This document shows, one piece after another, positions 1-64,000 of a stretch of DNA of 64,000 bases. This stretch comes from a virus (Duplodnaviria > Caudoviricetes). The translations under genes were made by a program, and so were the position numbers. The notes under the pieces were generated by a model that saw nothing but the letters and a program-made list of their open reading frames with translations, was not told the origin of the DNA and did not search any database. The stretch is taken from the IMG/VR virus record IMGVR_UViG_3300032007_000054, positions 1 through 64,000 of that record; one strand, written 5' to 3'. Each line of letters begins with the position of its first letter. The first letter of the stretch is position 1.

Positions 1-47
1 CTCCAAAAATTCCCCGGGGGACATTTGGGGATTCGTTTTATATTTTA

Positions 48-84
48 GAGAGGCCGTGTTAGACGCATGGCCTCTTTATTTTTT
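48..84 (+). terminator. Intrinsic terminator-like hairpin
   Basis: AGAGGCC-gtgttagacgcat-GGCCTCT followed by ttattttttt. Confidence 0.6.
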
Positions 85-208
85 GTTAGAAGGTTCCTTT
101 AGGGGCTTAAAGTGACATTTGTTTCCTTTCGTTCCTGCACATTTGTTTGATGACTTGGTTTTGTACTCCTTTCTAAAGTACTTTGAGCCCCTGAAAGTGC
201 CTTCTAAC
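85..208 (+). ncRNA. Long imperfect stem-loop, candidate antisense sRNA or leader RNA
   Basis: GTTAGAAGG(85-93)/CCTTCTAAC(200-208) and AGGGGCTTAAAGT(101-113)/ACTTTGAGCCCCT(180-192) pair; pyrimidine-rich loop. Confidence 0.45.
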
Positions 209-232
209 TGGTAACAAACTTGAGGTAAGCAT

Positions 233-574
233 ATGAGAAAGAGAGAGAAGGAAATCGATACTCCGGTAAAGCATAAAAGAAGACCGGGAATGTCGGTCGA
301 AGCTCGTGAAAATCAGCTTATTTCGCTTGCCGTAGATCTTGCTGAAAAGCAATTAATGGAAGGAACCGCTTCCTCGCAGGTAATTACACATTATCTGAAG
401 CTTGGTTCAACCAAAGAAAGAATTGAAAAAGAAATTTTGGAAAAGCAAAAAGAGTTGATCGAAGCGAAGACAGAAGCATTGCATTCTGCAAAGCGTATGG
501 AAGAATTGTATGCAAATGCGCTCAGTGCCATGCGTAATTATCGCGGAGAAGAAGACTCAGATGAAGATGAATGA
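233..574 (+). CDS. Conserved phage protein, possible terminase small subunit
   Basis: 113 aa helical ORF, first gene of packaging module upstream of HNH and TerL; function inferred from position only. Confidence 0.5.
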   Translation: MRKREKEIDTPVKHKRRPGMSVEARENQLISLAVDLAEKQLMEGTASSQVITHYLKLGSTKERIEKEILEKQKELIEAKTEALHSAKRMEELYANALSAMRNYRGEEDSDEDE

Positions 575-1005
575 TTTTTATGCGAACATATTCAGAACTA
601 ATTAAGCTTCCAACTTTTAAACAAAGATTCAATTATTTAAAACTGAATGGCATGATCGGTGAAGAAACTTTCGGATTTGATCGTTGGCTGAATCAGGTCT
701 TTTATACTTCTCCGGAATGGCGAAGAGTTCGTGATATTGTTATTGTTAGAGATAACGGAAATGATCTTGGATTAGATGGTTTTCGAATCGGAGGAAAGAT
801 CCTGATTCATCATATGAATCCGATCACCTATCATGATATTGTTCATCGGGAAGAAGACATCCTGAATCCGGAGTATCTGATCTGTGTTTCGCATAGAACG
901 CATCAGGCAATCCATTATGGGAATGAAGATCTGCTCCCTGCGGATCCTGTTGAACGCAGACCGAATGACACTTGTCCTTGGAGGAAAGATGGGGAATCAA
1001 AATAG
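571..1005 (+). CDS. HNH endonuclease (packaging-associated)
   Basis: IHHMNP...LICVSHRTHQAIH HNH-type motif; located near terminase. Confidence 0.8.
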   Translation: MIFMRTYSELIKLPTFKQRFNYLKLNGMIGEETFGFDRWLNQVFYTSPEWRRVRDIVIVRDNGNDLGLDGFRIGGKILIHHMNPITYHDIVHREEDILNPEYLICVSHRTHQAIHYGNEDLLPADPVERRPNDTCPWRKDGESK

Positions 1006-1240
1006 TTCTAAAGGAACTGTAGTTAATTGTCTTTGGTGCTACATCTATGAACGTGAAGATATTTTATCAAATGTATTGGGCGCATTTCCAATGTTGAAAC
1101 AAGTGGACGTTCTGGAGAATTATGCAATAGATCCGTCATTTTATGCTGTTATTACCAACGATGAAAAAATTGGATATTGCCTGAAAGATTATATTGTTTT
1201 ACATAATTATTCCACGATGGGAGAAAGCGATAATGGATGA
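989..1240 (+). CDS. Small SH3-like phage protein
   Basis: ATG 989 with GGAGGA RBS; GTVVNC...FYAVIT...IGYCLKDYI pattern resembles SH3b folds. Confidence 0.45.
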   Translation: MGNQNSSKGTVVNCLWCYIYEREDILSNVLGAFPMLKQVDVLENYAIDPSFYAVITNDEKIGYCLKDYIVLHNYSTMGESDNG

Positions 1241-1577
1241 AAGCATTTTAAATTCAATTAAAAAGCTGCTCGGTATCGCGGAATTCGATACCAGTTTTGA
1301 TCAAGATATTATTATGGATATTAATACGATTTTGGGAATTCTCTGGCAGATGGGGGTAGGTCCTGCATCTCCTTTTCGGATTACGGGTCCGATCGAAACC
1401 TGGTCTGATTTTATGGATGATATGACCAAAATCGAATTTGTGAAATCATTTATTCATCTTCGAGTAGCTCAATTATTTGATCCGGCCACAAGCTCTTCAG
1501 TTGATGAGAGTCGGAATAATCTGATTAAAGAACTGGAATGGCGGCTGTATACGGCTGGAGATAGCGATATTATTTAA
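1233..1577 (+). CDS. Head-tail connector/adaptor-like protein
   Basis: MDESILNSIKKLLGI...ELEWRL, helical gp6-like pattern; ATG at 1233. Confidence 0.6.
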   Translation: MDESILNSIKKLLGIAEFDTSFDQDIIMDINTILGILWQMGVGPASPFRITGPIETWSDFMDDMTKIEFVKSFIHLRVAQLFDPATSSSVDESRNNLIKELEWRLYTAGDSDII

Positions 1578-1900
1578 AATATTATTTTACCAATTATCCA
1601 AAAAAGAAATATGCCCAAAGCAATTGCGATTATTGGTCCTAAAAAATGTAATAAAAGGATTGCAATAGTTTCTCGAGAATCGTTTTTGTCTATTTCTTTT
1701 TGGAGTTTTAATTTTTCGAGTTGATGATCTTGAATTAATTTAATTTGCTTTGTTTTTTCTTTTTCAGCGATAATATTTTGCATTTGGTCTAAATCAAATA
1801 ATAATTTTTTGCCGCAATAAGGACAATATGCAATTAAGTTATCAATGTCTAATTCGAGATTTGCTTTGCAGCTTGGGCATTCCATTGAAATTAATTTCAT
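1574..1900 (-). CDS. Zinc-ribbon plus C-terminal transmembrane protein (moron-like)
   Basis: CPSC...CPYCG zinc ribbon, coiled coil, C-terminal hydrophobic helix; opposite strand to neighbours; AT-rich. Confidence 0.75.
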   Translation of the reverse strand: MKLISMECPSCKANLELDIDNLIAYCPYCGKKLLFDLDQMQNIIAEKEKTKQIKLIQDHQLEKLKLQKEIDKNDSRETIAILLLHFLGPIIAIALGIFLFWIIGKIIF

Positions 1901-1916
1901 AAGAATATTTTATCAT
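1901..1916 (-). promoter_or_regulatory. Extended -10 promoter, probably giving a leaderless mRNA
   Basis: Minus strand reads TG-a-TAAAAT-attctt-ATG; no SD upstream. Confidence 0.45.
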
Positions 1917-1984
1917 ATAAAAACTCAATGGAGATCATATTTGAAGCATCTCCTATTTTTTATTTTAACAGGAGGTGATATAAA

Positions 1985-2659
1985 ATGACATCTGATGAAT
2001 TGAAGCATTGGGGAATTCTTGGCATGAAATGGGGCGTTCGTCGTTATCAGAATGAAGACGGTTCCTTAACAGCTGCTGGTAGAATTCGATATGGTGTTGG
2101 TGAATCAAAAAATTTATCGAATAATATTGGCAGCAAAATGTCTGACGAAGAAATTAGAAAAATGACAAAACGATATCAAGCAGAAGCAGCTTTTTATAAT
2201 GCAAGAAATGACAGTATTAAAGCAGAAGCTTACTATCGAGAATTAACAGCTCCAAAAAAGAAAACGAACACGTTTTTATATAAATCTTTTGTCGAACCAA
2301 CGCAACAATTATTAGGGAAAACGGTTCAGTTTAGTGAATATGGTGCTATTGATGCTTTGTTGAAAAGTTTAGGAATAAATATTCCTGAAAAGTATATGGA
2401 TGATTATATGAAATATGCTTTTAATATTAATAACAAAGACGATAAAGACGATAAGAAAAAAGATGATAAGAAAAAAGATGATAATTCCCAGAAACAGAAT
2501 GACAATAATACTTATAACACTTATAACTATTATACGCAGCCTAACACAAAATCTGAAAAGCAAAAAAAAGAGCCAATCATTGATGGTGATTGGAAAGTAG
2601 TTGAAGATGATTCTGGAAAGACGATCGTCATTTTTGATCCGGATAATAAAGTAAAATAA
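1985..2659 (+). CDS. ELKHWGxxGMKWG-motif virion-associated protein
   Basis: N-terminal ELKHWGILGMKWGVRRYQN; GGAGG RBS; K/D-rich low-complexity tract. Confidence 0.75.
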   Translation: MTSDELKHWGILGMKWGVRRYQNEDGSLTAAGRIRYGVGESKNLSNNIGSKMSDEEIRKMTKRYQAEAAFYNARNDSIKAEAYYRELTAPKKKTNTFLYKSFVEPTQQLLGKTVQFSEYGAIDALLKSLGINIPEKYMDDYMKYAFNINNKDDKDDKKKDDKKKDDNSQKQNDNNTYNTYNYYTQPNTKSEKQKKEPIIDGDWKVVEDDSGKTIVIFDPDNKVK

Positions 2660-4401
2660 TGCTCTCCAATACCGCTACTCCACGCTACTATGGTGAGTTT
2701 CGTCAGAAGGTGTTGCGTGGTGAGATCCCGGTATGTAAAGAGATCTCAATGGAAATGAACCGTATCGACGACCTGATACGGGACCGCAATATTTATTATG
2801 ATGATCAAGCCGTAGAAGGCTTTATTTCTTATTGTGAAAATGAATTGACCCTGACTGATGGCACGGATCTGCATCTCCTGGACACTTTTAAACTCTGGGC
2901 AGAACAGATATTTGGCTGGTATTACTTTGTAGATCGAAGTGTTTATCAGCCCAATCCGGATGGTCATGGCGGAAGATACGTAAATAAACGAATTAAAAAA
3001 CGTTTGATCAATAAGCAATACCTGATCGTTGCACGTGGCGCTGCAAAGTCCATGTACGCGTCTTGTATTCAGTCTTATTTTTTGAATGTTGATACATCAA
3101 CTACGCATCAGATCACAACTGCTCCGACAATGAAGCAGGCAGACGAAGTGCTTTCGCCGATTCGAACAGCAATAACGCGGGCCCGAGGTCCGCTTTTTCA
3201 ATTTTTAACGGAAGGTTCACTTCAAAATACCACCGGAAAAAGGATCGAACGTCAGAAGCTTGCTTCTACGAAGAAAGGTATTGAAAATTTTCTTACTGGT
3301 TCTCTTCTTGAGATCCGTCCGATGTCGATTGCAAAATTGAATGGACTTCGTACAAAAGTAAACACTGTCGATGAATGGCTTTCCGGAGATATTCGTGAAG
3401 ATGTTGTTGGTGCAATTGAACAAGGTGCATCCAAGTTGGATGATTATCTGATTCTTGCAATTAGTTCCGAAGGTACTGTTCGGAATGGTGCCGGTGATAC
3501 GATCAAGATGGAATTGATGGATATTCTGAAGGGCGAATATTATGCTCCTCATGTATCGATCTGGTATTATAAACTGGATTCCCTTGATGAAGTAAATAAA
3601 CCGGAAATGTGGATGAAAGCTCAGCCAAATATCGGGAAGACTGTTACTTATGAAGTGTACCAGTTAGATGTTGAGCGTGCAGAGAAAGCTCCTGCTGCAA
3701 GAAATGATATTCTTGCGAAACGGTTTGGTATTCCGATGGAAGGCTATACCTATTACTTTACCTATGAAGAGACAATACCGCATAGGAAACGTGATTTTTG
3801 GAAAATGCCTTGCGCATTGGGATGCGACCTTTCACAGGGGGATGACTTTTGTGCGTTTACGTTTCTTTTCCCATTACGAAACGGATCCTTTGGTGTAAAG
3901 ACAAGAAATTATATTTCAGAGTCTACACTGCATAAACTTCCAGCTGCAATGCGGATCAAATATGACAGCTTCATGAATGAAGGAAGTCTTGTCGTATTAC
4001 CCGGTGCAGTTCTAAATATGATGGAAGTTTACGAAGATCTTGATGAGCATATTCAGAAATGTCAGTATGATGTTCGTTGTGTTGGATACGATCCTTATAA
4101 CGCCCGTGATTTTATTGAACGCTGGGCACAGGAAAACGGATCTTTTGGTATTGAGAAGGTGAAGCAGGGCGCCCGGACAGAATCTGTACCCTTAGGAGAA
4201 TTAAAGAAACTTTCCGAAGAAGGTATGTTGCTCTTTGATGAAGAGTTGATGTCTTTTACAATGGGTAACTGTATCACGATTGAGGATACAAATGGTAACA
4301 GAAAACTTTTGAAGAAACGATACGATCAGAAGATTGATGCGGTAGCAGCTATGATGGATGCTTATGTCGCCTTTAAACTGAATCGTGAAGCATTTGAGTG
4401 A
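2659..4401 (+). CDS. terL: Terminase large subunit
   Basis: 580 aa; Walker A-like VARGAAKS, Walker B NTVDEW, nuclease GCDLSQGDD, C-terminal KIDAVAAMMDA. Confidence 0.92.
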   Translation: MLSNTATPRYYGEFRQKVLRGEIPVCKEISMEMNRIDDLIRDRNIYYDDQAVEGFISYCENELTLTDGTDLHLLDTFKLWAEQIFGWYYFVDRSVYQPNPDGHGGRYVNKRIKKRLINKQYLIVARGAAKSMYASCIQSYFLNVDTSTTHQITTAPTMKQADEVLSPIRTAITRARGPLFQFLTEGSLQNTTGKRIERQKLASTKKGIENFLTGSLLEIRPMSIAKLNGLRTKVNTVDEWLSGDIREDVVGAIEQGASKLDDYLILAISSEGTVRNGAGDTIKMELMDILKGEYYAPHVSIWYYKLDSLDEVNKPEMWMKAQPNIGKTVTYEVYQLDVERAEKAPAARNDILAKRFGIPMEGYTYYFTYEETIPHRKRDFWKMPCALGCDLSQGDDFCAFTFLFPLRNGSFGVKTRNYISESTLHKLPAAMRIKYDSFMNEGSLVVLPGAVLNMMEVYEDLDEHIQKCQYDVRCVGYDPYNARDFIERWAQENGSFGIEKVKQGARTESVPLGELKKLSEEGMLLFDEELMSFTMGNCITIEDTNGNRKLLKKRYDQKIDAVAAMMDAYVAFKLNREAFE

Positions 4402-4415
4402 GGAGGTGACAGATA

Positions 4416-5183
4416 ATGCTTGATCCTGTTGATGAAAATATTTATCAAAATGATGAATTGAAGCATTGGGGAATTATTGGTATGAAATGGGGTATAAGGC
4501 GTTATCAAAATCCTGATGGCACACTTACTCCTGAAGGAAGAGAAAGATATTTAAAAACCGGTTCTGATGGTAAGAAAACATTAACCGAAGAAGGATACAG
4601 GAAATTTTTTAATCGAGAAAATCAAGAATCAAAATCTGGAAAAGCTAGAAATATCGGACTAATGAGTGGTTTAGTTGGCGCTGGAACTGTTGCGGGATCT
4701 TTTACTCCAATGGGTGCTGCAGGTGGTGCTGCTATTGGTAGTGCTTTAGCAATTGCTGCTGGTTTTGCAGCTATGGATCCGAAAACGAAAAAAGGGTTGA
4801 CTAGAGAAGGTGGTAAATTCTTTTATGATACTGAAACCGGTCAATTAACTGATGAAGCTAAACAAATGATTTTTGATGATACGACTTTTTTGACAGATTT
4901 AGGAGCAAGATGGATTACAGAGCAGTATGATCCAGCAATTCATCCGGAAGTTAGATCCTCTCCAGAATACAAAGTTAGTAAAATGTCAAGAGAAATGAAT
5001 CAAGAATTAAATACTTATATTGCGGAAAATATTTTACCAATATGTAAAGATATGCCTGTCAATGATTATCTATTAAATGAATGGTATTCGGAAAATAGAT
5101 CAAAAGAGGCGGATGCTTATTATAAATATGCAGAGCAATTAAGTAAGAAATATTATGATAGAGCAATGAAAGAACTTAAATAG
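4416..5183 (+). CDS. ELKHWGxxGMKWG-motif protein with hydrophobic segment
   Basis: ELKHWGIIGMKWGIRRYQNPDGTLT; Gly/Ala hydrophobic stretch. Confidence 0.75.
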   Translation: MLDPVDENIYQNDELKHWGIIGMKWGIRRYQNPDGTLTPEGRERYLKTGSDGKKTLTEEGYRKFFNRENQESKSGKARNIGLMSGLVGAGTVAGSFTPMGAAGGAAIGSALAIAAGFAAMDPKTKKGLTREGGKFFYDTETGQLTDEAKQMIFDDTTFLTDLGARWITEQYDPAIHPEVRSSPEYKVSKMSREMNQELNTYIAENILPICKDMPVNDYLLNEWYSENRSKEADAYYKYAEQLSKKYYDRAMKELK

Positions 5184-5196
5184 TGGAGGAATAAAC

Positions 5197-6234
5197 ATGG
5201 CATCCGAAGATAAATATTATATTATTGATGGAACCCTTTTTCATGCCGACCAGGTTGATGAATTGTATCATGCCGGTCGTGTTGGCATGAAATGGGGTAA
5301 ACATTTACCCGGTACAACTTGGTGGAAAGAAGATATTTATGCAAAAGGAATGAAACCTTCTGCTGAAAATTACGATCCAAGTGCATCCATTAAATATCGT
5401 GGTGGAAATAGTGGAAAAGCTAATCCGAGTATTCCTAATAAATATACAACTCAGGCTCTTTATCGTCAAACAGCTAGAGCTCGTTTAGGTGCTGGTCATG
5501 GCGGAAGATCAAATAGCCAGATTGTTGAAGATGGAGCAGGAAAAGGTAAGTATCATACTGTAGCCGGTCGTGCTGGACAGGCAGCTCGTAATGCTGGATC
5601 ATCAGTAAGCAATGCTGCCAAAAGAGCTCAATTTTATGCAACGAATTCTAATGCTCGATCTTGGGCTGGTAAATCAGTAAAAAGCAAACTTTCCAGTATG
5701 TGGAATACCAGTAAGGGTTATGCTACTGATCAGATCAATAAATTTAAAGATTCTGCGAGACAGGCTTATGCCGGTGTTAGAGATATGGTTCACAAATTCT
5801 TTGAAACCGGTAATAAAGATTATCGTGATTCAAAGATTGAAAATACCACTGCATTATCTCATCTTGAGCAGTTGATTAAAAAAGAACAGCGTGAAGCAGC
5901 TCATAGTTATGTAACATCTAAAGTAAAAGGTGGAGTTGGAAACACTATTAATTCGTTTATTCAGTCCGCACAGATGCGTGTTGCTATGGGAGTAAATAAT
6001 TTTCTGAATAATATCGGTATGTCCAAACAGGTTGATAAATTCCTTAGTAAATTTATGGGGAATAGTAAGAAAATTACTGCTCAAAATAATGTTGCAAGAT
6101 ATCAGATGAATAAAACTAATAGTGGATATAATCGTGCAGAAGCTAATATGCAGCCCACTTCAAGTCTTCCGAGAAAGAAGATTAAAGGGTCTACTAAGAG
6201 TGCACGTACACAAGGTTACGGAACAAGAGTTTAA
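5197..6234 (+). CDS. GMKWG-motif basic protein
   Basis: ELYHAGRVGMKWG; basic, G/A/S/N-rich. Confidence 0.7.
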   Translation: MASEDKYYIIDGTLFHADQVDELYHAGRVGMKWGKHLPGTTWWKEDIYAKGMKPSAENYDPSASIKYRGGNSGKANPSIPNKYTTQALYRQTARARLGAGHGGRSNSQIVEDGAGKGKYHTVAGRAGQAARNAGSSVSNAAKRAQFYATNSNARSWAGKSVKSKLSSMWNTSKGYATDQINKFKDSARQAYAGVRDMVHKFFETGNKDYRDSKIENTTALSHLEQLIKKEQREAAHSYVTSKVKGGVGNTINSFIQSAQMRVAMGVNNFLNNIGMSKQVDKFLSKFMGNSKKITAQNNVARYQMNKTNSGYNRAEANMQPTSSLPRKKIKGSTKSARTQGYGTRV

Positions 6235-6240
6235 TAGATT

Positions 6241-7506
6241 ATGGAGTTAACATTCTCAGCCAGGCTGAAACAGGCCTGGAATGCTTTTTTAAATAATAAG
6301 GATCCGACGCTTCCGGAATTTCGAGATATTGGATCGTCTTATGCGGTTCGACCTGATCGCCCCCGGTTAACGCCTGGGAATGAGCGCTCCATTATTACTT
6401 CTGTAGTTAACCGGATCGCTTTAGATGTTGCCGCAGTTCGTATTCGTCATATCCGTACAAACGAGAATGATCAATATCTTGGAGAAATAAATTCTTCACT
6501 GAATAATTGTTTGAGTCTTGAAGCAAATATTGATCAGACTGGGCGTGCTTTTATTCAGGATGTTGTTATGTCAATGCTCGATGAAGGTACGGTAGCTATT
6601 GTTCCGATCGATACTTCTGTGGATCCACGTCAAAATAATTCATATGAGATCCATACAATGCGCACCGGAAAGATTGTCGAATGGTATCCGCAGCATGTAA
6701 GAGTCAGCGTTTATAATGACAGAACCGGTCAGAAAGAAGAACTTGTTCTTCCGAAGACCAGCGTCGGTATTATTGAAAACCCGCTTTATGCGGTAATGAA
6801 TGAACGGAACTCAACGCTTCAGCGTCTTATCCGAAAACTGAATCTTTTGGATGTGATTGATGAACAAAGCGGTTCCGGAAAATTGGATCTGATTATTCAG
6901 CTTCCTTATGTGATCAAAAATGAAGCACGAAAAGAACAGGCTGAAAAGCGCAGGAAAGATATCGAACAGCAGCTTGCCGGATCAAAATACGGCATAGCTT
7001 ACACGGATGGTACTGAAAAAATTACGCAGTTGAATCGTACTGTGGAAAACAATCTGATGGGTCAGATTGAATACTTGACGAGTATGCTATATAGCCAGTT
7101 AGGGATCAATCAGGCAGTGTTGGATGGCACAGCAGATGCGATGTCAATGTTGAATTATAACAATCGTACCATTGAGCCGATTCTTTCTGCGATCTGTGAT
7201 GAATTAAAGCGAAAGTTTTTGACGAAGACTGCTCGGACTCAAGGACAGTCGATCAAGTTCTTTATCGATGCGTTCCGCTTTGTTACATTGAATGACCTTG
7301 CCGGTTCTGCTGATGCTCTTTCCAGGAATGCCATTGTTGCTCCGAATGAGTTCAGACAGATTATCGGTATGAAACCCGCTGAAGATCCTCAGGCGGACAT
7401 GCTGATGAATCGTAACATGCCGCAAGAAGGATATGAGGAAGAAGATCCAGAAGCTTATCCTGAAGAGGAATTGGAACCGAATCAGGAAGAATACGAAACT
7501 GAATAA
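6241..7506 (+). CDS. Portal protein
   Basis: 421 aa between TerL region and capsid; portal-like motifs; acidic C-terminal tail. Confidence 0.88.
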   Translation: MELTFSARLKQAWNAFLNNKDPTLPEFRDIGSSYAVRPDRPRLTPGNERSIITSVVNRIALDVAAVRIRHIRTNENDQYLGEINSSLNNCLSLEANIDQTGRAFIQDVVMSMLDEGTVAIVPIDTSVDPRQNNSYEIHTMRTGKIVEWYPQHVRVSVYNDRTGQKEELVLPKTSVGIIENPLYAVMNERNSTLQRLIRKLNLLDVIDEQSGSGKLDLIIQLPYVIKNEARKEQAEKRRKDIEQQLAGSKYGIAYTDGTEKITQLNRTVENNLMGQIEYLTSMLYSQLGINQAVLDGTADAMSMLNYNNRTIEPILSAICDELKRKFLTKTARTQGQSIKFFIDAFRFVTLNDLAGSADALSRNAIVAPNEFRQIIGMKPAEDPQADMLMNRNMPQEGYEEEDPEAYPEEELEPNQEEYETE

Positions 7507-7536
7507 ATAATTCAAAATGGAATAAGTGAGATAAAA

Positions 7537-7562
7537 ACGGCCCGAATAGGGCTTTTTTGTTT
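7537..7562 (+). terminator. Intrinsic terminator
   Basis: GCCC-gaata-GGGC followed by ttttttgttt. Confidence 0.55.
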
Positions 7563-7594
7563 AAAAAACTTAGTCCATGGTTTTAGAGGTGAGT

Positions 7595-9532
7595 ATGTCA
7601 GAAACCTATGATTTTTCAGGGTGGGCTACTCGGAATAATCTTCGTTGTTCGGATGGTCGCGTTATTTTGCGTGATGCTTTTCGGGATAACGATGGAATGA
7701 CTGTTCCGTTGGTATGGAACCACCAGCATAATGAGCCTGAAAATGTTCTCGGGCATGCACTGCTTGAGAATCGTGATGAAGGCGTTTATGCATACTGCAA
7801 ATTTAATGATACAGAGTCTGGCCGAAACGCCAAGATCCTGGTCGAACACGGCGATGTTTCTGCTCTCTCGATTTACGCTAATAAACTGAAACAGCAGGGG
7901 TCAAATGTTCTTCATGGCGCGATCCGTGAAGTAAGTTTGGTTCTTGCCGGCGCAAATCCCGGTGCTTTTATTGACTCCGTGATGGTCCATGGCGAAGGGG
8001 ACGATGATGAAGCCATTATTTATAGTGGTGAAGAAATTAACTTCGCTCATTCCGATAAGGAACCTGCGGAAAAAGAAGAATCCGAAGAAACTGTCGGTGA
8101 TGTTTTTAATACTCTTAATGATAAACAAAAAGCTGTCGTTTACGCGATGATCGGTGAAGCCCTTCGTGACAGTGCTTCTAAAGAAGAAAGCAAAGACGAA
8201 GAGTCTGAAGACGAAGAAAAAGAAGAAGTAAAGCACAGTGAAGACGAAGGAGAAGAAGATATGGCAGATAGTAAGACTATCCAGGATGTCCTGGACACTT
8301 TTGATGAAGACCAGATGGCCGTTTTGCATGCGATGATTGGCGAAGCACTCCGAGATGGTGCGAGCTACGCAGATGAACAGGCTGGAGATGAAGAGGAGGA
8401 TGAATCCGTGAAACACAATGTATTTGAAGATGAAGAAAATTATGATGAAGTTCTGAGCCACAGCGACCTTGAAGCAATTTTTGCGGATGCTAAGCACAGT
8501 TCCAGCCTGAAGGATACTTTCCTTGCTCATGGCATTACCAATATTGATTACCTGTTCCCTGAAGAACGCAATCTTGATGCGACTCCGCAGTTCATCAAGC
8601 GCGATACTGGATGGGTTAGCAAGGTTATGGGTGGAGTTCATCATACTCCGTTCAGCCGTATCCGCTCCAGTTTTGCGGATATTACCGCTGACGAAGCTCG
8701 TGCCCGTGGTTATATGAAGGGCAATCAGAAGAAAGACGAAGTATTCTCACTTCTGAAGCGTGCCACCACCCCGACAACTGTTTACAAAAAGCAGAAACTC
8801 GATCGTGATGATGTTATTGATGTCACCACGCTTGATATCGTTGCTTTCATGAAGAAAGAAATGCGCATGATGCTGGATGAGGAACTTGCTCGTGCTTTCC
8901 TGATCGGTGATGGTCGTCTTTCTTCTTCCGACGATAAGATTAATGAACAGTGCATTCGCCCGATCTGGAAGGATGCTGATCTGTTTACCGTGAAGTACCC
9001 CATTGTCCATGCGGCAAACGCTACTGATGATGAAAAGGCGAAAGCTTTCATTAAGGCTTGTGTCAAGTCCCGCAAACTGTACAAGGGTTCCGGTAATCCG
9101 ACGCTCTTCACCACTGAAGATATGCTCACTTCTATGCTTTTGCTGGAAGATCTTAACGGTCGTTTGATCTATGATTCTGTTGATAAGCTCGCTACTGTTC
9201 TTCGTGTGAAGGAAATCGTTACCGTCACTCCGATGGAAGGTCAGTCCCGCTATGATTCCAACAACAACGAACTCGTTCTTGCCGGTATTTATGTCAACAT
9301 GAATGACTATAATGTCGGTGCTGATAATGGCGGTTCTGTCAACATGTTTGATGACTTTGACATTGATTTCAATGCTCAGAAGTACCTGATCGAAACCCGC
9401 TGTTCCGGTGCGCTGACAATGCCGTTCTCTGCAGTTGCGCTTGAATTCGCGACTGTTTCTCCGGATGCTCAGGAGAGCCCGCTTGTTCCGTCAATTCCGA
9501 ATGATACCGATCACGGTTTTCCTGGTAACTAA
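7595..9532 (+). CDS. Prohead protease-scaffold-major capsid polyprotein
   Basis: N-terminal HK97-type protease (FSGWAT, WNHQH, LSIYA, EVSLVLAGANPGA), acidic linker, C-terminal capsid domain; start 7595 has AGAGGTGAG RBS. Confidence 0.88.
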   Translation: MSETYDFSGWATRNNLRCSDGRVILRDAFRDNDGMTVPLVWNHQHNEPENVLGHALLENRDEGVYAYCKFNDTESGRNAKILVEHGDVSALSIYANKLKQQGSNVLHGAIREVSLVLAGANPGAFIDSVMVHGEGDDDEAIIYSGEEINFAHSDKEPAEKEESEETVGDVFNTLNDKQKAVVYAMIGEALRDSASKEESKDEESEDEEKEEVKHSEDEGEEDMADSKTIQDVLDTFDEDQMAVLHAMIGEALRDGASYADEQAGDEEEDESVKHNVFEDEENYDEVLSHSDLEAIFADAKHSSSLKDTFLAHGITNIDYLFPEERNLDATPQFIKRDTGWVSKVMGGVHHTPFSRIRSSFADITADEARARGYMKGNQKKDEVFSLLKRATTPTTVYKKQKLDRDDVIDVTTLDIVAFMKKEMRMMLDEELARAFLIGDGRLSSSDDKINEQCIRPIWKDADLFTVKYPIVHAANATDDEKAKAFIKACVKSRKLYKGSGNPTLFTTEDMLTSMLLLEDLNGRLIYDSVDKLATVLRVKEIVTVTPMEGQSRYDSNNNELVLAGIYVNMNDYNVGADNGGSVNMFDDFDIDFNAQKYLIETRCSGALTMPFSAVALEFATVSPDAQESPLVPSIPNDTDHGFPGN

Positions 9533-9547
9533 TTGAATTAATTCAAA

Positions 9548-9862
9548 ATGGCAAGGTTTTGTGGAAAAATCGGCTATGCTGTTCAATCAGAAACGGCTCC
9601 CGGGGTATGGACAGAATCCATAAAAGAACGCATTTATTATGGTGATGAAACTCGTAATGCGCGGCGTTTGCAAAGTTCTGGACACCAGAATGATGATATT
9701 GAGATTTCCAATCGTTTGAGCATCATAGCCGATCCCTTTGCCTATGAAAATTTTCATGCCATGCGGTATGTGATTTATATGGGATCGAAATGGAAGATAT
9801 CTGAAGTTGAGGTCCAACGACCTCGGCTTATTTTATCTTTGGGAGGACTCTATAATGAGTAG
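9548..9862 (+). CDS. Head closure/stopper protein
   Basis: 104 aa after capsid; SPP1 gp16-like size and pattern. Confidence 0.65.
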   Translation: MARFCGKIGYAVQSETAPGVWTESIKERIYYGDETRNARRLQSSGHQNDDIEISNRLSIIADPFAYENFHAMRYVIYMGSKWKISEVEVQRPRLILSLGGLYNE

Positions 9863-10160
9863 ACGAATTGAGCTTCAGGGGATTCTTGAAGGAATTCTTG
9901 GCAGCAGAAATGTCTACTTTGAGCCTCCTTCCAATGTTCGAATGAATTACCCCGCGATTGTATATACCCGAAAGAGCATTGATAATCTTTCGGCTGATGA
10001 TGGTGTATATAAACAAGACACCGCGTATGAAGTCATCGTTATAGATCAAAATCCAGATAGCCATATTGTTTATGATATTTCTAGGCTTCCGAAATGTAGA
10101 CATACTTCTCATTTTGTTAGCGAAAATTTAAATCACGATGGCTTTACACTTTACTATTAA
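9855..10160 (+). CDS. Tail terminator protein
   Basis: VYFEPP...YPAIVY motif; ATG 9855 with GGAGG. Confidence 0.65.
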   Translation: MSRRIELQGILEGILGSRNVYFEPPSNVRMNYPAIVYTRKSIDNLSADDGVYKQDTAYEVIVIDQNPDSHIVYDISRLPKCRHTSHFVSENLNHDGFTLYY

Positions 10161-10177
10161 TTATAGGAGAAATTATT

Positions 10178-10873
10178 ATGAGTAAAATTGTTTGGGATGC
10201 TTCTGGTGCTCATCTTTATGAAACTGGTTTGAAAAACGGGGTTCTGTACCCCTATGATTCTACAAATGGTTATAAGCCGGGTGTTGCTTGGAACGGCCTG
10301 AGTTCTGTTTCCGAAAGTCCGTCCGGTGCTGAAGCGAATGCTATTTATGCGGATGATATTAAATACCTGAACCTGTATTCCGCTGAGGAATTCGGTGCTA
10401 CTATTGAATGCTACACTTACCCTGATGAATGGGCCGAATGTGATGGCTCTGCTGCTCTGACTGACGGTGTTATGCTTGGCCAGCAGCCTCGTAAGACCTT
10501 TGGTCTGTGCTATCGCACTGTTATTGGTAATGATACTGAAGGTGATGCTCATGGCTACAAGCTGCATCTGATTTATGGTTGTAAGGCTTCTCCTTCCGAA
10601 CGTCAGTATCAGACGATCAATGACTCTCCGGAAGCGATCACCTTCAGCTATGAAATCAGCACCATTCCGGTGAATGTCTCTGGTCATAACCCGGTTTCCT
10701 GCATCACTATTGATTCAACGAAAGTTGATTCTGAGAAGCTTGCTATTCTTGAAGATGTTCTTTATGGTAAGGATGCTACTACTGGTACAAATGCCTCCGA
10801 AGCTACTGACCCGTGGCTTCCTCTTCCGGATCAGGTTTATACCATTATTACTACCGGTCAGGTTCCGGCTTAA
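10178..10873 (+). CDS. Major tail protein
   Basis: YETGLKNGVLY...AWNGL...ESPSGAE...YADDIKY pattern typical of siphovirus tail tube proteins. Confidence 0.85.
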   Translation: MSKIVWDASGAHLYETGLKNGVLYPYDSTNGYKPGVAWNGLSSVSESPSGAEANAIYADDIKYLNLYSAEEFGATIECYTYPDEWAECDGSAALTDGVMLGQQPRKTFGLCYRTVIGNDTEGDAHGYKLHLIYGCKASPSERQYQTINDSPEAITFSYEISTIPVNVSGHNPVSCITIDSTKVDSEKLAILEDVLYGKDATTGTNASEATDPWLPLPDQVYTIITTGQVPA

Positions 10874-10888
10874 TTAGATAATTTTAGT

Positions 10889-10922
10889 TGAGGGAGTTTC
10901 TTAAGTGAGACTCCCTCTTCTT
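10889..10922 (+). terminator. Hairpin after major tail gene
   Basis: GAGGGAGTTTC-ttaagt-GAGACTCCCTC. Confidence 0.55.
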
Positions 10923-10950
10923 CATTTAAAAACGAAAGGAACATTTAATA

Positions 10951-11364
10951 ATGTTAGTAAAGCGTATTGCATATACTGATTACAATGGAACAAAACGTGA
11001 AGAAGATTTTTATTTCAACCTTTCCAAGGCTGAAATTATGGAAATGGAAATGAGCACCACCGGTGGCCTGACTGAAATGATCAATCGTATTATTGAAACT
11101 CAGGATGCGCCGTCGATTATTAAGGTCTTCAAAGATATTATCATGAAGTCTTATGGTGAGAAGAGCCCTGATGGTAAGCGTTTTGTAAAAACGAAAGAGC
11201 TTGCTGAAGCTTTTTCACAGACAGAGGCCTATTCTGAGCTGTTCATGGAGCTCGCCTCTGATTCAGACGCTGCATCTAAGTTTGTGAACGGTATTATCCC
11301 TGCAGACATGGCTGCGGAAGTGGCTAAACAGCAGAAACAGGCAACTTTGCCTTCTGCTAATTGA
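10951..11364 (+). CDS. Tail assembly chaperone
   Basis: Follows major tail gene; FYFNLSKAE...SYGEKSPDGKRF. Confidence 0.75.
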   Translation: MLVKRIAYTDYNGTKREEDFYFNLSKAEIMEMEMSTTGGLTEMINRIIETQDAPSIIKVFKDIIMKSYGEKSPDGKRFVKTKELAEAFSQTEAYSELFMELASDSDAASKFVNGIIPADMAAEVAKQQKQATLPSAN

Positions 11365-11379
11365 TAGAGATAAATAGTT

Positions 11380-11919
11380 ATGCTCCATTTGGCAATTAAT
11401 TCGCGTGAAGAATGGAATGAGACAAGTCAGGAATTTGTTTATACCAAAGGTCAAGCGCTTCAATTGGAGCATTCTCTTGTCTCAATTTCAAAATGGGAAG
11501 CAAAATGGTGTAAACCTTTTCTTTCTAAAGAACCAAAAACTTTTGAAGAAACAATGGATTATATTCGATGCATGACATTGACACAGAATGTTAATCCAAA
11601 AGTGTATGATCTTTTTACGAAAGAAAACATTCAGAAGGTAAATGAGTATATTGAATCTCCGATGACTGCTACCTATGTTCGGGAAATGCCTGGACCTAAG
11701 GGGCATGAGACAATTACTTCAGAATTGATCTATTATTGGATGATTTCATATAATATTCCTTTTGAATGCCAGAAGTGGCATTTGAACAGGCTTCTGACTT
11801 TGATCAGGGTTTGCAGCATTAAAAATACTCCCGCAAAAAAGCAAAATCCGCGAGACATAATGAGCCGAAACGCCGCACTGAATGCAGCTCGAAGAAAACA
11901 ATTGAACAGTAAAGGATAG
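11380..11919 (+). CDS. Second tail assembly chaperone
   Basis: LEHSLVSISKWE...WHLNRLLTLI conserved pattern; position. Confidence 0.65.
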   Translation: MLHLAINSREEWNETSQEFVYTKGQALQLEHSLVSISKWEAKWCKPFLSKEPKTFEETMDYIRCMTLTQNVNPKVYDLFTKENIQKVNEYIESPMTATYVREMPGPKGHETITSELIYYWMISYNIPFECQKWHLNRLLTLIRVCSIKNTPAKKQNPRDIMSRNAALNAARRKQLNSKG

Positions 11920-11922
11920 AGT

Positions 11923-12267
11923 ATGGAACTAGACAGCGGAACATTAATTGCTATAGGCGGTTTGGTGGTCATTATTGTTGGGATTGTTGTAAAACAATGG
12001 TTCACCAAATTTATCGATAAGAAGTTTGATAGTGTGTATATTAAACAGGAACAGAACGAAAAAGAGCGTGAAATGGATAATTACATCACGCTTCGTGGTC
12101 AACAGGTTATGTGTGATTGTCTTCATTATCTTTCTTTGTCTGCCCTTAAAGGAGACCACATTGAAGATATTGAAGCCTCAAATAGAGAACTTGATGAATT
12201 TCGTACTTTGCTGAATCGTACAATCACTGAAAAAGCTTCTCGGTATAACATTGTTATCGATCATTAA
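11923..12267 (+). CDS. Holin-like or lysis-associated membrane protein
   Basis: One N-terminal TM helix plus coiled coil, directly before holin and endolysin. Confidence 0.5.
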   Translation: MELDSGTLIAIGGLVVIIVGIVVKQWFTKFIDKKFDSVYIKQEQNEKEREMDNYITLRGQQVMCDCLHYLSLSALKGDHIEDIEASNRELDEFRTLLNRTITEKASRYNIVIDH

Positions 12268-12278
12268 AGGAAAAAGCT

Positions 12279-12647
12279 GTGAATATGGAACTTTTTAATA
12301 AAATGCTTCAGGCCGTTCTTGAGGTCGCGCTCCCGATGCTTGTTGCCTCGGCTGCCGGATTGATGATCGGCAAATGTATTGAAATTTTCAAAAAAGTTCG
12401 GGATAAGAATCCTGAATTGTATGAGATCCTTGTAGTGATTTCGAAAAAAGCAGTTGAAGCTGCTGAACAGATTTTTGGTGGAGGCAGAGGTCAGGAAAAG
12501 AAAGAATATGCTAAGATGGTCATTAAAAAGTATCTTTCTGCAAAAGGCATTATTCTTGATCTTGACGTGATTGAAGCTTACATTGAAGCTGCTGTAAAAG
12601 AACTGAAGTTGAATGGAGAAGAACTTCCGCCGAAAGTTGAGGGATGA
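12279..12647 (+). CDS. Phage holin (LL-H-like)
   Basis: N-terminal TM; AVEAAEQ...G.G.EKK.YA...IEAAV pattern. Confidence 0.7.
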   Translation: MNMELFNKMLQAVLEVALPMLVASAAGLMIGKCIEIFKKVRDKNPELYEILVVISKKAVEAAEQIFGGGRGQEKKEYAKMVIKKYLSAKGIILDLDVIEAYIEAAVKELKLNGEELPPKVEG

Positions 12648-13324
12648 TGTCTTATCGTCAGCCTTTTAGCGGTTCCTGGCCGATAACTCAGTATTATGGG
12701 GAAACGGTAACTTCTTCATTTCATACCGGTATTGATTATGGATGTCCTTTAGGTACAGCCATTATGGCTTCTGAGGCAGGCATTATTCGTTATGCAGCTT
12801 ATGATCAGACCGGTTATGGATATTGTGTAATTATTGAGCATGATATAAAACATGCAACTCTTTATGCGCATCTTAGTGCTATTCGCTTTACTGCTGTTGG
12901 CAGAAAGGTTCAGCAGGGTGAAGTGATCGGTTATTCCGGAAGTAGCGGAAACTCAACGGGACCGCATTTGCATTTCGAAGCAAGGACGACATGGAATGAT
13001 TTTCGAACTCATTTTAATCCGTTTAATCTTCCGATGATGTCCGTCGACGATACAATTTCAGATTATGTTCCTTCAGAAACTTATGAGGAATTTCATCCTC
13101 AGGAGATCGAACCTGGAATTGTTTCAATCGTTGCACCTTCCGGTGCATTTAATCATAATTGCAATTTTTCTGAAAAAGTTGCATATCCTTACGGGACAAA
13201 ATATTACTATACTGGAAATACAGTTGAAAAAAACGGATTGATATTTTGTGAATGTCTTCCTTTTTATAATGCTGTATGGATTGCGCGTAATAATGAGGAT
13301 ACACAGATCCTTTTGAATGAATGA
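12644..13324 (+). CDS. M23 family peptidase endolysin
   Basis: HTGID and GNSTGPHLHFE zinc-binding motifs. Confidence 0.88.
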   Translation: MMSYRQPFSGSWPITQYYGETVTSSFHTGIDYGCPLGTAIMASEAGIIRYAAYDQTGYGYCVIIEHDIKHATLYAHLSAIRFTAVGRKVQQGEVIGYSGSSGNSTGPHLHFEARTTWNDFRTHFNPFNLPMMSVDDTISDYVPSETYEEFHPQEIEPGIVSIVAPSGAFNHNCNFSEKVAYPYGTKYYYTGNTVEKNGLIFCECLPFYNAVWIARNNEDTQILLNE

Positions 13325-13353
13325 GGGGTTGGATTTCAGCCCCTCATTTTCTT
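13324..13353 (+). terminator. Terminator after endolysin
   Basis: GAGGGG-ttggatttcag-CCCCTC followed by attttcttt. Confidence 0.55.
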
Positions 13354-13421
13354 TAAATTTGACATTTTCAGGCTGTTTTCGCGAAAAAAGCAGCTTGTTT
13401 TAATTTTTTATGGTGGTGCAG

Positions 13422-13799
13422 ATGATTAAGTTCAGACATCAGGGCAATTTTAAAAAATTGACAAATTACTTTGAACAGTTAAAAGAAACCATGAATCTCG
13501 GCATTTTGGATAAGTATGGTCAAAAAGGTGTTGATGCTCTGAAATCTGTTACTCCGGTACGTACAGGATTGACGAGAGATTCATGGTATTACCAGATAGA
13601 ACATAATAAAGGTTCCGTTTCAATCAGATTTTTAAACTCAAACATTCAAAATGGCCAAAACATCGCCATTATTCTTGACATCGGTCACGGAACACGTGGT
13701 GGCGGATGGGTTCGAGGGCTACATTATATTGAGCCTGCCATTCAGCCTATTTTTGAAGAACTTGCGCAAGCTTCTTGGGAGGAGGTTAAAAATCTATGA
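13422..13799 (+). CDS. HK97 gp10-like tail completion protein
   Basis: TPVRTGLT...W...A.ILD.GHGTR.GG.V.G..YI.PA pattern. Confidence 0.7.
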   Translation: MIKFRHQGNFKKLTNYFEQLKETMNLGILDKYGQKGVDALKSVTPVRTGLTRDSWYYQIEHNKGSVSIRFLNSNIQNGQNIAIILDIGHGTRGGGWVRGLHYIEPAIQPIFEELAQASWEEVKNL

Positions 13800-16700
13800 G
13801 CGATGGACTTCTTGATGAACGTGTTGTTGAGATGCGGTTTGATAATGCCGACTTTGAACGAAATGTTAATCAAAGCATCAAGACAATTGATAAATTAAAA
13901 GAATCTCTGGATTTTGAGAATGCCGGAGAAAGTTTTGAAAATATTTCTGCAGCAGCTGCTAAGTGTGACATGAAGCCTCTTGAGGATTCTCTTGAGGGAA
14001 TTACTGTAAAGTTTAATATGCTTGAAATGGTTGCTGCGAACGTACTTGGCAATATTACAAGTAAAATTGTTGATGCCGGTGCAAAGATGGCAAAATCTTT
14101 GACCGTTGATCAGCTGACAGCTGGTTGGGCAAAATATGACCAAAAAACAGCTGCTGTTCAGACAATTATTTCTGCTACCAGTGAAAGCATCGATGTTGTA
14201 AATCAGAAGCTTGAGAAGTTGATCTGGTTTGCTGACGAGACTTCTTATGATTTTGTTGACATGGTCAATAATATTGGTAAGTTTACATCTGCAGGTGTTG
14301 ATCTTGATACCGCTGTCGACTCAATGATGGGTATTTCTAACTGGGCAGCAGCTTCAGGTGCTGGCATTCAGCAGGCAAGTCGGGCAATGTATAATCTTTC
14401 TCAGGCAATCGGCATGGGCTATGTTGGTCTTACAGATTGGCGTTCGATCGAGCTTGCCAATATGGCTACAAAAGAATTTAAAGAGACTGTTATTGAAACC
14501 GCGCTTGAAATGGGAACCTTACAGCAAACAGCAGATGGTACTGTTAAAACTTTAAATGGTAAATTTGAAGTTACTGCTGAAAACATGCGTAATTCATTAA
14601 AGGAGCAATGGTTCTCAACAGATGTTTTAAATTCTGCTTTGAAAAAATATAATGAATTTGCTAATCTTGTTCACGATCGTCAGGAACAATGGGCTGAAGA
14701 ACATGATGGAGCATATCTTACTGTATCCAGAACAATTCAACTCCTTGAATCAGAAGGTGTTGCAATGGATACACTTGGCGCTAAAGCATTTATGCGTGCC
14801 CAGGAAGCAACAAAATTCTCTGAAGCTGTAGCTGCAACGGCAGATGCCGTATCATCCGGTTGGATGAGAACTTTTGAAATTATTTTTGGTAATTACGAAC
14901 AGGCAAAGAAACTTTGGACTGATTTGGCAAATGACATGTATGATGTTTTTGCCAGTGGTGGCGAACGTCGTAATGATATGCTTTCTGATATAATGCAATC
15001 CAATTATCAGAAAATGCTTAATGAAATGCCAGATGGCAATGAAATGAATGATCGTCTTTACGATAAACTTTATGAGATGACTAAGAATAATCTTGGTGTT
15101 GATGCTGCTGATCAGTTATTTTCAGCTTATACCTCTCTTGAAGATTTATTGAAAGATAATGCTGATTATATATATAATTCATCACTTGAAGATGCATTTA
15201 AACAAGTAGCAGTTGATTTTGATAAAGAGGCAGACGCTGCTTTAAAGTTATCAAAGCAACTTAAAGCGGGAACAGTTTCATTAAAACAGACAGTTCTTCG
15301 TCTTGTTGGCGGACAGTTTGGAAATGAAATTGAAACACAGAAAAAAGAAGTAGAAAAACTTGGTTATAACTATGAAATGCTTAGCGAACTTGCTGAAGAA
15401 TATAAAGCAGGTTTAGAAATTCCATGGGATCAATATCAGAGTGATTTTGTCGAATACTTGGATGAACAGTATTCTTCTTATAAAACATTCGTAAAGAAGA
15501 TTACAGAATTATTGCCAGAAGAAGGATTTTTTGGCAGTTTGACAGAATTTGGCGGCCGAGATAAATTAATTGGCGGATTTCAGAATTTAATTGATACTTT
15601 TAAAAATTTGTATTTAACGATTGTTGAAATTGGAAATGGTATCTCAGATTTAACTGGTTCAGGAAGTTTTCTTGAAAAATTGATTAATGGTTTTTCTTTT
15701 TTTACAAATGTACTCAATTATTCAGATGAGGCATTTGAAGGAGTTCAAGAAGGTATTTATAACTTTTTTCATGGTGGTCTTCAGACGAAATGGAATCGTT
15801 TCTGGCATGGCTATGATGTAAAAGATGTATTAGAAAATAATAAAGCAGCTTTTTCTGGTTTTTGGGGCGATATTGAAAAAGCTCATGTTCCAGGGATGCT
15901 CGATCATATTTTTTCTATATATAAAGATCATCTTGCTGTTTTGCCGGCCAATGTATCTAAGACAATCGAGAAAGTTAGAGTTGAGCTATCAACGTTTTTT
16001 GGATCTATTCCTCAAAAAATAAATGAAATAAAAGAAAAAATTTTTGGGAAATTTGAGATACATGAAGTACAAAGTTTATTTTCAAATAATGTTGATACTG
16101 TCATAACTCATACTGGTGGTCTTCTAAATGATTTAAAAGACAAAATTCGTAGTCTTGGTAATGGTCTTGGTGGAAAGATATTTGACGGATTATTGAATAC
16201 CATCAAAAAAGTCGCTGATTTTATGTTTGGTTATCAAAAGGAAGATGGAACTCCGATTGAGGGCGCTTTTGTCAGAATTTATGATAAAGCAACTGCTTTC
16301 TGGGAAAGACTAAAAGATATAGGAAAGAAACTTAATGATATTTTTAGTCCTGTTAAAGATTTTTTCTTTGGCATAAAAGACGCTGAAGGGAAAATTATTA
16401 AAAACAATATTTTTGGCAAATTTGGTACAGCTGTAAGAATATTAGTTGATTCTCCCGCTTATAAATCGATTCATGATTTTCTATTTGGTCGAAAGAATGA
16501 AAAAGGTGAAACCGAGAAAAAGAATATATTTGGCAAAATCGGGACCGCGATCGATTTAATAGCAAAATCATCGGCATATCAGTCCATTCATGACTTTATA
16601 TTTGGTAAAAAAGGCGAGAATGGGTCTGATGATATCCCGAATTTATTTGGAAAGATCAGCGGATTAATTATACAGATAACAGAATCTTCTGCTTATAAAT

Positions 16701-19700
16701 CAATACATGATTTTGTTTTTGGTGGTGGACAGGAAAACGAGCCAAATATATTTTATAAGATCAAATATGCTGTTCGGGATATATTTGATTCTCCTGCTTT
16801 TCAGGCGATTCATGATTTTATATTTGGTAAAAAGACCACCGATTCCGGAATGAAAAACGCTGCTGGCGGTATTTTTTCAACAAAAGAGCAGCTTGAACAA
16901 TTAAATCTTTTTGAACGTATTCGTGCGATTTTATATGATATAAAAACTTTATTATTTGGTTATGATAAAGAAACATTGAGCATGGATACATTAGAAGAAA
17001 CAGTTGTTCATGTTGATGGTAAATTAACTCCGATTATTCAAAAAATAAAAGATATTACTAAAGCTGTAATAAATGCAGTAAATAATTTTCGTAGATGGTT
17101 AGGACTTGATTGGGAAAAGACTGATGATGGTTTTAAAAGAATTCCTGGTGCTATCGATTCTATAAAAGCAAAATATGATGCATTTGTTTCATCTGAGGCT
17201 TTTCAAACAGTTAAACGATTTATTTTTGGAGAAAAAGATTCTGAAGGAAATGCTATACAAAATAATATTTTTGGAAAACTCGGAATTGCTATTGGGACTT
17301 TAAAAGAGCAAGCAAAAAATCTTCCAGATACTTTTCTAACATTTTTCCTCGGTCCTGTTAATGAAGAAGGAAAACGAACTGAAAATTTATTTAAAAGGCT
17401 TCCTGGTTATATTCAGAAAGCTAAAACTGGAATTATGGATTTTTTTCTTGGACAGAAAAAATATGCTGGACGAATATGGAATAATGAGACGGGACAATGG
17501 GAAGATCGTTATATTCGTGAAGGTAATTTAATAGATCGTTTAAAAGAAAAATTTGAACAATTAAAAGCAGATCATCCTTGGTTTGCTTCTTTTTGTTCTT
17601 ATATTGAAACAAAAATTAGAGATATAAAAAAGATATTTGCAGATGCGAATGGATCTGTTACGACTGCTCTTGAAAATTTAAGAAAATATTTATTTGGCTA
17701 TGATGTAGACAAAAAAGGCGGATTATTTAATTTATCAGATCAAACAGAGCATATTCAAGGGCTATTTGGTCGATTAAAAGAAAGTATATCTTCTGTATTT
17801 TCTGGAAATAAAAAAGAAGGCAATAATTTTATTGAAACTATTTTAGATTTTTTCACAAATAAGAAAATAAACAATCTGAATGTAAATATTGGTTCAAAAG
17901 AGTCTCCAATTGTTTCAGCAATAAAAAGTATTATTTTAACAATTGCATCTCTTAAACTTCTCTTATTTGGAAGTAATTTAAGTGGCTTATTAGCATCTTT
18001 AAAGAGACATTTAGATATTTCTGATTTTATTGATACTCTTGGTGAATTTGCAACTTCTATAGCATTGATAGCAGGTACATTAATCGTATTAACTGGATTT
18101 GTAAAGATTCTTAAAGGAAATTACGAATCATTGAAGATTGCAGGTTGGCTAATACTTGGAATAATGGGTGCTTTGGTTTTGTTCGTGAATCTTATTTCTG
18201 ATATTGAAATTGAGAAAAAAGATGGAACGAAATTTGAAAAATCTGTATCCCCTTGGGTTGTAACGTTGATGACAACTTTAGGCATCATTATTGCTGAAAT
18301 AGCAGCAATAATGGCGATTATGATGTTGGTAGTAAAGATCGCTGGACCAGAAGTAGTTCAAGAAGCAGCTAATATTATTACTGGTATTTTTATAGCTCTT
18401 GCCGTACTTGTTGCTGCTATATCATATGTTCCAAAAGATAGTGATGCAAAAAAGATGGCTACTAAATCGACTGCATTGTTTGGAATAGCGGCGATTTTAT
18501 TAGCTATGACTCCTTTATTATTATCAATGGCTGCTGTATTTGTTAGTTTATCAGTATTGCGACATTTTGATACTAATTGGGAAGCAGAATTATGGGTACT
18601 TGGAGGGATGCTTGGATTTATTACTGCATTTATTGTTTTACTTCAAGTATTGCCAAATAAAGGTGTAAATCTTAGTTTACTTGGAGGACTAGCTCTTATC
18701 GCTATAATGATAAAAGAGCTAGGTGCAATAATTACAAGTTTTTCCTTATTAGCAAAACTTTCTGGATCTTATAGTTATATTATTGCTGCAGCTGCTTCTA
18801 TTGGAGGTTTGTTGGTAGTAATAGGCCTTTTAGCTGCTGGCTTATCAGCTATTAAACCTATAAATGGAAGCGTTATTGCAAGCATTGTAGCTATTGCGGT
18901 TGTTATTGCTGCTATTGGAGGCGCGATATCATTAATGATATCTGTTTCTAAAGATTTGGAAAATATGGATCTTTTGTTGTCCATATTGCAAGGAATGACA
19001 ACTCTTTTACTTGGTATTACTGCATCATTAGTAATTCTTTCTGGAATTAAAAAAATAGATTGGAAAGCATTTGGCTATCTAGGAATGATGATAGTTGCTG
19101 TTGGTCTTTTAGGCGGATTGGTTGTTGCTTTATCTTGGCTAGGAAAGCAGGCTGGTCTTGAAAATAGTTATACTGCAATATTGCCAATGTTAGCTGGTAT
19201 TGTTGAAATTGCTGGGACTATGATAATTGTTGCTGCTGCAATATATGCTATGGGTGCAATCGGAAAAGCTATAGCACCCATGGTTGGAGAAGCTATATTA
19301 ATGATTCTTGGTGTTGTTGGTGTAGTTGGTGTATTAGCAGCAATTCCACAGATTATTGATCATTTTGCTGGCGAAGGAACCGTTCTTGAATCTATAGAAT
19401 ATCTTGTTCAGATTATAGAAACTCTCGCTGGAGGTCTTGGTAAAGCAATTGGAGCATTTATTGGTGGTATTGGATCAGGCTTAGTTGATTCATTTACAGG
19501 AGTTGTTGATTCTCTTGTCAAAGTGGCAAATAAAATAAAAGATGAATTTCTTCCTGCTATTAGTGAATTTACTCTTGAAGATGCTGCCCAGGCCGGTATG
19601 ATGGCAACAATAATGCTTGGAGCCTTTACAGCAGAAGCTTTAGGTGCACTTACTGTTCTTATAGATGCATTAGTACCAAATGGTGCAATTGAAAGCACTC

Positions 19701-22700
19701 TTGATAATTTAATAAAAGTTGCTACAAAATTAAGAGATGAATTCTTACCGGCAATAAATGATTTCTCATCAACTCATGCTGCAAAAGCCGGGTTAATGGC
19801 AACAATAATGTTAGGAGCTTTTGCTGCTGAAACATTTGGATCATTTACAGCACTTTTAGATAATATTACTGGTAATGGCGCAATCGAAAAAGCTTTAGAT
19901 GGTCTTATTTCTATAGCTAATAAATTAAAGGCAGACTTTATTCCGGCAGTAAAAGATTTTTCAACAACTGATGTTACCAAAGCTGGTTATTTATCTGGAA
20001 TTATGCTTGGAGCATTTAAAGCAGAAACTTTTGGCACTTTTTCAGAATTGGTGTCCAGAGTTCAAAAAGACGGACAAATTGATAAGGTCATTGATGGGCT
20101 TGTTAATATAGCTGGAAAATTAAATCAGGACTTCTTACCTGCAATCAAAGATCTTAGTTATACTCATGTTTCGAGTGCTGGATATTTATCTAAGATCATG
20201 CTTGAAGTCTTAAAATCTGAAGTGTTTACAGCCGCTTCAAGTTTTGTTGGAATTTTTGTTAAAGGCGGAGATCTGGATAATGTTGTTACAGGTCTTTGTG
20301 AAACCACTGAAAACTTAAAAACAAAATTCTTGCCGGTTGTTAAAGATCTTAGTGAAGACGACGTCAAAAAAGCTGGATTTATTCCGAAAATACTTGGATC
20401 TGTGCTGAGTTCTCAGGTATTTACTGGTTTAAGTAAGCTTACAAGTTGGCTTACCGGAGATACGAATTACGTTGAACTTTTTGGCAAATTAACGCAGCCG
20501 GACGGCGTAATTGACGGTATCGAATCTTTTTCAAATGCATTAAAGGGCAGAAAATTTGAGGGTGTTTCAGAAGCGTCTAACGCAATGGCATCTGTATTTA
20601 GTTTGCTTGAAATGCTTGGTAATTCGGTAAATATCAAAGAAGATACACATTGGTATGATAAACTGAATATTTTTAGTGATTCCGTATCATTGTCTTCTGT
20701 TGTTGGATCATTAAATGGCATTACTGAAAAAATCATTCCTTGCATTGTTTCTTTACAGGATGGTATGCGAAATGCTGGCATAGATGCTGAATATATTAAA
20801 AATACAATTGGCGTTTATGTTGAAATGCTTAGATCTATTAGTGAAATTGGACAGGATAATTTTGTTCTTAATGAGATTGATATTGTACAAATTGGCCAAT
20901 TTGTTGTTGATGGTCTTCTTATTGCTTTACAAGACGAAACCAACATTTCTAATGTAAAACAGGCAGCAATTAATCTTGGTATTCAGATTAAAGACGGTTT
21001 AATGTTTTCATTGGATGAAAATTCACCTTCAAAAGTAGCTTATGAAATCGGCGCTTTTGTTGCAGAGGGTCTTACAAATGGTCTTCGTGCCGGCGAAGGT
21101 ATGACTTATTCTATGGCTCAGCGATTTGGTGAAGGGACTGCTAAAGCTCTTGAAGAAGGTCTTGGTGATTTTGATAGCGTTTCTCAGCATGCAATCAACA
21201 TGGTTACAATGGATTTGCTTGATGAGAATCGGTTTGACATGAAGAGCTTTGTCTCCGGGTTTAATCGCTTTGGTAATGAAGAGCTTGACTTTGAAGCAAT
21301 GCGGAAATTCCTTACCGATAATTTTGGCGAAGTCTTTGATCAAAACATGATTGACGGATTTGTCAACTCTTATGAGCAGACAATGAGTAAGCTTAATGAT
21401 ACGATCAATGATAAAGACTATGCTGAACTTATGACTGGCATTGCTGCTGGCGATTTTGGCCTTAGTGAAAATACGATAATTGATGCACTGACAGAAGAAC
21501 TTGGTGATGTTAAAGCTGCACGGCAAGCCTGGGAAGATTATAATGATGTAAAAGAAGGTAACCTGAAAATTAATCAGGAACTTTTTAAACAGCAGAAGCA
21601 GAATCCGCCAATGACTCTTGAGCAGTATATGGATATGATTGCTCATGAGGAGGAAGGTTATCAGCGTGCACTTAAAGGTGAATTTGATGAGCTTGCTCGT
21701 CTTAATAATACTACTCGTGCACAGGAAATGGAAAAGGCCGGGTTTAATGCCGAATTACTCCAGGGCAGGTTGAATGAAGGCGGCTTATCTCAGGAACAGA
21801 TTGAAGCTTATATCAAAGATAAAGCTCTTAAAGATTATGAGGCAGAACAGACCCGTCTTGTTGACGATATTATTCGAAATAATGAGGCTGTTACTGAATC
21901 AACCACAGAAGTAGCTGAAGCTCTTAATTTTGATATTGATGATCCTCTTGGTGAAAAGCTTGCTATTAAAGATGCTGCTGCTTTGAAAGAAGTGGCTGGA
22001 GCAGCTGAAGAAGTTGCTGAAGCACAGCAGTCAGTTGCTGAAACTGCCGAAGCAAAGGCCGAGGCTGTTGAAGCAGAAACGGCAGCAGTAGAAGCTTCTA
22101 ATAATGCCAATAAAGAAGCGGCTAAAGTAAATCGAGATGGAGCAGTATTCAAATCTTTAGATAAGGTAGAACTTGGTCAAGCACTTGAAGCATTTCGTGA
22201 AGGTAAAAAGCTAACTGAAGAGCAGACAAGAATTATTGAAAATGCTCGTCAAGCAACAATCAGTGAAGGGGCATTTGGTGTAGCAATTGGTGAAAAAGGT
22301 TGGGCTGACCAGATGAAAAAATGGGGCCTTACCGAAACCAATGCTAAATATTTGGCACATTTTGCTAATTTCTATGATCCAACAACACAATCTCTTGAAG
22401 AATATGTGAAGTGGGTCGAAAAGTCTGATGAAGTTACCGAAGATCTTACAAAATCTACTGAAAATGCTGGTGAATCTGCTAAAAAGACCGGAACATCTTT
22501 AGCGAACATTGCTGATGATGGAAAGGCAGTTGTTGATATTTTCAAGCATGCCTTTAGTACTGATGCTTATAATGAAAAAACAGGAAGTTTTTCTATTGAT
22601 TTTGAAAAAGCTTACCAGGACTCAATTGCTGATGCTGAAAAAGCAGGTGATGAAACACGTAAGAAATATCTTGAAGCATTCTATTCTGGTTTGGGAGAAG

Positions 22701-25594
22701 AAGGTTTCAATAAAGTTGGCGATAATGGAAAGATCGAACTAAAAGCCGAAGATGTATTTAAACTTGTTGGAACAGAAGGTGGAATTAAAGGATTCGCTGC
22801 TGCAAAAGGTGGTGAGCTTCTTGGCAACTTAATTGGCGATAATATTCCATTCTTAGGAGATATATTCGGCAATACAAAAGAATTTGATTTTACACAGATC
22901 TTTAGCGGCACAGATAGCACGATGAGTTTCTTCAAGGGTCTTGTTGCTTCGGTTACAGGTCTTAATAAAGAACTTGATGAAACTAGTGATAAAAAAGTAG
23001 ATATTGATGTTAATGATTCTAAAGTAGAATCTGCTATTTCCATGGTAGATGAACTAAATAAGAAATATACTCTTGGTGATGACGAAAAGAAATTAGCAGC
23101 ACAAGGCATTAAAGATCTTCAAAATGGTGTAAAAGTTACAGAGAAAAGTGCCGATGCGATCCAGAAACTCTGGAATGGTGCCATGATTGGTATGTATAAA
23201 TCTGGAGAAGAACGCATCACAGCTATTAAGCAGCTCCTTAATCTTGATAATTTTGATTGGGAAACACTTAGCAGCCTTTTGGATGAAAACGGTCATTTTG
23301 ATATTACAAAACAAACGAGCTCAGCTCTTGATCAGGCTAATAAAGTCATTCAGATGGCAACAAATGGTGAGGCATATTCTACTGCAGATCTTATGAATGA
23401 CATTTATGCTGGTAAGTGGGGATATGATACCGATCGATTGAAAGCTTTAGAGAAAGCCGGATATGATGCCCAAAAAGTTCAGGAGAATTTCTTAAAGTGG
23501 TATAACGGAGATAAAACTATTGAAAATCTTGGTGATGATTATTTTAAAGTCTCCGAATCCGAAAAAGAAGCTGCTGAACAAGCCGAAAAGATGAATGCTG
23601 TCCTGAATCAGACTCCGGAAGGTGCATTCCGATCTGTTGCTGATTTCCTAGATGGTGTAAATAAAGCAGTAGAAAATGAAGGAACTGCTAGTGCATTTAA
23701 GAAGTTGATGACCGACATTGCTGACTCTATGAAGTCTCTGTCACTTTCAGATGCTTCAAATTTTGAGAAAGTTTCCGGTTTCTTAACTGCTGTCAGGACT
23801 TCTGCGAAAGAATCTTCCGTTATTGCTCAGGACTTCAAAGCTTTTGTTGATGGAATTAAAGATTCTATCATAAAGCTTGGTGATATCGACATCAAGAATC
23901 CGGAAGGTATGGAGAAGGTCAAAGACTTTCTCAATAACATCAAGATTGAAAACAAAGATACTCTTGAAGCTGTTTCTTCTTTTATTGGTAATATTGTAGA
24001 ATTTGCTACCGGTGCGAATGCAGGTGGAAATTATTCGACAAAGCTTACTGAGTCTATTGATGCTTTGATGACATCCATTAATGGTATTGAACTAAATAAA
24101 GAAGCTATAACCCCGGTTGTTAAATTCTTGCATGAACTGACAAATTCTGCTGGCATTCTTGAAAAGTCTGACAGTGGTGTTGTACAGACATTTATTTCCA
24201 ACATTTATACTGCACTTGAGAACAGTTCAGATAAAGCCGCACAAGCAGCTGATGTAATTGCGCAGGTTATTGTTGATACACTTGCTGGTTATTATTCGCA
24301 GCTCAATACAATAGGCCACAACTTTGTATGGTGGCTTGCAAGGGGTATTCTCAAATCAAAGAATTTGGCGCAGTCTGCCGGTGAAAGTATTGCTGGCGCT
24401 TTAATGAATTCATTAAAGGATTATGCTGTTTCTAAATCTCAAAAGTCTGGTATGGATTTTGTTTCAAATTTTGTTGCCGGTATAAATACACCCGGATCAC
24501 AGAAATTACTTCAGGATACGATTGATAATTTATTCAATCCAAAAGTAGAACCTAAATCTGCGGAAGAAACTTTCAAAGAAGGATCTAACCCACTTAAAGA
24601 TAAATTGTATGAAGAGCTAAAGGGTGATGAAGAATCGGCCGGAACAACCAGAGATACAAGTGCATCTGCTGGTACAAAGTTTGGTCAGCAGTTTGTTCAG
24701 GATATGTCCGCTGCTATTGAACAGGGGACTGGAACTGTTGGAGAAACATTAACCACTCTTGGTGCTACATTATCGACAACAGTAAGTATTGATACTGAAG
24801 GTATTTCTGATAAAGCATCAGAATATTTTAAAAATCTTGCTTCTGGTTTATTAGCAGGTTATGAAGCTAATTCTAAAGATTTAAATGAAGTTTCTGGTAA
24901 AGTACGGCGTGTTTTTACAAGAATGGTCCCTGATGGTTACAGTATGGGATATAACTTTATGATAAATCTTAGAAAAGGGATGCAAGATGGTGCTGCTGCA
25001 GCCGGTTTTGGTGGTGTTGGTAATTATGTGGCGCAAGGAACAGCGGATGGCATTGTTGAGGGAACAAAATCCGTTGTTGAAGCTACTAATAATCTAACAG
25101 AAAAGACTAATGAAGCTGCTCAATTAGGATTTGGTGAAGCTTCGCCTTCAAAAATCTTTTATGGCTTTGGTAGATATCTTGATGAAGGTCTTGCTAACGG
25201 TATTAGGGATTATACAAATCTTGCTGCAAATCAATCTGATGGAATGGCTGAAGTAGTAACAGGAGTATTTTCTGATGCTATTTCCGCAATTGCTGATGAT
25301 CTTGATACAAATATGAATCTCGATCCTGTTATTCGTCCTGTCATTGACATGTCAGATGTTTACGATTCTGCAAATACTATTGACGCCATGCTTAGTTCTG
25401 ACAAAGCTATTGATATTTCTGCTGCTGAAAATGCAAAAACTCTACAATCAACTGATGATATGTCAGAAGTAACACCTGGAACTCAGGTATTTAATCAATA
25501 TAATTATTCACCTAAAGCTTTGTCACGTCTTGATATTTATCGTCAGACAAAGAATCAATTCGCAATGATAAAAGGAGTTAATCAATTAGTATGA
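13796..25594 (+). CDS. Tape measure protein (3932 aa)
   Basis: Very long helical ORF before Dit; N-terminal tape-measure domain, hydrophobic core, internal repeats, SPSK motifs. Confidence 0.92.
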   Translation: MSDGLLDERVVEMRFDNADFERNVNQSIKTIDKLKESLDFENAGESFENISAAAAKCDMKPLEDSLEGITVKFNMLEMVAANVLGNITSKIVDAGAKMAKSLTVDQLTAGWAKYDQKTAAVQTIISATSESIDVVNQKLEKLIWFADETSYDFVDMVNNIGKFTSAGVDLDTAVDSMMGISNWAAASGAGIQQASRAMYNLSQAIGMGYVGLTDWRSIELANMATKEFKETVIETALEMGTLQQTADGTVKTLNGKFEVTAENMRNSLKEQWFSTDVLNSALKKYNEFANLVHDRQEQWAEEHDGAYLTVSRTIQLLESEGVAMDTLGAKAFMRAQEATKFSEAVAATADAVSSGWMRTFEIIFGNYEQAKKLWTDLANDMYDVFASGGERRNDMLSDIMQSNYQKMLNEMPDGNEMNDRLYDKLYEMTKNNLGVDAADQLFSAYTSLEDLLKDNADYIYNSSLEDAFKQVAVDFDKEADAALKLSKQLKAGTVSLKQTVLRLVGGQFGNEIETQKKEVEKLGYNYEMLSELAEEYKAGLEIPWDQYQSDFVEYLDEQYSSYKTFVKKITELLPEEGFFGSLTEFGGRDKLIGGFQNLIDTFKNLYLTIVEIGNGISDLTGSGSFLEKLINGFSFFTNVLNYSDEAFEGVQEGIYNFFHGGLQTKWNRFWHGYDVKDVLENNKAAFSGFWGDIEKAHVPGMLDHIFSIYKDHLAVLPANVSKTIEKVRVELSTFFGSIPQKINEIKEKIFGKFEIHEVQSLFSNNVDTVITHTGGLLNDLKDKIRSLGNGLGGKIFDGLLNTIKKVADFMFGYQKEDGTPIEGAFVRIYDKATAFWERLKDIGKKLNDIFSPVKDFFFGIKDAEGKIIKNNIFGKFGTAVRILVDSPAYKSIHDFLFGRKNEKGETEKKNIFGKIGTAIDLIAKSSAYQSIHDFIFGKKGENGSDDIPNLFGKISGLIIQITESSAYKSIHDFVFGGGQENEPNIFYKIKYAVRDIFDSPAFQAIHDFIFGKKTTDSGMKNAAGGIFSTKEQLEQLNLFERIRAILYDIKTLLFGYDKETLSMDTLEETVVHVDGKLTPIIQKIKDITKAVINAVNNFRRWLGLDWEKTDDGFKRIPGAIDSIKAKYDAFVSSEAFQTVKRFIFGEKDSEGNAIQNNIFGKLGIAIGTLKEQAKNLPDTFLTFFLGPVNEEGKRTENLFKRLPGYIQKAKTGIMDFFLGQKKYAGRIWNNETGQWEDRYIREGNLIDRLKEKFEQLKADHPWFASFCSYIETKIRDIKKIFADANGSVTTALENLRKYLFGYDVDKKGGLFNLSDQTEHIQGLFGRLKESISSVFSGNKKEGNNFIETILDFFTNKKINNLNVNIGSKESPIVSAIKSIILTIASLKLLLFGSNLSGLLASLKRHLDISDFIDTLGEFATSIALIAGTLIVLTGFVKILKGNYESLKIAGWLILGIMGALVLFVNLISDIEIEKKDGTKFEKSVSPWVVTLMTTLGIIIAEIAAIMAIMMLVVKIAGPEVVQEAANIITGIFIALAVLVAAISYVPKDSDAKKMATKSTALFGIAAILLAMTPLLLSMAAVFVSLSVLRHFDTNWEAELWVLGGMLGFITAFIVLLQVLPNKGVNLSLLGGLALIAIMIKELGAIITSFSLLAKLSGSYSYIIAAAASIGGLLVVIGLLAAGLSAIKPINGSVIASIVAIAVVIAAIGGAISLMISVSKDLENMDLLLSILQGMTTLLLGITASLVILSGIKKIDWKAFGYLGMMIVAVGLLGGLVVALSWLGKQAGLENSYTAILPMLAGIVEIAGTMIIVAAAIYAMGAIGKAIAPMVGEAILMILGVVGVVGVLAAIPQIIDHFAGEGTVLESIEYLVQIIETLAGGLGKAIGAFIGGIGSGLVDSFTGVVDSLVKVANKIKDEFLPAISEFTLEDAAQAGMMATIMLGAFTAEALGALTVLIDALVPNGAIESTLDNLIKVATKLRDEFLPAINDFSSTHAAKAGLMATIMLGAFAAETFGSFTALLDNITGNGAIEKALDGLISIANKLKADFIPAVKDFSTTDVTKAGYLSGIMLGAFKAETFGTFSELVSRVQKDGQIDKVIDGLVNIAGKLNQDFLPAIKDLSYTHVSSAGYLSKIMLEVLKSEVFTAASSFVGIFVKGGDLDNVVTGLCETTENLKTKFLPVVKDLSEDDVKKAGFIPKILGSVLSSQVFTGLSKLTSWLTGDTNYVELFGKLTQPDGVIDGIESFSNALKGRKFEGVSEASNAMASVFSLLEMLGNSVNIKEDTHWYDKLNIFSDSVSLSSVVGSLNGITEKIIPCIVSLQDGMRNAGIDAEYIKNTIGVYVEMLRSISEIGQDNFVLNEIDIVQIGQFVVDGLLIALQDETNISNVKQAAINLGIQIKDGLMFSLDENSPSKVAYEIGAFVAEGLTNGLRAGEGMTYSMAQRFGEGTAKALEEGLGDFDSVSQHAINMVTMDLLDENRFDMKSFVSGFNRFGNEELDFEAMRKFLTDNFGEVFDQNMIDGFVNSYEQTMSKLNDTINDKDYAELMTGIAAGDFGLSENTIIDALTEELGDVKAARQAWEDYNDVKEGNLKINQELFKQQKQNPPMTLEQYMDMIAHEEEGYQRALKGEFDELARLNNTTRAQEMEKAGFNAELLQGRLNEGGLSQEQIEAYIKDKALKDYEAEQTRLVDDIIRNNEAVTESTTEVAEALNFDIDDPLGEKLAIKDAAALKEVAGAAEEVAEAQQSVAETAEAKAEAVEAETAAVEASNNANKEAAKVNRDGAVFKSLDKVELGQALEAFREGKKLTEEQTRIIENARQATISEGAFGVAIGEKGWADQMKKWGLTETNAKYLAHFANFYDPTTQSLEEYVKWVEKSDEVTEDLTKSTENAGESAKKTGTSLANIADDGKAVVDIFKHAFSTDAYNEKTGSFSIDFEKAYQDSIADAEKAGDETRKKYLEAFYSGLGEEGFNKVGDNGKIELKAEDVFKLVGTEGGIKGFAAAKGGELLGNLIGDNIPFLGDIFGNTKEFDFTQIFSGTDSTMSFFKGLVASVTGLNKELDETSDKKVDIDVNDSKVESAISMVDELNKKYTLGDDEKKLAAQGIKDLQNGVKVTEKSADAIQKLWNGAMIGMYKSGEERITAIKQLLNLDNFDWETLSSLLDENGHFDITKQTSSALDQANKVIQMATNGEAYSTADLMNDIYAGKWGYDTDRLKALEKAGYDAQKVQENFLKWYNGDKTIENLGDDYFKVSESEKEAAEQAEKMNAVLNQTPEGAFRSVADFLDGVNKAVENEGTASAFKKLMTDIADSMKSLSLSDASNFEKVSGFLTAVRTSAKESSVIAQDFKAFVDGIKDSIIKLGDIDIKNPEGMEKVKDFLNNIKIENKDTLEAVSSFIGNIVEFATGANAGGNYSTKLTESIDALMTSINGIELNKEAITPVVKFLHELTNSAGILEKSDSGVVQTFISNIYTALENSSDKAAQAADVIAQVIVDTLAGYYSQLNTIGHNFVWWLARGILKSKNLAQSAGESIAGALMNSLKDYAVSKSQKSGMDFVSNFVAGINTPGSQKLLQDTIDNLFNPKVEPKSAEETFKEGSNPLKDKLYEELKGDEESAGTTRDTSASAGTKFGQQFVQDMSAAIEQGTGTVGETLTTLGATLSTTVSIDTEGISDKASEYFKNLASGLLAGYEANSKDLNEVSGKVRRVFTRMVPDGYSMGYNFMINLRKGMQDGAAAAGFGGVGNYVAQGTADGIVEGTKSVVEATNNLTEKTNEAAQLGFGEASPSKIFYGFGRYLDEGLANGIRDYTNLAANQSDGMAEVVTGVFSDAISAIADDLDTNMNLDPVIRPVIDMSDVYDSANTIDAMLSSDKAIDISAAENAKTLQSTDDMSEVTPGTQVFNQYNYSPKALSRLDIYRQTKNQFAMIKGVNQLV

Positions 25595-26499
25595 TCAAAT
25601 CATTTAAAATTGTGAATAATTTAGGTGAAAGCCTAGAACTAGATATAAGGAAGCCGGAAGTCTCTGGCTTCCTTGTTGTTTCTGTAACTGGACTGACTTA
25701 TCCAAATGCTGAAATTTCATCATCTGAGATCGCATTGTTTGATGGAGCGATTCTTGGTAACAGAAGAATTGGTCAGCGTAATATTGTAATGACGTTGACA
25801 TTTTACAGAGAAAATACTCAAAAAATGTCAATTGAAGAGCTCCGTCATAAATGTTATCGGTTCTTTCCGATAAAGCAGGAAATTATTTTCTATGTAACAA
25901 ATAATTCAGGGACATATAAGATTACTGGATATATTGAGGCAAATGAAACTGACATCTTTACAAAAGAAGAAGGGGCTCAGATCTCGATCCTTTGTCCCGA
26001 TCCGTATTTTGTTAAAGAGAATGTTGATGTTAAAAGTTTGATTTCAAAGATTGTTCCGAATTTTAGTTTTCCTTGCAGCTTTGAATTTGAAGGTGAACCG
26101 GTTCCTGGATATCCGTATAAATATGATGGGCCATTTGTTTTTATTCCAGACAGTACTGCAAAACTTATATCTTTAAAAGATGGATATAGTTATGGCGATA
26201 TTATTATTGCTAAATATATAGTGGAATATGAAACAAATACTGGTGGAGGAAATACTGCAACAATAAAAGGTGATGACTCTATTCAGGATTATGTTCCTTC
26301 AGAACCAGATAAGATTACGTTTAATCTTTATGAAGGAAGTACTGATGTTACACCGACATCTTCTGATATAACACTTCAAACCAGATTGAAGTATTTTAAT
26401 GATGATATAACGATTGAACCTATTCCAGTAACAAGAATTAAACATACAGTAGATGGACGATTAGATAATTATACGATTGCTTTTGGCCATCAATCATAA
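25591..26499 (+). CDS. Distal tail protein, N-terminal part with extension
   Basis: Immediately after TMP; Dit-like start ...ISILCPDPYF. Confidence 0.7.
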   Translation: MIKSFKIVNNLGESLELDIRKPEVSGFLVVSVTGLTYPNAEISSSEIALFDGAILGNRRIGQRNIVMTLTFYRENTQKMSIEELRHKCYRFFPIKQEIIFYVTNNSGTYKITGYIEANETDIFTKEEGAQISILCPDPYFVKENVDVKSLISKIVPNFSFPCSFEFEGEPVPGYPYKYDGPFVFIPDSTAKLISLKDGYSYGDIIIAKYIVEYETNTGGGNTATIKGDDSIQDYVPSEPDKITFNLYEGSTDVTPTSSDITLQTRLKYFNDDITIEPIPVTRIKHTVDGRLDNYTIAFGHQS

Positions 26500-26530
26500 T
26501 ACTTTGGCATAAGAGAAGGAGCATTGAATT

Positions 26531-26959
26531 ATGGAACGAACACAATTAACAGTCCAGTTCGGGACCATTAAGGATTATCCTGAAGCTACAATTAATTATG
26601 CCGGAGATGGCGAGAGCGGTGTAATTATAACATTTGAGTTTTTAGGAGCAACAACCGGTATTCGCATTAATAATACTACTCGTGGCGAATATATGATTTT
26701 AAATGATAGTAAGATTGAAGCTATTGTCGGATCTCCTATTGCTCAATATGATTTGATTCGTATCGATACTACTCGTGGGAGCAAGTCAGCAACACTTTCA
26801 AGAGGTGGAATAGTTTATAACATTTTGCATGCAGTTGATCTTTCTTCAAAATGGATTTATCTTCAGACCGGAGCTAATCATTTTACTTATACTGCAACAT
26901 CTGGATTTGACTATATGTTAGTTAATCTTGAATGCCCAATTAAAGTTTTGGGGGTTTAA
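26531..26959 (+). CDS. Distal tail protein, C-terminal-like part
   Basis: INYAGD...W.YLQ.G.N.F.Y pattern resembles Dit C-termini; own AGAAGGAG RBS. Confidence 0.6.
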   Translation: MERTQLTVQFGTIKDYPEATINYAGDGESGVIITFEFLGATTGIRINNTTRGEYMILNDSKIEAIVGSPIAQYDLIRIDTTRGSKSATLSRGGIVYNILHAVDLSSKWIYLQTGANHFTYTATSGFDYMLVNLECPIKVLGV

Positions 26960-28048
26960 ATGGCTAATGAGTTAAATCTTTATATCTATAACACCTCTTT
27001 TAATCTTATTGCAATTGTTGAACAATATGAAGCTTTAATCTGGACAGATCGTTATGATGAATGCGGAGATTTTGAGCTTACAATTCCTTTCGAAGAGAAA
27101 TGGGTCTCAATTTTACAAAAAGACTATTATTGTCATATCGATTACTCTGACAAATGGTGTATTATAGAAAAAATTGAAGAAACAAAAGATGAGGACAGCC
27201 CGCCGCGAATGATCGTGAGCGGGCGTTCTTTTGAATCTATTCTTGAACGTCGAATTGTTCCAGGAAAAGTTGAATTTGGTACAGAAACAACTTCCGGGTA
27301 TAACGTAAATGTTCAAACAAGTATTCAGTCGCTTATAAACAGCCATATAATAAATCCTTCAGACGCAAACCGTAAAATAAATAATTTTATATTTCAATCT
27401 AGTACTGATACGAATGTTACAAGTAAGACTTTTCATGAATCTTACAATGGTAATAGTATTTTAGATATTGTTGAAGGTGTTTGTAAGGATAAACATATAG
27501 GTTTTAAAGTAATTTTAAACAGTTCTAATCAGTTTGTATTCAGTCTGTTTTGTGGTGTGGATCGAACAATGAATCAAAGTACGAATTCCTATGTGATATT
27601 TTCAACGTATTTTGATAATTTGAAATCGAGTAACTATTTTAGTTCAAAAGAAGAATACCGAAATTTTATTTATGTTTCGAAGGACGAAAGCCAGTTCGTA
27701 ACAACTTATAATACAAGTTCTACACCTACAGGATTGACTCGCCGTGAAGTTCAAATCGATGCTTCAGAATTGAATGACAATAAAAAAGATAATATGACAA
27801 ATGCTCAAATTCAGGAAAAAGCAAAAAAGAAACTGAATGAAGAGTTTAAGATCAAAACTGGTATTGAAGGTGAGATTGTAACTGAAAAAATGTATAAATA
27901 TCGTACACATTATAATGTCGGCGATCGAGTTCAATTTAAAGATATGTATGGAAATTCGGAAGCAGTTTATATTTCCGAAGTTGTGATTAGTTTTGATGAA
28001 AACGGTCTGACGATTCTCCCGACTTTCCAGGAAATCGATTGGACATAA
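26960..28048 (+). CDS. Tail hub / Tal-like protein (ReqiPepy6 gp37-like)
   Basis: LIWTDRY.ECGDFEL start; ends Y..HYNVGD.V...ILPTF. Confidence 0.75.
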   Translation: MANELNLYIYNTSFNLIAIVEQYEALIWTDRYDECGDFELTIPFEEKWVSILQKDYYCHIDYSDKWCIIEKIEETKDEDSPPRMIVSGRSFESILERRIVPGKVEFGTETTSGYNVNVQTSIQSLINSHIINPSDANRKINNFIFQSSTDTNVTSKTFHESYNGNSILDIVEGVCKDKHIGFKVILNSSNQFVFSLFCGVDRTMNQSTNSYVIFSTYFDNLKSSNYFSSKEEYRNFIYVSKDESQFVTTYNTSSTPTGLTRREVQIDASELNDNKKDNMTNAQIQEKAKKKLNEEFKIKTGIEGEIVTEKMYKYRTHYNVGDRVQFKDMYGNSEAVYISEVVISFDENGLTILPTFQEIDWT

Positions 28049-28058
28049 AGGAGGATAA

Positions 28059-28640
28059 ATGAGTGTAACTTATGGATTTTATGACTCATATAATGGAGAC
28101 CGTGTTTATAATGCAGAACAGTTTTCAAGTTTTTATGATGGGCTGATCAACGATGGTGTCTATTATTCAGTAGGTCAAAGGTTTCATGTTTCAATAAGCA
28201 GCGGTATGGATATTTTTGTTGATACCGGTCGTGCATGGTTTGATCATACCTGGACGTTTAATAATCAAAAACTTTTGCTTACAGTTTCAACTGCCGATAC
28301 AGTTTATAACAGAATTGATGCTGTTGTAATCGAAGTGAATAAGACTTCTCGTGAGAATACAATCAAGATTATTCAGGGTACTCCGCAAGAAACTCCAGTA
28401 CGTCCTACATTGACAAAAACAGATTATGTAAAACAGTATGCTCTTGCTTACATTACTGTTCAGGCAAATACTTCATCAATTGCACCTGAAAATATAGCAA
28501 ATGTTGTTGGAGAAGTAGAAACACCAATGGTTAGTATGCTGAATATTTCCGGTCTTCCTCCGATGCAGTGGAGTACAACGGATATTGTGTCTGGGCAGAC
28601 TCCACTTTATACAGGAACACTTTATTTGGTTTATGAATAA
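28059..28640 (+). CDS. Baseplate/minor tail protein
   Basis: YGFYDS.NGDRVYNAEQFS...RIDAVV pattern. Confidence 0.7.
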   Translation: MSVTYGFYDSYNGDRVYNAEQFSSFYDGLINDGVYYSVGQRFHVSISSGMDIFVDTGRAWFDHTWTFNNQKLLLTVSTADTVYNRIDAVVIEVNKTSRENTIKIIQGTPQETPVRPTLTKTDYVKQYALAYITVQANTSSIAPENIANVVGEVETPMVSMLNISGLPPMQWSTTDIVSGQTPLYTGTLYLVYE

Positions 28641-28649
28641 GAGGTAATT

Positions 28650-29531
28650 ATGCCAAGAGTACCTTATGTTGGCGTAAATGATAAAGCCAAAAAAGTAAAA
28701 AAAATGTATATCGGTATTGATAATAAAGCAAGAAAAGTTTTAAAAGCATATGTCGGTGTAAACGGAGTTGCGCATATCTTTTTTACAGCTGACTGGTGGA
28801 TTCCTTATGGATTAAAAGAAGAAAATTGTTTAGCTGCCTATCAGTTTTATCATGCTAAAGATCATGGTGCAGCTATTACAGATATTACAGGGCATGGACA
28901 TAATATTTGGGATTATAGGTATTGTACATGGAACTATGACTCAGGATATTATATTACATCAGGTACCGATTCATCTGGTCTGAAGGCTTCCAATAATTTC
29001 GGGACCAGTGTGGTGACTGCAGTATTTTGGTATACCGGACTTCCCATGGCATCTGATTCAACACTTGACGGCGGGAGATGGCTTAGTTGTCATGGAACTG
29101 GTCAGAACATGGCAGCAGGTCGTATTGGTGATATTTCTTATTCAAATAATGGTGAATGGAAAATTGATAAAAGTATAAAGAATTATCCTGGTTTTTGCTT
29201 TTCGTATAAGCCATATGAATCATGGAATGATTCTGATGGATATCTAAGACTTTATCGAGGAAATTCTCAGCTTCCTTCTTCTGGGGTAGTAGCTTTTGAT
29301 CGCAGTTATCCGCAAATATATGTTAATGGAAATGCCATTGGTGTTTCTTATTACAATAATGGAAAAGTTGAAACTATTAATAATATGCCGGCAACATCAA
29401 GTAACGGTAATGTAACCATTGGTGGCGGTACAAGGCCCAATACATATATCAGAGCTGCAGGATTTTTTAATTGCAGACTTACAGCCAGGCAGCATTCTGA
29501 TCTTGCAAAAGCACTTGCAGAAGTTAAATAA
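28650..29531 (+). CDS. Putative receptor-binding/tail fibre protein
   Basis: N-terminal YVGV..KAKKVKK.YIG repeat, beta-rich lectin-like C-terminus. Confidence 0.55.
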   Translation: MPRVPYVGVNDKAKKVKKMYIGIDNKARKVLKAYVGVNGVAHIFFTADWWIPYGLKEENCLAAYQFYHAKDHGAAITDITGHGHNIWDYRYCTWNYDSGYYITSGTDSSGLKASNNFGTSVVTAVFWYTGLPMASDSTLDGGRWLSCHGTGQNMAAGRIGDISYSNNGEWKIDKSIKNYPGFCFSYKPYESWNDSDGYLRLYRGNSQLPSSGVVAFDRSYPQIYVNGNAIGVSYYNNGKVETINNMPATSSNGNVTIGGGTRPNTYIRAAGFFNCRLTARQHSDLAKALAEVK

Positions 29532-29544
29532 AAGGAGATAAAAC

Positions 29545-29880
29545 ATGGGTTATAGTGTTTCCGACAATAAAATCATGTTGACACGCGGAGACACCGCAAA
29601 AATCTCCGTAACAGTCAAATACAAATCAACTGGAGACGAATATACTCCGCAGGAAGGGGACCATATTCGTTTTTCGTTTAAAAAGTATGTATCCGATAAA
29701 AATACGATTTTTGAAAAAGAAGTTCCTATCGACACTATGCTTTTAGTGATTGAACCAGAAGATACAAAGTCACTTCCTTTTGGCCCATATATATTCGATG
29801 GACAGTTGACATTTAAAAACGGTGATGTGGACACTTTTATTCAAAATGGAATTCTTGAGATCACACATGAGGTGAGCTGA
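29545..29880 (+). CDS. BppU N-terminal-like baseplate protein
   Basis: I.LTRGDT...DTK.L.FG.Y..D.QL pattern. Confidence 0.6.
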   Translation: MGYSVSDNKIMLTRGDTAKISVTVKYKSTGDEYTPQEGDHIRFSFKKYVSDKNTIFEKEVPIDTMLLVIEPEDTKSLPFGPYIFDGQLTFKNGDVDTFIQNGILEITHEVS

Positions 29881-30146
29881 TGGAAAAAGAATTAATCGGA
29901 TATCTTTCTGGTGGATCGGAATTAATCGGGACACTTTCTGATGGAGGTTTGCTTTATGGAGAGCTTTCTATACCGGATCGTTTAGGCACTCCATACGAAG
30001 GACCGTGGGAAGTTGTTCCTGATTCAGTGTTTCAGCTTCTTCCGACAGCTGAATGTTATTGTGAGGATGATATATTAGTTCATCCGATTCCTTATGCTGA
30101 AGTCAGCAATATCAGTGGTGGCTATACCGCAACTATTGGAGGATAA
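29880..30146 (+). CDS. Tail fibre-associated protein
   Basis: Y.GP.EV.P...IPY.EVSN..GGYTATI, C-terminus shared with next gene. Confidence 0.5.
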   Translation: MEKELIGYLSGGSELIGTLSDGGLLYGELSIPDRLGTPYEGPWEVVPDSVFQLLPTAECYCEDDILVHPIPYAEVSNISGGYTATIGG

Positions 30147-30149
30147 TTT

Positions 30150-30746
30150 ATGTCACAGCACGATACTACAAAGATAATTAACAAAGTAATTTATGATGGG
30201 GATGTCCTCATTGATCTAACCAATGATACCATTACCGCTACTGATGTTATTAATAACAAAACTTTCCATCTGGCGGATGGTACTACTGCAACTGGTACTT
30301 GCACTTATGATGCGGATACTTCAGATGCCACCGCAAGTGCAGCTGAGATCCTTGCTACGAAGACTGCTTATAAGAATGGCTCTAAGATTACAGGCACTAT
30401 GCCGAATCGAGCCGGAACCAACATTACTGTTTCCGGTAAAGCCGGTACTAATATTCCTACAGGTTTTTATGATGGTTCTGGGAAAGCAGTCCTCGACAGT
30501 ACTTCTGCGTCAAATCTCGTTGCGAACAACATTCGTAATGGTGTAACAATTCTTGGCGTTGAAGGTACAATGTCACCGGAAGATGAACTGACGGTCGGCG
30601 CGATCACTGTGACACCTTCGACCATTCAGCAGATCATTACGGCTGCTTCAGAGAGTCTTGACTATATTACTCAGGCTACTATTAATGCGATTCCTTATAC
30701 AGAAACGCAGAATGCTGCCGGTGGATATACTGCAACGATCGCGTAA
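30150..30746 (+). CDS. Tail fibre-associated protein
   Basis: NKVIYDGDVLIDLT.DT motif; NIRNGVTILGV.G motif; ends GGYTATI. Confidence 0.55.
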   Translation: MSQHDTTKIINKVIYDGDVLIDLTNDTITATDVINNKTFHLADGTTATGTCTYDADTSDATASAAEILATKTAYKNGSKITGTMPNRAGTNITVSGKAGTNIPTGFYDGSGKAVLDSTSASNLVANNIRNGVTILGVEGTMSPEDELTVGAITVTPSTIQQIITAASESLDYITQATINAIPYTETQNAAGGYTATIA

Positions 30747-30750
30747 TATT

Positions 30751-30948
30751 ATGGCAAATGTGATCAATAAAGTTGTTTACGGCGGTACAACTTTGATCGA
30801 TCTTACCGCCGATACAGTGACTGCCGAAAAACTCTATAAAGGAGCTACAGCACACAAGAAAGACGGCACGAAAATTACAGGTACCGCTGAAGTCACTGTC
30901 AGCGGTACAAAGTTAATCATGCCCGAAGGGCTGATCACTGTACAATAG
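30751..30948 (+). CDS. Small tail fibre-associated protein
   Basis: MANVINKVVYGGTTLIDLTADTVT, paralogous to neighbours; ATG 30751. Confidence 0.55.
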   Translation: MANVINKVVYGGTTLIDLTADTVTAEKLYKGATAHKKDGTKITGTAEVTVSGTKLIMPEGLITVQ

Positions 30949-30956
30949 GAGGGCGT

Positions 30957-33900
30957 ATGGCCGACATTACTCAAATTCAGGTCGGCTCTACGACCTATGA
31001 TATTCGTGATGAAAAGCATGGCGCATATTATGTGAAAGGAACACAAACGGCTTCTACTGGTACTTGGACTGGTAATTTGCCGGATGTTTCTGAATTATAC
31101 AACGGTTTGACAATCGACTATTGGCTTCCTTTCGCAGGTAGTGGAAATGCAACGCTGAATCTCACGCTGAAAAATGGTGTAACTACTGGTGCAGTAAATT
31201 GCTATTATTCTGGTACAAGTAGGCTTACAACTCATATTGGTGCTAACAACATTGTTCGTCTTACTTATCAGACGATAACAATTTCAGGAACAGAATATAC
31301 AGGATGGTGGGCAACAAAGGCATATCTTGATGGTAATGATAGGGCGTGTTATCTCTACTATCATGGTGCTTGGGTAGCAAACAGCGTTATTTATCGTTAT
31401 CAATTGTTGTTCCAGATTGACGAAAATACATTGACTCCGTTAAATAATAATAATAATGTCACAGGTACAACGAAGACAATGCTCACAAATGTTGAATTTG
31501 ACCCATTCGGCGCAATTCTGTATTGGGAATCAACCTCGACAATTAATGCAGGCTCATCTATTAGTTCAACTACCCCAAAATATTCCGCTCCGCTTAATCT
31601 TCAGTACACGTTTAATTGTGGGACAGCATTGACGGCACATAAACCGTTTTATTTGAAAGTATCCATGCAATCCAACGGAAAAGTAAAGATTGCAAGTACG
31701 ACTCCGTGGACACAGGCTTTGCCAACAACCGCTGACGGGTATTATTACATCTATTTAGGACGAACATATAGTACATATCAGTTAGGTATGACTCCTGACC
31801 ATCCTGTTTATTTTCATGATGGAACAAAAATTGTTGAATTAAAGAATTTACCGCTTGCTTCGTCAACTGTAAATGGGTATATGTCTGCTTCCGACAAAAC
31901 GAAACTGGACGGATTAGATGCAGACGATTATGCTCCGGCTTCTCATACTCACGGTGCGTCTGATATTACGTCAGGAACGCTTCCTGCAGCCCGTGGTGGT
32001 ACTGGAAAGACTACTCTTGGAGATGCAGGTAATGCTATCATCAATGCATTAGGGGAAGGGACTTCACAGGCAAATCGGAATGATTACATTGTTGCTCAAT
32101 ATGCAAATGGTGGAACAACAACGACAACTTACCATCGCAGAAAATTATCGAATATCTTTGCGGCGTTGAACTCATCTGACGTTACAACAGCCTTGGGATT
32201 TACACCATCTGCAAACGACCATACTCATGGCAATATCACTAATGCTGGTGCAATCACTTCAGACACCGCTGTAGCCAGTGGGGATAAGATCGTTGTTACT
32301 GACAGCTCAGCTAGTTCAAAGCTTATTAGAACTGGAATTAGTTTTGATGGGTCTACAACTACAACTGCTTTGACACCAAAAGGTACATGGGAGTCATTTG
32401 CTAAGCTTGGTTCTCCTGCTTTTACTGGTACTCCAACTGCTCCTACCGCTGCAGATGGTACTAATTCAACTCAAATTGCTACGACAGCTTTTGTTCAGTC
32501 TGCTTTTAAAGCTAATGACGCAATGATATTTAAAGGCACGATAGGTTCTTCCGGTGCAACGGTTTCAACTCTTCCGGCAACACATTATAAGGGTTGGACT
32601 TATAAAGTCGCTACTAGTGGAACTTATGCTGGCCAGTCTTGTGAAATTGGTGACACAATCATTTGTGTTACTGATGGTACTTCAGCAAATGATGCGCATT
32701 GGACTGTTATTCAGGCTAATATTGATGGAGCTGTAACCGGTCCTGCCAGTGCAACCGATGCTCATGTTGTAACATTTAGTGGTACTTCTGGGAAGGTTAT
32801 TAAGGATAGTGGATTTACGATTGGAAAATCGGTCCCGTCTGATGCTAAGTTTACTGATACAACTTATAGTAATGGTGATGGTATTTCACTTTCAGGTACA
32901 ACATTTTTAGCAGCGTTTCCGACCTCCGGTACTCCTGCGGCCTTGGGGACTGCAAACAACGGTACTTCCAATAATGTAGCAAGAGCCGACCATGTTCATG
33001 CAAAACCGACTTATGGAAACATCACGACCGCAGGTGCAATCACTTCAGACACCGCTGTAGCCAGTGGGGACAAGATTGTTGTTGCTGACAGCAGTGATTC
33101 GAGCAAACTTATTCGAACGGGAATATCATTCGATGGATCGACAACAAGCAAAGCACTGACACCAAAAGGTACATGGGAAACATTTGCCACACCATCTGGA
33201 ACACCAAAATACATGGATATTGGTGGCGTAGCAGACTATCAAAGAACCGTTCTTGCTCTTTGTGAATTATCAGAAAATGCAAATTCTGGAACAAGCAGTC
33301 ATACGTCCGGGAGTATTGTTACTATTCGTTCAAATGGGCTTATGCCGGAATATGTAGCGAATTTTGTCTTTCAAGATAGATACAGCACTGCGAAAAGCTG
33401 TCATTATAGCTTTTTTGGTAACTTTGAAAATACGAGTACAGAATTACGGACTGGTGAAGGTTTTAGGGCTTGTACTTTTACTTATAACAACAAGTTTTAT
33501 GGCGGTCTTGAATTTTATCAGGTACAGTCCAGAAGATTCTATTGGACTGGCGAAGGCACATTTACGCCGTTTATTGTTGCTTACTATAATCAGAACACAT
33601 CTGCGGTACTAAATACAGAAGTTAACAATTCGATTTCGCACTCAACAACGACGGCAGTACGTTTGCCGCTTACCGTTGATGATTCCAAAAAAGTAAATGG
33701 GCTAACTGTTCAGACAGCTGTTCCGGCAAATGCTGTTTTCACAGACACTAAATACACCAATGGGAACGGTATCAGCTTATCAGGGACAACGTTCTCAGTG
33801 GCGTTTCCGACCTCTGGCACTCCTGCGGCCTTGGGAACAGCGAGCAACGGTACTTCTAATAATGTAGCGAGAGCTGACCATGTTCATGCGAAACCGACTT

Positions 33901-34310
33901 ATAGTAAATCAGACGTTGGACTTGGAAACGTAACAAATGACGCACAAATTGCAAAGTCAATCGGTACGGCGAAAGGTGACATTATCTATTTTAGCGGAAA
34001 TGGTGCTCCTGAACGGCTTGCTATCGGCTCGAACGGGCAGGTTCTGAAAGTTTCTTCGAGCGGTATTCCGGTATGGTCAAGTGACACAGATACCGATACG
34101 AAGGTAACGAATACACTTGCAACAACGACAAAATATTATGTCACGGGTACGACAACCGCCACAACGAACACAGGAACGCAGAGCTTCGATTCTGGTATTT
34201 ATGCTACAACAACAGCCGGACAATTAAATGCCGGATCATATAAAGTGAATGAGCAGGTCACACTTCAGTGGAACACAACTGATGAAAGTCTTGATTTTGT
34301 ATTTGCATAA
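30957..34310 (+). CDS. Long tail fibre protein
   Basis: 1117 aa, T/S/G/A-rich, SPAFTGTPTAPTAA...TQIATTAFV fibre repeat, internal duplications. Confidence 0.8.
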   Translation: MADITQIQVGSTTYDIRDEKHGAYYVKGTQTASTGTWTGNLPDVSELYNGLTIDYWLPFAGSGNATLNLTLKNGVTTGAVNCYYSGTSRLTTHIGANNIVRLTYQTITISGTEYTGWWATKAYLDGNDRACYLYYHGAWVANSVIYRYQLLFQIDENTLTPLNNNNNVTGTTKTMLTNVEFDPFGAILYWESTSTINAGSSISSTTPKYSAPLNLQYTFNCGTALTAHKPFYLKVSMQSNGKVKIASTTPWTQALPTTADGYYYIYLGRTYSTYQLGMTPDHPVYFHDGTKIVELKNLPLASSTVNGYMSASDKTKLDGLDADDYAPASHTHGASDITSGTLPAARGGTGKTTLGDAGNAIINALGEGTSQANRNDYIVAQYANGGTTTTTYHRRKLSNIFAALNSSDVTTALGFTPSANDHTHGNITNAGAITSDTAVASGDKIVVTDSSASSKLIRTGISFDGSTTTTALTPKGTWESFAKLGSPAFTGTPTAPTAADGTNSTQIATTAFVQSAFKANDAMIFKGTIGSSGATVSTLPATHYKGWTYKVATSGTYAGQSCEIGDTIICVTDGTSANDAHWTVIQANIDGAVTGPASATDAHVVTFSGTSGKVIKDSGFTIGKSVPSDAKFTDTTYSNGDGISLSGTTFLAAFPTSGTPAALGTANNGTSNNVARADHVHAKPTYGNITTAGAITSDTAVASGDKIVVADSSDSSKLIRTGISFDGSTTSKALTPKGTWETFATPSGTPKYMDIGGVADYQRTVLALCELSENANSGTSSHTSGSIVTIRSNGLMPEYVANFVFQDRYSTAKSCHYSFFGNFENTSTELRTGEGFRACTFTYNNKFYGGLEFYQVQSRRFYWTGEGTFTPFIVAYYNQNTSAVLNTEVNNSISHSTTTAVRLPLTVDDSKKVNGLTVQTAVPANAVFTDTKYTNGNGISLSGTTFSVAFPTSGTPAALGTASNGTSNNVARADHVHAKPTYSKSDVGLGNVTNDAQIAKSIGTAKGDIIYFSGNGAPERLAIGSNGQVLKVSSSGIPVWSSDTDTDTKVTNTLATTTKYYVTGTTTATTNTGTQSFDSGIYATTTAGQLNAGSYKVNEQVTLQWNTTDESLDFVFA
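32247..33070 (+). repeat. 38-bp exact direct repeat (32247-32284 and 33033-33070)
   Basis: GGTGCAATCACTTCAGACACCGCTGTAGCCAGTGGGGA present twice. Confidence 0.9.
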
Positions 34311-34322
34311 GGAGACTTCAAA

Positions 34323-36104
34323 ATGGCATTACAAATATGGCTTCCGCTTGATGGAACACTGGAAAACAAAGGATGTTTGAACATAGGCACTACGAATACA
34401 AGTGCAGTGTTTACGGATTCAGGGAAAATCGGACAAGTTGCAGAAAGCGGAAGATTCACTATAACTTGCCCGAAGATTGCCAATATACTAAATAGCGTTT
34501 TCACAATTAGTTTCTGGGGGCAATTAAAGGCAATCCCAGAAGGAAGCAGTGAAAATGACACATATTTTTTCAAATGTGGTGTAAATGGTACTCGTACTTG
34601 CTTGCATTTTGCTGTGCGCCAAACAAGTGGAGCTTTAGCATTTTGTTTTTATTCAGACGACTATACATTTGTATCCAATTCTTCGAGTTATGTCGGAGTA
34701 TGGCATCATTTCACTCTGATTTTTGATGGTGAATATCAGATTGTTTATGTAGATGGTAATCTGATTGGAAAACGAAAAACTGGTGGAAGTTTGCAGATTG
34801 CAGAAAATTCAAATTTTATTATCATCAATCCGATGTTTGCCGTAAATGACTTCAGACTTTACGACCATTGCCTTTCCGTCGCCGAAGTAAAAGAACTTTC
34901 ACAGGGGTTGATTCTGCACTACAAGCTTGATGAATCGTACCCTATGACGAACAAAAATTTGCTGAAAGATTTTCCGAAATATTATAGCAAAACAGGCTAC
35001 AATGCTTATGTGCTTTATATGACAGAAAAGGTTGTTGAAGGGCAAACATACACATTACAGTTTTGGGATGTTGATGTTTCTCACACCGGAAAAACGGAAT
35101 CTCAATTAGGTATCAGTGCTTTTTTAGGTGGAGGTAGTTGGACGCTAAAAACTTTAAATGGCACAGATTATTTTACTAATGGTCACGCTGATCATATAGA
35201 ATGTTCTTTTACAATAACAAGTGGACAGGCATCAAGTTCAGATGCATCTAAATTGGAACTGTGGATTTGGAACTCTGTTCCACAAGTATCAGGGACTATG
35301 TCTATGTCCATTGGAAAGTGGAAGCTTGAAAAAGGGGACACAGCTACACCATACATCAACTGTGAACTATCAGACAAAATTAATCCATTTGTTGTCACAG
35401 ATTCTTCAGGTTATGGGCATCATGGTCAAATTGTAAATACGGTTTCTTATACAAATGACAGCCACAGATATTCCAGTTCTATTGATTTGGCAAATACTGT
35501 TTCGTCTTATATTACAGGTAGTTGTTATGCGTCTGACACAATAACATTTTCATTATTGGTGAAATTTAATACCATGAAAGATGCTCATGTAATTGACATG
35601 AGAACATCCACTGAAGGGTATCAACCGTTTTATACCTATACCAATGGAACAGTTCAATCTGGTGGTTCTAATTCGTATGTAAGTTTTAATTCTTCATTTC
35701 AGATTGATAGATGGTATCACGTAGTCTTTTCATATGATTCATCTGCATTGAAAATGTATGTCGATGGTGTTAATATTGGAAGTTCAGGAAAAGGAAGTGC
35801 ATTTAACAAGGTACTCCCGTTTTATCTTGGAACAAGATTTAATCAGGCAAATTATTCAGATGTGTATATTTCCGATTTCCGAATTTACTGCACTGCACTT
35901 TCCACCGAAGACATTCTGGATTTGTACCATACATCTGCAAAGATTGACAAGACTGGTAAGGTTCATACGTTCGAGTTTGTTGAAGATGAAGGTACGAAAA
36001 TAACGAAGACTGGAATTACAGAATGGGTAGAGCTTATTGAAGAAACGGGAAACGCAAAATTCAACAGTCAATATATCTCAGCGAACGACTTTATAGAAAG
36101 ATAA
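34323..36104 (+). CDS. LamG/concanavalin-like domain tail protein
   Basis: MALQIWLPLDG; two copies of W(H/Y)H...Y(V/I)DG and DFR(L/I)Y...LS motifs. Confidence 0.75.
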   Translation: MALQIWLPLDGTLENKGCLNIGTTNTSAVFTDSGKIGQVAESGRFTITCPKIANILNSVFTISFWGQLKAIPEGSSENDTYFFKCGVNGTRTCLHFAVRQTSGALAFCFYSDDYTFVSNSSSYVGVWHHFTLIFDGEYQIVYVDGNLIGKRKTGGSLQIAENSNFIIINPMFAVNDFRLYDHCLSVAEVKELSQGLILHYKLDESYPMTNKNLLKDFPKYYSKTGYNAYVLYMTEKVVEGQTYTLQFWDVDVSHTGKTESQLGISAFLGGGSWTLKTLNGTDYFTNGHADHIECSFTITSGQASSSDASKLELWIWNSVPQVSGTMSMSIGKWKLEKGDTATPYINCELSDKINPFVVTDSSGYGHHGQIVNTVSYTNDSHRYSSSIDLANTVSSYITGSCYASDTITFSLLVKFNTMKDAHVIDMRTSTEGYQPFYTYTNGTVQSGGSNSYVSFNSSFQIDRWYHVVFSYDSSALKMYVDGVNIGSSGKGSAFNKVLPFYLGTRFNQANYSDVYISDFRIYCTALSTEDILDLYHTSAKIDKTGKVHTFEFVEDEGTKITKTGITEWVELIEETGNAKFNSQYISANDFIER

Positions 36105-36114
36105 GAGGTGGCAT

Positions 36115-37212
36115 GTGGCACAATTAAAAGATACTGTAATTACTGGAAATCTTCGTGTCACTGACACGATCTATGGACATAATCCGCATAATATATACTA
36201 CGTCAAAGGCACTCAGACAGCGAAAACTGGTACATGGACTGGTGACTTACCAGAAGTTGCTGAACTTTACGAAGGCTTGGTTATTGATTACTGGCTACCT
36301 TTTGAGGGTAGTGGAAGTGCGACGCTCAATCTCACCTTGAAAGGTGGCGCGACATCCGGAGCAGTCAATATGTATTATGGTGGAACGACAAGGCTAACAA
36401 CGCATTTACCGGCTAATTATGTTGGACAATTCATCTATCAGACGGTGACTATCAGCGGAACGAACTACACAGGATGGTGGATGCTTCGTTCATATACTGA
36501 TGGCAATACTACCGATATTGTTAATCTTTATCAAGGGTCGGGGGCTTATCAGGCTGACAGTGCTGTCTATCGTTATCAGCTATTATTCCAGATGGATGAA
36601 AACAAATTGACTCCGCTGAATAACAATAGTAATGTGACTGGAACAACAAAGACGATGCTTACCAATGTCGAGTTTGACCCGTTTGGCTATATCTTCTATT
36701 ACAACAGTACGACAACAGTCAATGCAAACGGTAACATGACAACTGCGCTGTACTATCAGCGTAACAGCGTTGACCTTCGTTACACATTCAATTGTGGTCA
36801 GACTTTAACAGCTCATAAGATGCTTTATTTGAAATTAAGTCTTCAGTCAAATGGCAAAGTAAAGATCGCTAATGCGACGCCATGGACGCACGATCTTCCA
36901 ACAACAAACGATGGGTATTTATATTTGCTTCTTGGGCGGACTTATAGCACTTATCAGTTCGCTTTGTTCAAAGAGCATCCGATCTATTATCATGATGGAA
37001 CAAGTTTACGTAATTATGTCAAAATGGATCTTGCAACACAATCTAATTCAGGATTAATGTCCTCCGCAGATAAAACAAAGATTGACAGTATTGGTGGAAC
37101 AACAACCACTTATTATAGTGCGACAGAAACAATAGAATTTATGTTTTCATTTTCTGGATCGCATGCTACTTATTATGATGAAACGGAAATGCTTGATTTT
37201 ATGCTTTCATAA
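36115..37212 (+). CDS. Tail fibre protein, paralog of the N-terminal domain of 30957-34310
   Basis: MAQLKDTVITGNLRV start, then a ~280 aa domain clearly homologous to the long fibre. Confidence 0.7.
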   Translation: MAQLKDTVITGNLRVTDTIYGHNPHNIYYVKGTQTAKTGTWTGDLPEVAELYEGLVIDYWLPFEGSGSATLNLTLKGGATSGAVNMYYGGTTRLTTHLPANYVGQFIYQTVTISGTNYTGWWMLRSYTDGNTTDIVNLYQGSGAYQADSAVYRYQLLFQMDENKLTPLNNNSNVTGTTKTMLTNVEFDPFGYIFYYNSTTTVNANGNMTTALYYQRNSVDLRYTFNCGQTLTAHKMLYLKLSLQSNGKVKIANATPWTHDLPTTNDGYLYLLLGRTYSTYQFALFKEHPIYYHDGTSLRNYVKMDLATQSNSGLMSSADKTKIDSIGGTTTTYYSATETIEFMFSFSGSHATYYDETEMLDFMLS

Positions 37213-37221
37213 GGAGAAACT

Positions 37222-37479
37222 ATGCCGAATGTAAGTAAAGTTATTTATGAAAATGAAGTCCTGATCGATTTGACTGCAGATACAGTGAATGAAGGAAATC
37301 TCATGTACGGCATTACGGCTCATTCTTGTGAAGGCCGTATTATTACCGGCATGGTCACACTGTATAATGGCGAAAAAATCAGTCCAGCCTTTTCAGTAGA
37401 TGAGAATGAAACTTTGATCCTTGTAGCCGGAACCGGTAATGAAGATCGAATCGTATTTGGACCAATTGATAATAGTTAG
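37222..37479 (+). CDS. Small tail fibre-associated protein
   Basis: SKVIYENEVLIDLTADTV motif. Confidence 0.55.
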   Translation: MPNVSKVIYENEVLIDLTADTVNEGNLMYGITAHSCEGRIITGMVTLYNGEKISPAFSVDENETLILVAGTGNEDRIVFGPIDNS

Positions 37480-37701
37480 CGATTTAGGCTTCAAAATGGT
37501 TGATCCAGAGCCGGCTAAAATTTTAAATTCTGGTAACATCATGAAGCTTTAATTATATATTTTGGCTGATTCAGCCAGTTATTATTCATCCTTTACCAAA
37601 AATCTAGTATTGGTAAAGGCCTTTCAGGGTTAATCTATAATTAGTATTAGGCCGGATGTAGTTTTTATGTCCGTCCTTTTACTTTTTTTAATTGAGGTTT
37701 T

Positions 37702-37992
37702 ATGGCTGATATTTCAAAAGTAAAAATTAATTATGATACTTATGACATAAAAGACGCTAATGCGCGTTCGCGTCTTGATGTTATTGAAGAACAGGGAACT
37801 GTCAGCGCATGGGGTGATATTAATGGCACGTTATCCAATCAGACTGATCTTCAGGCTGCACTTGATGTAAAACTAAGTTATTCAGGTGCAACGGCAAGCA
37901 CTCATCCCGAGTATACGATCTCTTTAGTCGATCTTGTTGATGGAGCATCGGAGCTTTCTGCCGGATCATTATATTTTTACTATGAGGTATAA
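37702..37992 (+). CDS. Small tail fibre-associated protein
   Basis: MADISKVKINYDTYDIKD start; WGDINGTLSNQTDL motif. Confidence 0.55.
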   Translation: MADISKVKINYDTYDIKDANARSRLDVIEEQGTVSAWGDINGTLSNQTDLQAALDVKLSYSGATASTHPEYTISLVDLVDGASELSAGSLYFYYEV

Positions 37993-37994
37993 AC

Positions 37995-39305
37995 ATGGGA
38001 AAAGTTTATGCTTCCGGCGGAAATGTGCAATATCTTAATTTACCAAATGAATATACTCAGGTTGAGTATATTGAAAGCAATGGATATGAATATATTGATT
38101 CCGGAGTTGTATTATCTTCAGCCACTACAGTAGAAGCTGATTTTCAAATGACTGAAAAAAAATATGGTTATGGAAATTATGTTTTTGGTTGTATGGATGC
38201 TTCTTTGGAATGTTCTTTAAGAACTGGAATTGAAAAAACAAATTATCGCGACGGAGAAGGTAGCACGATATCTTATTCACAGACATCTGATATTTTTGCA
38301 AGAACTACAGTAACTGCAATACCAAGATCTGGAACTAATACTTCAAACAAGACTATGACAATTTTTAAATCTCGGAGACAAAGAACATCTGAAGGTCCAT
38401 TCACATTAGAAGGATCCGGAAGGCTTAAATTATATTCTTTAAAGATGTATGAGAATGATGTTCTGATCCGTGATTTTGTCCCATGCATTAGAAAATCTGA
38501 TTCTGTTCATGGACTGTACGACATTGTTGGTGAAACTTTTTATATGAGTGAAATAACGATCCCATCAGAGTATCAGCAGGTAGAGTATATTGAATCTACT
38601 GGAACACAGTATATTGATACAGGATATAAAACAACAGTGAATACTGGATCTTATATAACTTTTATTACAAGTAATAGTATTGGCACGAGTGGTCATGGTT
38701 CTATTTTTGGTGCCCGTAAAAGTACAGAAAAAAGATATCATCTTGAAACATGGACTCCTGATAGTAGCCGTTCAGGAAGTTTTTGGATTGGTGCAAATGA
38801 GGCTGTAACTGATCCTAAAATTATTCCAAATGAAAAACTAACAATTGCCCATTCTGTTACAACAAATACCAGTGCCAGAAATGATAATAGTTATGTTAGC
38901 ACAGCAGGGGTTTCTGTTTTATCAGATCCTTTATGCATTTTTGGTGTAAATAACGATACTATTATAGGTAATTTTTCAAAAACTAAATTATATGCTTTTT
39001 ATATTTATGAAAGATATGATGTTGTTCATTCATATATTCCTGTTATTAGAAAAGCAGATCATAAAGCTGGTTTATATGATACTGTATCCAATTCATTTCT
39101 TACAAATTCTGGGACAGGCACTTTCTTATATGGAAATCCATTTCAGGATTTTAATGAAACTGGGCGTATAGTATTTCCACAGGTTGCTCATAAAACGAAG
39201 ACAATTTACATTGGAAGAGACAGTGGTGTCGCTAAAAAAGTTAAAAAAGTATATATAGGTGATCCAAATAATGTTGCCCGTTTGTGTTTTACTGATGGTC
39301 AATAA
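37995..39305 (+). CDS. Tail protein with two tandem lectin-like domains
   Basis: EYTQVEYIESNG.EYIDSG and EYQQVEYIESTGTQYIDTG repeats, each ending P.IRK.D...GLYD.V. Confidence 0.65.
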   Translation: MGKVYASGGNVQYLNLPNEYTQVEYIESNGYEYIDSGVVLSSATTVEADFQMTEKKYGYGNYVFGCMDASLECSLRTGIEKTNYRDGEGSTISYSQTSDIFARTTVTAIPRSGTNTSNKTMTIFKSRRQRTSEGPFTLEGSGRLKLYSLKMYENDVLIRDFVPCIRKSDSVHGLYDIVGETFYMSEITIPSEYQQVEYIESTGTQYIDTGYKTTVNTGSYITFITSNSIGTSGHGSIFGARKSTEKRYHLETWTPDSSRSGSFWIGANEAVTDPKIIPNEKLTIAHSVTTNTSARNDNSYVSTAGVSVLSDPLCIFGVNNDTIIGNFSKTKLYAFYIYERYDVVHSYIPVIRKADHKAGLYDTVSNSFLTNSGTGTFLYGNPFQDFNETGRIVFPQVAHKTKTIYIGRDSGVAKKVKKVYIGDPNNVARLCFTDGQ

Positions 39306-39328
39306 AAATATTTAGAAGGAGAATTATT

Positions 39329-39673
39329 ATGACAAACCAAGAACGATGGGATTATTATCAGAGTGGTGCGCTGCAGCGTGCTACTGCTATTGAACTTCTT
39401 GACTGGGCCGGTTATTGGGCTGGTGCTGGACTTGATCCGATTACTGATCCGCTTCAGAAAGAGCAGACAAAGAAAGCCATTGAGCTGATCCTTAATGATT
39501 TGAGTGGGACTCTTAAAGTTGTTTCTGCTTTGGCAATCAGTGACGATACAATCAAGGCATGCTCTGTTGATGGTGTCACAGAACAGATCATTAAAACGGT
39601 CGTCGTGTCAATTATGGCTAACAAGCTTCGCTGGGTAACGGGTATTGAATTTCTTCCGGAAGTCGAAGAATAA
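39329..39673 (+). CDS. Hypothetical protein (possible fibre chaperone)
   Basis: GGAG RBS; paralog of 41330-41638. Confidence 0.55.
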   Translation: MTNQERWDYYQSGALQRATAIELLDWAGYWAGAGLDPITDPLQKEQTKKAIELILNDLSGTLKVVSALAISDDTIKACSVDGVTEQIIKTVVVSIMANKLRWVTGIEFLPEVEE

Positions 39674-39747
39674 GATATCGGCTTGGTAAAAACTGTGTAG
39701 AAGTTATTGATATTTTTATGCAGTTTTTCATATCAGAAAGGGATTTT

Positions 39748-40161
39748 ATGTCTAATATTTCAAAAGTTAGGGTAAACGGTACTGTTTATGACATAAAAGA
39801 TACTGAAGCCAGAACAGGTCTTCTTGCAAAGATTAGTGATGCTCCTACTGACGGAGAAGAATACGTTCGAAAGAATGGAGAATGGGCAATTTCATCTGGC
39901 AGTAGTGGAGAAAGTGGTAATGCCCAAGTTATGTATTACTATCAGCAACCAGTTAATACAGCAACGAACGCAGAAATTTTCCGCATTACAAATTCAAAAA
40001 TTAATACAGATACCGTTGTACTTGAATGTACATTCGAAAACCCGTCATATATTACAAGTGATGTGACTTGGACAAGTTATGAAGGCTATATCGCATTTAC
40101 TGGAACTTGTACAACAGCAACAACTGCCAATGTGACGATGGCGTATAAAACAGATCTTTAG
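39748..40161 (+). CDS. Small tail fibre-associated protein
   Basis: MSNISKVRVNGTVYDIKD start; DAPTDGEEYVRKNGEW motif. Confidence 0.55.
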   Translation: MSNISKVRVNGTVYDIKDTEARTGLLAKISDAPTDGEEYVRKNGEWAISSGSSGESGNAQVMYYYQQPVNTATNAEIFRITNSKINTDTVVLECTFENPSYITSDVTWTSYEGYIAFTGTCTTATTANVTMAYKTDL

Positions 40162-40305
40162 AGTAGCTAATATTTGGGTCGATTCAAGTACGAACCATAT
40201 TATGTGTAGCGTTATAAATACGGCATCGACTACTAAGAGTTTTGCATCAGGTCACTCCATAATAATTCATGAATTTTATTAGTAAACTTAAAGAGGAAAA
40301 TAATT

Positions 40306-40629
40306 ATGATTAAACAATCATTTTACACAACAATTGAAAATCAGGTACGTTCAGATGATTCAAAAGGGCTTCTTTACGATCATTACACCAATTACGAACA
40401 GGCATTGGCAAAATATTTTACGATTTGTGCTGCTGCCTCTGTATCTGGAATCCCGTACCATTCTGCTCATCTGCTTCAGGATGATGGGCGTATAATCATG
40501 CAACAAATCTTTGACCGAAGACCTGCAATTGAGCCAGGACCAGAACCGGAGCCAGAACCGGAAGGTGGTGAAGAAGAATCTGACGAAGAAGAACCTATTG
40601 TTGAAGTCGATGGAGAACCGACTGAATAG
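40306..40629 (+). CDS. Hypothetical protein with acidic Pro/Glu tail
   Basis: Open frame with GAGG RBS. Confidence 0.6.
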   Translation: MIKQSFYTTIENQVRSDDSKGLLYDHYTNYEQALAKYFTICAAASVSGIPYHSAHLLQDDGRIIMQQIFDRRPAIEPGPEPEPEPEGGEEESDEEEPIVEVDGEPTE

Positions 40630-40637
40630 GAGATTTT

Positions 40638-41330
40638 ATGGCGACTGGAACTATTCAGGTTATACAAAATGATATTCGTGATAAATGGTATTTAGCTAAT
40701 GGCTTAACTGAAAATGATGTTATTGCAGCCTATCAATTTGCCTTCGCGCCATCTGAAGCAGATGCCCTTGTTAATATAAACGAGGGAACTAAATATACTT
40801 TAAGAAAAGGAAGTGCTGTACGATGGCGATATTGTTCCGGAATGGATTTTTTAGAAGCAAATCAAAATGTTTGGGTGGATAATTCAACTATAAAAAGTAT
40901 GGCTAATAATGTTAAGGCTTGCGTTTTCGGTTTTCATATGAAAAATTATGCTGTTGGTAATATGATTGGAATGTATTTGACAGACAGTAGATGGCTTGGA
41001 CATAATCAGCATTTAACATCTGGTACACAATGGGGTTTTGTGATGAATGGTGGTAATGGATGGAGATCTACTGGTTGGAGATCTCAAACTGGAATTTTAG
41101 GATGCAATTTTGAAGCAAATTATATTTATGTTGATGGTGTGAAATATGGAACATCAACAATAAACCCGCCTTATGGTCGGGGGTATGGTGTCCTAACATA
41201 TCAAGCTGGTGATCTTGGTAATGCAAGCGGAATGATTTGTCCAGCATTAGTTTTATATAATAAAGCGTTGACTGATGCACAACATATAGAGGTTGCTAAA
41301 AATATTACAGACTTAGGAGCAATTAGATAA
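40638..41330 (+). CDS. Putative receptor-binding domain protein
   Basis: W....GL.E....AAYQF motif shared with 28650-29531. Confidence 0.55.
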   Translation: MATGTIQVIQNDIRDKWYLANGLTENDVIAAYQFAFAPSEADALVNINEGTKYTLRKGSAVRWRYCSGMDFLEANQNVWVDNSTIKSMANNVKACVFGFHMKNYAVGNMIGMYLTDSRWLGHNQHLTSGTQWGFVMNGGNGWRSTGWRSQTGILGCNFEANYIYVDGVKYGTSTINPPYGRGYGVLTYQAGDLGNASGMICPALVLYNKALTDAQHIEVAKNITDLGAIR

Positions 41331-41638
41331 TGACTCTTGAAGAACGAAACACAATCTTAAATTCGCCGTCCTTTCATGATCGTATTCGTGTCGCATTCTG
41401 TGACTGGATCAGTTATTGGGCGATTAACGGTACAGACAGTATTGAGGATCCTACACTTCGTAGTCAGACCGAAAGTATGATTCAAAGTGCTGTTGAAGAT
41501 ATTGATAAATACACCGGCAAAATTACGGTTCTTGCAATTTCTGATGCCGGTGTGATCGAAGCAACTGAAATCACTGACCAAGTGATTCGTAATGCTGTTA
41601 CAAGTATTATGTCTAATGCATTGGAGTATTTGATGTAA
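41330..41638 (+). CDS. Hypothetical protein, paralog of 39329-39673
   Basis: DW..YW...G.D.I.DP....QT motif in both. Confidence 0.55.
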   Translation: MTLEERNTILNSPSFHDRIRVAFCDWISYWAINGTDSIEDPTLRSQTESMIQSAVEDIDKYTGKITVLAISDAGVIEATEITDQVIRNAVTSIMSNALEYLM

Positions 41639-41639
41639 A

Positions 41640-41907
41640 TAAAAAGGGCTACGTAGCTTTTCATTCCTACATTATTCCTCCAATTTCAGCACTTTTTACG
41701 AGTAAAATTACCTTAATTAAATTATGGCTGATTTCGCTTAATTCCTTCAAAATGGTTTAATTTACTCGTAAATAGAAGTTTTTAAGTGCTGTATAAATGT
41801 CATAAAAAGCGGTACATTCCTACAAGTTACATACATTTAAGTTCATACAAAACTTAATTGATATTTTGTTGTAGGAATGTACTGTTTTTACATTGCGAAA
41901 AATGCAT
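41640..41907. other. Putative attP region
   Basis: Non-coding gap downstream of the integrase between convergent genes; several inverted repeats including a perfect 14-bp pair. Confidence 0.5.
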
Positions 41908-43146
41908 CTATTTTATTTTTTCGATTTCCGACTTTAGCCATTCATCGGATCTTGTAGTATAAACTGATTCTGTGATATCAGTGATTGTATGGCCGACAAT
42001 ATATTTAATTGCATACTCATTCAGTTCGTATTTCTTTGCTTGTGTGACGAAATGATCACGCCCATCATGCGGTTTATGCTCAGGATTCAAACCAAGAGTC
42101 TCTACAATGAATTTCATGTCTTCCCAGAAGTCAGTATAGCGGTATCTATGATATTTTACTTTGCCACTGCTGAAGACTGTTTTTCCTGTAAAAAGATATT
42201 CTGAGTCTGCTTCGACTGATTCATCATATCGTTTTTTAACCAAATCATAGATTTTTGAATGGATCGGTACAGTACGGTTGGTTCCGGCTTTTGTCTTCAT
42301 ACCGCCGATCATGATTCCTTTTTCAAGATCAACATTCTCAAGTCTCAGCAGTTCCATTTCTTTCGGACGCCAGCCGGAATAACATTGGATCAGGATAATA
42401 TCGATTCCTTCATACTTATAGATATTTTCCCAGAGAATTTTCATCTCTTTATCCGTGTACGGGATATGGTGCCGTACATCCGGATCATATTTTGAATTGA
42501 TCAGCATCGACATCTTGAATCCGCGGGAACAATTCTTGTCAACCAGATCATAAGCAACTGCATAATCCAGCATCTTGTTAAAAGTAATCTTGATTCGATC
42601 CTTGATCTGCGGTGTGGCAGTCTTAATAACTCCTTTTCGGTCAATCTTTACTTCATTCATACAGTATAAAATGTGCTTTGGACGAAGCTCGGTTACTTTC
42701 AGTTTTTCTATTTCTTTGCAATAACGCCAGGCACTTCTTGTCGATTCTATAACCGCTTTTCCAGCTTCTTCAAAGAATTTGGAACTCCATTTTTCGTATA
42801 ATTCTCCTACGGTCAGCGCATTTTGGAATACATATGGATTCTTGTTATATTCCAACAGTGCCTGATAAGCATCATTATAGGTTTCAAAATAAGCTTCCGG
42901 CTGCAGAAGTCTGCTTACCGGTTTTCCTTCGTCGTCCTTTCCAATCGTGACCATGGCTCGGAAAGGCTTACGAAGATTCATTCCTTTCAGCTCTGATATT
43001 TGTCCGAAGCCATTTGGCAGCCGGCGCCTTTTTGCCTGTTTTCTTCGTTTTGATGTACTTTCATTTTTCAGCGGATATCCGCAATGCGGACAGCTTATTG
43101 CTTTATCACTTACCGGCAGATCACATTCTGGGCATTTCGTTAACAT
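41908..43146 (-). CDS. int: Tyrosine integrase with N-terminal zinc ribbon
   Basis: Catalytic R (YSGWRPKE), K (GMKT), HxxR (PHDGR), H (VGH), Y (ESVY); CPEC...CPHC N-terminus; RRLPNGFG arm-binding-like segment. Confidence 0.92.
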   Translation of the reverse strand: MLTKCPECDLPVSDKAISCPHCGYPLKNESTSKRRKQAKRRRLPNGFGQISELKGMNLRKPFRAMVTIGKDDEGKPVSRLLQPEAYFETYNDAYQALLEYNKNPYVFQNALTVGELYEKWSSKFFEEAGKAVIESTRSAWRYCKEIEKLKVTELRPKHILYCMNEVKIDRKGVIKTATPQIKDRIKITFNKMLDYAVAYDLVDKNCSRGFKMSMLINSKYDPDVRHHIPYTDKEMKILWENIYKYEGIDIILIQCYSGWRPKEMELLRLENVDLEKGIMIGGMKTKAGTNRTVPIHSKIYDLVKKRYDESVEADSEYLFTGKTVFSSGKVKYHRYRYTDFWEDMKFIVETLGLNPEHKPHDGRDHFVTQAKKYELNEYAIKYIVGHTITDITESVYTTRSDEWLKSEIEKIK

Positions 43147-43252
43147 TGATATTTTCTCTCCTTGTAGGAGTTAATTATAATCCTACATTTTGCATCTCCT
43201 ATAGTGAGAGGACAAGGATGATCCTCTTGTGTTTTTAGAAAAGGAGTGAAAA

Positions 43253-43432
43253 ATGGAATATTTTGATGTATTGTATTATGTTGTTGATAGGAAAACAAAC
43301 AATTTGCTATTTAACGGGCATGGAAACCCGTTTTACAGTGATGTACTGGAAGCTATGCTGATTATGCAGAAAGCTCATCCGGAAATGGATTTGGAAATTA
43401 TTGAAGGGTCTTATACCCTTTTTGATAATTAA
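43253..43432 (+). CDS. Small hypothetical protein (59 aa), cassette 1
   Basis: MEYFDVLYYVVDRK...; AAGGAG RBS, stop abuts terminator; not in the provided ORF track. Confidence 0.7.
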   Translation: MEYFDVLYYVVDRKTNNLLFNGHGNPFYSDVLEAMLIMQKAHPEMDLEIIEGSYTLFDN

Positions 43433-43506
43433 GCCCGCAAGGGCTTTTATTTTTTACATCTCCTATAGTGAAGACAATGTCTGTCTTCGAGATTTTAGGA
43501 GGAAAA

Positions 43507-43590
43507 ATGGAAAATGTTGTATATAAGTTGTCCACAGAAGAATTGTGGAAATTGTTGATTTGGTTTGCATCTGTAGAAAGGAGCAAATAA
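43507..43590 (+). CDS. 27-aa peptide, cassette 2
   Basis: AGGAGG RBS; MENVVYKLSTEELWKLLIWFASVERSK; stop overlaps next ATG. Confidence 0.45.
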   Translation: MENVVYKLSTEELWKLLIWFASVERSK

Positions 43591-44000
43591 TGAAAATATT
43601 AGAGTACTTTAAAAACAGAATAAAGTTGTATAAAGTACGAAAAGAAAGAGAAGTTCTTTCCTGCTATATTGAGGCAGGATTAAAAAGAAAAGGTGTGTTG
43701 ATCGCTTTGTGCGAAAAACGCTATATGGACTATGTATTAAAAGAGTCCAGAGTTAAATGTTTATTCAGTTCAATAGAAGATTTTCGAAACTATATGTTTA
43801 AGTTCGAATTTCCATATATTGAAAATAGTTGTTTTCTGTATGGAAAACAGCAAAAAGAATTGGATCGTAATAAAGAAAAATTATTACGAGAGGATTGTAA
43901 TCCAGAGCATATTGTATTGCATTATAGTTCTGGAGATCCATCTATTTGTAAATACGATTATGTTTTATATGCAGAATGCATTGACGTAATTGGAAAATAA
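43590..44000 (+). CDS. Hypothetical protein, cassette 2
   Basis: AAGGAG RBS, ATG 43590; followed by repeat terminator. Confidence 0.65.
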   Translation: MKILEYFKNRIKLYKVRKEREVLSCYIEAGLKRKGVLIALCEKRYMDYVLKESRVKCLFSSIEDFRNYMFKFEFPYIENSCFLYGKQQKELDRNKEKLLREDCNPEHIVLHYSSGDPSICKYDYVLYAECIDVIGK

Positions 44001-44085
44001 TAAGGCCCGCAAGGGCTTTTATTTTTTACAACTCCTTTTAATTTTTGCCTTGAATTATGCACCTATTCTAATAATGGAGGTGCAT

Positions 44086-44430
44086 ATGATTTCTATAGAA
44101 TTCCAGCAAATTACTTATACAAATGGCTATAAAGTCAGACCAAGTCATCCTGTGGAGTGTCCAGATTGTAAGGACGGCCTTGCCATGTGGCGATATGGAT
44201 TTCGTCTGCGCAAAGTAAAAGATTTTCAGGGCAAATCCTATCAGATCAACCTGCAGCGGTATTACTGTCCGAAGTGCAGAAAGATATTTGTCATCCTACC
44301 GTCATTCCTGATCCCTTTCAAACAATATGATCGTGAGACTATTGCTAAAGTTCAAAATGGATTAATTCAGGGATGCGGCGCAAGCTACCAGAGTATTTAT
44401 CTCTGGATACGATTTTTACATATCCTCTAA
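44086..44430 (+). CDS. Zinc-finger protein (DUF6431-like), cassette 3
   Basis: CPDC...RxRKV...RYYCPKC...LPSFLIPFKQY; GGAGG RBS, ATG 44086. Confidence 0.65.
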   Translation: MISIEFQQITYTNGYKVRPSHPVECPDCKDGLAMWRYGFRLRKVKDFQGKSYQINLQRYYCPKCRKIFVILPSFLIPFKQYDRETIAKVQNGLIQGCGASYQSIYLWIRFLHIL

Positions 44431-44473
44431 TGAAGAGATAAAACTATATTCAAATCTCTTCAGGAGGAAAATT

Positions 44474-44854
44474 ATGTTTAAGAGTAAAAATGAAAAGATC
44501 GCTTTTGCGATCGTAATGATTATTGTTTGCGCTTTTAGCGTATGGTTTAACTGGCTTCGGCCGGTGAAACATGAGGTAAAAATTGCTCCTATGAAATGGG
44601 AGCAGCACTATTATGTTGGTGAAAATGGTTCTTATTGTGAAGGAACTGTTTGCCACATTGCTGTTCATCAGGATGATGGACATGTATATCGATATATTGA
44701 TCTGTTCAAAGATTGGACAGATAAAGAAGACGTTGATCGGTACTATTATTTAGCTCCGGTTGGTGTTGAATTTGAAGATATTGATAAAGCAGTAATTTGG
44801 TATTATGGAGAAATTACCGATGAAATAAATAGGTATATTGTATCTGATTACTAA
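44474..44854 (+). CDS. Membrane-anchored hypothetical protein, cassette 4
   Basis: N-terminal TM helix; AGGAGG RBS. Confidence 0.7.
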   Translation: MFKSKNEKIAFAIVMIIVCAFSVWFNWLRPVKHEVKIAPMKWEQHYYVGENGSYCEGTVCHIAVHQDDGHVYRYIDLFKDWTDKEDVDRYYYLAPVGVEFEDIDKAVIWYYGEITDEINRYIVSDY

Positions 44855-44883
44855 TTCTGAGCCCGCATGGGCTCTTATTTTTA

Positions 44884-44908
44884 TCGCAAAATTTGCAACT
44901 CCTATAAT
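44884..44908 (+). promoter_or_regulatory. Phage early-type promoter TCGC(A/G/T)AAA...TATAAT
   Basis: Same motif with a fixed 19-nt offset between TCGC and the -10 box at 44884, 46531, 47482, 51472, 53387, 55963. Confidence 0.7.
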
Positions 44909-44952
44909 GAGAGGACAAGGATGATCCTCTTATGTTTTAAAAAGGAGTAAAG

Positions 44953-45096
44953 ATGAAAAAGTTTTTAATTGGAATTATCAAGTACATAACGTACTATTTT
45001 GTTGGAACCGCATTTTGTTGCGGATTTTGGTACCTGCTTTTCGGCAGGGATGATAATGGAAAGAACAAGTTGGAGAAAGGAGGCAGTAATGCCTAA
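44953..45096 (+). CDS. 47-aa membrane peptide, cassette 5
   Basis: AAGGAG RBS; MKKFLIGIIKYITYYFVGTAFCCGFWYLLFG... Confidence 0.55.
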   Translation: MKKFLIGIIKYITYYFVGTAFCCGFWYLLFGRDDNGKNKLEKGGSNA

Positions 45097-45289
45097 CTTT
45101 GTGAATATGTATTTTGCGATCTGTTTGATCGCATGGGTTGTTGACGTGATTGCCATTGTGGTGATCATTGCAGTAAAACCACTGAGGAAGTGGTGTTGGA
45201 ACAAATACTGGGATCTTACCCGGTTGTTTTGTAAAAAAGCAAATGATTTGTCTTGGGAATTGATTAACGATAAATTCTCAAACGAATAA
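45089..45289 (+). CDS. Small membrane protein, cassette 5
   Basis: AGGAGG RBS, ATG 45089; single TM helix. Confidence 0.6.
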   Translation: MPNFVNMYFAICLIAWVVDVIAIVVIIAVKPLRKWCWNKYWDLTRLFCKKANDLSWELINDKFSNE

Positions 45290-45381
45290 AATCCTGAGCC
45301 CTACATGGGCTCTTATTTTTTACATCTCCTAATATGGAGGACAAGAATGATCCTCTTAGTTGTTTAGAAAAGGAGATAAAA

Positions 45382-45720
45382 ATGTTGTTTAAAAAGAAGA
45401 AGCATAATGTTTCAGATTTAGAAGAATCGAAAATCTATGTTATTGTAATGGATGAGTACAATCATAATAATAATTTGAAAAAATCATACAATTTGTATTA
45501 TACAAAAGACTTGAAAACAGCTAGCGAACAGTTGTTAGAAAGTTGTGAAAAGCATAAAGTTATATGTGAAAAATTTGATAAACGAGTTGTAAAAAAAGAA
45601 TTTTGGGGAGATACTTTATATGGCCCTTGGATTTGTTTAAAAATATATTATCCGGATATTCCGGATGAATATTATAGCTCGTATCAATATCATATAAATG
45701 TATTAGATATTAAAAAATAA
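45382..45720 (+). CDS. Hypothetical protein, cassette 6
   Basis: AAGGAG RBS, ATG 45382. Confidence 0.7.
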   Translation: MLFKKKKHNVSDLEESKIYVIVMDEYNHNNNLKKSYNLYYTKDLKTASEQLLESCEKHKVICEKFDKRVVKKEFWGDTLYGPWICLKIYYPDIPDEYYSSYQYHINVLDIKK

Positions 45721-45813
45721 ATTTTAAGCCCTACATGGGCTCTTATTTTTTGCATCTCCTATAATGAGAGGACAAGGATGATCCTCTTGTGTTTTTAAAT
45801 AAAGGAGATAAAA

Positions 45814-46170
45814 ATGTTGTTTAAAAAAGAAAAAAATGAATATGAATCATTATGTAAAAGTATTGAAAAAGAAAGTGAATTTTTATATGTTGAAATTAGT
45901 AAGAATATTACAGAAAATGAAAATCGAATACTTGAATTAAAGGATAAAATAGATGAAATAAATGAAAAATTGGATAAATTATATGAAAAAATTGTATATA
46001 AAGAAAAATATTATAGTATTTATATAAAAAATAAAAAAACTGGTAAATATGAAGAAAGCAATTACGGAAAATTTAATAGCAATTTAGATGCTATTAATAA
46101 AATGATTGAGGAATCATATAGAACAAAACTTGATATGCAAGTAATTGAAAGAAAAATACCAAGAGAATAA
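45814..46170 (+). CDS. Hypothetical coiled-coil protein, cassette 7
   Basis: AAGGAG RBS; extremely AT-rich. Confidence 0.7.
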   Translation: MLFKKEKNEYESLCKSIEKESEFLYVEISKNITENENRILELKDKIDEINEKLDKLYEKIVYKEKYYSIYIKNKKTGKYEESNYGKFNSNLDAINKMIEESYRTKLDMQVIERKIPRE

Positions 46171-46222
46171 GCCCGCAAGGGCTCTTATTTTTTACATCTC
46201 CTAATATGAAAGGAGATAAGTA

Positions 46223-46477
46223 ATGGAAAATAAATGTGAAATCAGAATTCTGTATGGAATTCGTGAAACGAGTAAAAGGAATTCCCCTTTATTGGGGGTA
46301 GTTTTCTCAAGTGAAGAGAAAGCAAATGAGTATATTGAACACATGTTGCCCAAAAAGTTATGTGTTGTTGAGGAAGGTTCTACTTATAATATTGAATATG
46401 AAGTAGTATTTATACGGTTGAATCCGTATTGTTCCGAAGGTTATGTTCAAGAAGTACGGTATGAACATGATTGGTGA
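46223..46477 (+). CDS. Small hypothetical protein, cassette 8
   Basis: GVVFSSEEKANEYIE motif; repeat-bounded. Confidence 0.65.
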   Translation: MENKCEIRILYGIRETSKRNSPLLGVVFSSEEKANEYIEHMLPKKLCVVEEGSTYNIEYEVVFIRLNPYCSEGYVQEVRYEHDW

Positions 46478-46702
46478 ATAAGATGCCCTACATGGGCTCT
46501 TATTTTTTACATATCCTTTTATTTTTTCAATCGCGAAATTTGCATACTCTATAACGGAAAGGAGTATGTTTATATGAATTAAAGAAGAGTTAGAGGATGT
46601 AGCGCGCATCCTCTTTCTTTTTTAATTTTATCGGTACGACTTTTTATTTTCGAATTTGATAAATCTTCTTACGATAATGTGCAGAGAAAGGAGACTCAGA
46701 AA

Positions 46703-46948
46703 ATGGAAGAAGAACTTGCAATCGGTAGTGTACCGGTCTCAATCGCTGCCAAAGCGTATGGAAAGGATGTATGCTGGGTCAGAGCAGGTCTGATCTGTGG
46801 CTGGCTGCCAATCGGCAACGCCACACGGAACGGAAAGCAGGTAACTGCGATCGAAGAAATGGACAGCAGATACGGGCGGATAAATTATTACATTTCGCCC
46901 AAGCTTTTATATGAGCAGACGGGTTATGCCTGGAAAGGAGAGCATTAA
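46703..46948 (+). CDS. Conserved small DNA-binding-like protein (possible excisionase/HTH)
   Basis: GSVPVSIAAKAYGKD..WVRAGLI.GWLPIG; AAGGAG RBS; function is inference. Confidence 0.5.
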   Translation: MEEELAIGSVPVSIAAKAYGKDVCWVRAGLICGWLPIGNATRNGKQVTAIEEMDSRYGRINYYISPKLLYEQTGYAWKGEH

Positions 46949-46951
46949 CCT

Positions 46952-47377
46952 ATGACAACCCAGAATCGTCCGGAAATATCGAAACAAAGTCCATATTGGA
47001 TCAGCCGACACAGATTCTATGAACTGAAGCATTTTTGTCTCCAGTATTATGAGTGGAAGAACGAACTGCAGTTCATCACGGAATGCCATCGACATCCGTT
47101 AGATGGCAAAGAATATTCATCCAATAACATCCGTCACACAGATCCCGTGTTTGAATGCGTAGTCCGGCGTGAAGAGCTGACAAAGAATATTGACATGATC
47201 GATAAGGCTGCAAAAGCTTGTTCGGACGATATCGGGAAGTATGTATTTAAAGGTGTGACAGAGGGAGTGTCTTTCGAGTATCTCTTTACTTCGGAAGATC
47301 GCATTCCCTGCTGCAAAGATTATTACTATGAGGCATTCCGGAGGTTTTTCTGGATCCTCTCAAAATTGCGAAAATAA
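46952..47377 (+). CDS. Conserved phage protein, possible ArpU/RinA-like transcription regulator
   Basis: RFYELKHFCLQY.EWK start and C-terminal helix pattern YY...RRFFW.L. Confidence 0.45.
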   Translation: MTTQNRPEISKQSPYWISRHRFYELKHFCLQYYEWKNELQFITECHRHPLDGKEYSSNNIRHTDPVFECVVRREELTKNIDMIDKAAKACSDDIGKYVFKGVTEGVSFEYLFTSEDRIPCCKDYYYEAFRRFFWILSKLRK

Positions 47378-47672
47378 CATATCCTATAATGGCTCGGAGT
47401 TATGGAAGATAGAGAAATAAGGAGAGAAACAAAGAGCTGTTAAAGACGAATCAAGGGTCAGAATTCTGGCCCTTTTAATTTTCGCAAAATTTGCATGCAC
47501 TATAACGGAACTAGTTTACTTTATTAGAAAGGAGTTAAAAGTGGACTGGCCGTTAGAAAAGCAGGAGATGATAGGCAGGAGTAACTTGCTGTTGGGAGAT
47601 AGCTACCCAACAGGTAGAGTATGTCTGAGCCACATCTCCTGCTATTTTTTATTTTTTGCATTTCCTATAATG

Positions 47673-47757
47673 AAAGAAGTTAAAGCAGCGTGAGCTGTGA
47701 GTGGGCGACGGGTCTTGTCTGCCCGCCTGGAACGGTTCGATTCCGTTCAACTTCTTT
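47673..47757 (+). ncRNA. tRNA-like cloverleaf RNA
   Basis: 9-bp closing stem AAAGAAGTT/AACTTCTTT, GCAGC/GCTGT arm, GGGC(G)AC arm with 7-nt loop, GAACGG-TTCGATT-CCGTTC T-arm; TATAAT just upstream; no CCA. Confidence 0.55.
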
Positions 47758-47792
47758 TAAATTTTATTTTGGTTCTTATTGGAGGTATTGAA

Positions 47793-48023
47793 ATGAAAGT
47801 GTATGTTGTGCTCATGGGTAATTTTAATGAAGTATCGGGACTTATTTCGGAAATTTTTGACAACAAAGAAAAAGCTGTATCTTATCTAGAATCACTTGAT
47901 TGGAAACCGGATCCTCTTGGCTTTGAAGAAGATGATGACTGGGTAGAGGGTTATATATATAGTGATGATCATAGAAAATTTTACTATGATTGGGCAGAGA
48001 TTCGTGAATGGGAAGTTAAATAA
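47793..48023 (+). CDS. Small hypothetical protein
   Basis: GGAGG RBS; MKVYVV...IFDNKEKA. Confidence 0.7.
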   Translation: MKVYVVLMGNFNEVSGLISEIFDNKEKAVSYLESLDWKPDPLGFEEDDDWVEGYIYSDDHRKFYYDWAEIREWEVK

Positions 48024-48335
48024 TTCAAAATGGTTCTAAAAGCCTCGTATATACGAGGTTTATTGTTTTTTTATCGGAGGTATTGTATGAAAATGTATGA
48101 AGTTAAGATCAAAAATTTAGATGGATCTATAGAGTACAATCATTTTCAATCAAAAGAAGATGCTGTTAGATGGATGAAAAGCAGAGGATTTAAATATATA
48201 AGTACTAGCTGGACTGGATGGTTTGAAGAATGGGGAACAGATCATTTATATCCATTAGTTTCGTTATGGTTTCCTAATGAATAATTCAAAATTATTCTAA
48301 AAGCCTCATACTTACGAGGCTTATTGTTTTTTATT
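48021..48335 (+). repeat. Second intergenic repeat family (2 copies)
   Basis: TAATTCAAAAT..TTCTAAAAGCCTC.TA..TACGAGG.TTATTGTTTTTT at 48021 and 48282. Confidence 0.8.
48087..48284 (+). CDS. Small hypothetical protein
   Basis: GGAGG RBS; MKMYEVKI...FQSKEDA. Confidence 0.65.
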   Translation: MKMYEVKIKNLDGSIEYNHFQSKEDAVRWMKSRGFKYISTSWTGWFEEWGTDHLYPLVSLWFPNE

Positions 48336-48355
48336 GGTACTAAATGGAGGTGAAT

Positions 48356-48907
48356 ATGGTATATCGCAAGTTTTATAAAAATGAAAGTATTTTTCGTGAA
48401 CAGGCTGAATTGTGCATTGCTTTTTCTAAAGAACTTCAGAAGTTGTTGGCTGATGATTATGAAACAGTTGGTACAACATTTCATGGAAACCAAAGACCGC
48501 TTGTTGAAAATAAGAATACGAATAAATTTTGTCTTAATGACTATTATCTTGTTCCTTTAGGAACAAAAAAGGAGATCACTTACTACAGTAAGCCGAAGTG
48601 GTCTTTTCGTTTTTCAGATCATTGGAACTGGTATGAAAAGAGTAATCGGTGCGATGATACGGATTTTATTCAGTGCTTTAATGTCGATTTACCAAGAGTT
48701 GGTAAACGTTTCGTTTCTACAGATGTAAGGTCTGCGCCTTGTCAGGCTATTCAGGTAGCAATCTTCACTCATGATCATGTTAAAAAGCATCATGATGGTG
48801 AAGCATATCACTGTGTCTACGGATCTTATAAAAATAAGGATACCCATAGTTGGGAGTGGATGGAAAAAACTCCGCAGCAGGTCATCGAAGAGTATTATCT
48901 TGCGTAA
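48356..48907 (+). CDS. Hypothetical protein
   Basis: GGAGGTG RBS; aromatic-rich, RFSDHWNW motif. Confidence 0.7.
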   Translation: MVYRKFYKNESIFREQAELCIAFSKELQKLLADDYETVGTTFHGNQRPLVENKNTNKFCLNDYYLVPLGTKKEITYYSKPKWSFRFSDHWNWYEKSNRCDDTDFIQCFNVDLPRVGKRFVSTDVRSAPCQAIQVAIFTHDHVKKHHDGEAYHCVYGSYKNKDTHSWEWMEKTPQQVIEEYYLA

Positions 48908-48913
48908 TTCAAA

Positions 48914-49237
48914 ATGGAGGCCGGAATGAGATTCCGAATCGTTAAAAACAGAACAGATCCCTTCTATGGACGTCGAGCAAACTGGTACAATGTCAAGTTT
49001 ACTGAAGATATCCAAAAGGATCTTGAAAAAAACTATATAAAGGAAATACATAATAGAACTGGAAAGCAGGATATGGACATTATTAATTGTTATGAAAATG
49101 CCGGTCTTGCTCATGAGCTATATGCCTGCCTTGAAGAAGACGATGATGAGCGAATGCGTCAAGCCCTCCAGCGGCTGGCAGATGAAAAACTGAACCAGGT
49201 CGTTTCGATTCTGGTTGATCTTGGTTACACGTTTTGA
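48914..49237 (+). CDS. Hypothetical protein
   Basis: Open frame starting in TTCAAAATGG. Confidence 0.6.
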   Translation: MEAGMRFRIVKNRTDPFYGRRANWYNVKFTEDIQKDLEKNYIKEIHNRTGKQDMDIINCYENAGLAHELYACLEEDDDERMRQALQRLADEKLNQVVSILVDLGYTF

Positions 49238-49243
49238 TTCAAA

Positions 49244-50281
49244 ATGGAGAAAAAGATGAATAAAGTTGAAATGCATAAGAAGATTTGTGAAGAATTAAAC
49301 GACTTGTACGAACGCAAAAACGCCGATTACGGCGAAAGCTTTGCCGAACTCCGAAAGGAGTATCCGGAATCGATCTGTATCCGCCTTACAGATAAACTAA
49401 ACCGACTGAAAAAACTCACTTCTGCTGATCATGAACAGAATGTCAAGGATGAATCAGTTGAAGATACGCTGAAGGATATTGCAAATTATGCGATCATGGA
49501 ATTAGTGGAACGGAAAGGTACTGAAGATGAATCAATACTAAATGATAATATTATGTTGTTCTATGATGAAGTAACTCAACATTATTTTCAGGCAAATCAA
49601 AAACAGATTAATGCTGCGTTAACAAGTCTGTCCAAGATGATGGAAACTAATGGATATGTAACAATATCTGATTATTTGAGGCATATTGGTTTAGGCGAAT
49701 TTGACGATGATGATACATATAATCAATTAGGTTGGAATGAGAAATGGCCGGCATGCTTCGGATTTTCTACATCAGAAGGGTGTTTATGTGGAGAACCTGT
49801 AGTAAAAATAAAAGTAACGTACCCTTATACATTGGTTAATAAGTGGCAAAAATCCGTTGAACATTATGGCATTACAGGTCAAAAATGGGGTAAACGACAA
49901 AAAGAATATAAGTCAATTCTTATAGCTTTTTATAATTATGATATGAACAAACATATTCAAAATCTTCAGCTTGTGTATAACAATACCATAGAAGAACAAT
50001 ACGAATACCATAGTTATGACATTTCCGGACAATCTTGGAAAGATCAGGTATTTGAAATGGCGAAGTATATCTACACATTTCTGGATGGCGTGTATTCAGA
50101 CGACCATGGCGGATCAATGTTTGTTCCGGATATGCTTGGAAGGAATGCTCTTTGGATAGCTTTGGACGTTATAGATCATGAGAATCATGAAATCGAGTAT
50201 AACATGGCAGATCCTGAAGAATACGATCGGATCACTGAGTTTTATAAGATTTATAAGAAAGGAAGCAGGAATGAAAGATAG
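49244..50281 (+). CDS. Chimeric protein: DUF1599-like N-terminus, DUF6353-like middle, HYGxxGxKWG motif
   Basis: LYERKNADYGESF...RL.DKLNRL...DTL.DIANYAIM; FYDEVT..YF...GYVTISD...LGWN; VEHYGITGQKWGKR. Confidence 0.6.
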   Translation: MEKKMNKVEMHKKICEELNDLYERKNADYGESFAELRKEYPESICIRLTDKLNRLKKLTSADHEQNVKDESVEDTLKDIANYAIMELVERKGTEDESILNDNIMLFYDEVTQHYFQANQKQINAALTSLSKMMETNGYVTISDYLRHIGLGEFDDDDTYNQLGWNEKWPACFGFSTSEGCLCGEPVVKIKVTYPYTLVNKWQKSVEHYGITGQKWGKRQKEYKSILIAFYNYDMNKHIQNLQLVYNNTIEEQYEYHSYDISGQSWKDQVFEMAKYIYTFLDGVYSDDHGGSMFVPDMLGRNALWIALDVIDHENHEIEYNMADPEEYDRITEFYKIYKKGSRNER

Positions 50282-50501
50282 TTTGATAGATATAATGCCG
50301 AATAGAAAATCAAATAGCGGAGATCTTAGAACATTCATAACCTATTATTATGAATCAGATGAATATGATCGTGATCGAGAAGACGGTTTATATGTTATTG
50401 AAATTAAAGTATTTGATGGATCGAGAATCATTCGAAGAGAAAGAATCGTAACTGATAATTTACACATTTTTGAAGACACAAATCCAGATAAGGAAGCATA
50501 A
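50271..50501 (+). CDS. Hypothetical protein
   Basis: ATG 50271 overlapping upstream stop. Confidence 0.55.
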   Translation: MKDSLIDIMPNRKSNSGDLRTFITYYYESDEYDRDREDGLYVIEIKVFDGSRIIRRERIVTDNLHIFEDTNPDKEA

Positions 50502-50932
50502 TGAAAAATTTTGTTAAACGCATAATTACTTTTGTTCACGGTATCATTGCCGGTGTATTACTGTATAAATTCTTTACAAATTCGGTTTTACTAAATTATC
50601 TGAAGAAAGACTTTGAACGTAAACCGGTATATCGTGTCCGACCTTATTATACAGACTATTCTTTTTATAAAACACGATCCAACGATTTTGATATTTTTGA
50701 CTTTGGTTTTGGAACCAGATCTGATGCAGAGCAAGTATTAAATCAAATCAAAATGGAAATAGAAAAAAATGGATTATGTACTATTGGAAGATTAAAAGAG
50801 CTTTCCGGGATCGAATCGTTATGGTCTGATCAACATAAAGGATGGACAGAATTATCTGAAAATGTGCGTGTTAGTCGATGCCGTGATGGTAAATATTATA
50901 TTGAACTTCCGGATCCGGAAGAATTAGATTAA
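50501..50932 (+). CDS. Conserved phage protein, paralog of 56525-57112
   Basis: TRSDAE.V...TIG.L....GIES.W.D..GW..LS...RDGK.Y..LP. Confidence 0.7.
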   Translation: MKNFVKRIITFVHGIIAGVLLYKFFTNSVLLNYLKKDFERKPVYRVRPYYTDYSFYKTRSNDFDIFDFGFGTRSDAEQVLNQIKMEIEKNGLCTIGRLKELSGIESLWSDQHKGWTELSENVRVSRCRDGKYYIELPDPEELD

Positions 50933-50995
50933 TCATACGCAGATGACGATAAAGAATGATAAATTTGTATCGTAAAAAATTCCCGGAGGGAGAAA

Positions 50996-51247
50996 ATGGA
51001 GAAAATCTTTGAATTTCTGGCACCTCATGCCAATTTGTTGTTTTTCCTGCTCGGTGTACTGATCACAGTGATCATCTGGCTGATTATTCCGGCGAAGAAG
51101 CCGCATCCGATCGGGGACTTGTTCGTGATTCACTATCCGAATGGGTTTAAAGAGCTGTATCTTAGACTTGAGGATGATATTGATACGTTTGAAAACGATC
51201 CAAAAGTTTGTTTCAATGTACTAATCGATGATAGGACGGATGAATGA
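50996..51247 (+). CDS. Membrane-anchored hypothetical protein
   Basis: N-terminal TM helix; GGAGGGAG RBS. Confidence 0.65.
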   Translation: MEKIFEFLAPHANLLFFLLGVLITVIIWLIIPAKKPHPIGDLFVIHYPNGFKELYLRLEDDIDTFENDPKVCFNVLIDDRTDE

Positions 51248-51471
51248 GCGGTATTGGGTTTATTGAAGTGCATAGAGTTTTTGATAATAAAGAAATACTT
51301 ATCAATGTCGCATATATTACTGATGTTCTAAGCGAGATACCCTTTGCTCATGATAATATAAATGCGACTCTTATTGAGACCCTGGATAATCAAGTTTGGA
51401 GAGTTATTGAAACTTATGATGAAATCAAGGAATTGATTAGTCAAAGCAATAGGATCTTCAAAATGGAGTAA
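51244..51471 (+). CDS. Small hypothetical protein
   Basis: Overlapping start/stop with neighbour; FIEVH...ILINV..I..V pattern. Confidence 0.6.
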   Translation: MSGIGFIEVHRVFDNKEILINVAYITDVLSEIPFAHDNINATLIETLDNQVWRVIETYDEIKELISQSNRIFKME

Positions 51472-51546
51472 TCGCTAAATTTTCATTTCCTAAAATGGAG
51501 AGGCAAGGATGGCCTCTTTTTGTTTTTAAATTAGAAAGGAGTGAAA

Positions 51547-52014
51547 ATGGGAAAACCGAAGTTGAAAAATATGTCATTAGAAGAACTGGAAGAGCAGTTT
51601 GAAGATTTTGATGAAGAAATCGTCCAGGATGTTGAATTATGGGACGAAAAATATGTTGATAGCAGTGATATGCTGCTGAAGGAAATAAATGATCTTTCGA
51701 ATGGTGAAGAAAGATCAAGAGCGATTAAGGATTTGCAGATAATGGAGCAGATCACAAACGAACGGATCAAAGTTCGTAATGAAAATCGTAAAATGAAGCA
51801 AGAGCTGATCCTGAAAGAGGAAGAGCTCAAAAATCAGAAGAAAGCTAATCGATGGGGCATTTTAGCTCAAATCGGAGGAACGATTTTATCGTTCGTAGGC
51901 TATTCGATTCTGTTGCAGAGGCAGAATGAATTCGAAAGCGGAGACAGTTACTCGACAAATGGAAGTCGAGGATTGACTCAGAATATCTCTCACTTTGTTG
52001 GGAGAGGTAAATAG
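51547..52014 (+). CDS. Coiled-coil protein with C-terminal TM, in own promoter-terminator cassette
   Basis: Promoter 51472, hairpin, TTAGAAAGGAGT RBS; terminator AAGGCTATGA/TCATAGCCTT at 52023-52048. Confidence 0.7.
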   Translation: MGKPKLKNMSLEELEEQFEDFDEEIVQDVELWDEKYVDSSDMLLKEINDLSNGEERSRAIKDLQIMEQITNERIKVRNENRKMKQELILKEEELKNQKKANRWGILAQIGGTILSFVGYSILLQRQNEFESGDSYSTNGSRGLTQNISHFVGRGK

Positions 52015-52060
52015 TTGTAATCAAGGCTATGACTTTGTTCATAGCCTTTTATTTTTTATT

Positions 52061-52420
52061 ATGCGATATCACTATGAGGAACCGGAAGGTCTGGCAAAAC
52101 GCTATGGGCAGATCTATCGCTGTGATCACCCGATATATACCTGGTGCACATTATTTATAGTCGGAGAACGAGGACTGGCCGTGATCCGACAGTACTTTGA
52201 TTCTGAGAAAAAAGTGACTTATTGGAGAGAACTTGATCGAAATCTGACAGCAGATATTTATCTGAATGATGGGTTCGAAGAGTACTTTCAAAAACATGCA
52301 AAGCCTTGTAAGGACGGACTGTATCCTACAGTTACGGTCCGTCAGATCATGTGGGCACTGCGGATGAAGCCGCTGCCGAAAAAACGTTGGGAGACTGTCT
52401 TTGACAGAAAGGAGATCTAA
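52061..52420 (+). CDS. Conserved phage protein
   Basis: MRYHYEEP...CDHPIY..CTLF...RGLAVI. Confidence 0.65.
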   Translation: MRYHYEEPEGLAKRYGQIYRCDHPIYTWCTLFIVGERGLAVIRQYFDSEKKVTYWRELDRNLTADIYLNDGFEEYFQKHAKPCKDGLYPTVTVRQIMWALRMKPLPKKRWETVFDRKEI

Positions 52421-52638
52421 TGCCGAATGTAATCACGGAATGTGAAATCAAGCGTTCAACTATTGACCCGGCTGTTATGCTGATCAATGTCAAATATGAT
52501 AATGATTCAAAATGGAATCTGCTGCGTACATATTTTCCGAATGAACTGAGTTTTCATCCAGATGAGTTTGTCGGCCTGACAGATACAGATGCATTGAATT
52601 TCTGTTGGGAGCGGGATCTTGAGTTTCTCAGGAGTTAA
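52420..52638 (+). CDS. Small hypothetical protein
   Basis: AAGGAG RBS; coupled start/stop. Confidence 0.6.
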   Translation: MPNVITECEIKRSTIDPAVMLINVKYDNDSKWNLLRTYFPNELSFHPDEFVGLTDTDALNFCWERDLEFLRS

Positions 52639-52640
52639 GA

Positions 52641-53063
52641 ATGAAAGTATATGTATTACTGAATACTGATGATGAAATTGTAAACATTTTTGACAGTGTA
52701 GAAGCAGCGGATGAAACGATCAGTACCGATGCCTTTTTTGATGGATGGTACAAAGTAATTGATGTATATGGAGATATATATTACAAGAATGAGTGTTTGG
52801 GGCTCATGACCCTTAAGCCTTATGAACTTATAAATTTATCAGCAAAATCTGCAGATCAGAATCCAATGTCATGGGATGAACTTATGGTCTGGAAAGGAAA
52901 TCCGGTATGGATCGAAACCCCGAATAAGAAATACTGGACAATCGTTCTTAATTCCGGAAAGCTGGCTGATGGTTCAAAAATGTTTATGGATCATGAAGAG
53001 TTTTATCATGAAAAAGACAGGGGAAAAACCTGGGAGGCTTATAAGCAGAGAAGGAGTATATGA
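52641..53063 (+). CDS. Hypothetical protein
   Basis: AGGAG RBS; MKVYVL...IFDSVEAA. Confidence 0.65.
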   Translation: MKVYVLLNTDDEIVNIFDSVEAADETISTDAFFDGWYKVIDVYGDIYYKNECLGLMTLKPYELINLSAKSADQNPMSWDELMVWKGNPVWIETPNKKYWTIVLNSGKLADGSKMFMDHEEFYHEKDRGKTWEAYKQRRSI

Positions 53064-53383
53064 TGCACTTAAAACCAGAAGATACAATTATTGTGACCAG
53101 ACATCCGGGTATTGTGGAATGGCTGGAAAAACATTACAGTATTACCGGAACTGTAAAGCAGTCCGTAACAATCGAAGACATTAAAGGTAAACATATCATC
53201 GGGGAAGTCCCTGCTTATGGTGCACAGTATGCTTTTTGTGTTTCTGCAATCATCTGGCCGCATCCATGGAAAGAATATGGTACCGGAACACTAACCTATG
53301 AAGATGTAGTTGCAATGGAACCGGAGCTGTTCACTTATGTGGTCGTTCCGGTCGTTGACACAGATCCTACAGACTACTACTAA
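53060..53383 (+). CDS. Csx16 (Cas_VVA1548)-like protein, candidate ring nuclease
   Basis: IVTRHPGIVEWL...IEDIKGKHIIGEVP...GTLTYEDV.A...L.TY.V matches my recollection of the Csx16 family pattern. Confidence 0.65.
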   Translation: MMHLKPEDTIIVTRHPGIVEWLEKHYSITGTVKQSVTIEDIKGKHIIGEVPAYGAQYAFCVSAIIWPHPWKEYGTGTLTYEDVVAMEPELFTYVVVPVVDTDPTDYY

Positions 53384-53458
53384 AAATCGCAAAATTTTCA
53401 CCTCCTATAATGGAAGGACATAGAGGTCCTTTTGTGTTTTTTATTAAAAAGGAGGAAA

Positions 53459-53569
53459 ATGTTAGGTATAGTAGCATTGTTAGTGTTCGCCTATGTATGG
53501 GGCGATTTACGTGTTGCGCTGTTTATAGCGATTGGCTTCGCATTAGCGAAAGCCTTATTGAAGAAATAA
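53459..53569 (+). CDS. 36-aa hydrophobic peptide in own cassette
   Basis: Promoter 53387, AGGAGG RBS, MLGIVALLVFAYVWGDLRVALFIAIGFALAKALLKK, terminator 53578-53603. Confidence 0.65.
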   Translation: MLGIVALLVFAYVWGDLRVALFIAIGFALAKALLKK

Positions 53570-53627
53570 ATTAGTAAAAAGCCCGCATGGGCTTTTATTT
53601 TTTCAAAGACGGAAGGAAGGGAAACAA

Positions 53628-53993
53628 ATGAAAAAGTTATGGAGTAAGATAAAAAATCTGGCGAAGAAGTTCTGGGAGAAGCTTCAGGATGCATGCATCT
53701 GGATCGTCAAAATGGTGAAGAAACTGATCGAATGGTGCATGAATAATCAGGAGGTCGTATATTGCGGTGTATTTGCAGCATCATGCGCGAATACGATTTA
53801 TAAGAAATATCGCAAGACAAAGTCTGAAAAAGAGCTGGAATTTCATCGGAATAACCTTTATGACCGCAGTATGGGGCATTACTGGCAGCTGAGGCGCAGA
53901 CTTACCTCAGACGAAATGCGTGAATTGGAACAGCGGAAGTATTATGGCGAGAGCATGGGAGATATTCTGGAAAGTATGAAGGTGCTCGCATAG
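53628..53993 (+). CDS. Conserved phage protein
   Basis: YDRSMGHYW.LRR.L...E...GES.GDIL motif. Confidence 0.65.
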   Translation: MKKLWSKIKNLAKKFWEKLQDACIWIVKMVKKLIEWCMNNQEVVYCGVFAASCANTIYKKYRKTKSEKELEFHRNNLYDRSMGHYWQLRRRLTSDEMRELEQRKYYGESMGDILESMKVLA

Positions 53994-54002
53994 GAGGATT
54001 TA

Positions 54003-54812
54003 ATGAATATTGCTAGAGCAGGAAAGTTCGCTTTACAGTTTATAAGGCGAAACTCTCCGATCATTCTAAGCGTCGCTGCCGGAATCGGATTGGCAGCGCT
54101 TTATATTTTAACGATTAAAGAAACAGAAGAAGTTGTCCATGAAATCGAAGAAGCGCCGGAAGAGGAGGTCCATAGCTTCAAAATGGTGAAAAAAACTGTC
54201 AAAATCATGGCACCTTCTTTTGTTGTTTTACTGCTGACGATGTTCTGCATTGTACAGTCCTGCAGGATCTCGCAGCATCGAATACGGGACCTTACTCAGT
54301 ATTCAGCCATGCTGGCAGCAACTTTGAATCAGTATCGGCAGAAAAACCGGGAGATCATCGGACCGGATGGTTCTGAAAATAATGACAAATTTATAATGTA
54401 TGAAATCGCGTCTGAGAATATGCCGGATGAACTGCCTGATGATCCGGAAGATGGAATTCTGTGTGAATTAATTGGGTATCCGCATTATTTTAAAGTTCCA
54501 AAACTTGAAAATATATATGCCGGATTTTTAAATGCAAATGAATATATGGAAACCGGCTGGGGATCTGTAGAGTTATCCAAGTTATTCAGATGGATCAATG
54601 CAATCCACTATGATGAAAAAGGTCATCGCTGTGGTATGGATGTTAATTATCTGCATTACGGATGGGAAACACACGATCTGTCAGATTGCGAGAAAGTAAG
54701 CGGATTATATCCATATATTGGCCGTATAACAGAGGACAGCGGTTTAGTTGTATATCTGATCGACGTCCCGGCTCCAAAACCGCTGGACGTAAGTTGGGAA
54801 TATGGGATCTAA
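54003..54812 (+). CDS. DUF6353-like membrane-anchored protein
   Basis: SPIILSVAAGIG TM start; paralog of 55175 and 57137. Confidence 0.65.
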   Translation: MNIARAGKFALQFIRRNSPIILSVAAGIGLAALYILTIKETEEVVHEIEEAPEEEVHSFKMVKKTVKIMAPSFVVLLLTMFCIVQSCRISQHRIRDLTQYSAMLAATLNQYRQKNREIIGPDGSENNDKFIMYEIASENMPDELPDDPEDGILCELIGYPHYFKVPKLENIYAGFLNANEYMETGWGSVELSKLFRWINAIHYDEKGHRCGMDVNYLHYGWETHDLSDCEKVSGLYPYIGRITEDSGLVVYLIDVPAPKPLDVSWEYGI

Positions 54813-55152
54813 TTATTATTCTGTACGAAATTACCTGTACATTCCGAGAGATGTTCAGTGCGCTCTGGATATTCTGGAGATGTATAAAAAGAATGTTCTT
54901 GATAAGGAATTAACAAGTCATCCGTTAAGCTTTCAGCAGATGATGAATTTGTCCGAACAAAAAGTCGGTATTGACGAGTTAAAAGATTATCTGATCGACC
55001 GGGCCTATGAAGCGCCGATCCATATTCTGATCGCAAACTTTGTCTATAAGATGAATATGAATGCTGCTTTATCCGGTAATTCTCCTGAGTTGTACCGGCT
55101 GTATTGCAATATGCGCGATGCAGCTGAAGATGTAGAATTCCATTTTTTGTAA
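54802..55152 (+). CDS. Hypothetical protein
   Basis: Open frame overlapping upstream gene. Confidence 0.55.
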   Translation: MGSNYYSVRNYLYIPRDVQCALDILEMYKKNVLDKELTSHPLSFQQMMNLSEQKVGIDELKDYLIDRAYEAPIHILIANFVYKMNMNAALSGNSPELYRLYCNMRDAAEDVEFHFL

Positions 55153-55174
55153 AAACGAAAGGAAACAAATCAAA

Positions 55175-55960
55175 ATGGGAATTAATTTTATGAAGGATGC
55201 TGTGAAGGGCCTGTGTACCTTTGCCAAGGTAAATGCAGGTCCGATCTCGACAGTAGCGGTGATCCTTGGTATGGTCACCGCTTTTTCTTTAGCTGCCAAA
55301 GCAGGAAAGGAAGCGGCTGAAGATATTGAGGAAGCGAAGGAAGAGCTGGAGGTTGAGGAATTAACACTCGGCGAAAAAGTAAAGTTTACCTGGAAGCGGT
55401 TTTTACCGGCAGTGTTTGTGCTGCTGCTGACCATTACAAGCTTCGTATATACGACCCGGCAGATGGCAAAGCGATATGCTGCACTGTCGGCAGCTTATAG
55501 TTTGACTGAAAGTTATCTGAAAGATTACATGGATGCAACAAAAGAAGCTGCCGGTCAAAAGAAAGAGCAAACGATTCGTGATGCTGCAAATGTAAAACAG
55601 GCAAAAAAGTATCCGATCGAACGTGGTGTTATTGAAACCGGGTACGGTGATGATCTGTTTTTTGATGAAGTGATCACAACTAGATATTTCAGATCAACAC
55701 TGGATCACGTACAAGCAGCAGAAAAAGAGCTTGCCAGTATTTATCAGGCTGAAGATTCGATTACCATGGATGATTACACATTCCGGATGGGACTTGGTAC
55801 ACGATCAAATAACGGAAATAATCTTGGTTGGAAAAAATCAGGAAAGCTTGATGAAACAAATAAGTTCTTCCTGTATTATACAGCAGCGATCAGTGACAGC
55901 GGAGAACCGTATATCATTATCAGTCAGGGCCCAAACCGTATGACTGATCTTATGCGGTAG
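55175..55960 (+). CDS. DUF6353-like membrane-anchored protein
   Basis: TM start; ETGYGDDLFFD...RYFRS...LGW. Confidence 0.65.
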   Translation: MGINFMKDAVKGLCTFAKVNAGPISTVAVILGMVTAFSLAAKAGKEAAEDIEEAKEELEVEELTLGEKVKFTWKRFLPAVFVLLLTITSFVYTTRQMAKRYAALSAAYSLTESYLKDYMDATKEAAGQKKEQTIRDAANVKQAKKYPIERGVIETGYGDDLFFDEVITTRYFRSTLDHVQAAEKELASIYQAEDSITMDDYTFRMGLGTRSNNGNNLGWKKSGKLDETNKFFLYYTAAISDSGEPYIIISQGPNRMTDLMR

Positions 55961-56055
55961 ACTCGCGAAAAAAACATGGCCTTTAAAGAGAGACAAACAG
56001 TCTCTCTTTAATTTTGTTAGTTATTGTTATGTGTAAAAAAGAAAGGAAACAAATT

Positions 56056-56445
56056 ATGGCAGAAAGTGATGTTATCGTTGAAAACGGCGAAGTTGCGCCG
56101 TTCGATATAGAAACCCAGGAAACTGGGATTGTTCCCGTGAATAACGGGGAAATTCAAGAAGTGACCGCCGGTCAGGCGGCCGTTGTATTAGGAACCACCA
56201 TGCTGGTGGGATATGGAATCGGCAAACTCGGTGAGTTTGTCTTTGATAAATGGGTTGGTCCAGCTTGTGGAAAGCTGGCTGACAAATGGAAAGAGCGTAA
56301 GGAGAGAAAAAACGCTAAGAAGCTGAAAGATCAGGTCGAAGTGACCGTGATTAAACCGGATGAATCCGAAAGTTCTGAAGAAGAACAGAAGGATAAATAT
56401 GAAAAAGCGTCGGAGAAGATTCGCGCAAATGGATATAAGAAATAA
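56056..56445 (+). CDS. Membrane-associated hypothetical protein in own cassette
   Basis: Promoter 55963, hairpin 55986-56009, GAAAGGAAAC RBS, terminator ~56470-56505. Confidence 0.65.
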   Translation: MAESDVIVENGEVAPFDIETQETGIVPVNNGEIQEVTAGQAAVVLGTTMLVGYGIGKLGEFVFDKWVGPACGKLADKWKERKERKNAKKLKDQVEVTVIKPDESESSEEEQKDKYEKASEKIRANGYKK

Positions 56446-56524
56446 TTGCTTTTGAAGCAGTTGTTGTAAAGGGGAGGAATCTTTTACAGATTCTTCTCCT
56501 TTTTTATTTTAAATAGGAGGTTCA

Positions 56525-57112
56525 GTGAACGAAAATCAGCAAATCGAACCTGTAGCAAAAGGGCAGATGTCAACAAATCGAAAAGGTGTATTCAGAAAGA
56601 TCTATGATGACATCATTGTGCCGAATGTAGAAGAATTAAAAAATAATTTTATTGATGATGTGATCGTTCCGCAGACAATGGACTGGATGTCGAGTCTGTT
56701 GTTTGGCATGCTGAACGAGATTTTTAAAACACCCGGAAGTTCATCCTCTTCTTATTTTTCGGGTCGATACAGAGATTACAACAAAGCTTACCGCAGCAGT
56801 TCCGGTTTGGGATCTTCTAGACGTACTGAACGGCGAAATGAATCTAGGCGGGATGATGTCCGGGATTGGGAACAGGTGTGTTTCGATACACGCTCTGACG
56901 CGGAGCGAGTGATCTCAAGTATGAAAGCCACGATCATGGATTATCAGGTTGTGACGATCGGTGATCTGTTCAGTTTCGCCGGAATCGAATCTAGCTGGAC
57001 AGATAATAAATATGGCTGGGCAGATCTCAGCCGGGCCAGAGCAGTACGCGGTCGGGATGGAAAATTCTATTTGGATCTTCCGAATCCGATGGCGATCGAT
57101 GATGACAATTAA
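56525..57112 (+). CDS. Conserved phage protein, paralog of 50501-50932
   Basis: GTG start with AGGAGG; FDTRSDAERV...TIGDL...WTD.KYGW.DL. Confidence 0.7.
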   Translation: MNENQQIEPVAKGQMSTNRKGVFRKIYDDIIVPNVEELKNNFIDDVIVPQTMDWMSSLLFGMLNEIFKTPGSSSSSYFSGRYRDYNKAYRSSSGLGSSRRTERRNESRRDDVRDWEQVCFDTRSDAERVISSMKATIMDYQVVTIGDLFSFAGIESSWTDNKYGWADLSRARAVRGRDGKFYLDLPNPMAIDDDN

Positions 57113-57136
57113 ATTCAAAATGGAGAAATAAAGGAT

Positions 57137-58063
57137 ATGAATGCAAAACTGGCAATGGAAAAAGCAGGGTTTGTCTTAAGACAGGCAAGCCCTGAGATTT
57201 TAATTGGTGTCGGTATTCTTTCCGGAATTGCTGCGATCTTTACAGCATGTTCCAAAATGAAGAAAGCCGAAGAAGTTACAGAAGAATTCCATGAAGAAAT
57301 GGAAGTTATTGCAGAGGAAGAAGAAAAAGGTACAAAAGAATATGCAGCAGCATCTTTTAAAGCCGGAACGAGATTGTTCGGACGTTATCTGAAGACATTC
57401 TGGCTGCCGATCCTGCTGGAGATCTTATCAATTATCGCTATTTGGTACAGTCACGGGATCATGGTAAAAAGGAATGCGGACCTGGTATCCGCCGCAATTG
57501 TTCTGACGCAGCAGCTTGATAAATATCGGGATCGGGTCCGGGAAAAGGTCGGTGATGAAATCGAGAATGATCTTTTCTATGGTGTCACCAATAAAAAAGT
57601 TGGTGAGACGATCGTTAAAGATGAAAAAGGAAAAGATAAGAAAGTGAAAGTCGTCGAAAAGATTATTGAAAACGGAGCTGAAGGGCCATTTGACCGGGTG
57701 TTTGATAAAAATAATCATAGTTTTCAAGGTCAGCCCGGTGCGGATATGGGATTCCTCAGAGCTGTTCGGACAAGTGCTGAAGATATTATGCGAGGCCGTG
57801 CAACAAAAAGCAGCAATGGCTGGATCACGATTAATGAAGTACTTACTCAACTTGGGTTTGAACCGGTAGAGAACGGATTTAATTGGGGTTGGGTGTATAG
57901 TCGTTTTGATCCGAAGTATCAATCGACTTATGTTGATTTCGGTGTGAATGATTATTCCAACATGGTTGTTCGTAATTTTGAAAATGGTCTGGAACCGGTG
58001 ATGCCTCTGCACTTCAACTGCAAACCATTTGAATTTAGTGAATTGAAGCTTGCGAAGATCTAA
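57137..58063 (+). CDS. DUF6353-like membrane-anchored protein
   Basis: SPEILIGVGI TM start; G.ITINEV...LG...GWVY...VDFG...LHFN. Confidence 0.7.
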   Translation: MNAKLAMEKAGFVLRQASPEILIGVGILSGIAAIFTACSKMKKAEEVTEEFHEEMEVIAEEEEKGTKEYAAASFKAGTRLFGRYLKTFWLPILLEILSIIAIWYSHGIMVKRNADLVSAAIVLTQQLDKYRDRVREKVGDEIENDLFYGVTNKKVGETIVKDEKGKDKKVKVVEKIIENGAEGPFDRVFDKNNHSFQGQPGADMGFLRAVRTSAEDIMRGRATKSSNGWITINEVLTQLGFEPVENGFNWGWVYSRFDPKYQSTYVDFGVNDYSNMVVRNFENGLEPVMPLHFNCKPFEFSELKLAKI

Positions 58064-58064
58064 A

Positions 58065-58154
58065 ATGAAAGAATTCATATCAATGACATTCGGAACTTTA
58101 TCCGCACTGTGTCTTATCGGGGGCATAGCGGTCCTCAATGGAGGATCTGCGTGA
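58065..58154 (+). CDS. 29-aa membrane peptide
   Basis: MKEFISMTFGTLSALCLIGGIAVLNGGSA; stop overlaps next GTG. Confidence 0.45.
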   Translation: MKEFISMTFGTLSALCLIGGIAVLNGGSA

Positions 58155-58306
58155 TCGATAAGCTTGATTATTTTTTGTGTACAGTAGATGGTCTGCTGGA
58201 CACGAGTACAAAACGCCATCTCTTCGGCGGCCTGCTGATGAGCATGGCGTTTTTATTTGCAGGAATGGCGATAACAGTAATCACGGTGAAGGAGGATAAC
58301 CACTGA
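58151..58306 (+). CDS. Small membrane protein
   Basis: GTG 58151 with GGAGG RBS; KRHLFGGLL...TM. Confidence 0.6.
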   Translation: MIDKLDYFLCTVDGLLDTSTKRHLFGGLLMSMAFLFAGMAITVITVKEDNH

Positions 58307-58953
58307 TGACCAAAACATTAATTGAAAAGATCCTGCTGTTTTTGGCAGGAAGCGGCACAGGCGGATTTGCTGCCTGGATGATTTTAAAAAAGAAATACGA
58401 TAAAAAGCTCGATGAAGAGATCGCAGAAATGCGAAATGTTATCGAAAAAGGCTACAGCGAAGGTCGTAAAGATCTTCCTCCTTTTGAGCCGGATGTTGAC
58501 GAATCTGATATTGAGATCGCAAAAAAAGTAAGCGAGAAGATCCTTCAAAATGCGAATGAAGCAAAGAATAAAGAAAACGTCCGCGAAATCCTGGAACGCA
58601 AGGGTTATGTAAACTATAACCATCCCGGTAATGAAGAGCCGGTCCGCAACGAAGTTCCGGAAGAATATGACCATATTCCTGAACCGGATGAGATCGAAGT
58701 TATCGCTCCGGAAGAGTATGGTGAATTACGTGATTATGATCAGGAAACGCTTTATTATCTGCGTGATAAGGTCCTTGTAGACAGCAAAGGACATGTAATT
58801 GAAAATGTAGGAGATTATGTCAGTTTTGATGCACTGGAACAGTTCGGCCTTTACGGTGAACCGGATTCAGTCTATGTGCGGAATCACCATAATCAGATGG
58901 ATGTAGCGATCTATCTGCGTGAAAATGAAACACTGGCAACTTTCTCCGGTTAG
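58306..58953 (+). CDS. Conserved phage protein
   Basis: N-terminal TM; VIAPEEYG...TL.Y..D.VL.D...VYVRN. Confidence 0.65.
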   Translation: MTKTLIEKILLFLAGSGTGGFAAWMILKKKYDKKLDEEIAEMRNVIEKGYSEGRKDLPPFEPDVDESDIEIAKKVSEKILQNANEAKNKENVREILERKGYVNYNHPGNEEPVRNEVPEEYDHIPEPDEIEVIAPEEYGELRDYDQETLYYLRDKVLVDSKGHVIENVGDYVSFDALEQFGLYGEPDSVYVRNHHNQMDVAIYLRENETLATFSG

Positions 58954-58961
58954 GAGGGTAA

Positions 58962-59516
58962 ATGCGAGATTATGAGCTTGAGAAAGGATATTTTGAATGG
59001 CTCTATGATCTCGTCTGCAATGATGGATATGTAAAGGAGCTCGATTATCAGGAGCTCCTTTTTCGTCTCCATCAAAAAGATTTTGTTTATATTCTGCCAA
59101 GAGATGAGAACCGTTTTCAGGACGGTGTAGCCATGCGGTATTACTACGGATATGAGGTAAATGCTCCAAGAGAGCAGATCACGGATGTTCTGGATAATCG
59201 TCCATGCAGTGTTCTCGAAATGTTGATCGCATTAGCGATCCGTATGGAGCAGGAGATCATGTCAGATACCGATTACGGAAACCGGACCTGGAAATGGTTC
59301 TGGAAAATGATGACCAATATGAATCTTGGCGGAATGACGAATGATAAATTCGACGGAAGATATGTGGACAGAGTTATAGAGCGTATGCTGGCTCGTAAGT
59401 ACGAAGCCAACGGAAGAGGAGGCTTATTCACGATCGCCAACTGTAAAGAAGATCTGAGGAACGTTGAGATCTGGACGCAAATGAACTGGTATCTTAACTC
59501 CGCAAGCGAGGTGTAA
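58962..59516 (+). CDS. Conserved phage protein
   Basis: YFEWL...D.NR..DG...R...CSVLEMLIALA...G.GGLF. Confidence 0.7.
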   Translation: MRDYELEKGYFEWLYDLVCNDGYVKELDYQELLFRLHQKDFVYILPRDENRFQDGVAMRYYYGYEVNAPREQITDVLDNRPCSVLEMLIALAIRMEQEIMSDTDYGNRTWKWFWKMMTNMNLGGMTNDKFDGRYVDRVIERMLARKYEANGRGGLFTIANCKEDLRNVEIWTQMNWYLNSASEV

Positions 59517-59720
59517 ATGGAAGCTTTGTATAAGAATAAATTTGAACGATTCCCGGCAGAGCAGTTGGAAAGCGATGCACTGGTGAAAGTCGGTGAGCGT
59601 CACGAAATGTATCTGAATGGCGGAACCTATCTGATTAAAAACGAAATGACCGGGCAATTATATCCGATCAGTAAAGAACTTTTTGAGTATTTATTTGAGA
59701 AAGAGGAAACAAATGAGTAA
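59517..59720 (+). CDS. Small hypothetical protein
   Basis: GAGGTG RBS; G..YPI.KELFE..F. Confidence 0.55.
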   Translation: MEALYKNKFERFPAEQLESDALVKVGERHEMYLNGGTYLIKNEMTGQLYPISKELFEYLFEKEETNE

Positions 59721-59961
59721 TGAAGAAATGAACTACAAGCTTGCTGTTGACAATGCAAAAGATATCCAGCGTCTTAGTGATGCAATGATCCTGCAGTCTG
59801 AGATCAATAAAAGTCATCGACGTGCCGGAATGTTTACAAGTCTTGGTTGTATGATCATGGCGGGTGTTATGTATTTTATTGTCGAAGCCGTTGCTGATCT
59901 TCAGAAACGCGTAAAGACGATCGAGGGTGTTGAAAAGAAGATTGACAATACCGAGGACTAA
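59713..59961 (+). CDS. Small membrane protein
   Basis: GAGG RBS, ATG 59713; TM helix. Confidence 0.6.
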   Translation: MSNEEMNYKLAVDNAKDIQRLSDAMILQSEINKSHRRAGMFTSLGCMIMAGVMYFIVEAVADLQKRVKTIEGVEKKIDNTED

Positions 59962-62900
59962 TGGACTTTCTAGAAATCTCCGAAGAAGAGACCAAAAAAG
60001 GTACGGAGATCGTTGCAGGGTTCATTGTCAATAATAGAACGACCGATTTGATGACCCGGGCCAAAGATTTTTATGCGGTCTGGGTCGAAGAACTTGGATT
60101 GTGGTCCACAGATGAACAGGATCTGATTGAGCTTGTAGATAAAGAGCTCGATCATTATTACAGTGAGCATCGTGGAAAATGGGAACGGAAGCCAAAGATC
60201 AGGCATCTGATCCGTGGTAAAAACAAAGCGATCGATGAGTTTCATCATTATTGCAAAGAGCAGCTTCGTGAAAACTGGCATCAGCTCGACGAGAAATTGA
60301 TATTCTCCAATCAGAAGACAAAAAAGAAGGATTATGCAAGCAAAAAGCTTGACTATCCGCTGGAAGAAGGTCCGCATGAAGCATGGGACCGGCTTATGTC
60401 TGTTTTATATTCTGATGAGGAGCGTCATAAAATTGAATGGGCGATCGGAGCCATCGTCAGCGGTGACTCCAAAAACATTCAGAAGTTTCTCGTGTTTTAC
60501 GGTCCACCGGCTTCCGGTAAGTCCACAGTTATCCATATTATCGAAAAATTATTCAAAGGGTATTGCAGTGTTTTTGATGCCAAAGCGCTTGGATCGACAA
60601 ATGAGTCATTTGCCATGGCTCCATTTAAATCCAATCCGCTCGTTGCATATCAGCATGACGGTGATCTTTCGCATATCGAAGACAACACCAGATTGAATTC
60701 GATCGTTTCTCATGAAACGGTATTGATCAATGAAAAGAATAAACCGCAATATCCGATGCGCATCAACAGTTTTCTTTTCATGGGCACCAACAAGCCGGTA
60801 CGGATCACAGACGGTAAATCAGGTCTGCTAAGACGGCTGATCGATGTCTCTCCGTCCGGCAAGAAGGTCCCGAAAAGAGAATATGATGCATTAATGAAGA
60901 TGATCGACTTTGAACTTGGTGCGATCGCGTGGCATTGCCGGCAAGTTTATTTGGACGATCCGCAATGTTATGATGAGTATACACCTTTGAATATGCTCGG
61001 TGCATCCAATGACTTTTATAATTTTGTCCTTGAAAAGTACTTCGAATACAAACAGAATGACCATGTCACATTGCAGGTCGCCTATGAGGACTATAAAAGT
61101 TATTGTGAAAGAGCGAATGCTTTCACAATGCCGATGCGGGCATTCAAAGAAGAATTAAGAAACTATTTTGTTGATTTTAAAGACCGGGCAACGCTTGAAG
61201 ACGGTACCCGGGTCCGAAGTTATTTCTCAGGATTCCGGGCAGATAAATTTGAGGAGAAATGGAAAAAGAAAGATGAGCCGAAAGAGGACCAGAAAAGGTC
61301 CTGGCTTGAATTCAAATTCCAGCCGTCACTGCTTGATATTTTGCTTGCTACTTGTGCAGCACAGTATGCCAACAGTGAAGGAACGCCTCTGAAAGCATGG
61401 GATAACTGCTTTACAAAACTGTCCGGGCTGGATACAAGCAAACTGCATTATGTGCGGGTTCCGCTGAACCACATTGTAATTGACTTTGATATTCCAGATG
61501 AAAACGGAAATAAGTGTTTTGAAAAGAATCTGGCTGAAGCTTCAAAATGGCCTCCAACTTATGCTGAACTAAGCAAATCCGGAGCCGGGATCCATCTACA
61601 TTATCTCTATCAGGGAGATCCGACAGAGCTTAAACCGATCTATAAGGAGCATGTCGAAGTCAAGGTGTTTAATGGTGCAAGCAGCCTGCGCAGACTGTTG
61701 ACAAAGTGTAATGATATTCCAGTCGCCACGATCAGCTCCGGTCTTCCATTGAAGGAGAAAAAGAAAGTGGTGAGTTTTGATTCGTTCACCAACGACAAAG
61801 CACTGGTCACTGCGATCAAGCGCAACCTGAATAAGGAAAATGTCGCCGGGACGAAACCAAGTGTGGAATTGATCTATAAGGATCTTGAAAAAGCTTATGC
61901 CAGCGGGATGCATTATGATGTGTCAAAATGGAAGCAGCCGATCTATGATTTTGCTTCCAACAGCACGCACCATGCCGGTTATTGTATCAAACTATTTAAT
62001 AAAATGAAGTTTTGCTCCGAGGATGTGGCAGAAGCCGAAATAAATAATGAGCTTCCCATTGTATTTTTCGATGTGGAAGTATTCAGTAATCTGCTTCTGA
62101 TCTGCTGGAAATATCCAGGCAAACAAAGTAAAGTCGTGAGGATGATCAATCCGAGTCCTGACGAAGTTCTTCATTTAATGACTAACTATCGTCTAATCGG
62201 GTTCAACTGCCGACGGTACGATAACCATATTTTGTATGCACGGAGCCTTGGAGCAAGTCTTGCCGAGATCTATGAAGTCAGCAAGGGCATTATTGCGAAG
62301 GATAAGAATGCCTTCTTTAAAGAAGCCTATAACGTATCTTATACAGATATTTATGACTTCAGCAGTAAGAAACAAAGTTTAAAGAAATTCGAGATCGATC
62401 TGGGGATCCATCATAAGGAACTTCCGATCCCATGGGATCAGCCGGTTCCTGAGGATCGCTGGGTCGAAGTTGCTGAATATTGTGACAATGATGTGATCGC
62501 GACTGAAGCGGTTTGGGAAGATCGTAAGGACGACTTTACCGCAAGGGAGATTCTGGCGGATATTGCCGGAATGAGTGTTAACGATACGACAAATACCCTG
62601 ACTACCAGGATCATTTTCGGTCAGGACCGCAGTCCGCAGAGTCAGTTTAATTATCGGGATCTGAGCAAACCGGTCGGACCGGAAAGATATTCAGAATACC
62701 GGTCGATGTTTGGAGATGACTATGAATTCAGAATATTCGATCAAAATGGTCTGCCAACCTACCAGCGATATGATGGTGGAGAAATACCTGAAGGATACTC
62801 TATTCTCCCATTTTTCCCAGGATACGTCTTCGATTCCGGGAAGTCGGTTTACCTGGGTGAAGAGATCGGTGAAGGCGGACGAGTCTACTCTGAACCCGGA

Positions 62901-63932
62901 ATGTATGGGAATGTGTGGGATGCAGATGTCACCTCCATGCACCCACACAGTATCTGGGCAGAGCGTCTTTTCGGACCAAAGTACTCTCGGAAATTCTACG
63001 ATCTTGTAGATATCCGTGTCGCAGTAAAGAAAGCGATCAAAACCGGAAACTTTGAAGATGCTTCAAAGATGATGGATGGAAAGCTGGCAAAATGGCTTAC
63101 AGATGCGGATCAGGCAGGCGGATTGGCAAATGCTCTGAAGATCGCTATCAACTCTGTATATGGTCTGACAAGCGCCAGGTTTGAAAATCCGTTCCGTGAC
63201 ATTCGGAATCGGGATAATATCGTTGCCAAACGCGGTGCGCTGTTCATGACACTCCTGAAGCATGAAGTTCAGAAGCAGGGGTATCAGGTGGCCCACATCA
63301 AAACGGACTCGATCAAGATCCCGAACTGGGATGAAAAGATATTTGAGTTCGTACGGAAGTTTGGGCATGAGTACGGATACAACTTTGAAACAGAAGCTGA
63401 CTTTGACCGTTTCTGTCTGGTGAATGACGCAGTGTATATTGCTCATGATAAAAACTGGGAAGAAGCTGCTAAAAAGAATCCGGAAATTGCCTGGATGAAA
63501 GGATGGACCGCAACAGGAACACAATTTCAGATCCCTTATGTGTTTAAAACATTGTTTGCAAAAACGGATATTCAATTCGAAGACATGTGCGAAACGAAGT
63601 CGGTAACATCTGCGCTCTATCTGGATATGGATGAAAATCTGCCGGAAGGAGAGCATAACTATCAGTTTGTCGGAAGAGTCGGCTTGTTCTGTCCGGTCAA
63701 GCCCGGATCAAACGGCGGACGGCTTGTTCGGGAAGCTATCGATAAAGACGGGAACGTCAAATATGACTCGGCAACCGGTGCGAAAGATTACCGCTGGATG
63801 GAATCGGAAGATATTCGTAATGCAAATCTATATAACATTATCGACAGAAGCTATTATGACAGGCTCGTCGAAGAAGCAATCAATGATATTTCACAGTACG
63901 GTGACTTTGAATGGTTCCGTGCTGTGAATTGA
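59961..63932 (+). CDS. Helicase-primase-DNA polymerase B fusion
   Basis: SF3-type Walker A GPPASGKST; AEP primase IDFD...SKSGAGIHLHY; exonuclease FDVEVF, GFN...YD; PolB motifs DVTSMHP, KIAINSVYG, HIKTDS. Confidence 0.88.
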   Translation: MDFLEISEEETKKGTEIVAGFIVNNRTTDLMTRAKDFYAVWVEELGLWSTDEQDLIELVDKELDHYYSEHRGKWERKPKIRHLIRGKNKAIDEFHHYCKEQLRENWHQLDEKLIFSNQKTKKKDYASKKLDYPLEEGPHEAWDRLMSVLYSDEERHKIEWAIGAIVSGDSKNIQKFLVFYGPPASGKSTVIHIIEKLFKGYCSVFDAKALGSTNESFAMAPFKSNPLVAYQHDGDLSHIEDNTRLNSIVSHETVLINEKNKPQYPMRINSFLFMGTNKPVRITDGKSGLLRRLIDVSPSGKKVPKREYDALMKMIDFELGAIAWHCRQVYLDDPQCYDEYTPLNMLGASNDFYNFVLEKYFEYKQNDHVTLQVAYEDYKSYCERANAFTMPMRAFKEELRNYFVDFKDRATLEDGTRVRSYFSGFRADKFEEKWKKKDEPKEDQKRSWLEFKFQPSLLDILLATCAAQYANSEGTPLKAWDNCFTKLSGLDTSKLHYVRVPLNHIVIDFDIPDENGNKCFEKNLAEASKWPPTYAELSKSGAGIHLHYLYQGDPTELKPIYKEHVEVKVFNGASSLRRLLTKCNDIPVATISSGLPLKEKKKVVSFDSFTNDKALVTAIKRNLNKENVAGTKPSVELIYKDLEKAYASGMHYDVSKWKQPIYDFASNSTHHAGYCIKLFNKMKFCSEDVAEAEINNELPIVFFDVEVFSNLLLICWKYPGKQSKVVRMINPSPDEVLHLMTNYRLIGFNCRRYDNHILYARSLGASLAEIYEVSKGIIAKDKNAFFKEAYNVSYTDIYDFSSKKQSLKKFEIDLGIHHKELPIPWDQPVPEDRWVEVAEYCDNDVIATEAVWEDRKDDFTAREILADIAGMSVNDTTNTLTTRIIFGQDRSPQSQFNYRDLSKPVGPERYSEYRSMFGDDYEFRIFDQNGLPTYQRYDGGEIPEGYSILPFFPGYVFDSGKSVYLGEEIGEGGRVYSEPGMYGNVWDADVTSMHPHSIWAERLFGPKYSRKFYDLVDIRVAVKKAIKTGNFEDASKMMDGKLAKWLTDADQAGGLANALKIAINSVYGLTSARFENPFRDIRNRDNIVAKRGALFMTLLKHEVQKQGYQVAHIKTDSIKIPNWDEKIFEFVRKFGHEYGYNFETEADFDRFCLVNDAVYIAHDKNWEEAAKKNPEIAWMKGWTATGTQFQIPYVFKTLFAKTDIQFEDMCETKSVTSALYLDMDENLPEGEHNYQFVGRVGLFCPVKPGSNGGRLVREAIDKDGNVKYDSATGAKDYRWMESEDIRNANLYNIIDRSYYDRLVEEAINDISQYGDFEWFRAVN

Positions 63933-63948
63933 TATTTAAAGGTCGTTT

Positions 63949-64000
63949 ATGAAAGAAAAAATAGAAAAGTTCTTTGCAAAATTAGTCGGATATATAGCCT
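63949..64000 (+). CDS. Start of next gene (truncated by window end)
   Basis: ATG 63949, open to end of window. Confidence 0.35.
   Translation, partial: MKEKIEKFFAKLVGYIA

Follow-up and report, generated by a model that had tools for sequence, protein, structure and literature searches.

The analysed window comprises the first 64,000 nucleotides of a 90,166-bp phage contig (G000), nearly all of whose genes lie on the + strand. The phage is a rumen Clostridia phage with a cos-type HNH/terminase packaging module, in which the gene order from the left end is gp1, HNH endonuclease, connector protein, TerL and portal. Relatives in bacterial genomes indicate Clostridia as hosts (Lachnospiraceae, Ruminococcus, Blautia, Hungatella and C. 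leptum), and no close DNA relative was found among 50,697 deposited phages. The left cohesive end (cos; positions 1–31, + strand, recognized from contig starts and from the ends of cultured phages) carries a conserved A-run and a CCGGGGG palindrome. It is followed on the same strand by an intrinsic-terminator-like hairpin with a T-run (46–84), by a long hairpin with arms at 85–113 and 180–208, by gp1 (233–574) and by the HNH endonuclease of the cos-packaging module (571–1005), so that the long hairpin, which is the subject of this analysis, lies between cos and the conserved gp1–HNH–terminase module. Further downstream, the tail region contains a single ORF of 3,932 amino acids (13796–25594), presumably a giant tape-measure or tail protein, and one of the few minus-strand genes encodes a tyrosine integrase with an N-terminal zinc ribbon (41908–43146, − strand); no HTH repressor was detected by Pfam among the neighbours of the integrase.

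Judging from contig and phage ends, the physical left end at cos coincides with window position 1. For the gp1 homologues in IMG/VR, 3 kb of flank was requested on the upstream side, but many contigs stopped 130–310 nt upstream, and at least 13 independent viral contigs have their first base only a few nucleotides away from the A-run/CCGGGGG motif with which the window starts. Similar first 20–30 nt form the determined left ends of the Gordonia phages Secretariat and Avazak, of Arthrobacter phage Shepard, of Streptomyces phage Bing and of Rhodococcus phage ReqiPepy6. Three contigs that cross the junction (L001, L002 and L003) have 9 nt between the end and start sequences of this contig, which are probably the cohesive overhang. 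At the end of the genome (G000:C1:90120-90166), the last gene has a stop codon that overlaps with a conserved G-run/C-run hairpin.

Downstream of the hairpin, its conserved neighbour gp1 is a helical protein of 113 aa (phrog_4259). It has no Pfam match, its PHROG entry is 'unknown' and the ESM Atlas yields 'hypothetical protein' alone. Its AlphaFold2 model (pLDDT 76) consists of a helix and a long helix and has no match in the PDB and no structural match to any terminase. Its homologues number thousands, all annotated as 'hypothetical', with a nearly invariant GTASSQVITHYLKLGSTKE block; the N-terminus is basic and the tail acidic. The HNH endonuclease always adjoins gp1, in Firmicutes and Actinobacteria phages alike. 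Its role may be that of a small terminase, or it may bind RNA as a partner of the hairpin.

The arms of the hairpin (85–113 and 180–208, + strand) were located by folding, family alignment and covariation, and folding predicts that the pyrimidine-rich apical region between them (114–179) is mostly unpaired. The stem consists of 24 Watson–Crick pairs, three T–G, one C–A and one T–T. The RNA minimum free energy of 70–225 is −46.9 kcal/mol (z = −4.77), a value that none of 200 shuffled sequences equalled, and that of 85–208 alone is −42.9 kcal/mol, which confirms the long stem described in an earlier note on this DNA. The only hairpins reported by a terminator scan are at 11–31 and 46–78, and the conserved hairpin does not qualify as an intrinsic terminator, there being no T-run after position 208. 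The terminator-like element at 46–84 is an insertion between cos and the conserved hairpin in this clade, is absent in most relatives and differs among close relatives (L002:2770-2810); because of it, the conserved hairpin begins 84 nt from the end here, compared with 33–50 nt from the cos end in most relatives. A cmscan search of positions 1–1200 against Rfam 15 with E-values of up to 10 gave only chance-level matches, membership being defined as a score at or above the family gathering threshold and the models searched including C4 antisense RNA, RsaE/RoxS, Clostridiales-1 and phage motifs; the top score was for a plant miRNA precursor model (24.5 bits against a threshold of 122). A literature search found no earlier description of the hairpin.

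The hairpin belongs to a very large family, a fact that the earlier note had missed, together with the position of the hairpin as the cos-proximal leader of the conserved gp1–HNH–terminase module. Of 80 viral loci, 64 have a homologous hairpin upstream of their gp1 homologue, as located with a symmetric inverted-repeat finder. These amount to 44 distinct sequences, the one from this window included, with arms of 25–47 bp and loops of 31–105 nt. In a sequence-only MAFFT alignment of 37 hairpins, RNAalifold found compensatory double changes in all 19 of 19 pairs, and 93.2% of cells were paired, compared with 28–50% when the partners were slid by one to three columns; none of 500 shuffles reached the observed values. 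A covariance model built from this alignment matched 50 of 62 independent bacterial-genome loci, always on the gp1 strand and 60–250 nt upstream of gp1, with one strong match per complete phage genome. These bacterial loci are prophages of Lachnospiraceae, Ruminococcus, Blautia, Hungatella and C. leptum, and the hairpin occurs in prophages of the cultured strains Hungatella hathewayi DSM 13479 (−50.2 kcal/mol, z = −6.3), Blautia faecis DFI.3.66, Blautia glucerasea MSK.18.94 and Clostridium leptum DSM 753. In Arthrobacter phage Shepard the hairpin is longer still (−68.8 kcal/mol, z = −8.6) and precedes gene 1 by about 90 nt; its loop contains the same motif, which is unpaired. No recognisable copy was found in Streptomyces phage Bing or in the Gordonia and Rhodococcus phages examined. 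The distance from the hairpin to the end exceeds 280 nt in L048, L021 and L033 and is about 410 nt in Shepard, and in all four the hairpin stays just upstream of gp1 despite its distance from cos.

Since inverted repeats covary whether they act as RNA or as DNA, the asymmetry of the stem mismatches was used to tell the two apart. G·T mismatches are valid G·U pairs only if the + strand folds, and A·C mismatches are valid only for the minus strand; the two were given identical scores when the arms were located. The 44 distinct viral hairpins contain 181 G·T, 28 A·C and 34 other mismatches, and the 48 independent bacterial-genome hairpins 174, 29 and 27, respectively, whereas base composition predicts a G·T:A·C ratio of about 1.2. 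The excess of G·T over A·C therefore shows that the + strand is under selection as a single strand. The + strand also always receives the higher score from the covariance model (for example, 99.5 versus 39.6 bits). From these comparisons, the folding molecule would most simply be RNA in the late-gene sense, with single-stranded + DNA as the alternative.

The only invariant columns of the alignment are those of an 8-nt pyrimidine loop motif, which is found in 45 of 48 independent loops and is an exact piece of the 3′ tail of Firmicutes 16S rRNA (anti-Shine–Dalgarno; anti-SD). Many loops have a second CCUCC-type copy, and up to 11 nt of the 16S tail are present in several (L030, L042 and L062). 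The predicted unpaired probability is 0.78 for the anti-SD motif and 0.52 for the remaining loop. In the present phage, segment 1 of the loop (116–136, + strand) aligns with this invariant motif and is the antisense of a 21-nt ribosome-binding site (RBS) plus ATG common to a family of genes; it is 100% conserved in L001 and L002 despite differing arms and differing remaining loop. A partial direct repeat of its 5′ part, antisense to the spacer and start codon, is read at 139–148 (+ strand) and is partly conserved in L001. Segment 2 (165–176, + strand) is a further anti-SD sequence that resembles the 16S 3′ tail and is absent from the closest relatives.

All of the antisense matches listed in the earlier note exist, and there are more and longer ones elsewhere in the genome. 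On the + strand of the window, the candidate targets of segment 1 are the initiation regions of genes 55175 (55154–55177; 17 nt exact at 55154–55170), 56056 (56041–56058; 14 nt at 56041–56054), 53628 (53620–53630; 11 nt including the ATG), 59713 (59704–59715; 12 nt including the ATG) and 10951 (10931–10953; 11 nt at 10931–10941), the last of which is a conserved gene of the structural module (phrog_4282). The orthologues of 56056 and 53628 in G001 keep the same RBS flavour. Beyond the window, the same genome has further matches at 78880–78900 (21 nt, including the start codon), 66267–66281 (15 nt), 73929–73942 (14 nt) and 71832 (11 nt). Segment 2 matches 12 nt at each of genes 51547 (51531–51549, + strand) and 47541 (47524–47543, + strand).

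To judge these lengths, the initiation regions of 124 crudely called gene starts were compared in pairs, giving a best shared substring with a median of 9 nt and a maximum of 17 nt. The reverse complement of 114–139 reaches 21 nt, with five matches of at least 14 nt, and exceeds every real initiation region, so that for segment 1 the match lengths are above background and, in this clade, go beyond generic SD complementarity. The earlier note had singled out both loop segments, and only the first of them stands out: segment 2, with a maximum of 12 nt and two matches, is within the top fifth of the initiation-region background, and since it is near background and absent from the closest relatives it counts for little. 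As controls, a loop that was reversed but not complemented and the opposite strand of the genome gave zero or one match. Chance as the source of the hairpin and of the matches was considered and is excluded by the reversed-loop, slid-partner/shuffle and initiation-region background controls. In the family of at least eight genes that share one extended RBS-plus-ATG, the reverse complement of 114–139 is thus the most central sequence. The functions of the target genes are mostly unknown, apart from one dUTPase, and have no common theme. Several genes of the shared-RBS family directly follow terminator-like T-runs. On the minus strand the loop contains, as had been noted, a three-codon ORF (11 codons from an upstream in-frame ATG), which is not conserved in relatives. 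A small + strand ORF across the hairpin was also considered and rejected, as it has 27 codons in L002 and is in another frame or absent here.

Complementarity between loop and RBS was then compared across six complete genomes, namely that of this phage (G000) and five more (G001–G005). In the five further genomes the reverse complement of the loop matches 11–18 nt at many gene starts, and in all six the matches are almost only on the coding strand, at RBSs. A cross-matrix of loops and RBSs falls into two blocks, in which the loops of G000 and G001 match the RBSs of G000 and G001, and the loops of G002–G005 match those of G002–G005; the variant loop of G003 fits its own genome best. The orthologue of gene 10951, located 9–11.5 kb downstream of the hairpin, has a loop-matching RBS in all six genomes, and from one block to the other the bases flanking its SD change along with the loop. 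In G000 and G001, five orthologous targets keep the extended RBS at 32–54% protein identity (85% for the structural gene), which suggests a co-regulated set, whatever the regulator. The duplexes between real loops and initiation regions have mean energies of −14 to −16 kcal/mol compared with −10.4 to −12.9 kcal/mol for shuffled loops, so that the pairing proposed in the earlier note is stronger than in shuffled controls.

Two further expectations of that note hold in part. Co-variation of the loop with its target RBSs is seen between G000/G001 and G002–G005 and in another clade (G008), but not in G006 and G007, while G009 is ambiguous; altogether, the loop–RBS co-variation represents about two or three evolutionary events. 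Because the flanks of the motif in G006 and G007 are not mirrored in their RBSs, what the loop has family-wide is a generic anti-SD of 8–11 nt, which would bind late and host SDs as well. The proposed targeting of early and middle genes appears as stronger pairing with non-structural genes, a bias that is significant in G000 and G003 and not in the other four of the six genomes. For the role in the lysogen that had also been suggested, the one argument is that no obvious repressor adjoins the integrase. A scan of the collection for the 17-nt RBS flavour found it in at least 118 contigs, mostly unrelated; it is a generally common form of RBS, and the scan is therefore no help in defining the clade.

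In a bovine-gut metatranscriptome run (X1), contigs identical to positions 1–6000, with the first 200-nt bin included, were present at a depth of 3–8; they are unstranded and their depth is low and flat enough for carried-over DNA, so that they weigh neither way on transcription. An A/G-rich low-complexity stretch (2444–2485) had a very high X1 depth from unrelated contigs, which is a repeat artefact and not expression. A promoter scan found no sigma-70-like promoter on the + strand upstream of the hairpin. In relatives, a semi-conserved element resembling a −10 box was found by eye 12–20 nt upstream of the gp1 SD; there is no room for it in this clade. With a terminator-like hairpin before it and no U-tract after it, the conserved hairpin is not a self-contained sRNA gene, and as the terminator-like insert follows cos, transcription from the right end across cos would need read-through or antitermination.

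The explanation that we favour, tentatively and in the view that it could nearly as well be right as wrong, is that the hairpin is a predicted leader or processed RNA that pairs with RBSs of the phage and lowers their translation. It builds on the structure, the strand that folds, the conservation, the predicted accessibility of the loop, and complementarity that has been retained and has partly co-varied. In this mechanism, a structured + strand RNA would head the packaging/structural (late) block just inside the cos left end, its stem of about 30 bp presenting a single-stranded pyrimidine loop with one to three anti-SD or anti-initiation-region sequences. The RNA would probably arise as the leader of gp1 mRNA, possibly freed by RNase III cutting of the long stem, and would act in trans. 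The partners of its loop would be the SD and start-codon regions in a set of phage mRNAs, which here may comprise at least eight genes with one extended RBS, mostly in the replication/nucleotide-metabolism half, and one conserved gene of the structural module. Such pairing would either keep the 30S subunit from binding or yield duplexes that RNase III can cut, and the effect would be repression at late times.

A broader form of this mechanism, unlikely as it stands though worth serious attention, is that a mimic of the 16S 3′ tail on a late-transcript hairpin serves as a stoichiometric 'SD sponge', withdrawing the strongest SD sites of early phage and host mRNAs. This would amount to an RNA-based early-to-late translational switch, carried by a very widespread class of RNA in the cos/HNH siphophages of Clostridia and some Actinobacteria, and some lineages would have extended the loop to a 21-nt guide for a dedicated regulon.

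The cos-proximal site and the large family also open up cis-acting and packaging-related explanations. Anti-SD elements are common in 5′ leaders, such as the expression platforms of riboswitches and RNA thermometers, and the hairpin could likewise be a cis-acting leader of gp1 or of the late transcript that stabilizes or processes the mRNA (by blocking RNase J or as an RNase III site), or whose loop contacts the gp1 SD in a long-range kissing interaction or pseudoknot and throttles translation. We regard this as unlikely, but by no means to be dismissed. The hairpin is always 16–124 nt upstream of gp1 and follows gp1 when insertions part it from cos (L048, L033, L021 and Shepard), most clades have a strong conserved gp1 SD that could form about 9 bp with the loop motif, and gp1 is among the top eight predicted loop partners in G002. 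However, the gp1 SD of this clade has no complement in the loop, whereas other genes match it over 14–21 nt; an anti-SD in a separate and very stable hairpin 70–120 nt upstream would be an unusual build for SD sequestration in cis; the invariant loop motif would be superfluous for a mere stabilizer; and gp1 is kept without the hairpin in Gordonia and Rhodococcus phages. Another explanation is a DNA packaging element like lambda cosB, in which the small terminase (possibly gp1) would bind the arms as inverted sites and the pyrimidine tract would be a bend or a site for a host factor. The hairpin is at about +35 to +210 from the physical left end, as cosB would be, its inverted repeats 35–70 bp apart resemble R3-I1-R2, it adjoins the HNH/terminase module, and gp1 is small and helical with its basic N-terminus and acidic tail. 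This explanation is nevertheless improbable, as a G·T:A·C ratio of about 6:1 in two independent sets is unexpected for duplex sites, where strand symmetry would be found, the arms covary instead of keeping a fixed sequence, and insertions of 250–400 bp part the hairpin from cos in several relatives, so that the spacing is not fixed. Furthermore, the most conserved part is the anti-SD motif, and gp1 has no structural match to any terminase.

The resemblance of the loop to rRNA could instead reflect a protein-binding decoy, which mimics the 16S 3′ tail in order to titrate or recruit a factor such as a host nuclease or toxin, an initiation factor or gp1. The identity of the invariant 8-mer with the Firmicutes 16S 3′ end, which extends to 11 nt in several loops, and the strict synteny of the hairpin with gp1, a protein of unknown function, are in keeping with a decoy. 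The loop of this clade, however, has drifted from the 16S tail and yet stays a perfect complement of the RBS family, which favours RBS pairing over pure rRNA mimicry, and the base 5′ of the core is U in most clades, compared with C in the 16S tail, and so fits the commonest phage RBS; we consider a decoy highly improbable. Finally, the matches might arise because the minus strand is itself an initiation region, either a real or relic RBS for a mini-ORF or a stabilizer of the STAB-SD type on a leftward transcript. In this clade the minus strand does carry a perfect RBS plus ATG, and ORFs of two to six codons are found there in some relatives, but this origin can hardly be credited: the mini-ORF varies in length and sequence or is missing in relatives, no minus-strand gene lies downstream, the minus strand cannot fold with the stem mismatches observed, so that the SD-like sequence is on the strand that does not form the stem, and in other clades the homologous motif is an anti-SD that has no start codon.

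If the RNA is made and pairs as predicted, reprogramming of translation by RNA would be common among temperate gut and rumen phages; to our knowledge, nothing of this kind has been described for phages of Gram-positive bacteria. Should the hairpin instead prove cis-acting or packaging-related, it remains a new structured motif with strong covariation and no counterpart in Rfam. Its sequence also marks with precision where, close to cos, the late block begins in thousands of uncultured phage genomes.

Several known systems share features with the hairpin. The cosB site of lambda is made up of binding sites for gpNu1 and IHF (R3-I1-R2-R1) and works as duplex DNA whose distance from cosN is fixed. 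The hairpin similarly follows the cos nick site and precedes the first packaging gene, its inverted repeats being tens of base pairs apart, but it differs in its strand-asymmetric G·U pairs, covarying arms and variable distance from cos, which argue for RNA. In Bacillus, 5′ stabilizer hairpins and STAB-SD sequences protect transcripts as stable structures or SD-related leader sequences that do not initiate a gene, STAB-SD being a sense SD that binds 16S rRNA; here, in contrast, an anti-SD is on the sense strand. Small RNAs of Firmicutes, such as RNAIII and RsaE of S. aureus and RoxS of B. subtilis, bind the SDs of several mRNAs through pyrimidine-rich loops, and the duplexes are often cleaved by RNase III. 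Unlike the hairpin, they are host-encoded and have short stems, terminators of their own and UCCC/CCCC seeds, and the hairpin has no Rfam match. In phage T4, the endoribonuclease RegB and the translational repressor RegA shut off early mRNAs via their SD or initiation regions (PMC3014915); both are proteins, whereas the effector proposed here would be an RNA. In phages P1 and P7, the c4 antisense RNA has loops complementary to the region where ribosomes bind a phage mRNA, and it blocks translation of this mRNA (Citron & Schuster 1990, as reviewed in PMC12197685). This RNA is processed from a longer transcript, has one target operon (icd-ant) and serves immunity, and is known from enterobacterial myophages (PMC12197685). 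It is a discrete RNA of about 77 nt that comes from the operon of its target. The present loop is likewise complementary to the RBS regions of phage mRNAs, with exact matches of 21, 17, 15, 14 and 14 nt. It differs from c4 in its many putative targets, its location at the cos-proximal head of the late block, its 30-bp stem and its generic anti-SD core, and it shows no similarity to the Rfam C4 model. By analogy, the c4 RNA of P1 and P7 would be the closest precedent for the hairpin, and RegB and RegA of T4 its closest functional analogues.

Follow-up and report, generated by a model that had tools for sequence, protein, structure and literature searches.

Comparison of related phages indicates that bases 47672-47758 of the window, the opening 64 kb of a phage record of 90,166 bp that is rated complete (39% G+C), encode on the plus strand a real RNA that probably derives from a phage tRNA gene. 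Its cloverleaf is maintained by compensatory changes, it probably belongs to a family of tRNA-like RNAs present in Faecalibacterium phage FP_oengus and related phages, and it lies directly behind a promoter-like motif. In the reading that we favour, to which we tentatively give a probability of about 0.4, this non-decoding RNA heads a transcript and would also act as a tRNA-shaped small RNA. Codon usage, or the replacement of host tRNAs cut by defence systems, is the usual explanation of phage tRNAs. Here a common lineage of gut and rumen phages, whose DNA is present in bovine-gut sequencing runs in the case of the phage studied, appears to have kept the tRNA scaffold under selection after loss of its decoding parts. 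In the window type a GNRA hairpin takes the place of the D loop and an invariant rod that of the anticodon arm, which raises the testable question of how a phage benefits from a tRNA shape that does not decode. Such elements are either missed by tRNA finders or returned as "tRNA-???" and are thus invisible in current phage annotation.

The minimum-free-energy (MFE) fold of bases 47672-47758 is a four-arm cloverleaf of -37.8 kcal/mol (z -4.61), a stability attained by none of 200 shuffled sequences (Table 1). The preliminary description of this region had proposed a tRNA-like cloverleaf, and each of the arms that it listed is present in the sequence and coincides with the MFE fold. Its closing stem is also there but, read originally as 9 bp, it amounts to 10 bp when the terminal G.U is counted. 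The T arm directly abuts the closing helix, giving a coaxial stack of 10+6 bp. Opening of the four weak pairs at the outer end would leave 6 + 6 bp, a stack of the canonical 12 bp that begins with G47676-C47754, and tRNA enzymes could then conceivably mature the RNA. The GNRA hairpin that occupies the place of the D arm probably rebuilds a tRNA-like elbow. No CCA is encoded, as had been stated before. A terminator scan picked up the U-rich tail, flagging AACTTCTTTT together with the T arm; being branched, and rich in A-U pairs where it adjoins the tail, the closing helix would make a weak terminator.

Table 1. Features of the tRNA-like element and of its surroundings. Positions are those of the window unless the whole genome or another record is named.
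Feature	Position	Strand	Basis and remarks
Integrase	41908-43146	minus	About 4.5 kb from the tRNA-like element
141-aa protein gene, phrog_11237	46952-47377	+	Upstream of the element, same strand
Upstream sister unit	47491-47655	+	Same promoter-like motif, RBS-holding hairpin and mini-ORF (M-D/N-W-..), branched RNA, 10-bp closing helix, U tract
Phage-specific promoter-like motif TTGCAT-TTCC-TATAAT	47656-47671	+	TTGCAT 47656-47661, TATAAT 47666-47671
Closing (acceptor-like) helix, 5' strand GAAAGAAGUU	47672-47681	+	MFE fold; pairs with 47749-47758
Linker AAA, closing helix to D-like hairpin		+	Read from sequence
D-arm substitute GCAGC-GUGA-GCUGU	47685-47698	+	5-bp hairpin, GNRA tetraloop GUGA
Linker GA, D-like hairpin to anticodon-like arm		+	Read from sequence
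Anticodon-arm substitute	47701-47726	+	10-bp stem, one bulged U, loop GGGUCUU (or GGUCU closed by G.U)
Linker CUG, anticodon-like arm to T arm (3-nt variable region)		+	Read from sequence
T arm GAACGG-UUCGAUU-CCGUUC	47730-47748	+	6-bp stem, canonical T loop UUCGAUU, G-C closing pair
Closing helix, 3' strand AACUUCUUUU	47749-47758	+	MFE fold; runs straight into the U-rich tail
U-rich tail UUUUAAAUUUUAUUUU	47755-47770	+	Possible weak intrinsic terminator or 3'-processing trailer
RBS GGAGG	47781-47785	+	Ahead of the 76-aa ORF
76-aa ORF	47793-48023	+	ATG start; no promoter of its own; weak DUF7336 / phrog_3002 matches
916-aa two-barrel RNA-polymerase-like protein	Genome 87045-89795		Full-length phrog_4291 match ("RNA-dependent RNA polymerase", 1081 bits)
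FP_oengus family member	2935-3006 of MG711463	Gene strand	Unannotated

Loci were gathered from IMG/VR by protein alignment (80 loci), from 13 contigs, and from metagenomes with a 20-nt pattern taken from the invariant arm (5 loci). The window type is represented by 12 distinct variants from related phages. The preliminary description had made its proposal depend on conservation and covariation in relatives, and both were found: 99.5% of the cells in the 12 variants are in standard pairs and seven pairs change on both sides. None of 500 shuffles reaches the observed values for pairing and two-sided change, pairing drops to 43-50% when the partners are slid, and an alignment of 8 variants made independently with MAFFT agrees. 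The closing helix is 99.2% paired in the 12 variants, with an A-U to G-C covariation at its second pair. The D-like hairpin carries the loops GUGA, GUAA, GCAA, GAAA and GGAA, all of which are GNRA, on a stem of 5-7 bp that shows compensatory changes (e.g., GCAAAC-GAAA-GUUUGU in L092/L102). Four of the six pairs of the T stem change on both sides (GAACGG/CCGUUC, GAACCG/CGGUUC, GAAUGG/CCAUUC, GCGGCG/CGCCGC), while the G-C pair that closes the T loop is invariant. All ten pairs of the anticodon-like stem are identical in the 12 variants, eight of which were first found through the neighbouring protein gene and four through a pattern inside this arm, so that its invariance in those four is by design. 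The sole change in the whole arm is a C-to-U substitution in the loop of one variant (L093). The stem is invariant while the flanking protein retains only 57-65% identity, and the genes downstream from the window-type element are unrelated to one another; sequence-specific recognition of the arm is suggested by this combination. A stabilising hairpin or a processing signal would not need an invariant arm sequence, which points in the same direction. G.U pairs occur at five positions and the opposite strand scores about 22 bits versus 115 bits, so the constraint acts on the plus-strand RNA. The U-rich tail is found in 12/12 variants, with T at 9-13 of the 14 bases that follow the conserved CTTC of the closing helix. 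The pairing and covariation in the 12 variants, their GNRA loops and the invariant arm lead us to regard a chance fold as excluded and to discard the decaying pseudogene as an explanation.

The deviations from canonical tRNA structure are extensive. ARAGORN called neither a tRNA nor a tmRNA in the window, and no tRNA in the whole 90,166-bp genome; this check had been proposed from the outset. At gathering scores Rfam returned nothing for the element. When all Rfam families were considered up to E 10 only chance-level rows were obtained, the best one being tRNA-Sec (RF01852) with 15.1 bits (E 3) versus a cutoff of 47; permuted tmRNA scored 13.6 bits, also versus a cutoff of 47, over the T arm and tail. 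In place of a 7-bp acceptor and a 5-bp T stem the element has 10 and 6 bp, and both lengths are kept in the 12 variants. The D-loop bases G18 and G19 are absent, their place being taken by the 5-bp GNRA hairpin. Where a tRNA has an anticodon stem of 5 bp and a 7-nt loop containing U33, the element has a bulged 10-bp stem with GGGUCUU or GGUCU. The T loop does conform to the U54-U55-C56-R57-A58 pattern closed by G53-C61, with a single variant in which A58 is replaced by C. A tRNA-Sec assignment is contradicted by the low score, the 3-nt variable region and the lack of UCA, and neither ARAGORN nor Rfam detects the tRNA-like domain of a tmRNA. The earlier opinion that the RNA is unlikely to decode was borne out by the missing 7-nt loop with U33, the 10+6 rather than 7+5 stack and the replacement of the D loop by a GNRA hairpin; to judge from these features, decoding almost certainly does not occur. 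A role as a T-box ligand, raised at the same time, seems unlikely because the anticodon-like arm is of the wrong length and has no anticodon. The other roles suggested there, a decoy for anticodon nucleases or an RNase P/Z ligand, are both candidates.

The origin of the element is suggested by a larger group of RNAs, the main family, which occurs in FP_oengus and about 30 loci. They are all encoded on the gene strand and start right after a local promoter motif. The RNAs have D and T arms of normal form together with an acceptor helix of 8 bp, extendable to 11 bp. They exceed the Rfam tRNA (RF00005) cutoff with 42-62 bits. Most receive the label "tRNA-???" from ARAGORN, owing to an anticodon arm made up of a 4-bp stem and a 6-nt loop; loops of 4, 7 or 8 nt or long rods occur in other members, and in the distant relative L025/L052 the loop is a regular one of 7 nt with UGU. 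The relatives form a graded series from near-canonical to aberrant forms, and share one common acceptor sequence whatever the "anticodon". Their cloverleaf is supported by 14 pairs that change on both sides, a number as high being found in 0 of 500 shuffles, and the eighth acceptor pair covaries. Two covariance models were used to relate the groups, R1 built from 21 main-family members only and R2 from the window type. The sole match of R1 in the 64-kb window is the element, a weak match (16.4 bits, E 0.019) whose alignment is confined to the closing helix and T arm. Conversely, R2, a model that includes the promoter and tail flanks, matches main-family members at E 3e-4 to 0.7. Both groups have in common the position after the motif, the U-rich tail, and the synteny with the phrog_11237 gene. 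Based on the mutual model matches, placement, tail and synteny, the two groups are read as one family of tRNA descent, in which the window type is the most derived form and the element the most diverged member. The membership in this larger family and the 5'-leader position found in most relatives were missed in the preliminary description. No account of a tRNA-like family in FP_oengus-like phages was retrieved by a full-text search of the literature, and the family is apparently undescribed. Since FP_oengus, cultured on Faecalibacterium prausnitzii, carries a member, bench work is feasible. Sequence searches with the region itself gave no match among 50,697 phage records at the nucleotide level, none in IMG/VR with exact patterns of the T arm or of the D hairpin plus T loop, and none with the back-translated single neighbour protein. 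One locus from the invariant-arm scan of metagenomes (L101) was rejected as an unrelated chance match.

The motif ahead of the element had been taken for its own promoter. It is indeed a recurrent phage motif placed right in front of the RNA, but it is not a promoter of the sigma-70 type because its hexamers are only 4 nt apart, and a sigma-70 scan found no site at 47656-47671. Allowing one mismatch, TTGCAT-N4-TATAA is found 11 times in the window versus 3.6 expected, and 0 of 100 shuffles reach this count. The genome has seven good plus-strand copies (43190, 44893, 45750, 46540, 47491, 47656, 71481), behind each of which come a purine-rich start, in most cases a hairpin and U-rich tail, and finally an RBS. 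Homologous motifs precede every family member in the relatives. The pairing of the first bases after the motif suggests that transcription would start at G47672, directly downstream. Promoters of single-subunit phage polymerases are contiguous and end at a purine run, and the motif resembles them in both respects. A candidate to read it is the 916-aa phrog_4291 protein (Table 1), which has a weak Pfam RdRP match and ends that are helix-turn-helix or sigma-region-4-like. This conserved two-barrel protein is found in four of the five related phages tested, including FP_oengus; its presence fits the existence of a phage-specific promoter class, and it may be the enzyme that recognises the motif. 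The promoter sequence of YonO, one characterised enzyme of the phrog_4291 kind, is undetermined (PMC5467207).

From these observations we infer how the RNA could be made and used. The phage-specific promoter would drive transcription, probably from G47672, and the first bases of the transcript would form the closing helix. The RNA would then fold into a tRNA-like four-way junction in which the closing helix is stacked on a T arm with a true T loop, the GNRA hairpin in the D-arm place probably contributes to an elbow, and the arm of invariant sequence projects where an anticodon arm would be. The U-rich tail might stop a part of transcription or might be a trailer for host 3'-end processing of the RNase Z type. 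By either route a stable tRNA-shaped small RNA would be set free, and transcripts that read through would carry the downstream gene. The released RNA would be a trans-acting tRNA mimic, the invariant arm offering a specificity surface to a host or phage partner. This partner might be a reader of tRNA shape, such as a tRNA-directed nuclease or a tRNA-processing or tRNA-modifying enzyme. Action by base pairing within the phage genome has little to recommend it, with complementary words of 9-11 nt occurring at about the chance level and none centred on the invariant loop. A bolder extension, which we regard as unlikely though worth stating, is that FP_oengus-like gut and rumen phages produce dedicated, fast-diversifying tRNA-shaped small RNAs with their own two-barrel polymerase, the "anticodon" arm being a replaceable specificity module in an RNA-based counter-defence built on a tRNA scaffold. 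The arm would neutralise a host tRNA-directed defence or capture a tRNA-handling enzyme, and the GNRA-armed form of the window would be the most derived version.

The main competitor of the released RNA is a leader that works in cis alone, as the "head" of an early-gene cassette, any RNA set free having no job of its own. We hold this to be possible, if somewhat doubtful. The tRNA-shaped fold at the mRNA 5' end could shield the message from 5'-end-dependent decay, it could be a cutting signal by which host tRNA-processing enzymes set the mRNA end, or it could work with the U tract as a promoter-proximal attenuator. An RBS and a start codon are found 22-32 nt after CTTC in 10 of the 12 variants (about 70 nt downstream in L088), without a second promoter. 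The same holds about 20-40 nt on for most main-family elements, whose following gene is usually phrog_10740, a gene with no Pfam family and absent from the window phage. With a start codon so soon after the element, a leader acting in cis is as natural an interpretation as a role in trans. The helix begins at the first base past the motif, the same head is joined to unrelated genes in the manner of the plain hairpin heads at 43190, 44893, 45750 and 71481, and the sister unit upstream ends in a branched fold and U tract. The occurrence of a plain hairpin and U tract at the same place in other cassettes suggests a generic leader function. Because these cassettes carry a plain hairpin with a U-rich tail and the sister unit ends likewise, the closing helix and tail look like a generic feature of these transcripts (5' structure, weak terminator, or both), of which the tRNA shape would be a special elaboration present once per genome. 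It is this restriction to one cassette per genome that a leader function does not account for. Furthermore, a stabiliser or an RNase P/Z signal needs only the acceptor/T half, whereas constraint is strongest in the anticodon-like arm and the GNRA loop is retained too. The gene downstream from the window type is not conserved, so no particular gene would be regulated. FP_oengus and L032 have a second promoter motif behind the tail; the next gene then has its own promoter and the tRNA-like unit stands alone. Processing of the tRNA type, whether for a leader or for a released RNA, faces the difficulty that 10+6 bp misfit the 12-bp ruler of RNase P, RNase Z and the CCA-adding enzyme unless the helix first loses its four weak outer pairs. 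We favour a released RNA with a specific partner because the T loop, the GNRA loop and the exact sequence of the arm appear to be selected beyond the needs of a stabiliser or of processing.

The remaining explanations carry little weight. That the element is a decaying tRNA gene, a pseudogene without present function, was among the suggestions of the preliminary description ("degenerate tRNA"). It would agree with the lack of recognition by ARAGORN and Rfam and with the graded series in the relatives, and is very improbable in view of the compensatory changes that keep 99.5% of the pairs in 12 variants, of the GNRA class retained through five different loop sequences, and of an arm that is invariant across diverged phages while neighbouring proteins fall to about 57% identity. 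The compensatory changes also speak against variants that arose merely by recent transfer of a single cassette, which would revive this reading. We find slightly less credible a DNA-level function, either as a recombination or boundary site of the cassettes or as an attachment site that originated from a tRNA gene. The element does sit in an array of repeat-headed cassettes beside the integrase, identical heads are joined to different genes, and phage attachment sites often come from tRNA 3' halves. Against this, G.U pairs are kept on the plus strand only and the opposite strand scores far lower, the whole cloverleaf covaries with its 5' half included, the integrase is 4.5 kb off, and the 20-nt pattern of the invariant arm has no exact match in 185,579 species genomes. 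The least probable is a working decoder or amino-acid carrier of odd shape, similar to tRNA-Sec or allo-tRNAs, that would be trimmed by RNase Z, receive CCA and then be charged. Its best arguments are the canonical T loop, the 6 + 6 bp stack obtained by opening the outer pairs, the regular 7-nt loop with UGU in L025/L052, and the U-rich trailer, since tRNA genes without CCA and with such trailers are normal in Firmicutes. They are opposed by the absence of U33, of a 7-nt loop flanked as in tRNAs and of G18G19, by the bulged 10-bp anticodon-like arm, by a tRNA-Sec score of 15 bits versus the cutoff of 47, and by the use in the family of a single acceptor sequence whatever the "anticodon", with most loops being 6 nt.

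Several known systems resemble the element in part. Phages such as T4, T5 and mycobacteriophages carry tRNA genes, including anticodon-loop variants that escape host tRNA nucleases, and the known cases still decode. The element is likewise phage-borne and tRNA-derived with a canonical T arm, and its relatives at the same locus pass the Rfam tRNA cutoff, but it has no anticodon loop, D loop or CCA, its stack is 10+6 bp, and most loops of the family are 6 nt long. Non-decoding tRNA-like structures are processing signals at mRNA ends in plant-mitochondrial t-elements, mascRNA/MALAT1 and mitochondrial tRNA punctuation, and phage RNAs are cut by RNase P in the cases of the P1/P7 C4 RNA precursor and phi80 M3 RNA. 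As with t-element-type signals, the tRNA shape here does not decode, is joined to an mRNA, has a U-rich trailer and lacks an encoded CCA. The element differs in that it would head the transcript, in that its closing helix exceeds an acceptor stem in length, and in that conservation is highest in an arm which processing enzymes can dispense with. The bacterial Y-RNA-like YrlA, a protein-binding tRNA mimic that accompanies Rsr/Ro60, ends at the position of the anticodon stem. It is, like the element, a non-coding RNA with a tRNA-like elbow module and, in the case of the element, a likely protein partner, whereas the element ends at the acceptor position. A lengthened acceptor helix is shared with tRNA-Sec and allo-tRNAs (8/5, 9/4, 8/4, 9/3), to which the main family comes close with 8+5 bp; the window type differs by its 10+6 bp and has neither the long variable arm nor UCA. 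Promoter-proximal leader RNAs of temperate phages are exemplified by lambda 6S RNA/tR' and the HK022 put RNAs. They are also structured RNAs located just past a phage promoter, with a U tract and ahead of genes, but unlike the element they are not tRNA-shaped.

The element lies in a series of small plus-strand genes that begins at 43190. The order phrog_11237 gene then element, on the same strand and near an integrase, is found in the window, in FP_oengus and at about 36 loci. The 141-aa phrog_11237 protein has hundreds of homologues, the closest one from a cultured phage being that of FP_oengus (38% identity). Its structure model is good (pLDDT 81.5); Foldseek found no match for it at E 0.001. 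VIA-align gave weak rows for sigma region 4 with the C-terminal half (Z ~5) and for a Q antiterminator complex (Z 5.5, rmsd 8.2), a level at which helical proteins often match by chance. Downstream from the element, the ATG at 47793 is considered the real start of the next gene because it lies behind GGAGG. Two ORFs that overlap the element, 47541-47693 and 47697-48023 (GTG start), were dismissed as its coding content since the substitutions in its stems are compensatory. In the bovine-gut metatranscriptome X23 two contigs match the phage identically (about 46208-46459 and 46831-47006), both outside the element, and a second possible RNA run does not cover the element either; coverage is in the form of contigs, in which RNA ends are not visible, and libraries of this kind represent small structured RNAs poorly. 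The sister unit at 47491-47655, whose fold has a z of -6.25, scores 28 bits with the window-type model R2 and is part of the surroundings, not of the tRNA-like RNA. With its covarying hairpin it is kept at several of the related loci (L084, L087, L091, L103, L088, L004).

The tRNA-like elements found in relatives of the phage range from nearly regular tRNAs to strongly remodelled structures (coordinates are listed in the table below). At the regular end are two members with a 7-nt loop and the anticodon UGU, one of which (in L025) scores 61.7 bits with the Rfam tRNA model. Both have the acceptor sequence of the family and its promoter-proximal placement in common, and both lack CCA; they may be still-working tRNAs or represent the ancestral state of the family. 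The element of the cultured Faecalibacterium phage FP_oengus, which had escaped annotation, has an "anticodon" stem of 4 bp closed by a 6-nt loop (UUGAUU) and carries a C at position 55 in the T loop. It provides an experimental handle for the whole family. One phage (L031) has two members of the family. At the other end of the range, further members show long rods or extra hairpins instead of the anticodon arm, or a degenerate T arm. The fold is thus highly plastic in its interior, whereas its closing helix and tail are retained.

Location of the features associated with the tRNA-like element in the phage and in loci (L) of its relatives
Feature	Location	Strand	Remark
Conserved non-coding unit upstream of the tRNA-like element	window 47491-47655	+	
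Promoter-like motif copies	window 43190, 44893, 45750, 46540, 47491, 47656; genome 71481	+	
phrog_11237 protein	window 46952-47377	+	141 aa
phrog_4291 protein	G000:C1:87045-89795 (whole genome) = L098:9045-11795 (piece of same genome)		916 aa; full-length match; outside window
phrog_10740 protein	L076:5837-6166, L052:4716-5015, L053:5612-5938		~100 aa
Unannotated tRNA-like gene, FP_oengus	L003:2935-3006 (MG711463.1)		Rfam tRNA 47.9 bits
Members with regular 7-nt loop	L025:4587-4659, L052:4609-4681		anticodon UGU
Two members in one phage (L031); other members with altered anticodon or T arm	L031:4223-4306 and 5551-5646; L032:3843-3951; L016:6116-6200		

The conserved unit preceding the element in the window begins with the promoter motif and a hairpin that encloses an RBS and a mini-ORF starting with M-D/N-W. 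Next comes a hairpin that shows covariation and has a conserved loop, AGAUAGCU. A closing helix of 10 bp, together with a U tract, makes up the 3′ end. A unit of this type is also present in most of the relatives that carry a window-type tRNA-like element. The recurring motif, (cgcaaaat)TTGCAT-N4-TATAAy, precedes a start rich in purines and forms one contiguous block rather than a −35/−10 architecture; its variant in FP_oengus reads gcgaaaaaTGCA-N7-8-TTATGGAAGG.

This phage-specific motif may be read by the phrog_4291 protein, which is also kept in FP_oengus and three other relatives. The phrog, annotated as "RNA-dependent RNA polymerase", covers its entire length. Because of this match, a weak Pfam RdRP match, an N-terminal HTH domain and a C-terminal sigma-region-4-like domain, we consider the protein a candidate two-barrel single-chain RNA polymerase of the YonO type.

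The phrog_11237 protein, whose position beside the integrase is conserved across hundreds of phages, is possibly a transcription factor. Its confident structure model (pLDDT 81.5) returned only weak matches, to sigma region 4 (C-terminal half) and to a Q antiterminator complex. In the main-family branch, the phrog_10740 gene comes after tRNA-like elements whose arms differ widely in type, an arrangement that constitutes a conserved RNA-gene pairing; the window's phage lacks this protein.

Contigs from a bovine-gut metatranscriptome run are 100% identical to window positions ~46208-46459 (word depth ~100) and 46831-47006. The phage, or phage DNA, is present in this RNA library.

Follow-up and report, generated by a model that had tools for sequence, protein, structure and literature searches.

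The window, by which we mean the whole 64,000-nucleotide stretch analysed here, comprises the first 64 kb of virus record IMGVR_UViG_3300032007_000054 (Duplodnaviria; Caudoviricetes). Within it, a Csx16-like gene stands last of five small ORFs (51541-53383) that have copies of a repeated element on both sides. The features at the locus, all on the plus strand, are given below.

51470..51540, plus strand: repeated element at the head of the cassette, delimited by alignment of copies; hairpin at 51497-51519
51541-52014, plus strand: ORF of 157 aa, first of the cassette; no known function
51995-52420, plus strand: ORF of 141 aa (phrog_17256), second of the cassette; no known function
52420-52638, plus strand: ORF of 72 aa, third of the cassette; no known function
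52641-53063, plus strand: ORF of 140 aa in a variable slot, fourth of the cassette; no known function
53051..53056, plus strand: putative ribosome-binding site AAGGAG, 6 nt before the ATG at 53063; read from the sequence
53063..53383, plus strand: Csx16/Cas_VVA1548-like coding sequence, 106 aa from the likely start; assigned from homology, residues and an AlphaFold2 model
53385..53458, plus strand: next copy of the repeated element, directly after the Csx16-like stop; closes the cassette
53459-53569, plus strand: ORF of a hydrophobic 36-aa peptide (MLGIVALLVF...), headed by the second element copy

The earlier note on this DNA had placed the gene at 53060-53383, and an intact plus-strand ORF of 107 codons, opening with ATG at 53060, indeed lies there. 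What needs amendment is the start, which is probably the second ATG at 53063, given the position of the AAGGAG motif and the fact that residue 2 is the first residue both in P0002, a relative of 96% identity, and in the ESM Atlas record. The stop codon of the upstream ORF (TGA, 53061-53063) overlaps this second ATG, an arrangement that suggests translational coupling. The repeated element, ~70 nt long, is laid out as AATCGC..AAATTTTCA..CCTAWAATGG, followed by a GC hairpin with a T-run and then by AAAGGAG-N-ATG. It looks like a promoter plus leader; a promoter combined with a terminator-like leader hairpin is an odd pairing. A third copy is found at ~43185-43260, and the copies sit at cassette boundaries.

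In full, the virus record is 90,166 bp long and is rated complete by CheckV. The genome has a G+C content of 39%; its genes include those of the large terminase, the portal and the head protease as well as that of a tyrosine integrase. Among cultured phages, it shows similarity at the DNA level solely to Faecalibacterium phage FP_oengus, over a short stretch. The structural module includes one ORF of 3,932 codons (13796-25594, plus strand), unusually long for a phage gene. Genes between 64 and 90 kb specify an anaerobic ribonucleotide reductase (NRDD, E 2e-95), a dUTPase, a protein that binds ssDNA and one whose domain resembles the RNA polymerase alpha-CTD. Comparison of the 116 ORFs of at least 70 aa from the full 90-kb genome with Pfam and PADLOC gave Csx16 as the sole cas family, and the full 90,166-bp record yielded no interspaced repeats arranged like a CRISPR array. 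In the window, tandem repeats number just four, all of them short, and tRNAs are absent. With neither other cas genes nor an array in the record, a phage-borne CRISPR system is ruled out and the Csx16-like gene lies outside any such system; the claim of the earlier note that no other cas gene or array is present thus extends from the window to the entire phage. The gene is not adjacent to a type III CRISPR-cas locus, as is expected of an anti-CRISPR copy.

Assignment of the protein to the Csx16 (Cas_VVA1548) family was initially a proposal from short motifs, and it has stood up well. All motifs quoted in the earlier note are present in the query (T13-R14-H15-P-G17-I-V-E-W21-L22; I-I-G48-E-V-P51; G-T-L-T79-Y-E-D-V) and they coincide with the family's conserved positions across 125 more distant homologues. 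The Pfam comparison proposed there as a check gave a match to PF09652 over profile positions 2-88 of 91 (E 7.6e-5), which at 23.3 bits is below the cut-off of 25. TIGR02620 matched the N-terminal half only (E 0.022), with 15 bits against a cut-off of 46.35, four PADLOC Csx16 models matched with E values from 1.9e-6 to 4e-3, and no PHROG match was obtained for the protein. Single-sequence HMMs therefore bring the query only nearly into the family, and it is the deeper searches that settle membership. A phmmer search of 1.84 billion representatives returned 122 proteins at E < 1e-3; PF09652 is matched by 33 of the 34 sequences in the resulting alignment (A1), with a best E value of 1.7e-21. A profile of the query's own clade (A7, eight sequences) aligned by hhalign to a profile (A6) built from 23 more canonical members over 101 columns, with a probability of 99.87% and an E value of 1.6e-31. 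The query also aligns end to end with Csx16-annotated proteins and with recorded phage copies. An orthologue in the equivalent slot of a related phage (P0012) clearly passes the PADLOC Csx16 model (3e-13). An ESM Atlas feature search gave 30 matches, every one a PF09652 cluster; in the best three, viruses make up 83-100% of the members whose taxon is known, a proportion to be taken as a lead only. By these sequence comparisons, the protein is supported as a divergent Csx16 family member.

Several matches were rejected on the way. A single-protein sequence search of the PDB gave only a chance TIM-2 match, and the family profile retrieved from the PDB only DARPins and ankyrin repeats, each stretch of which is insignificant alone. 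The Csx16 motif DVxGKxVxGxLPLHLAAxA (equivalent to protein residues 38-62; profile A1) resembles the ankyrin consensus DVNAxDxxGxTPLHLAA, and because of this likeness the Csx16 profile collects DARPins and other repeat proteins with whole-sequence E values down to 2e-7. The top match of the representative search (P0009; 5,653 aa, 44 matching stretches) is a Thr/Ala-rich repeat adhesin and was likewise discarded as a repeat artefact.

Conservation was measured across 125 homologues outside the query's clade, and the family positions stand out as R14 (115/122), H15 (115/122), G48 (121/123), P51 (123/123) and T/S79 (103/118). The query keeps T13, R14, H15, L22, V32, G43, K44 and G48, as well as P51, A55, A58, G74, T79, Y93 and V95. 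It carries the family's (T/S)-R-H after strand 1 as T13-R14-H15, whose polar residues are proposed to serve in the ring-nuclease chemistry, and the G-x-L-P after strand 3, preceded by G-K, as G43-K44 and G48-E-V-P51. In the parts of the family's literature accessible to us, no Csx16 catalytic residue mapped by mutation was found. The query departs from the family at the R-G of the loop before the last helix-strand unit, a presumed lid: arginine is found in 104 of 120 homologues, and the query has Y73-G74. It departs also at L54 (112 of 123), where it has glycine. R73 is absent from all eight members of the clade, which have K or R two residues earlier instead. Residues invariant within the clade are K44, H45, G48, E49, P51, A58-F-C-V61 and the C-terminal tail, a set from which R14-H15 is missing. 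Some of them (H45, E49, F59-C60), together with the N-terminal LKPEDTII, lack conservation across the family. The acidic tail, E-x-E-L-x-T-Y-x-V-V-P...T-D-x-T-D, invariant in the clade, is specific to it as well; in the query this tail includes PVVDTDPTDYY, and K44 is followed by H45. The T-R-H motif is intact in the query, in its close relatives P0002-P0005 and in the more distant P0010, P0011 and L097, the last of which has both T-R-H and R-G. Four members of the lineage have lost His15, with N-D (P0006), T-D (P0007), N-N (P0008) and R-R (P0012) at the two positions, and three of the four are also without Arg14.

AlphaFold2, run with the 34-sequence alignment, predicts five strands alternating with helices (pLDDT 88.9, pTM 0.80). 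The model is a five-stranded beta-sheet flanked by helices, of a derived Rossmann/CARF-like fold and weakly DUF1874-like, and it agrees with the description of the published Csx16 and Csx20 models (PMC12409355). The nearest folds to the predicted monomer are Crn2/AcrIII-1, retrieved in the full VIA scan only; Foldseek searches of the PDB and BFVD yielded no match with an E value under 0.1. No DUF1874 match was obtained in Pfam at E values up to 1, and neither the single sequence nor the profile matched 2j6b, 2j6c, 6scf or 8y7g in the PDB. The earlier note had considered the protein to come from a different family than AcrIII-1. That holds at the Pfam level; a distant relationship between Csx16 and DUF1874 has been proposed (PMC8284326), and the fold search agrees with it. 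Two homologues, P0013 and P0015, are natural tandem fusions with two stretches each, consistent with a dimeric unit that would share a cyclic oligoadenylate (cOA) pocket.

The gene is a fixed constituent of a phage lineage. Five other contigs (L003, L089, L084/85, L086-88, L097), two of them ~90 kb long, have in common the order of 157-aa ORF, phrog_17256 ORF, 72-aa ORF, variable slot and Csx16-like gene, continued by the 36-aa peptide, a 121-aa ORF, three DUF6353 paralogues and a DUF5906 primase. The Csx16-like gene hence occupies a fixed slot in the early, integrase-proximal region of at least six related phages. The proteins encoded there range from 83% down to 37% identity, and the more distant ones are the more canonical. 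The clade alignment matched three loci in IMG/VR, where a search with the single protein found nothing. The slot preceding the gene varies: in L089 it holds an ORF of 76 aa with 46% identity to the N-terminal half of the one found here, L084 and L097 have an ORF of 98 aa unrelated to it, and L003 has no ORF there. The 36-aa hydrophobic peptide is conserved in related phages, with 83% identity in L003 and 58% in L084. DUF6353 (phrog_2152) is represented by four paralogues within one early region (49244-50281, 54003-54812, 55175-55960 and 57137-58063); the first is fused to DUF1599, and the three located 3' of the Csx16-like gene are kept in every related contig.

Comparison with the 83%-identical orthologue gave a dN of 0.107, with 54.5 of 70.3 synonymous sites differing, which amounts to saturation; the gene is under strong purifying selection and clearly maintained. 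The same applies to proteins of the lineage that lack the presumed catalytic dyad, as evidenced by P0006 and P0007, both without R-H (dS 0.64, dN 0.056, omega 0.088). It follows that R-H may not be what selection maintains in the clade.

The ~90-kb phage lineage is probably from the rumen, the sample labels of relatives (WILK20, XIEF21) pointing to the ruminant gut. Among GTDB species genomes, neither a copy of the gene nor a relative of the phage primase was found; the one match to the gene, of 18 residues in a Methanoregula MAG, is due to chance. The terminase is ~80% identical to prophage copies in many gut Clostridia. It was rejected as a host marker and taken for a mosaic module, as 32 of the genomes that carry it have no Csx16-like gene.

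The statement of the earlier note that Csx16 proteins degrade cyclic oligoadenylate is correct, and the activity can be specified. Csx16 is a cA4-specific ring nuclease that fully degrades cA4 and leaves cA3 and cA6 uncleaved (Hoikkala et al. 2025, PMC12409355), and the escape from CBASS that the earlier note had envisaged for assay is unsupported for this reason. The biochemistry covers a single cellular Csx16 (PMC12409355). That report counts Csx16 in 68 type III loci and, among 28,114 phage genomes, in 2; a ring-nuclease role had been predicted in 2020, as cited in PMC8284326. With the family so defined (PF09652/TIGR02620), the query shares full-length homology, a length of ~100 aa, the T-R-H and G-x-(L/V)-P motifs, a predicted five-stranded alpha/beta core and the weak structural link to DUF1874 published for Csx16. 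It differs in being encoded by a phage without cas genes, in falling below the curated HMM cut-offs, in the exchange of the lid arginine for tyrosine and of L54 for glycine, and in its clade-specific acidic C-terminal tail.

Among phages, a tblastn survey of 50,697 records matched ORF3 of Methanobacterium virus Drs3, annotated Cas_VVA1548 since 2018, and gp42 of Bacillus phage Shbh1, annotated 'CRISPR related domain'. Both are stand-alone or fused Csx16 domains from phage genomes without cas genes; they align with the query over the whole domain, including R-H and G-x-L-P, and are presumed to be anti-CRISPRs. They differ from the query in sequence (22-25% identity), in a more canonical lid (R-G in Drs3), and in host and phage type, the one being an archaeal virus and the other a Herelleviridae phage. 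Since two phage genomes feature in PMC12409355 and the Drs3 annotation dates from 2018, phage Csx16 as a candidate anti-CRISPR is an idea already known, to which the query adds a new divergent member. CS5676_0038 of the cultured [Clostridium] scindens phage phiCs5676-1 (L102:2737-3765), a hypothetical protein of 342 aa whose gene adjoins the integrase, also includes a stretch with weak likeness to Csx16 (E 7e-3; 60 residues at 37% identity); from its sequence, it may be a fused Csx16 form. Several close homologues occur on other mobile elements without cas genes, for example a phage contig (P0017), a DUF4942/DUF6876 island (P0021) and a Deinococcus plasmid region. Plasmid pDEIPR02 of Deinococcus proteolyticus encodes a protein annotated 'CRISPR-associated protein Csx16' (L100:8992-9276) away from cas genes, in the neighbourhood of small hypothetical genes, two ssb genes, a RES-family NAD+ phosphorylase and a lytic transglycosylase; the locus looks like an anti-defence leading region of a conjugative plasmid.

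Two further systems define the range of functions to be considered. AcrIII-1/Crn2 (DUF1874) has the nearest fold to the predicted model and differs from the query in that no sequence match is detectable between them. Csx15, a member of the CARF superfamily, binds cA4 tightly, cleaves it very slowly and, when over-expressed, neutralises type III immunity in vivo (PMC13148439). It offers a precedent for a small protein that blunts cA4 signalling mostly by binding, of relevance for the relatives of the query without R-H. It differs in belonging to another family, in not being found in phages and in oligomerising head-to-tail around cA4 (PMC13148439).

Based on the collective evidence, the gene is a credible candidate anti-CRISPR, and on balance we lean towards a dimeric, cA4-binding ring nuclease, expressed from an early cassette, that would destroy the Cas10 signal before cA4-dependent effectors can fire. 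By analogy to Csx16 and Crn2/AcrIII-1, the ~12-kDa protein would form a homodimer in which the five-stranded alpha/beta cores build a shared cA4 pocket, lined by the loops after beta1 (T13-R14-H15) and beta3 (G48-x-V-P51). The loop of residues 66-78 would close over the ligand, and the protein would cleave cA4, independently of metal, to linear di-adenylates. Present from early in infection, it would clear the cA4 synthesised by a host Cas10 sensing phage RNA; effectors dependent on cA4 (Csx1/Csm6, Can1/2, Cam1, CalpL and others) would stay off, and type III CRISPR immunity would be countered. The analysis directly supports homology, fold class, the keeping of most family-conserved residues, a phage setting free of cas genes, the shared gene order and purifying selection; dimer formation, cA4 binding, cleavage and the anti-CRISPR role in vivo we infer. 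Weighing against this reading are the HMM scores below cut-off, the presence of Y73 and G54, and the fact that relatives without R-H are under selection.

In an alternative that we rate as unlikely, the clade has retained the ligand pocket of Csx16 and represents a non-catalytic or very slow cA4-binding protein, which like Csx15 would act chiefly by soaking up the signal as a sponge. The absence of the lid arginine R73 throughout the clade, strong purifying selection on sisters without R14-H15 (the omega of P0006 versus P0007) and a clade-invariant set of residues that excludes R14-H15 are all in its favour, as is the Csx15 precedent of tight binding, slow cleavage and neutralisation on over-expression (PMC13148439). 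The intact T-R-H of the query and of P0002-P0005, P0010, P0011 and L097 argues against it, and the K/R at position 71, two residues before the missing arginine, could substitute in the lid. Besides, sequestration has been argued to cope poorly with cOA in the large quantities that type III systems produce, and phages were not found to encode Csx15 itself (PMC13148439). A related scenario, to which we likewise assign a low probability, would have the Csx16 scaffold turning within this lineage from an enzyme into a sponge, or put to some other use involving the K44-H45/E49 surface and the tail. The notion of such a turn arises because the lid arginine is lost in the clade and R-H is lost in sisters evolving at an omega of 0.09.

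It is also conceivable, if rather improbable, that the same fold does another job without a role in type III immunity, binding or cleaving a different nucleotide signal (cA3, cA6, a CBASS product or c-di-AMP) or engaging a host or phage protein through the acidic tail. The clade-invariant LKPEDTII, H45, E49 and tail, all absent from the family's conservation, would fit such a change, as would the diverged lid loop. Residence outside CRISPR loci of many PF09652 members (the D. proteolyticus plasmid; P0021) could be read likewise, but mobile-element copies in such places are just what an anti-defence role predicts. The pocket-lining residues of the family are kept, no finding points to another ligand or partner, and the sole Csx16 tested is strictly specific for cA4 (PMC12409355). 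Finally, the gene might be the remnant of a cas accessory gene that was captured and is now decaying or without function, or the HMM match might be due to chance; the HMM scores below curated thresholds could speak for this. Selection (dN/dS far below 1 with synonymous sites saturated) and the profile comparison (hhalign E 1.6e-31) effectively refute it, the frame being intact with its ribosome-binding site, the orthologues fixed in position in six diverged phages and the fold confidently predicted.

Lastly, the candidate cA4-directed ring nuclease has a bearing on how phages escape type III immunity. Viral ring nucleases are the main known route by which phages blind cyclic-oligoadenylate signalling. 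To our knowledge, experiments or structures back this role for AcrIII-1 alone, joined more recently by AcrIII-2 and Crn4b, and we know of no assay of Csx16 as a viral anti-CRISPR. The present case adds a well-defined, syntenically conserved clade of Csx16 in large uncultured phages, probably of the rumen. Taken together with the mostly viral PF09652 clusters of the ESM Atlas, the clade suggests that phages have captured Csx16 far more often than one would gather from the two cultured examples. The natural variants with and without R-H, both under purifying selection, constitute a ready pair for asking whether it is catalysis or binding that the phage needs. If the turn from enzyme to sponge were true, phages would possess cA4 sponges derived from a ring nuclease, a strategy that has been deemed unlikely against type III CRISPR.
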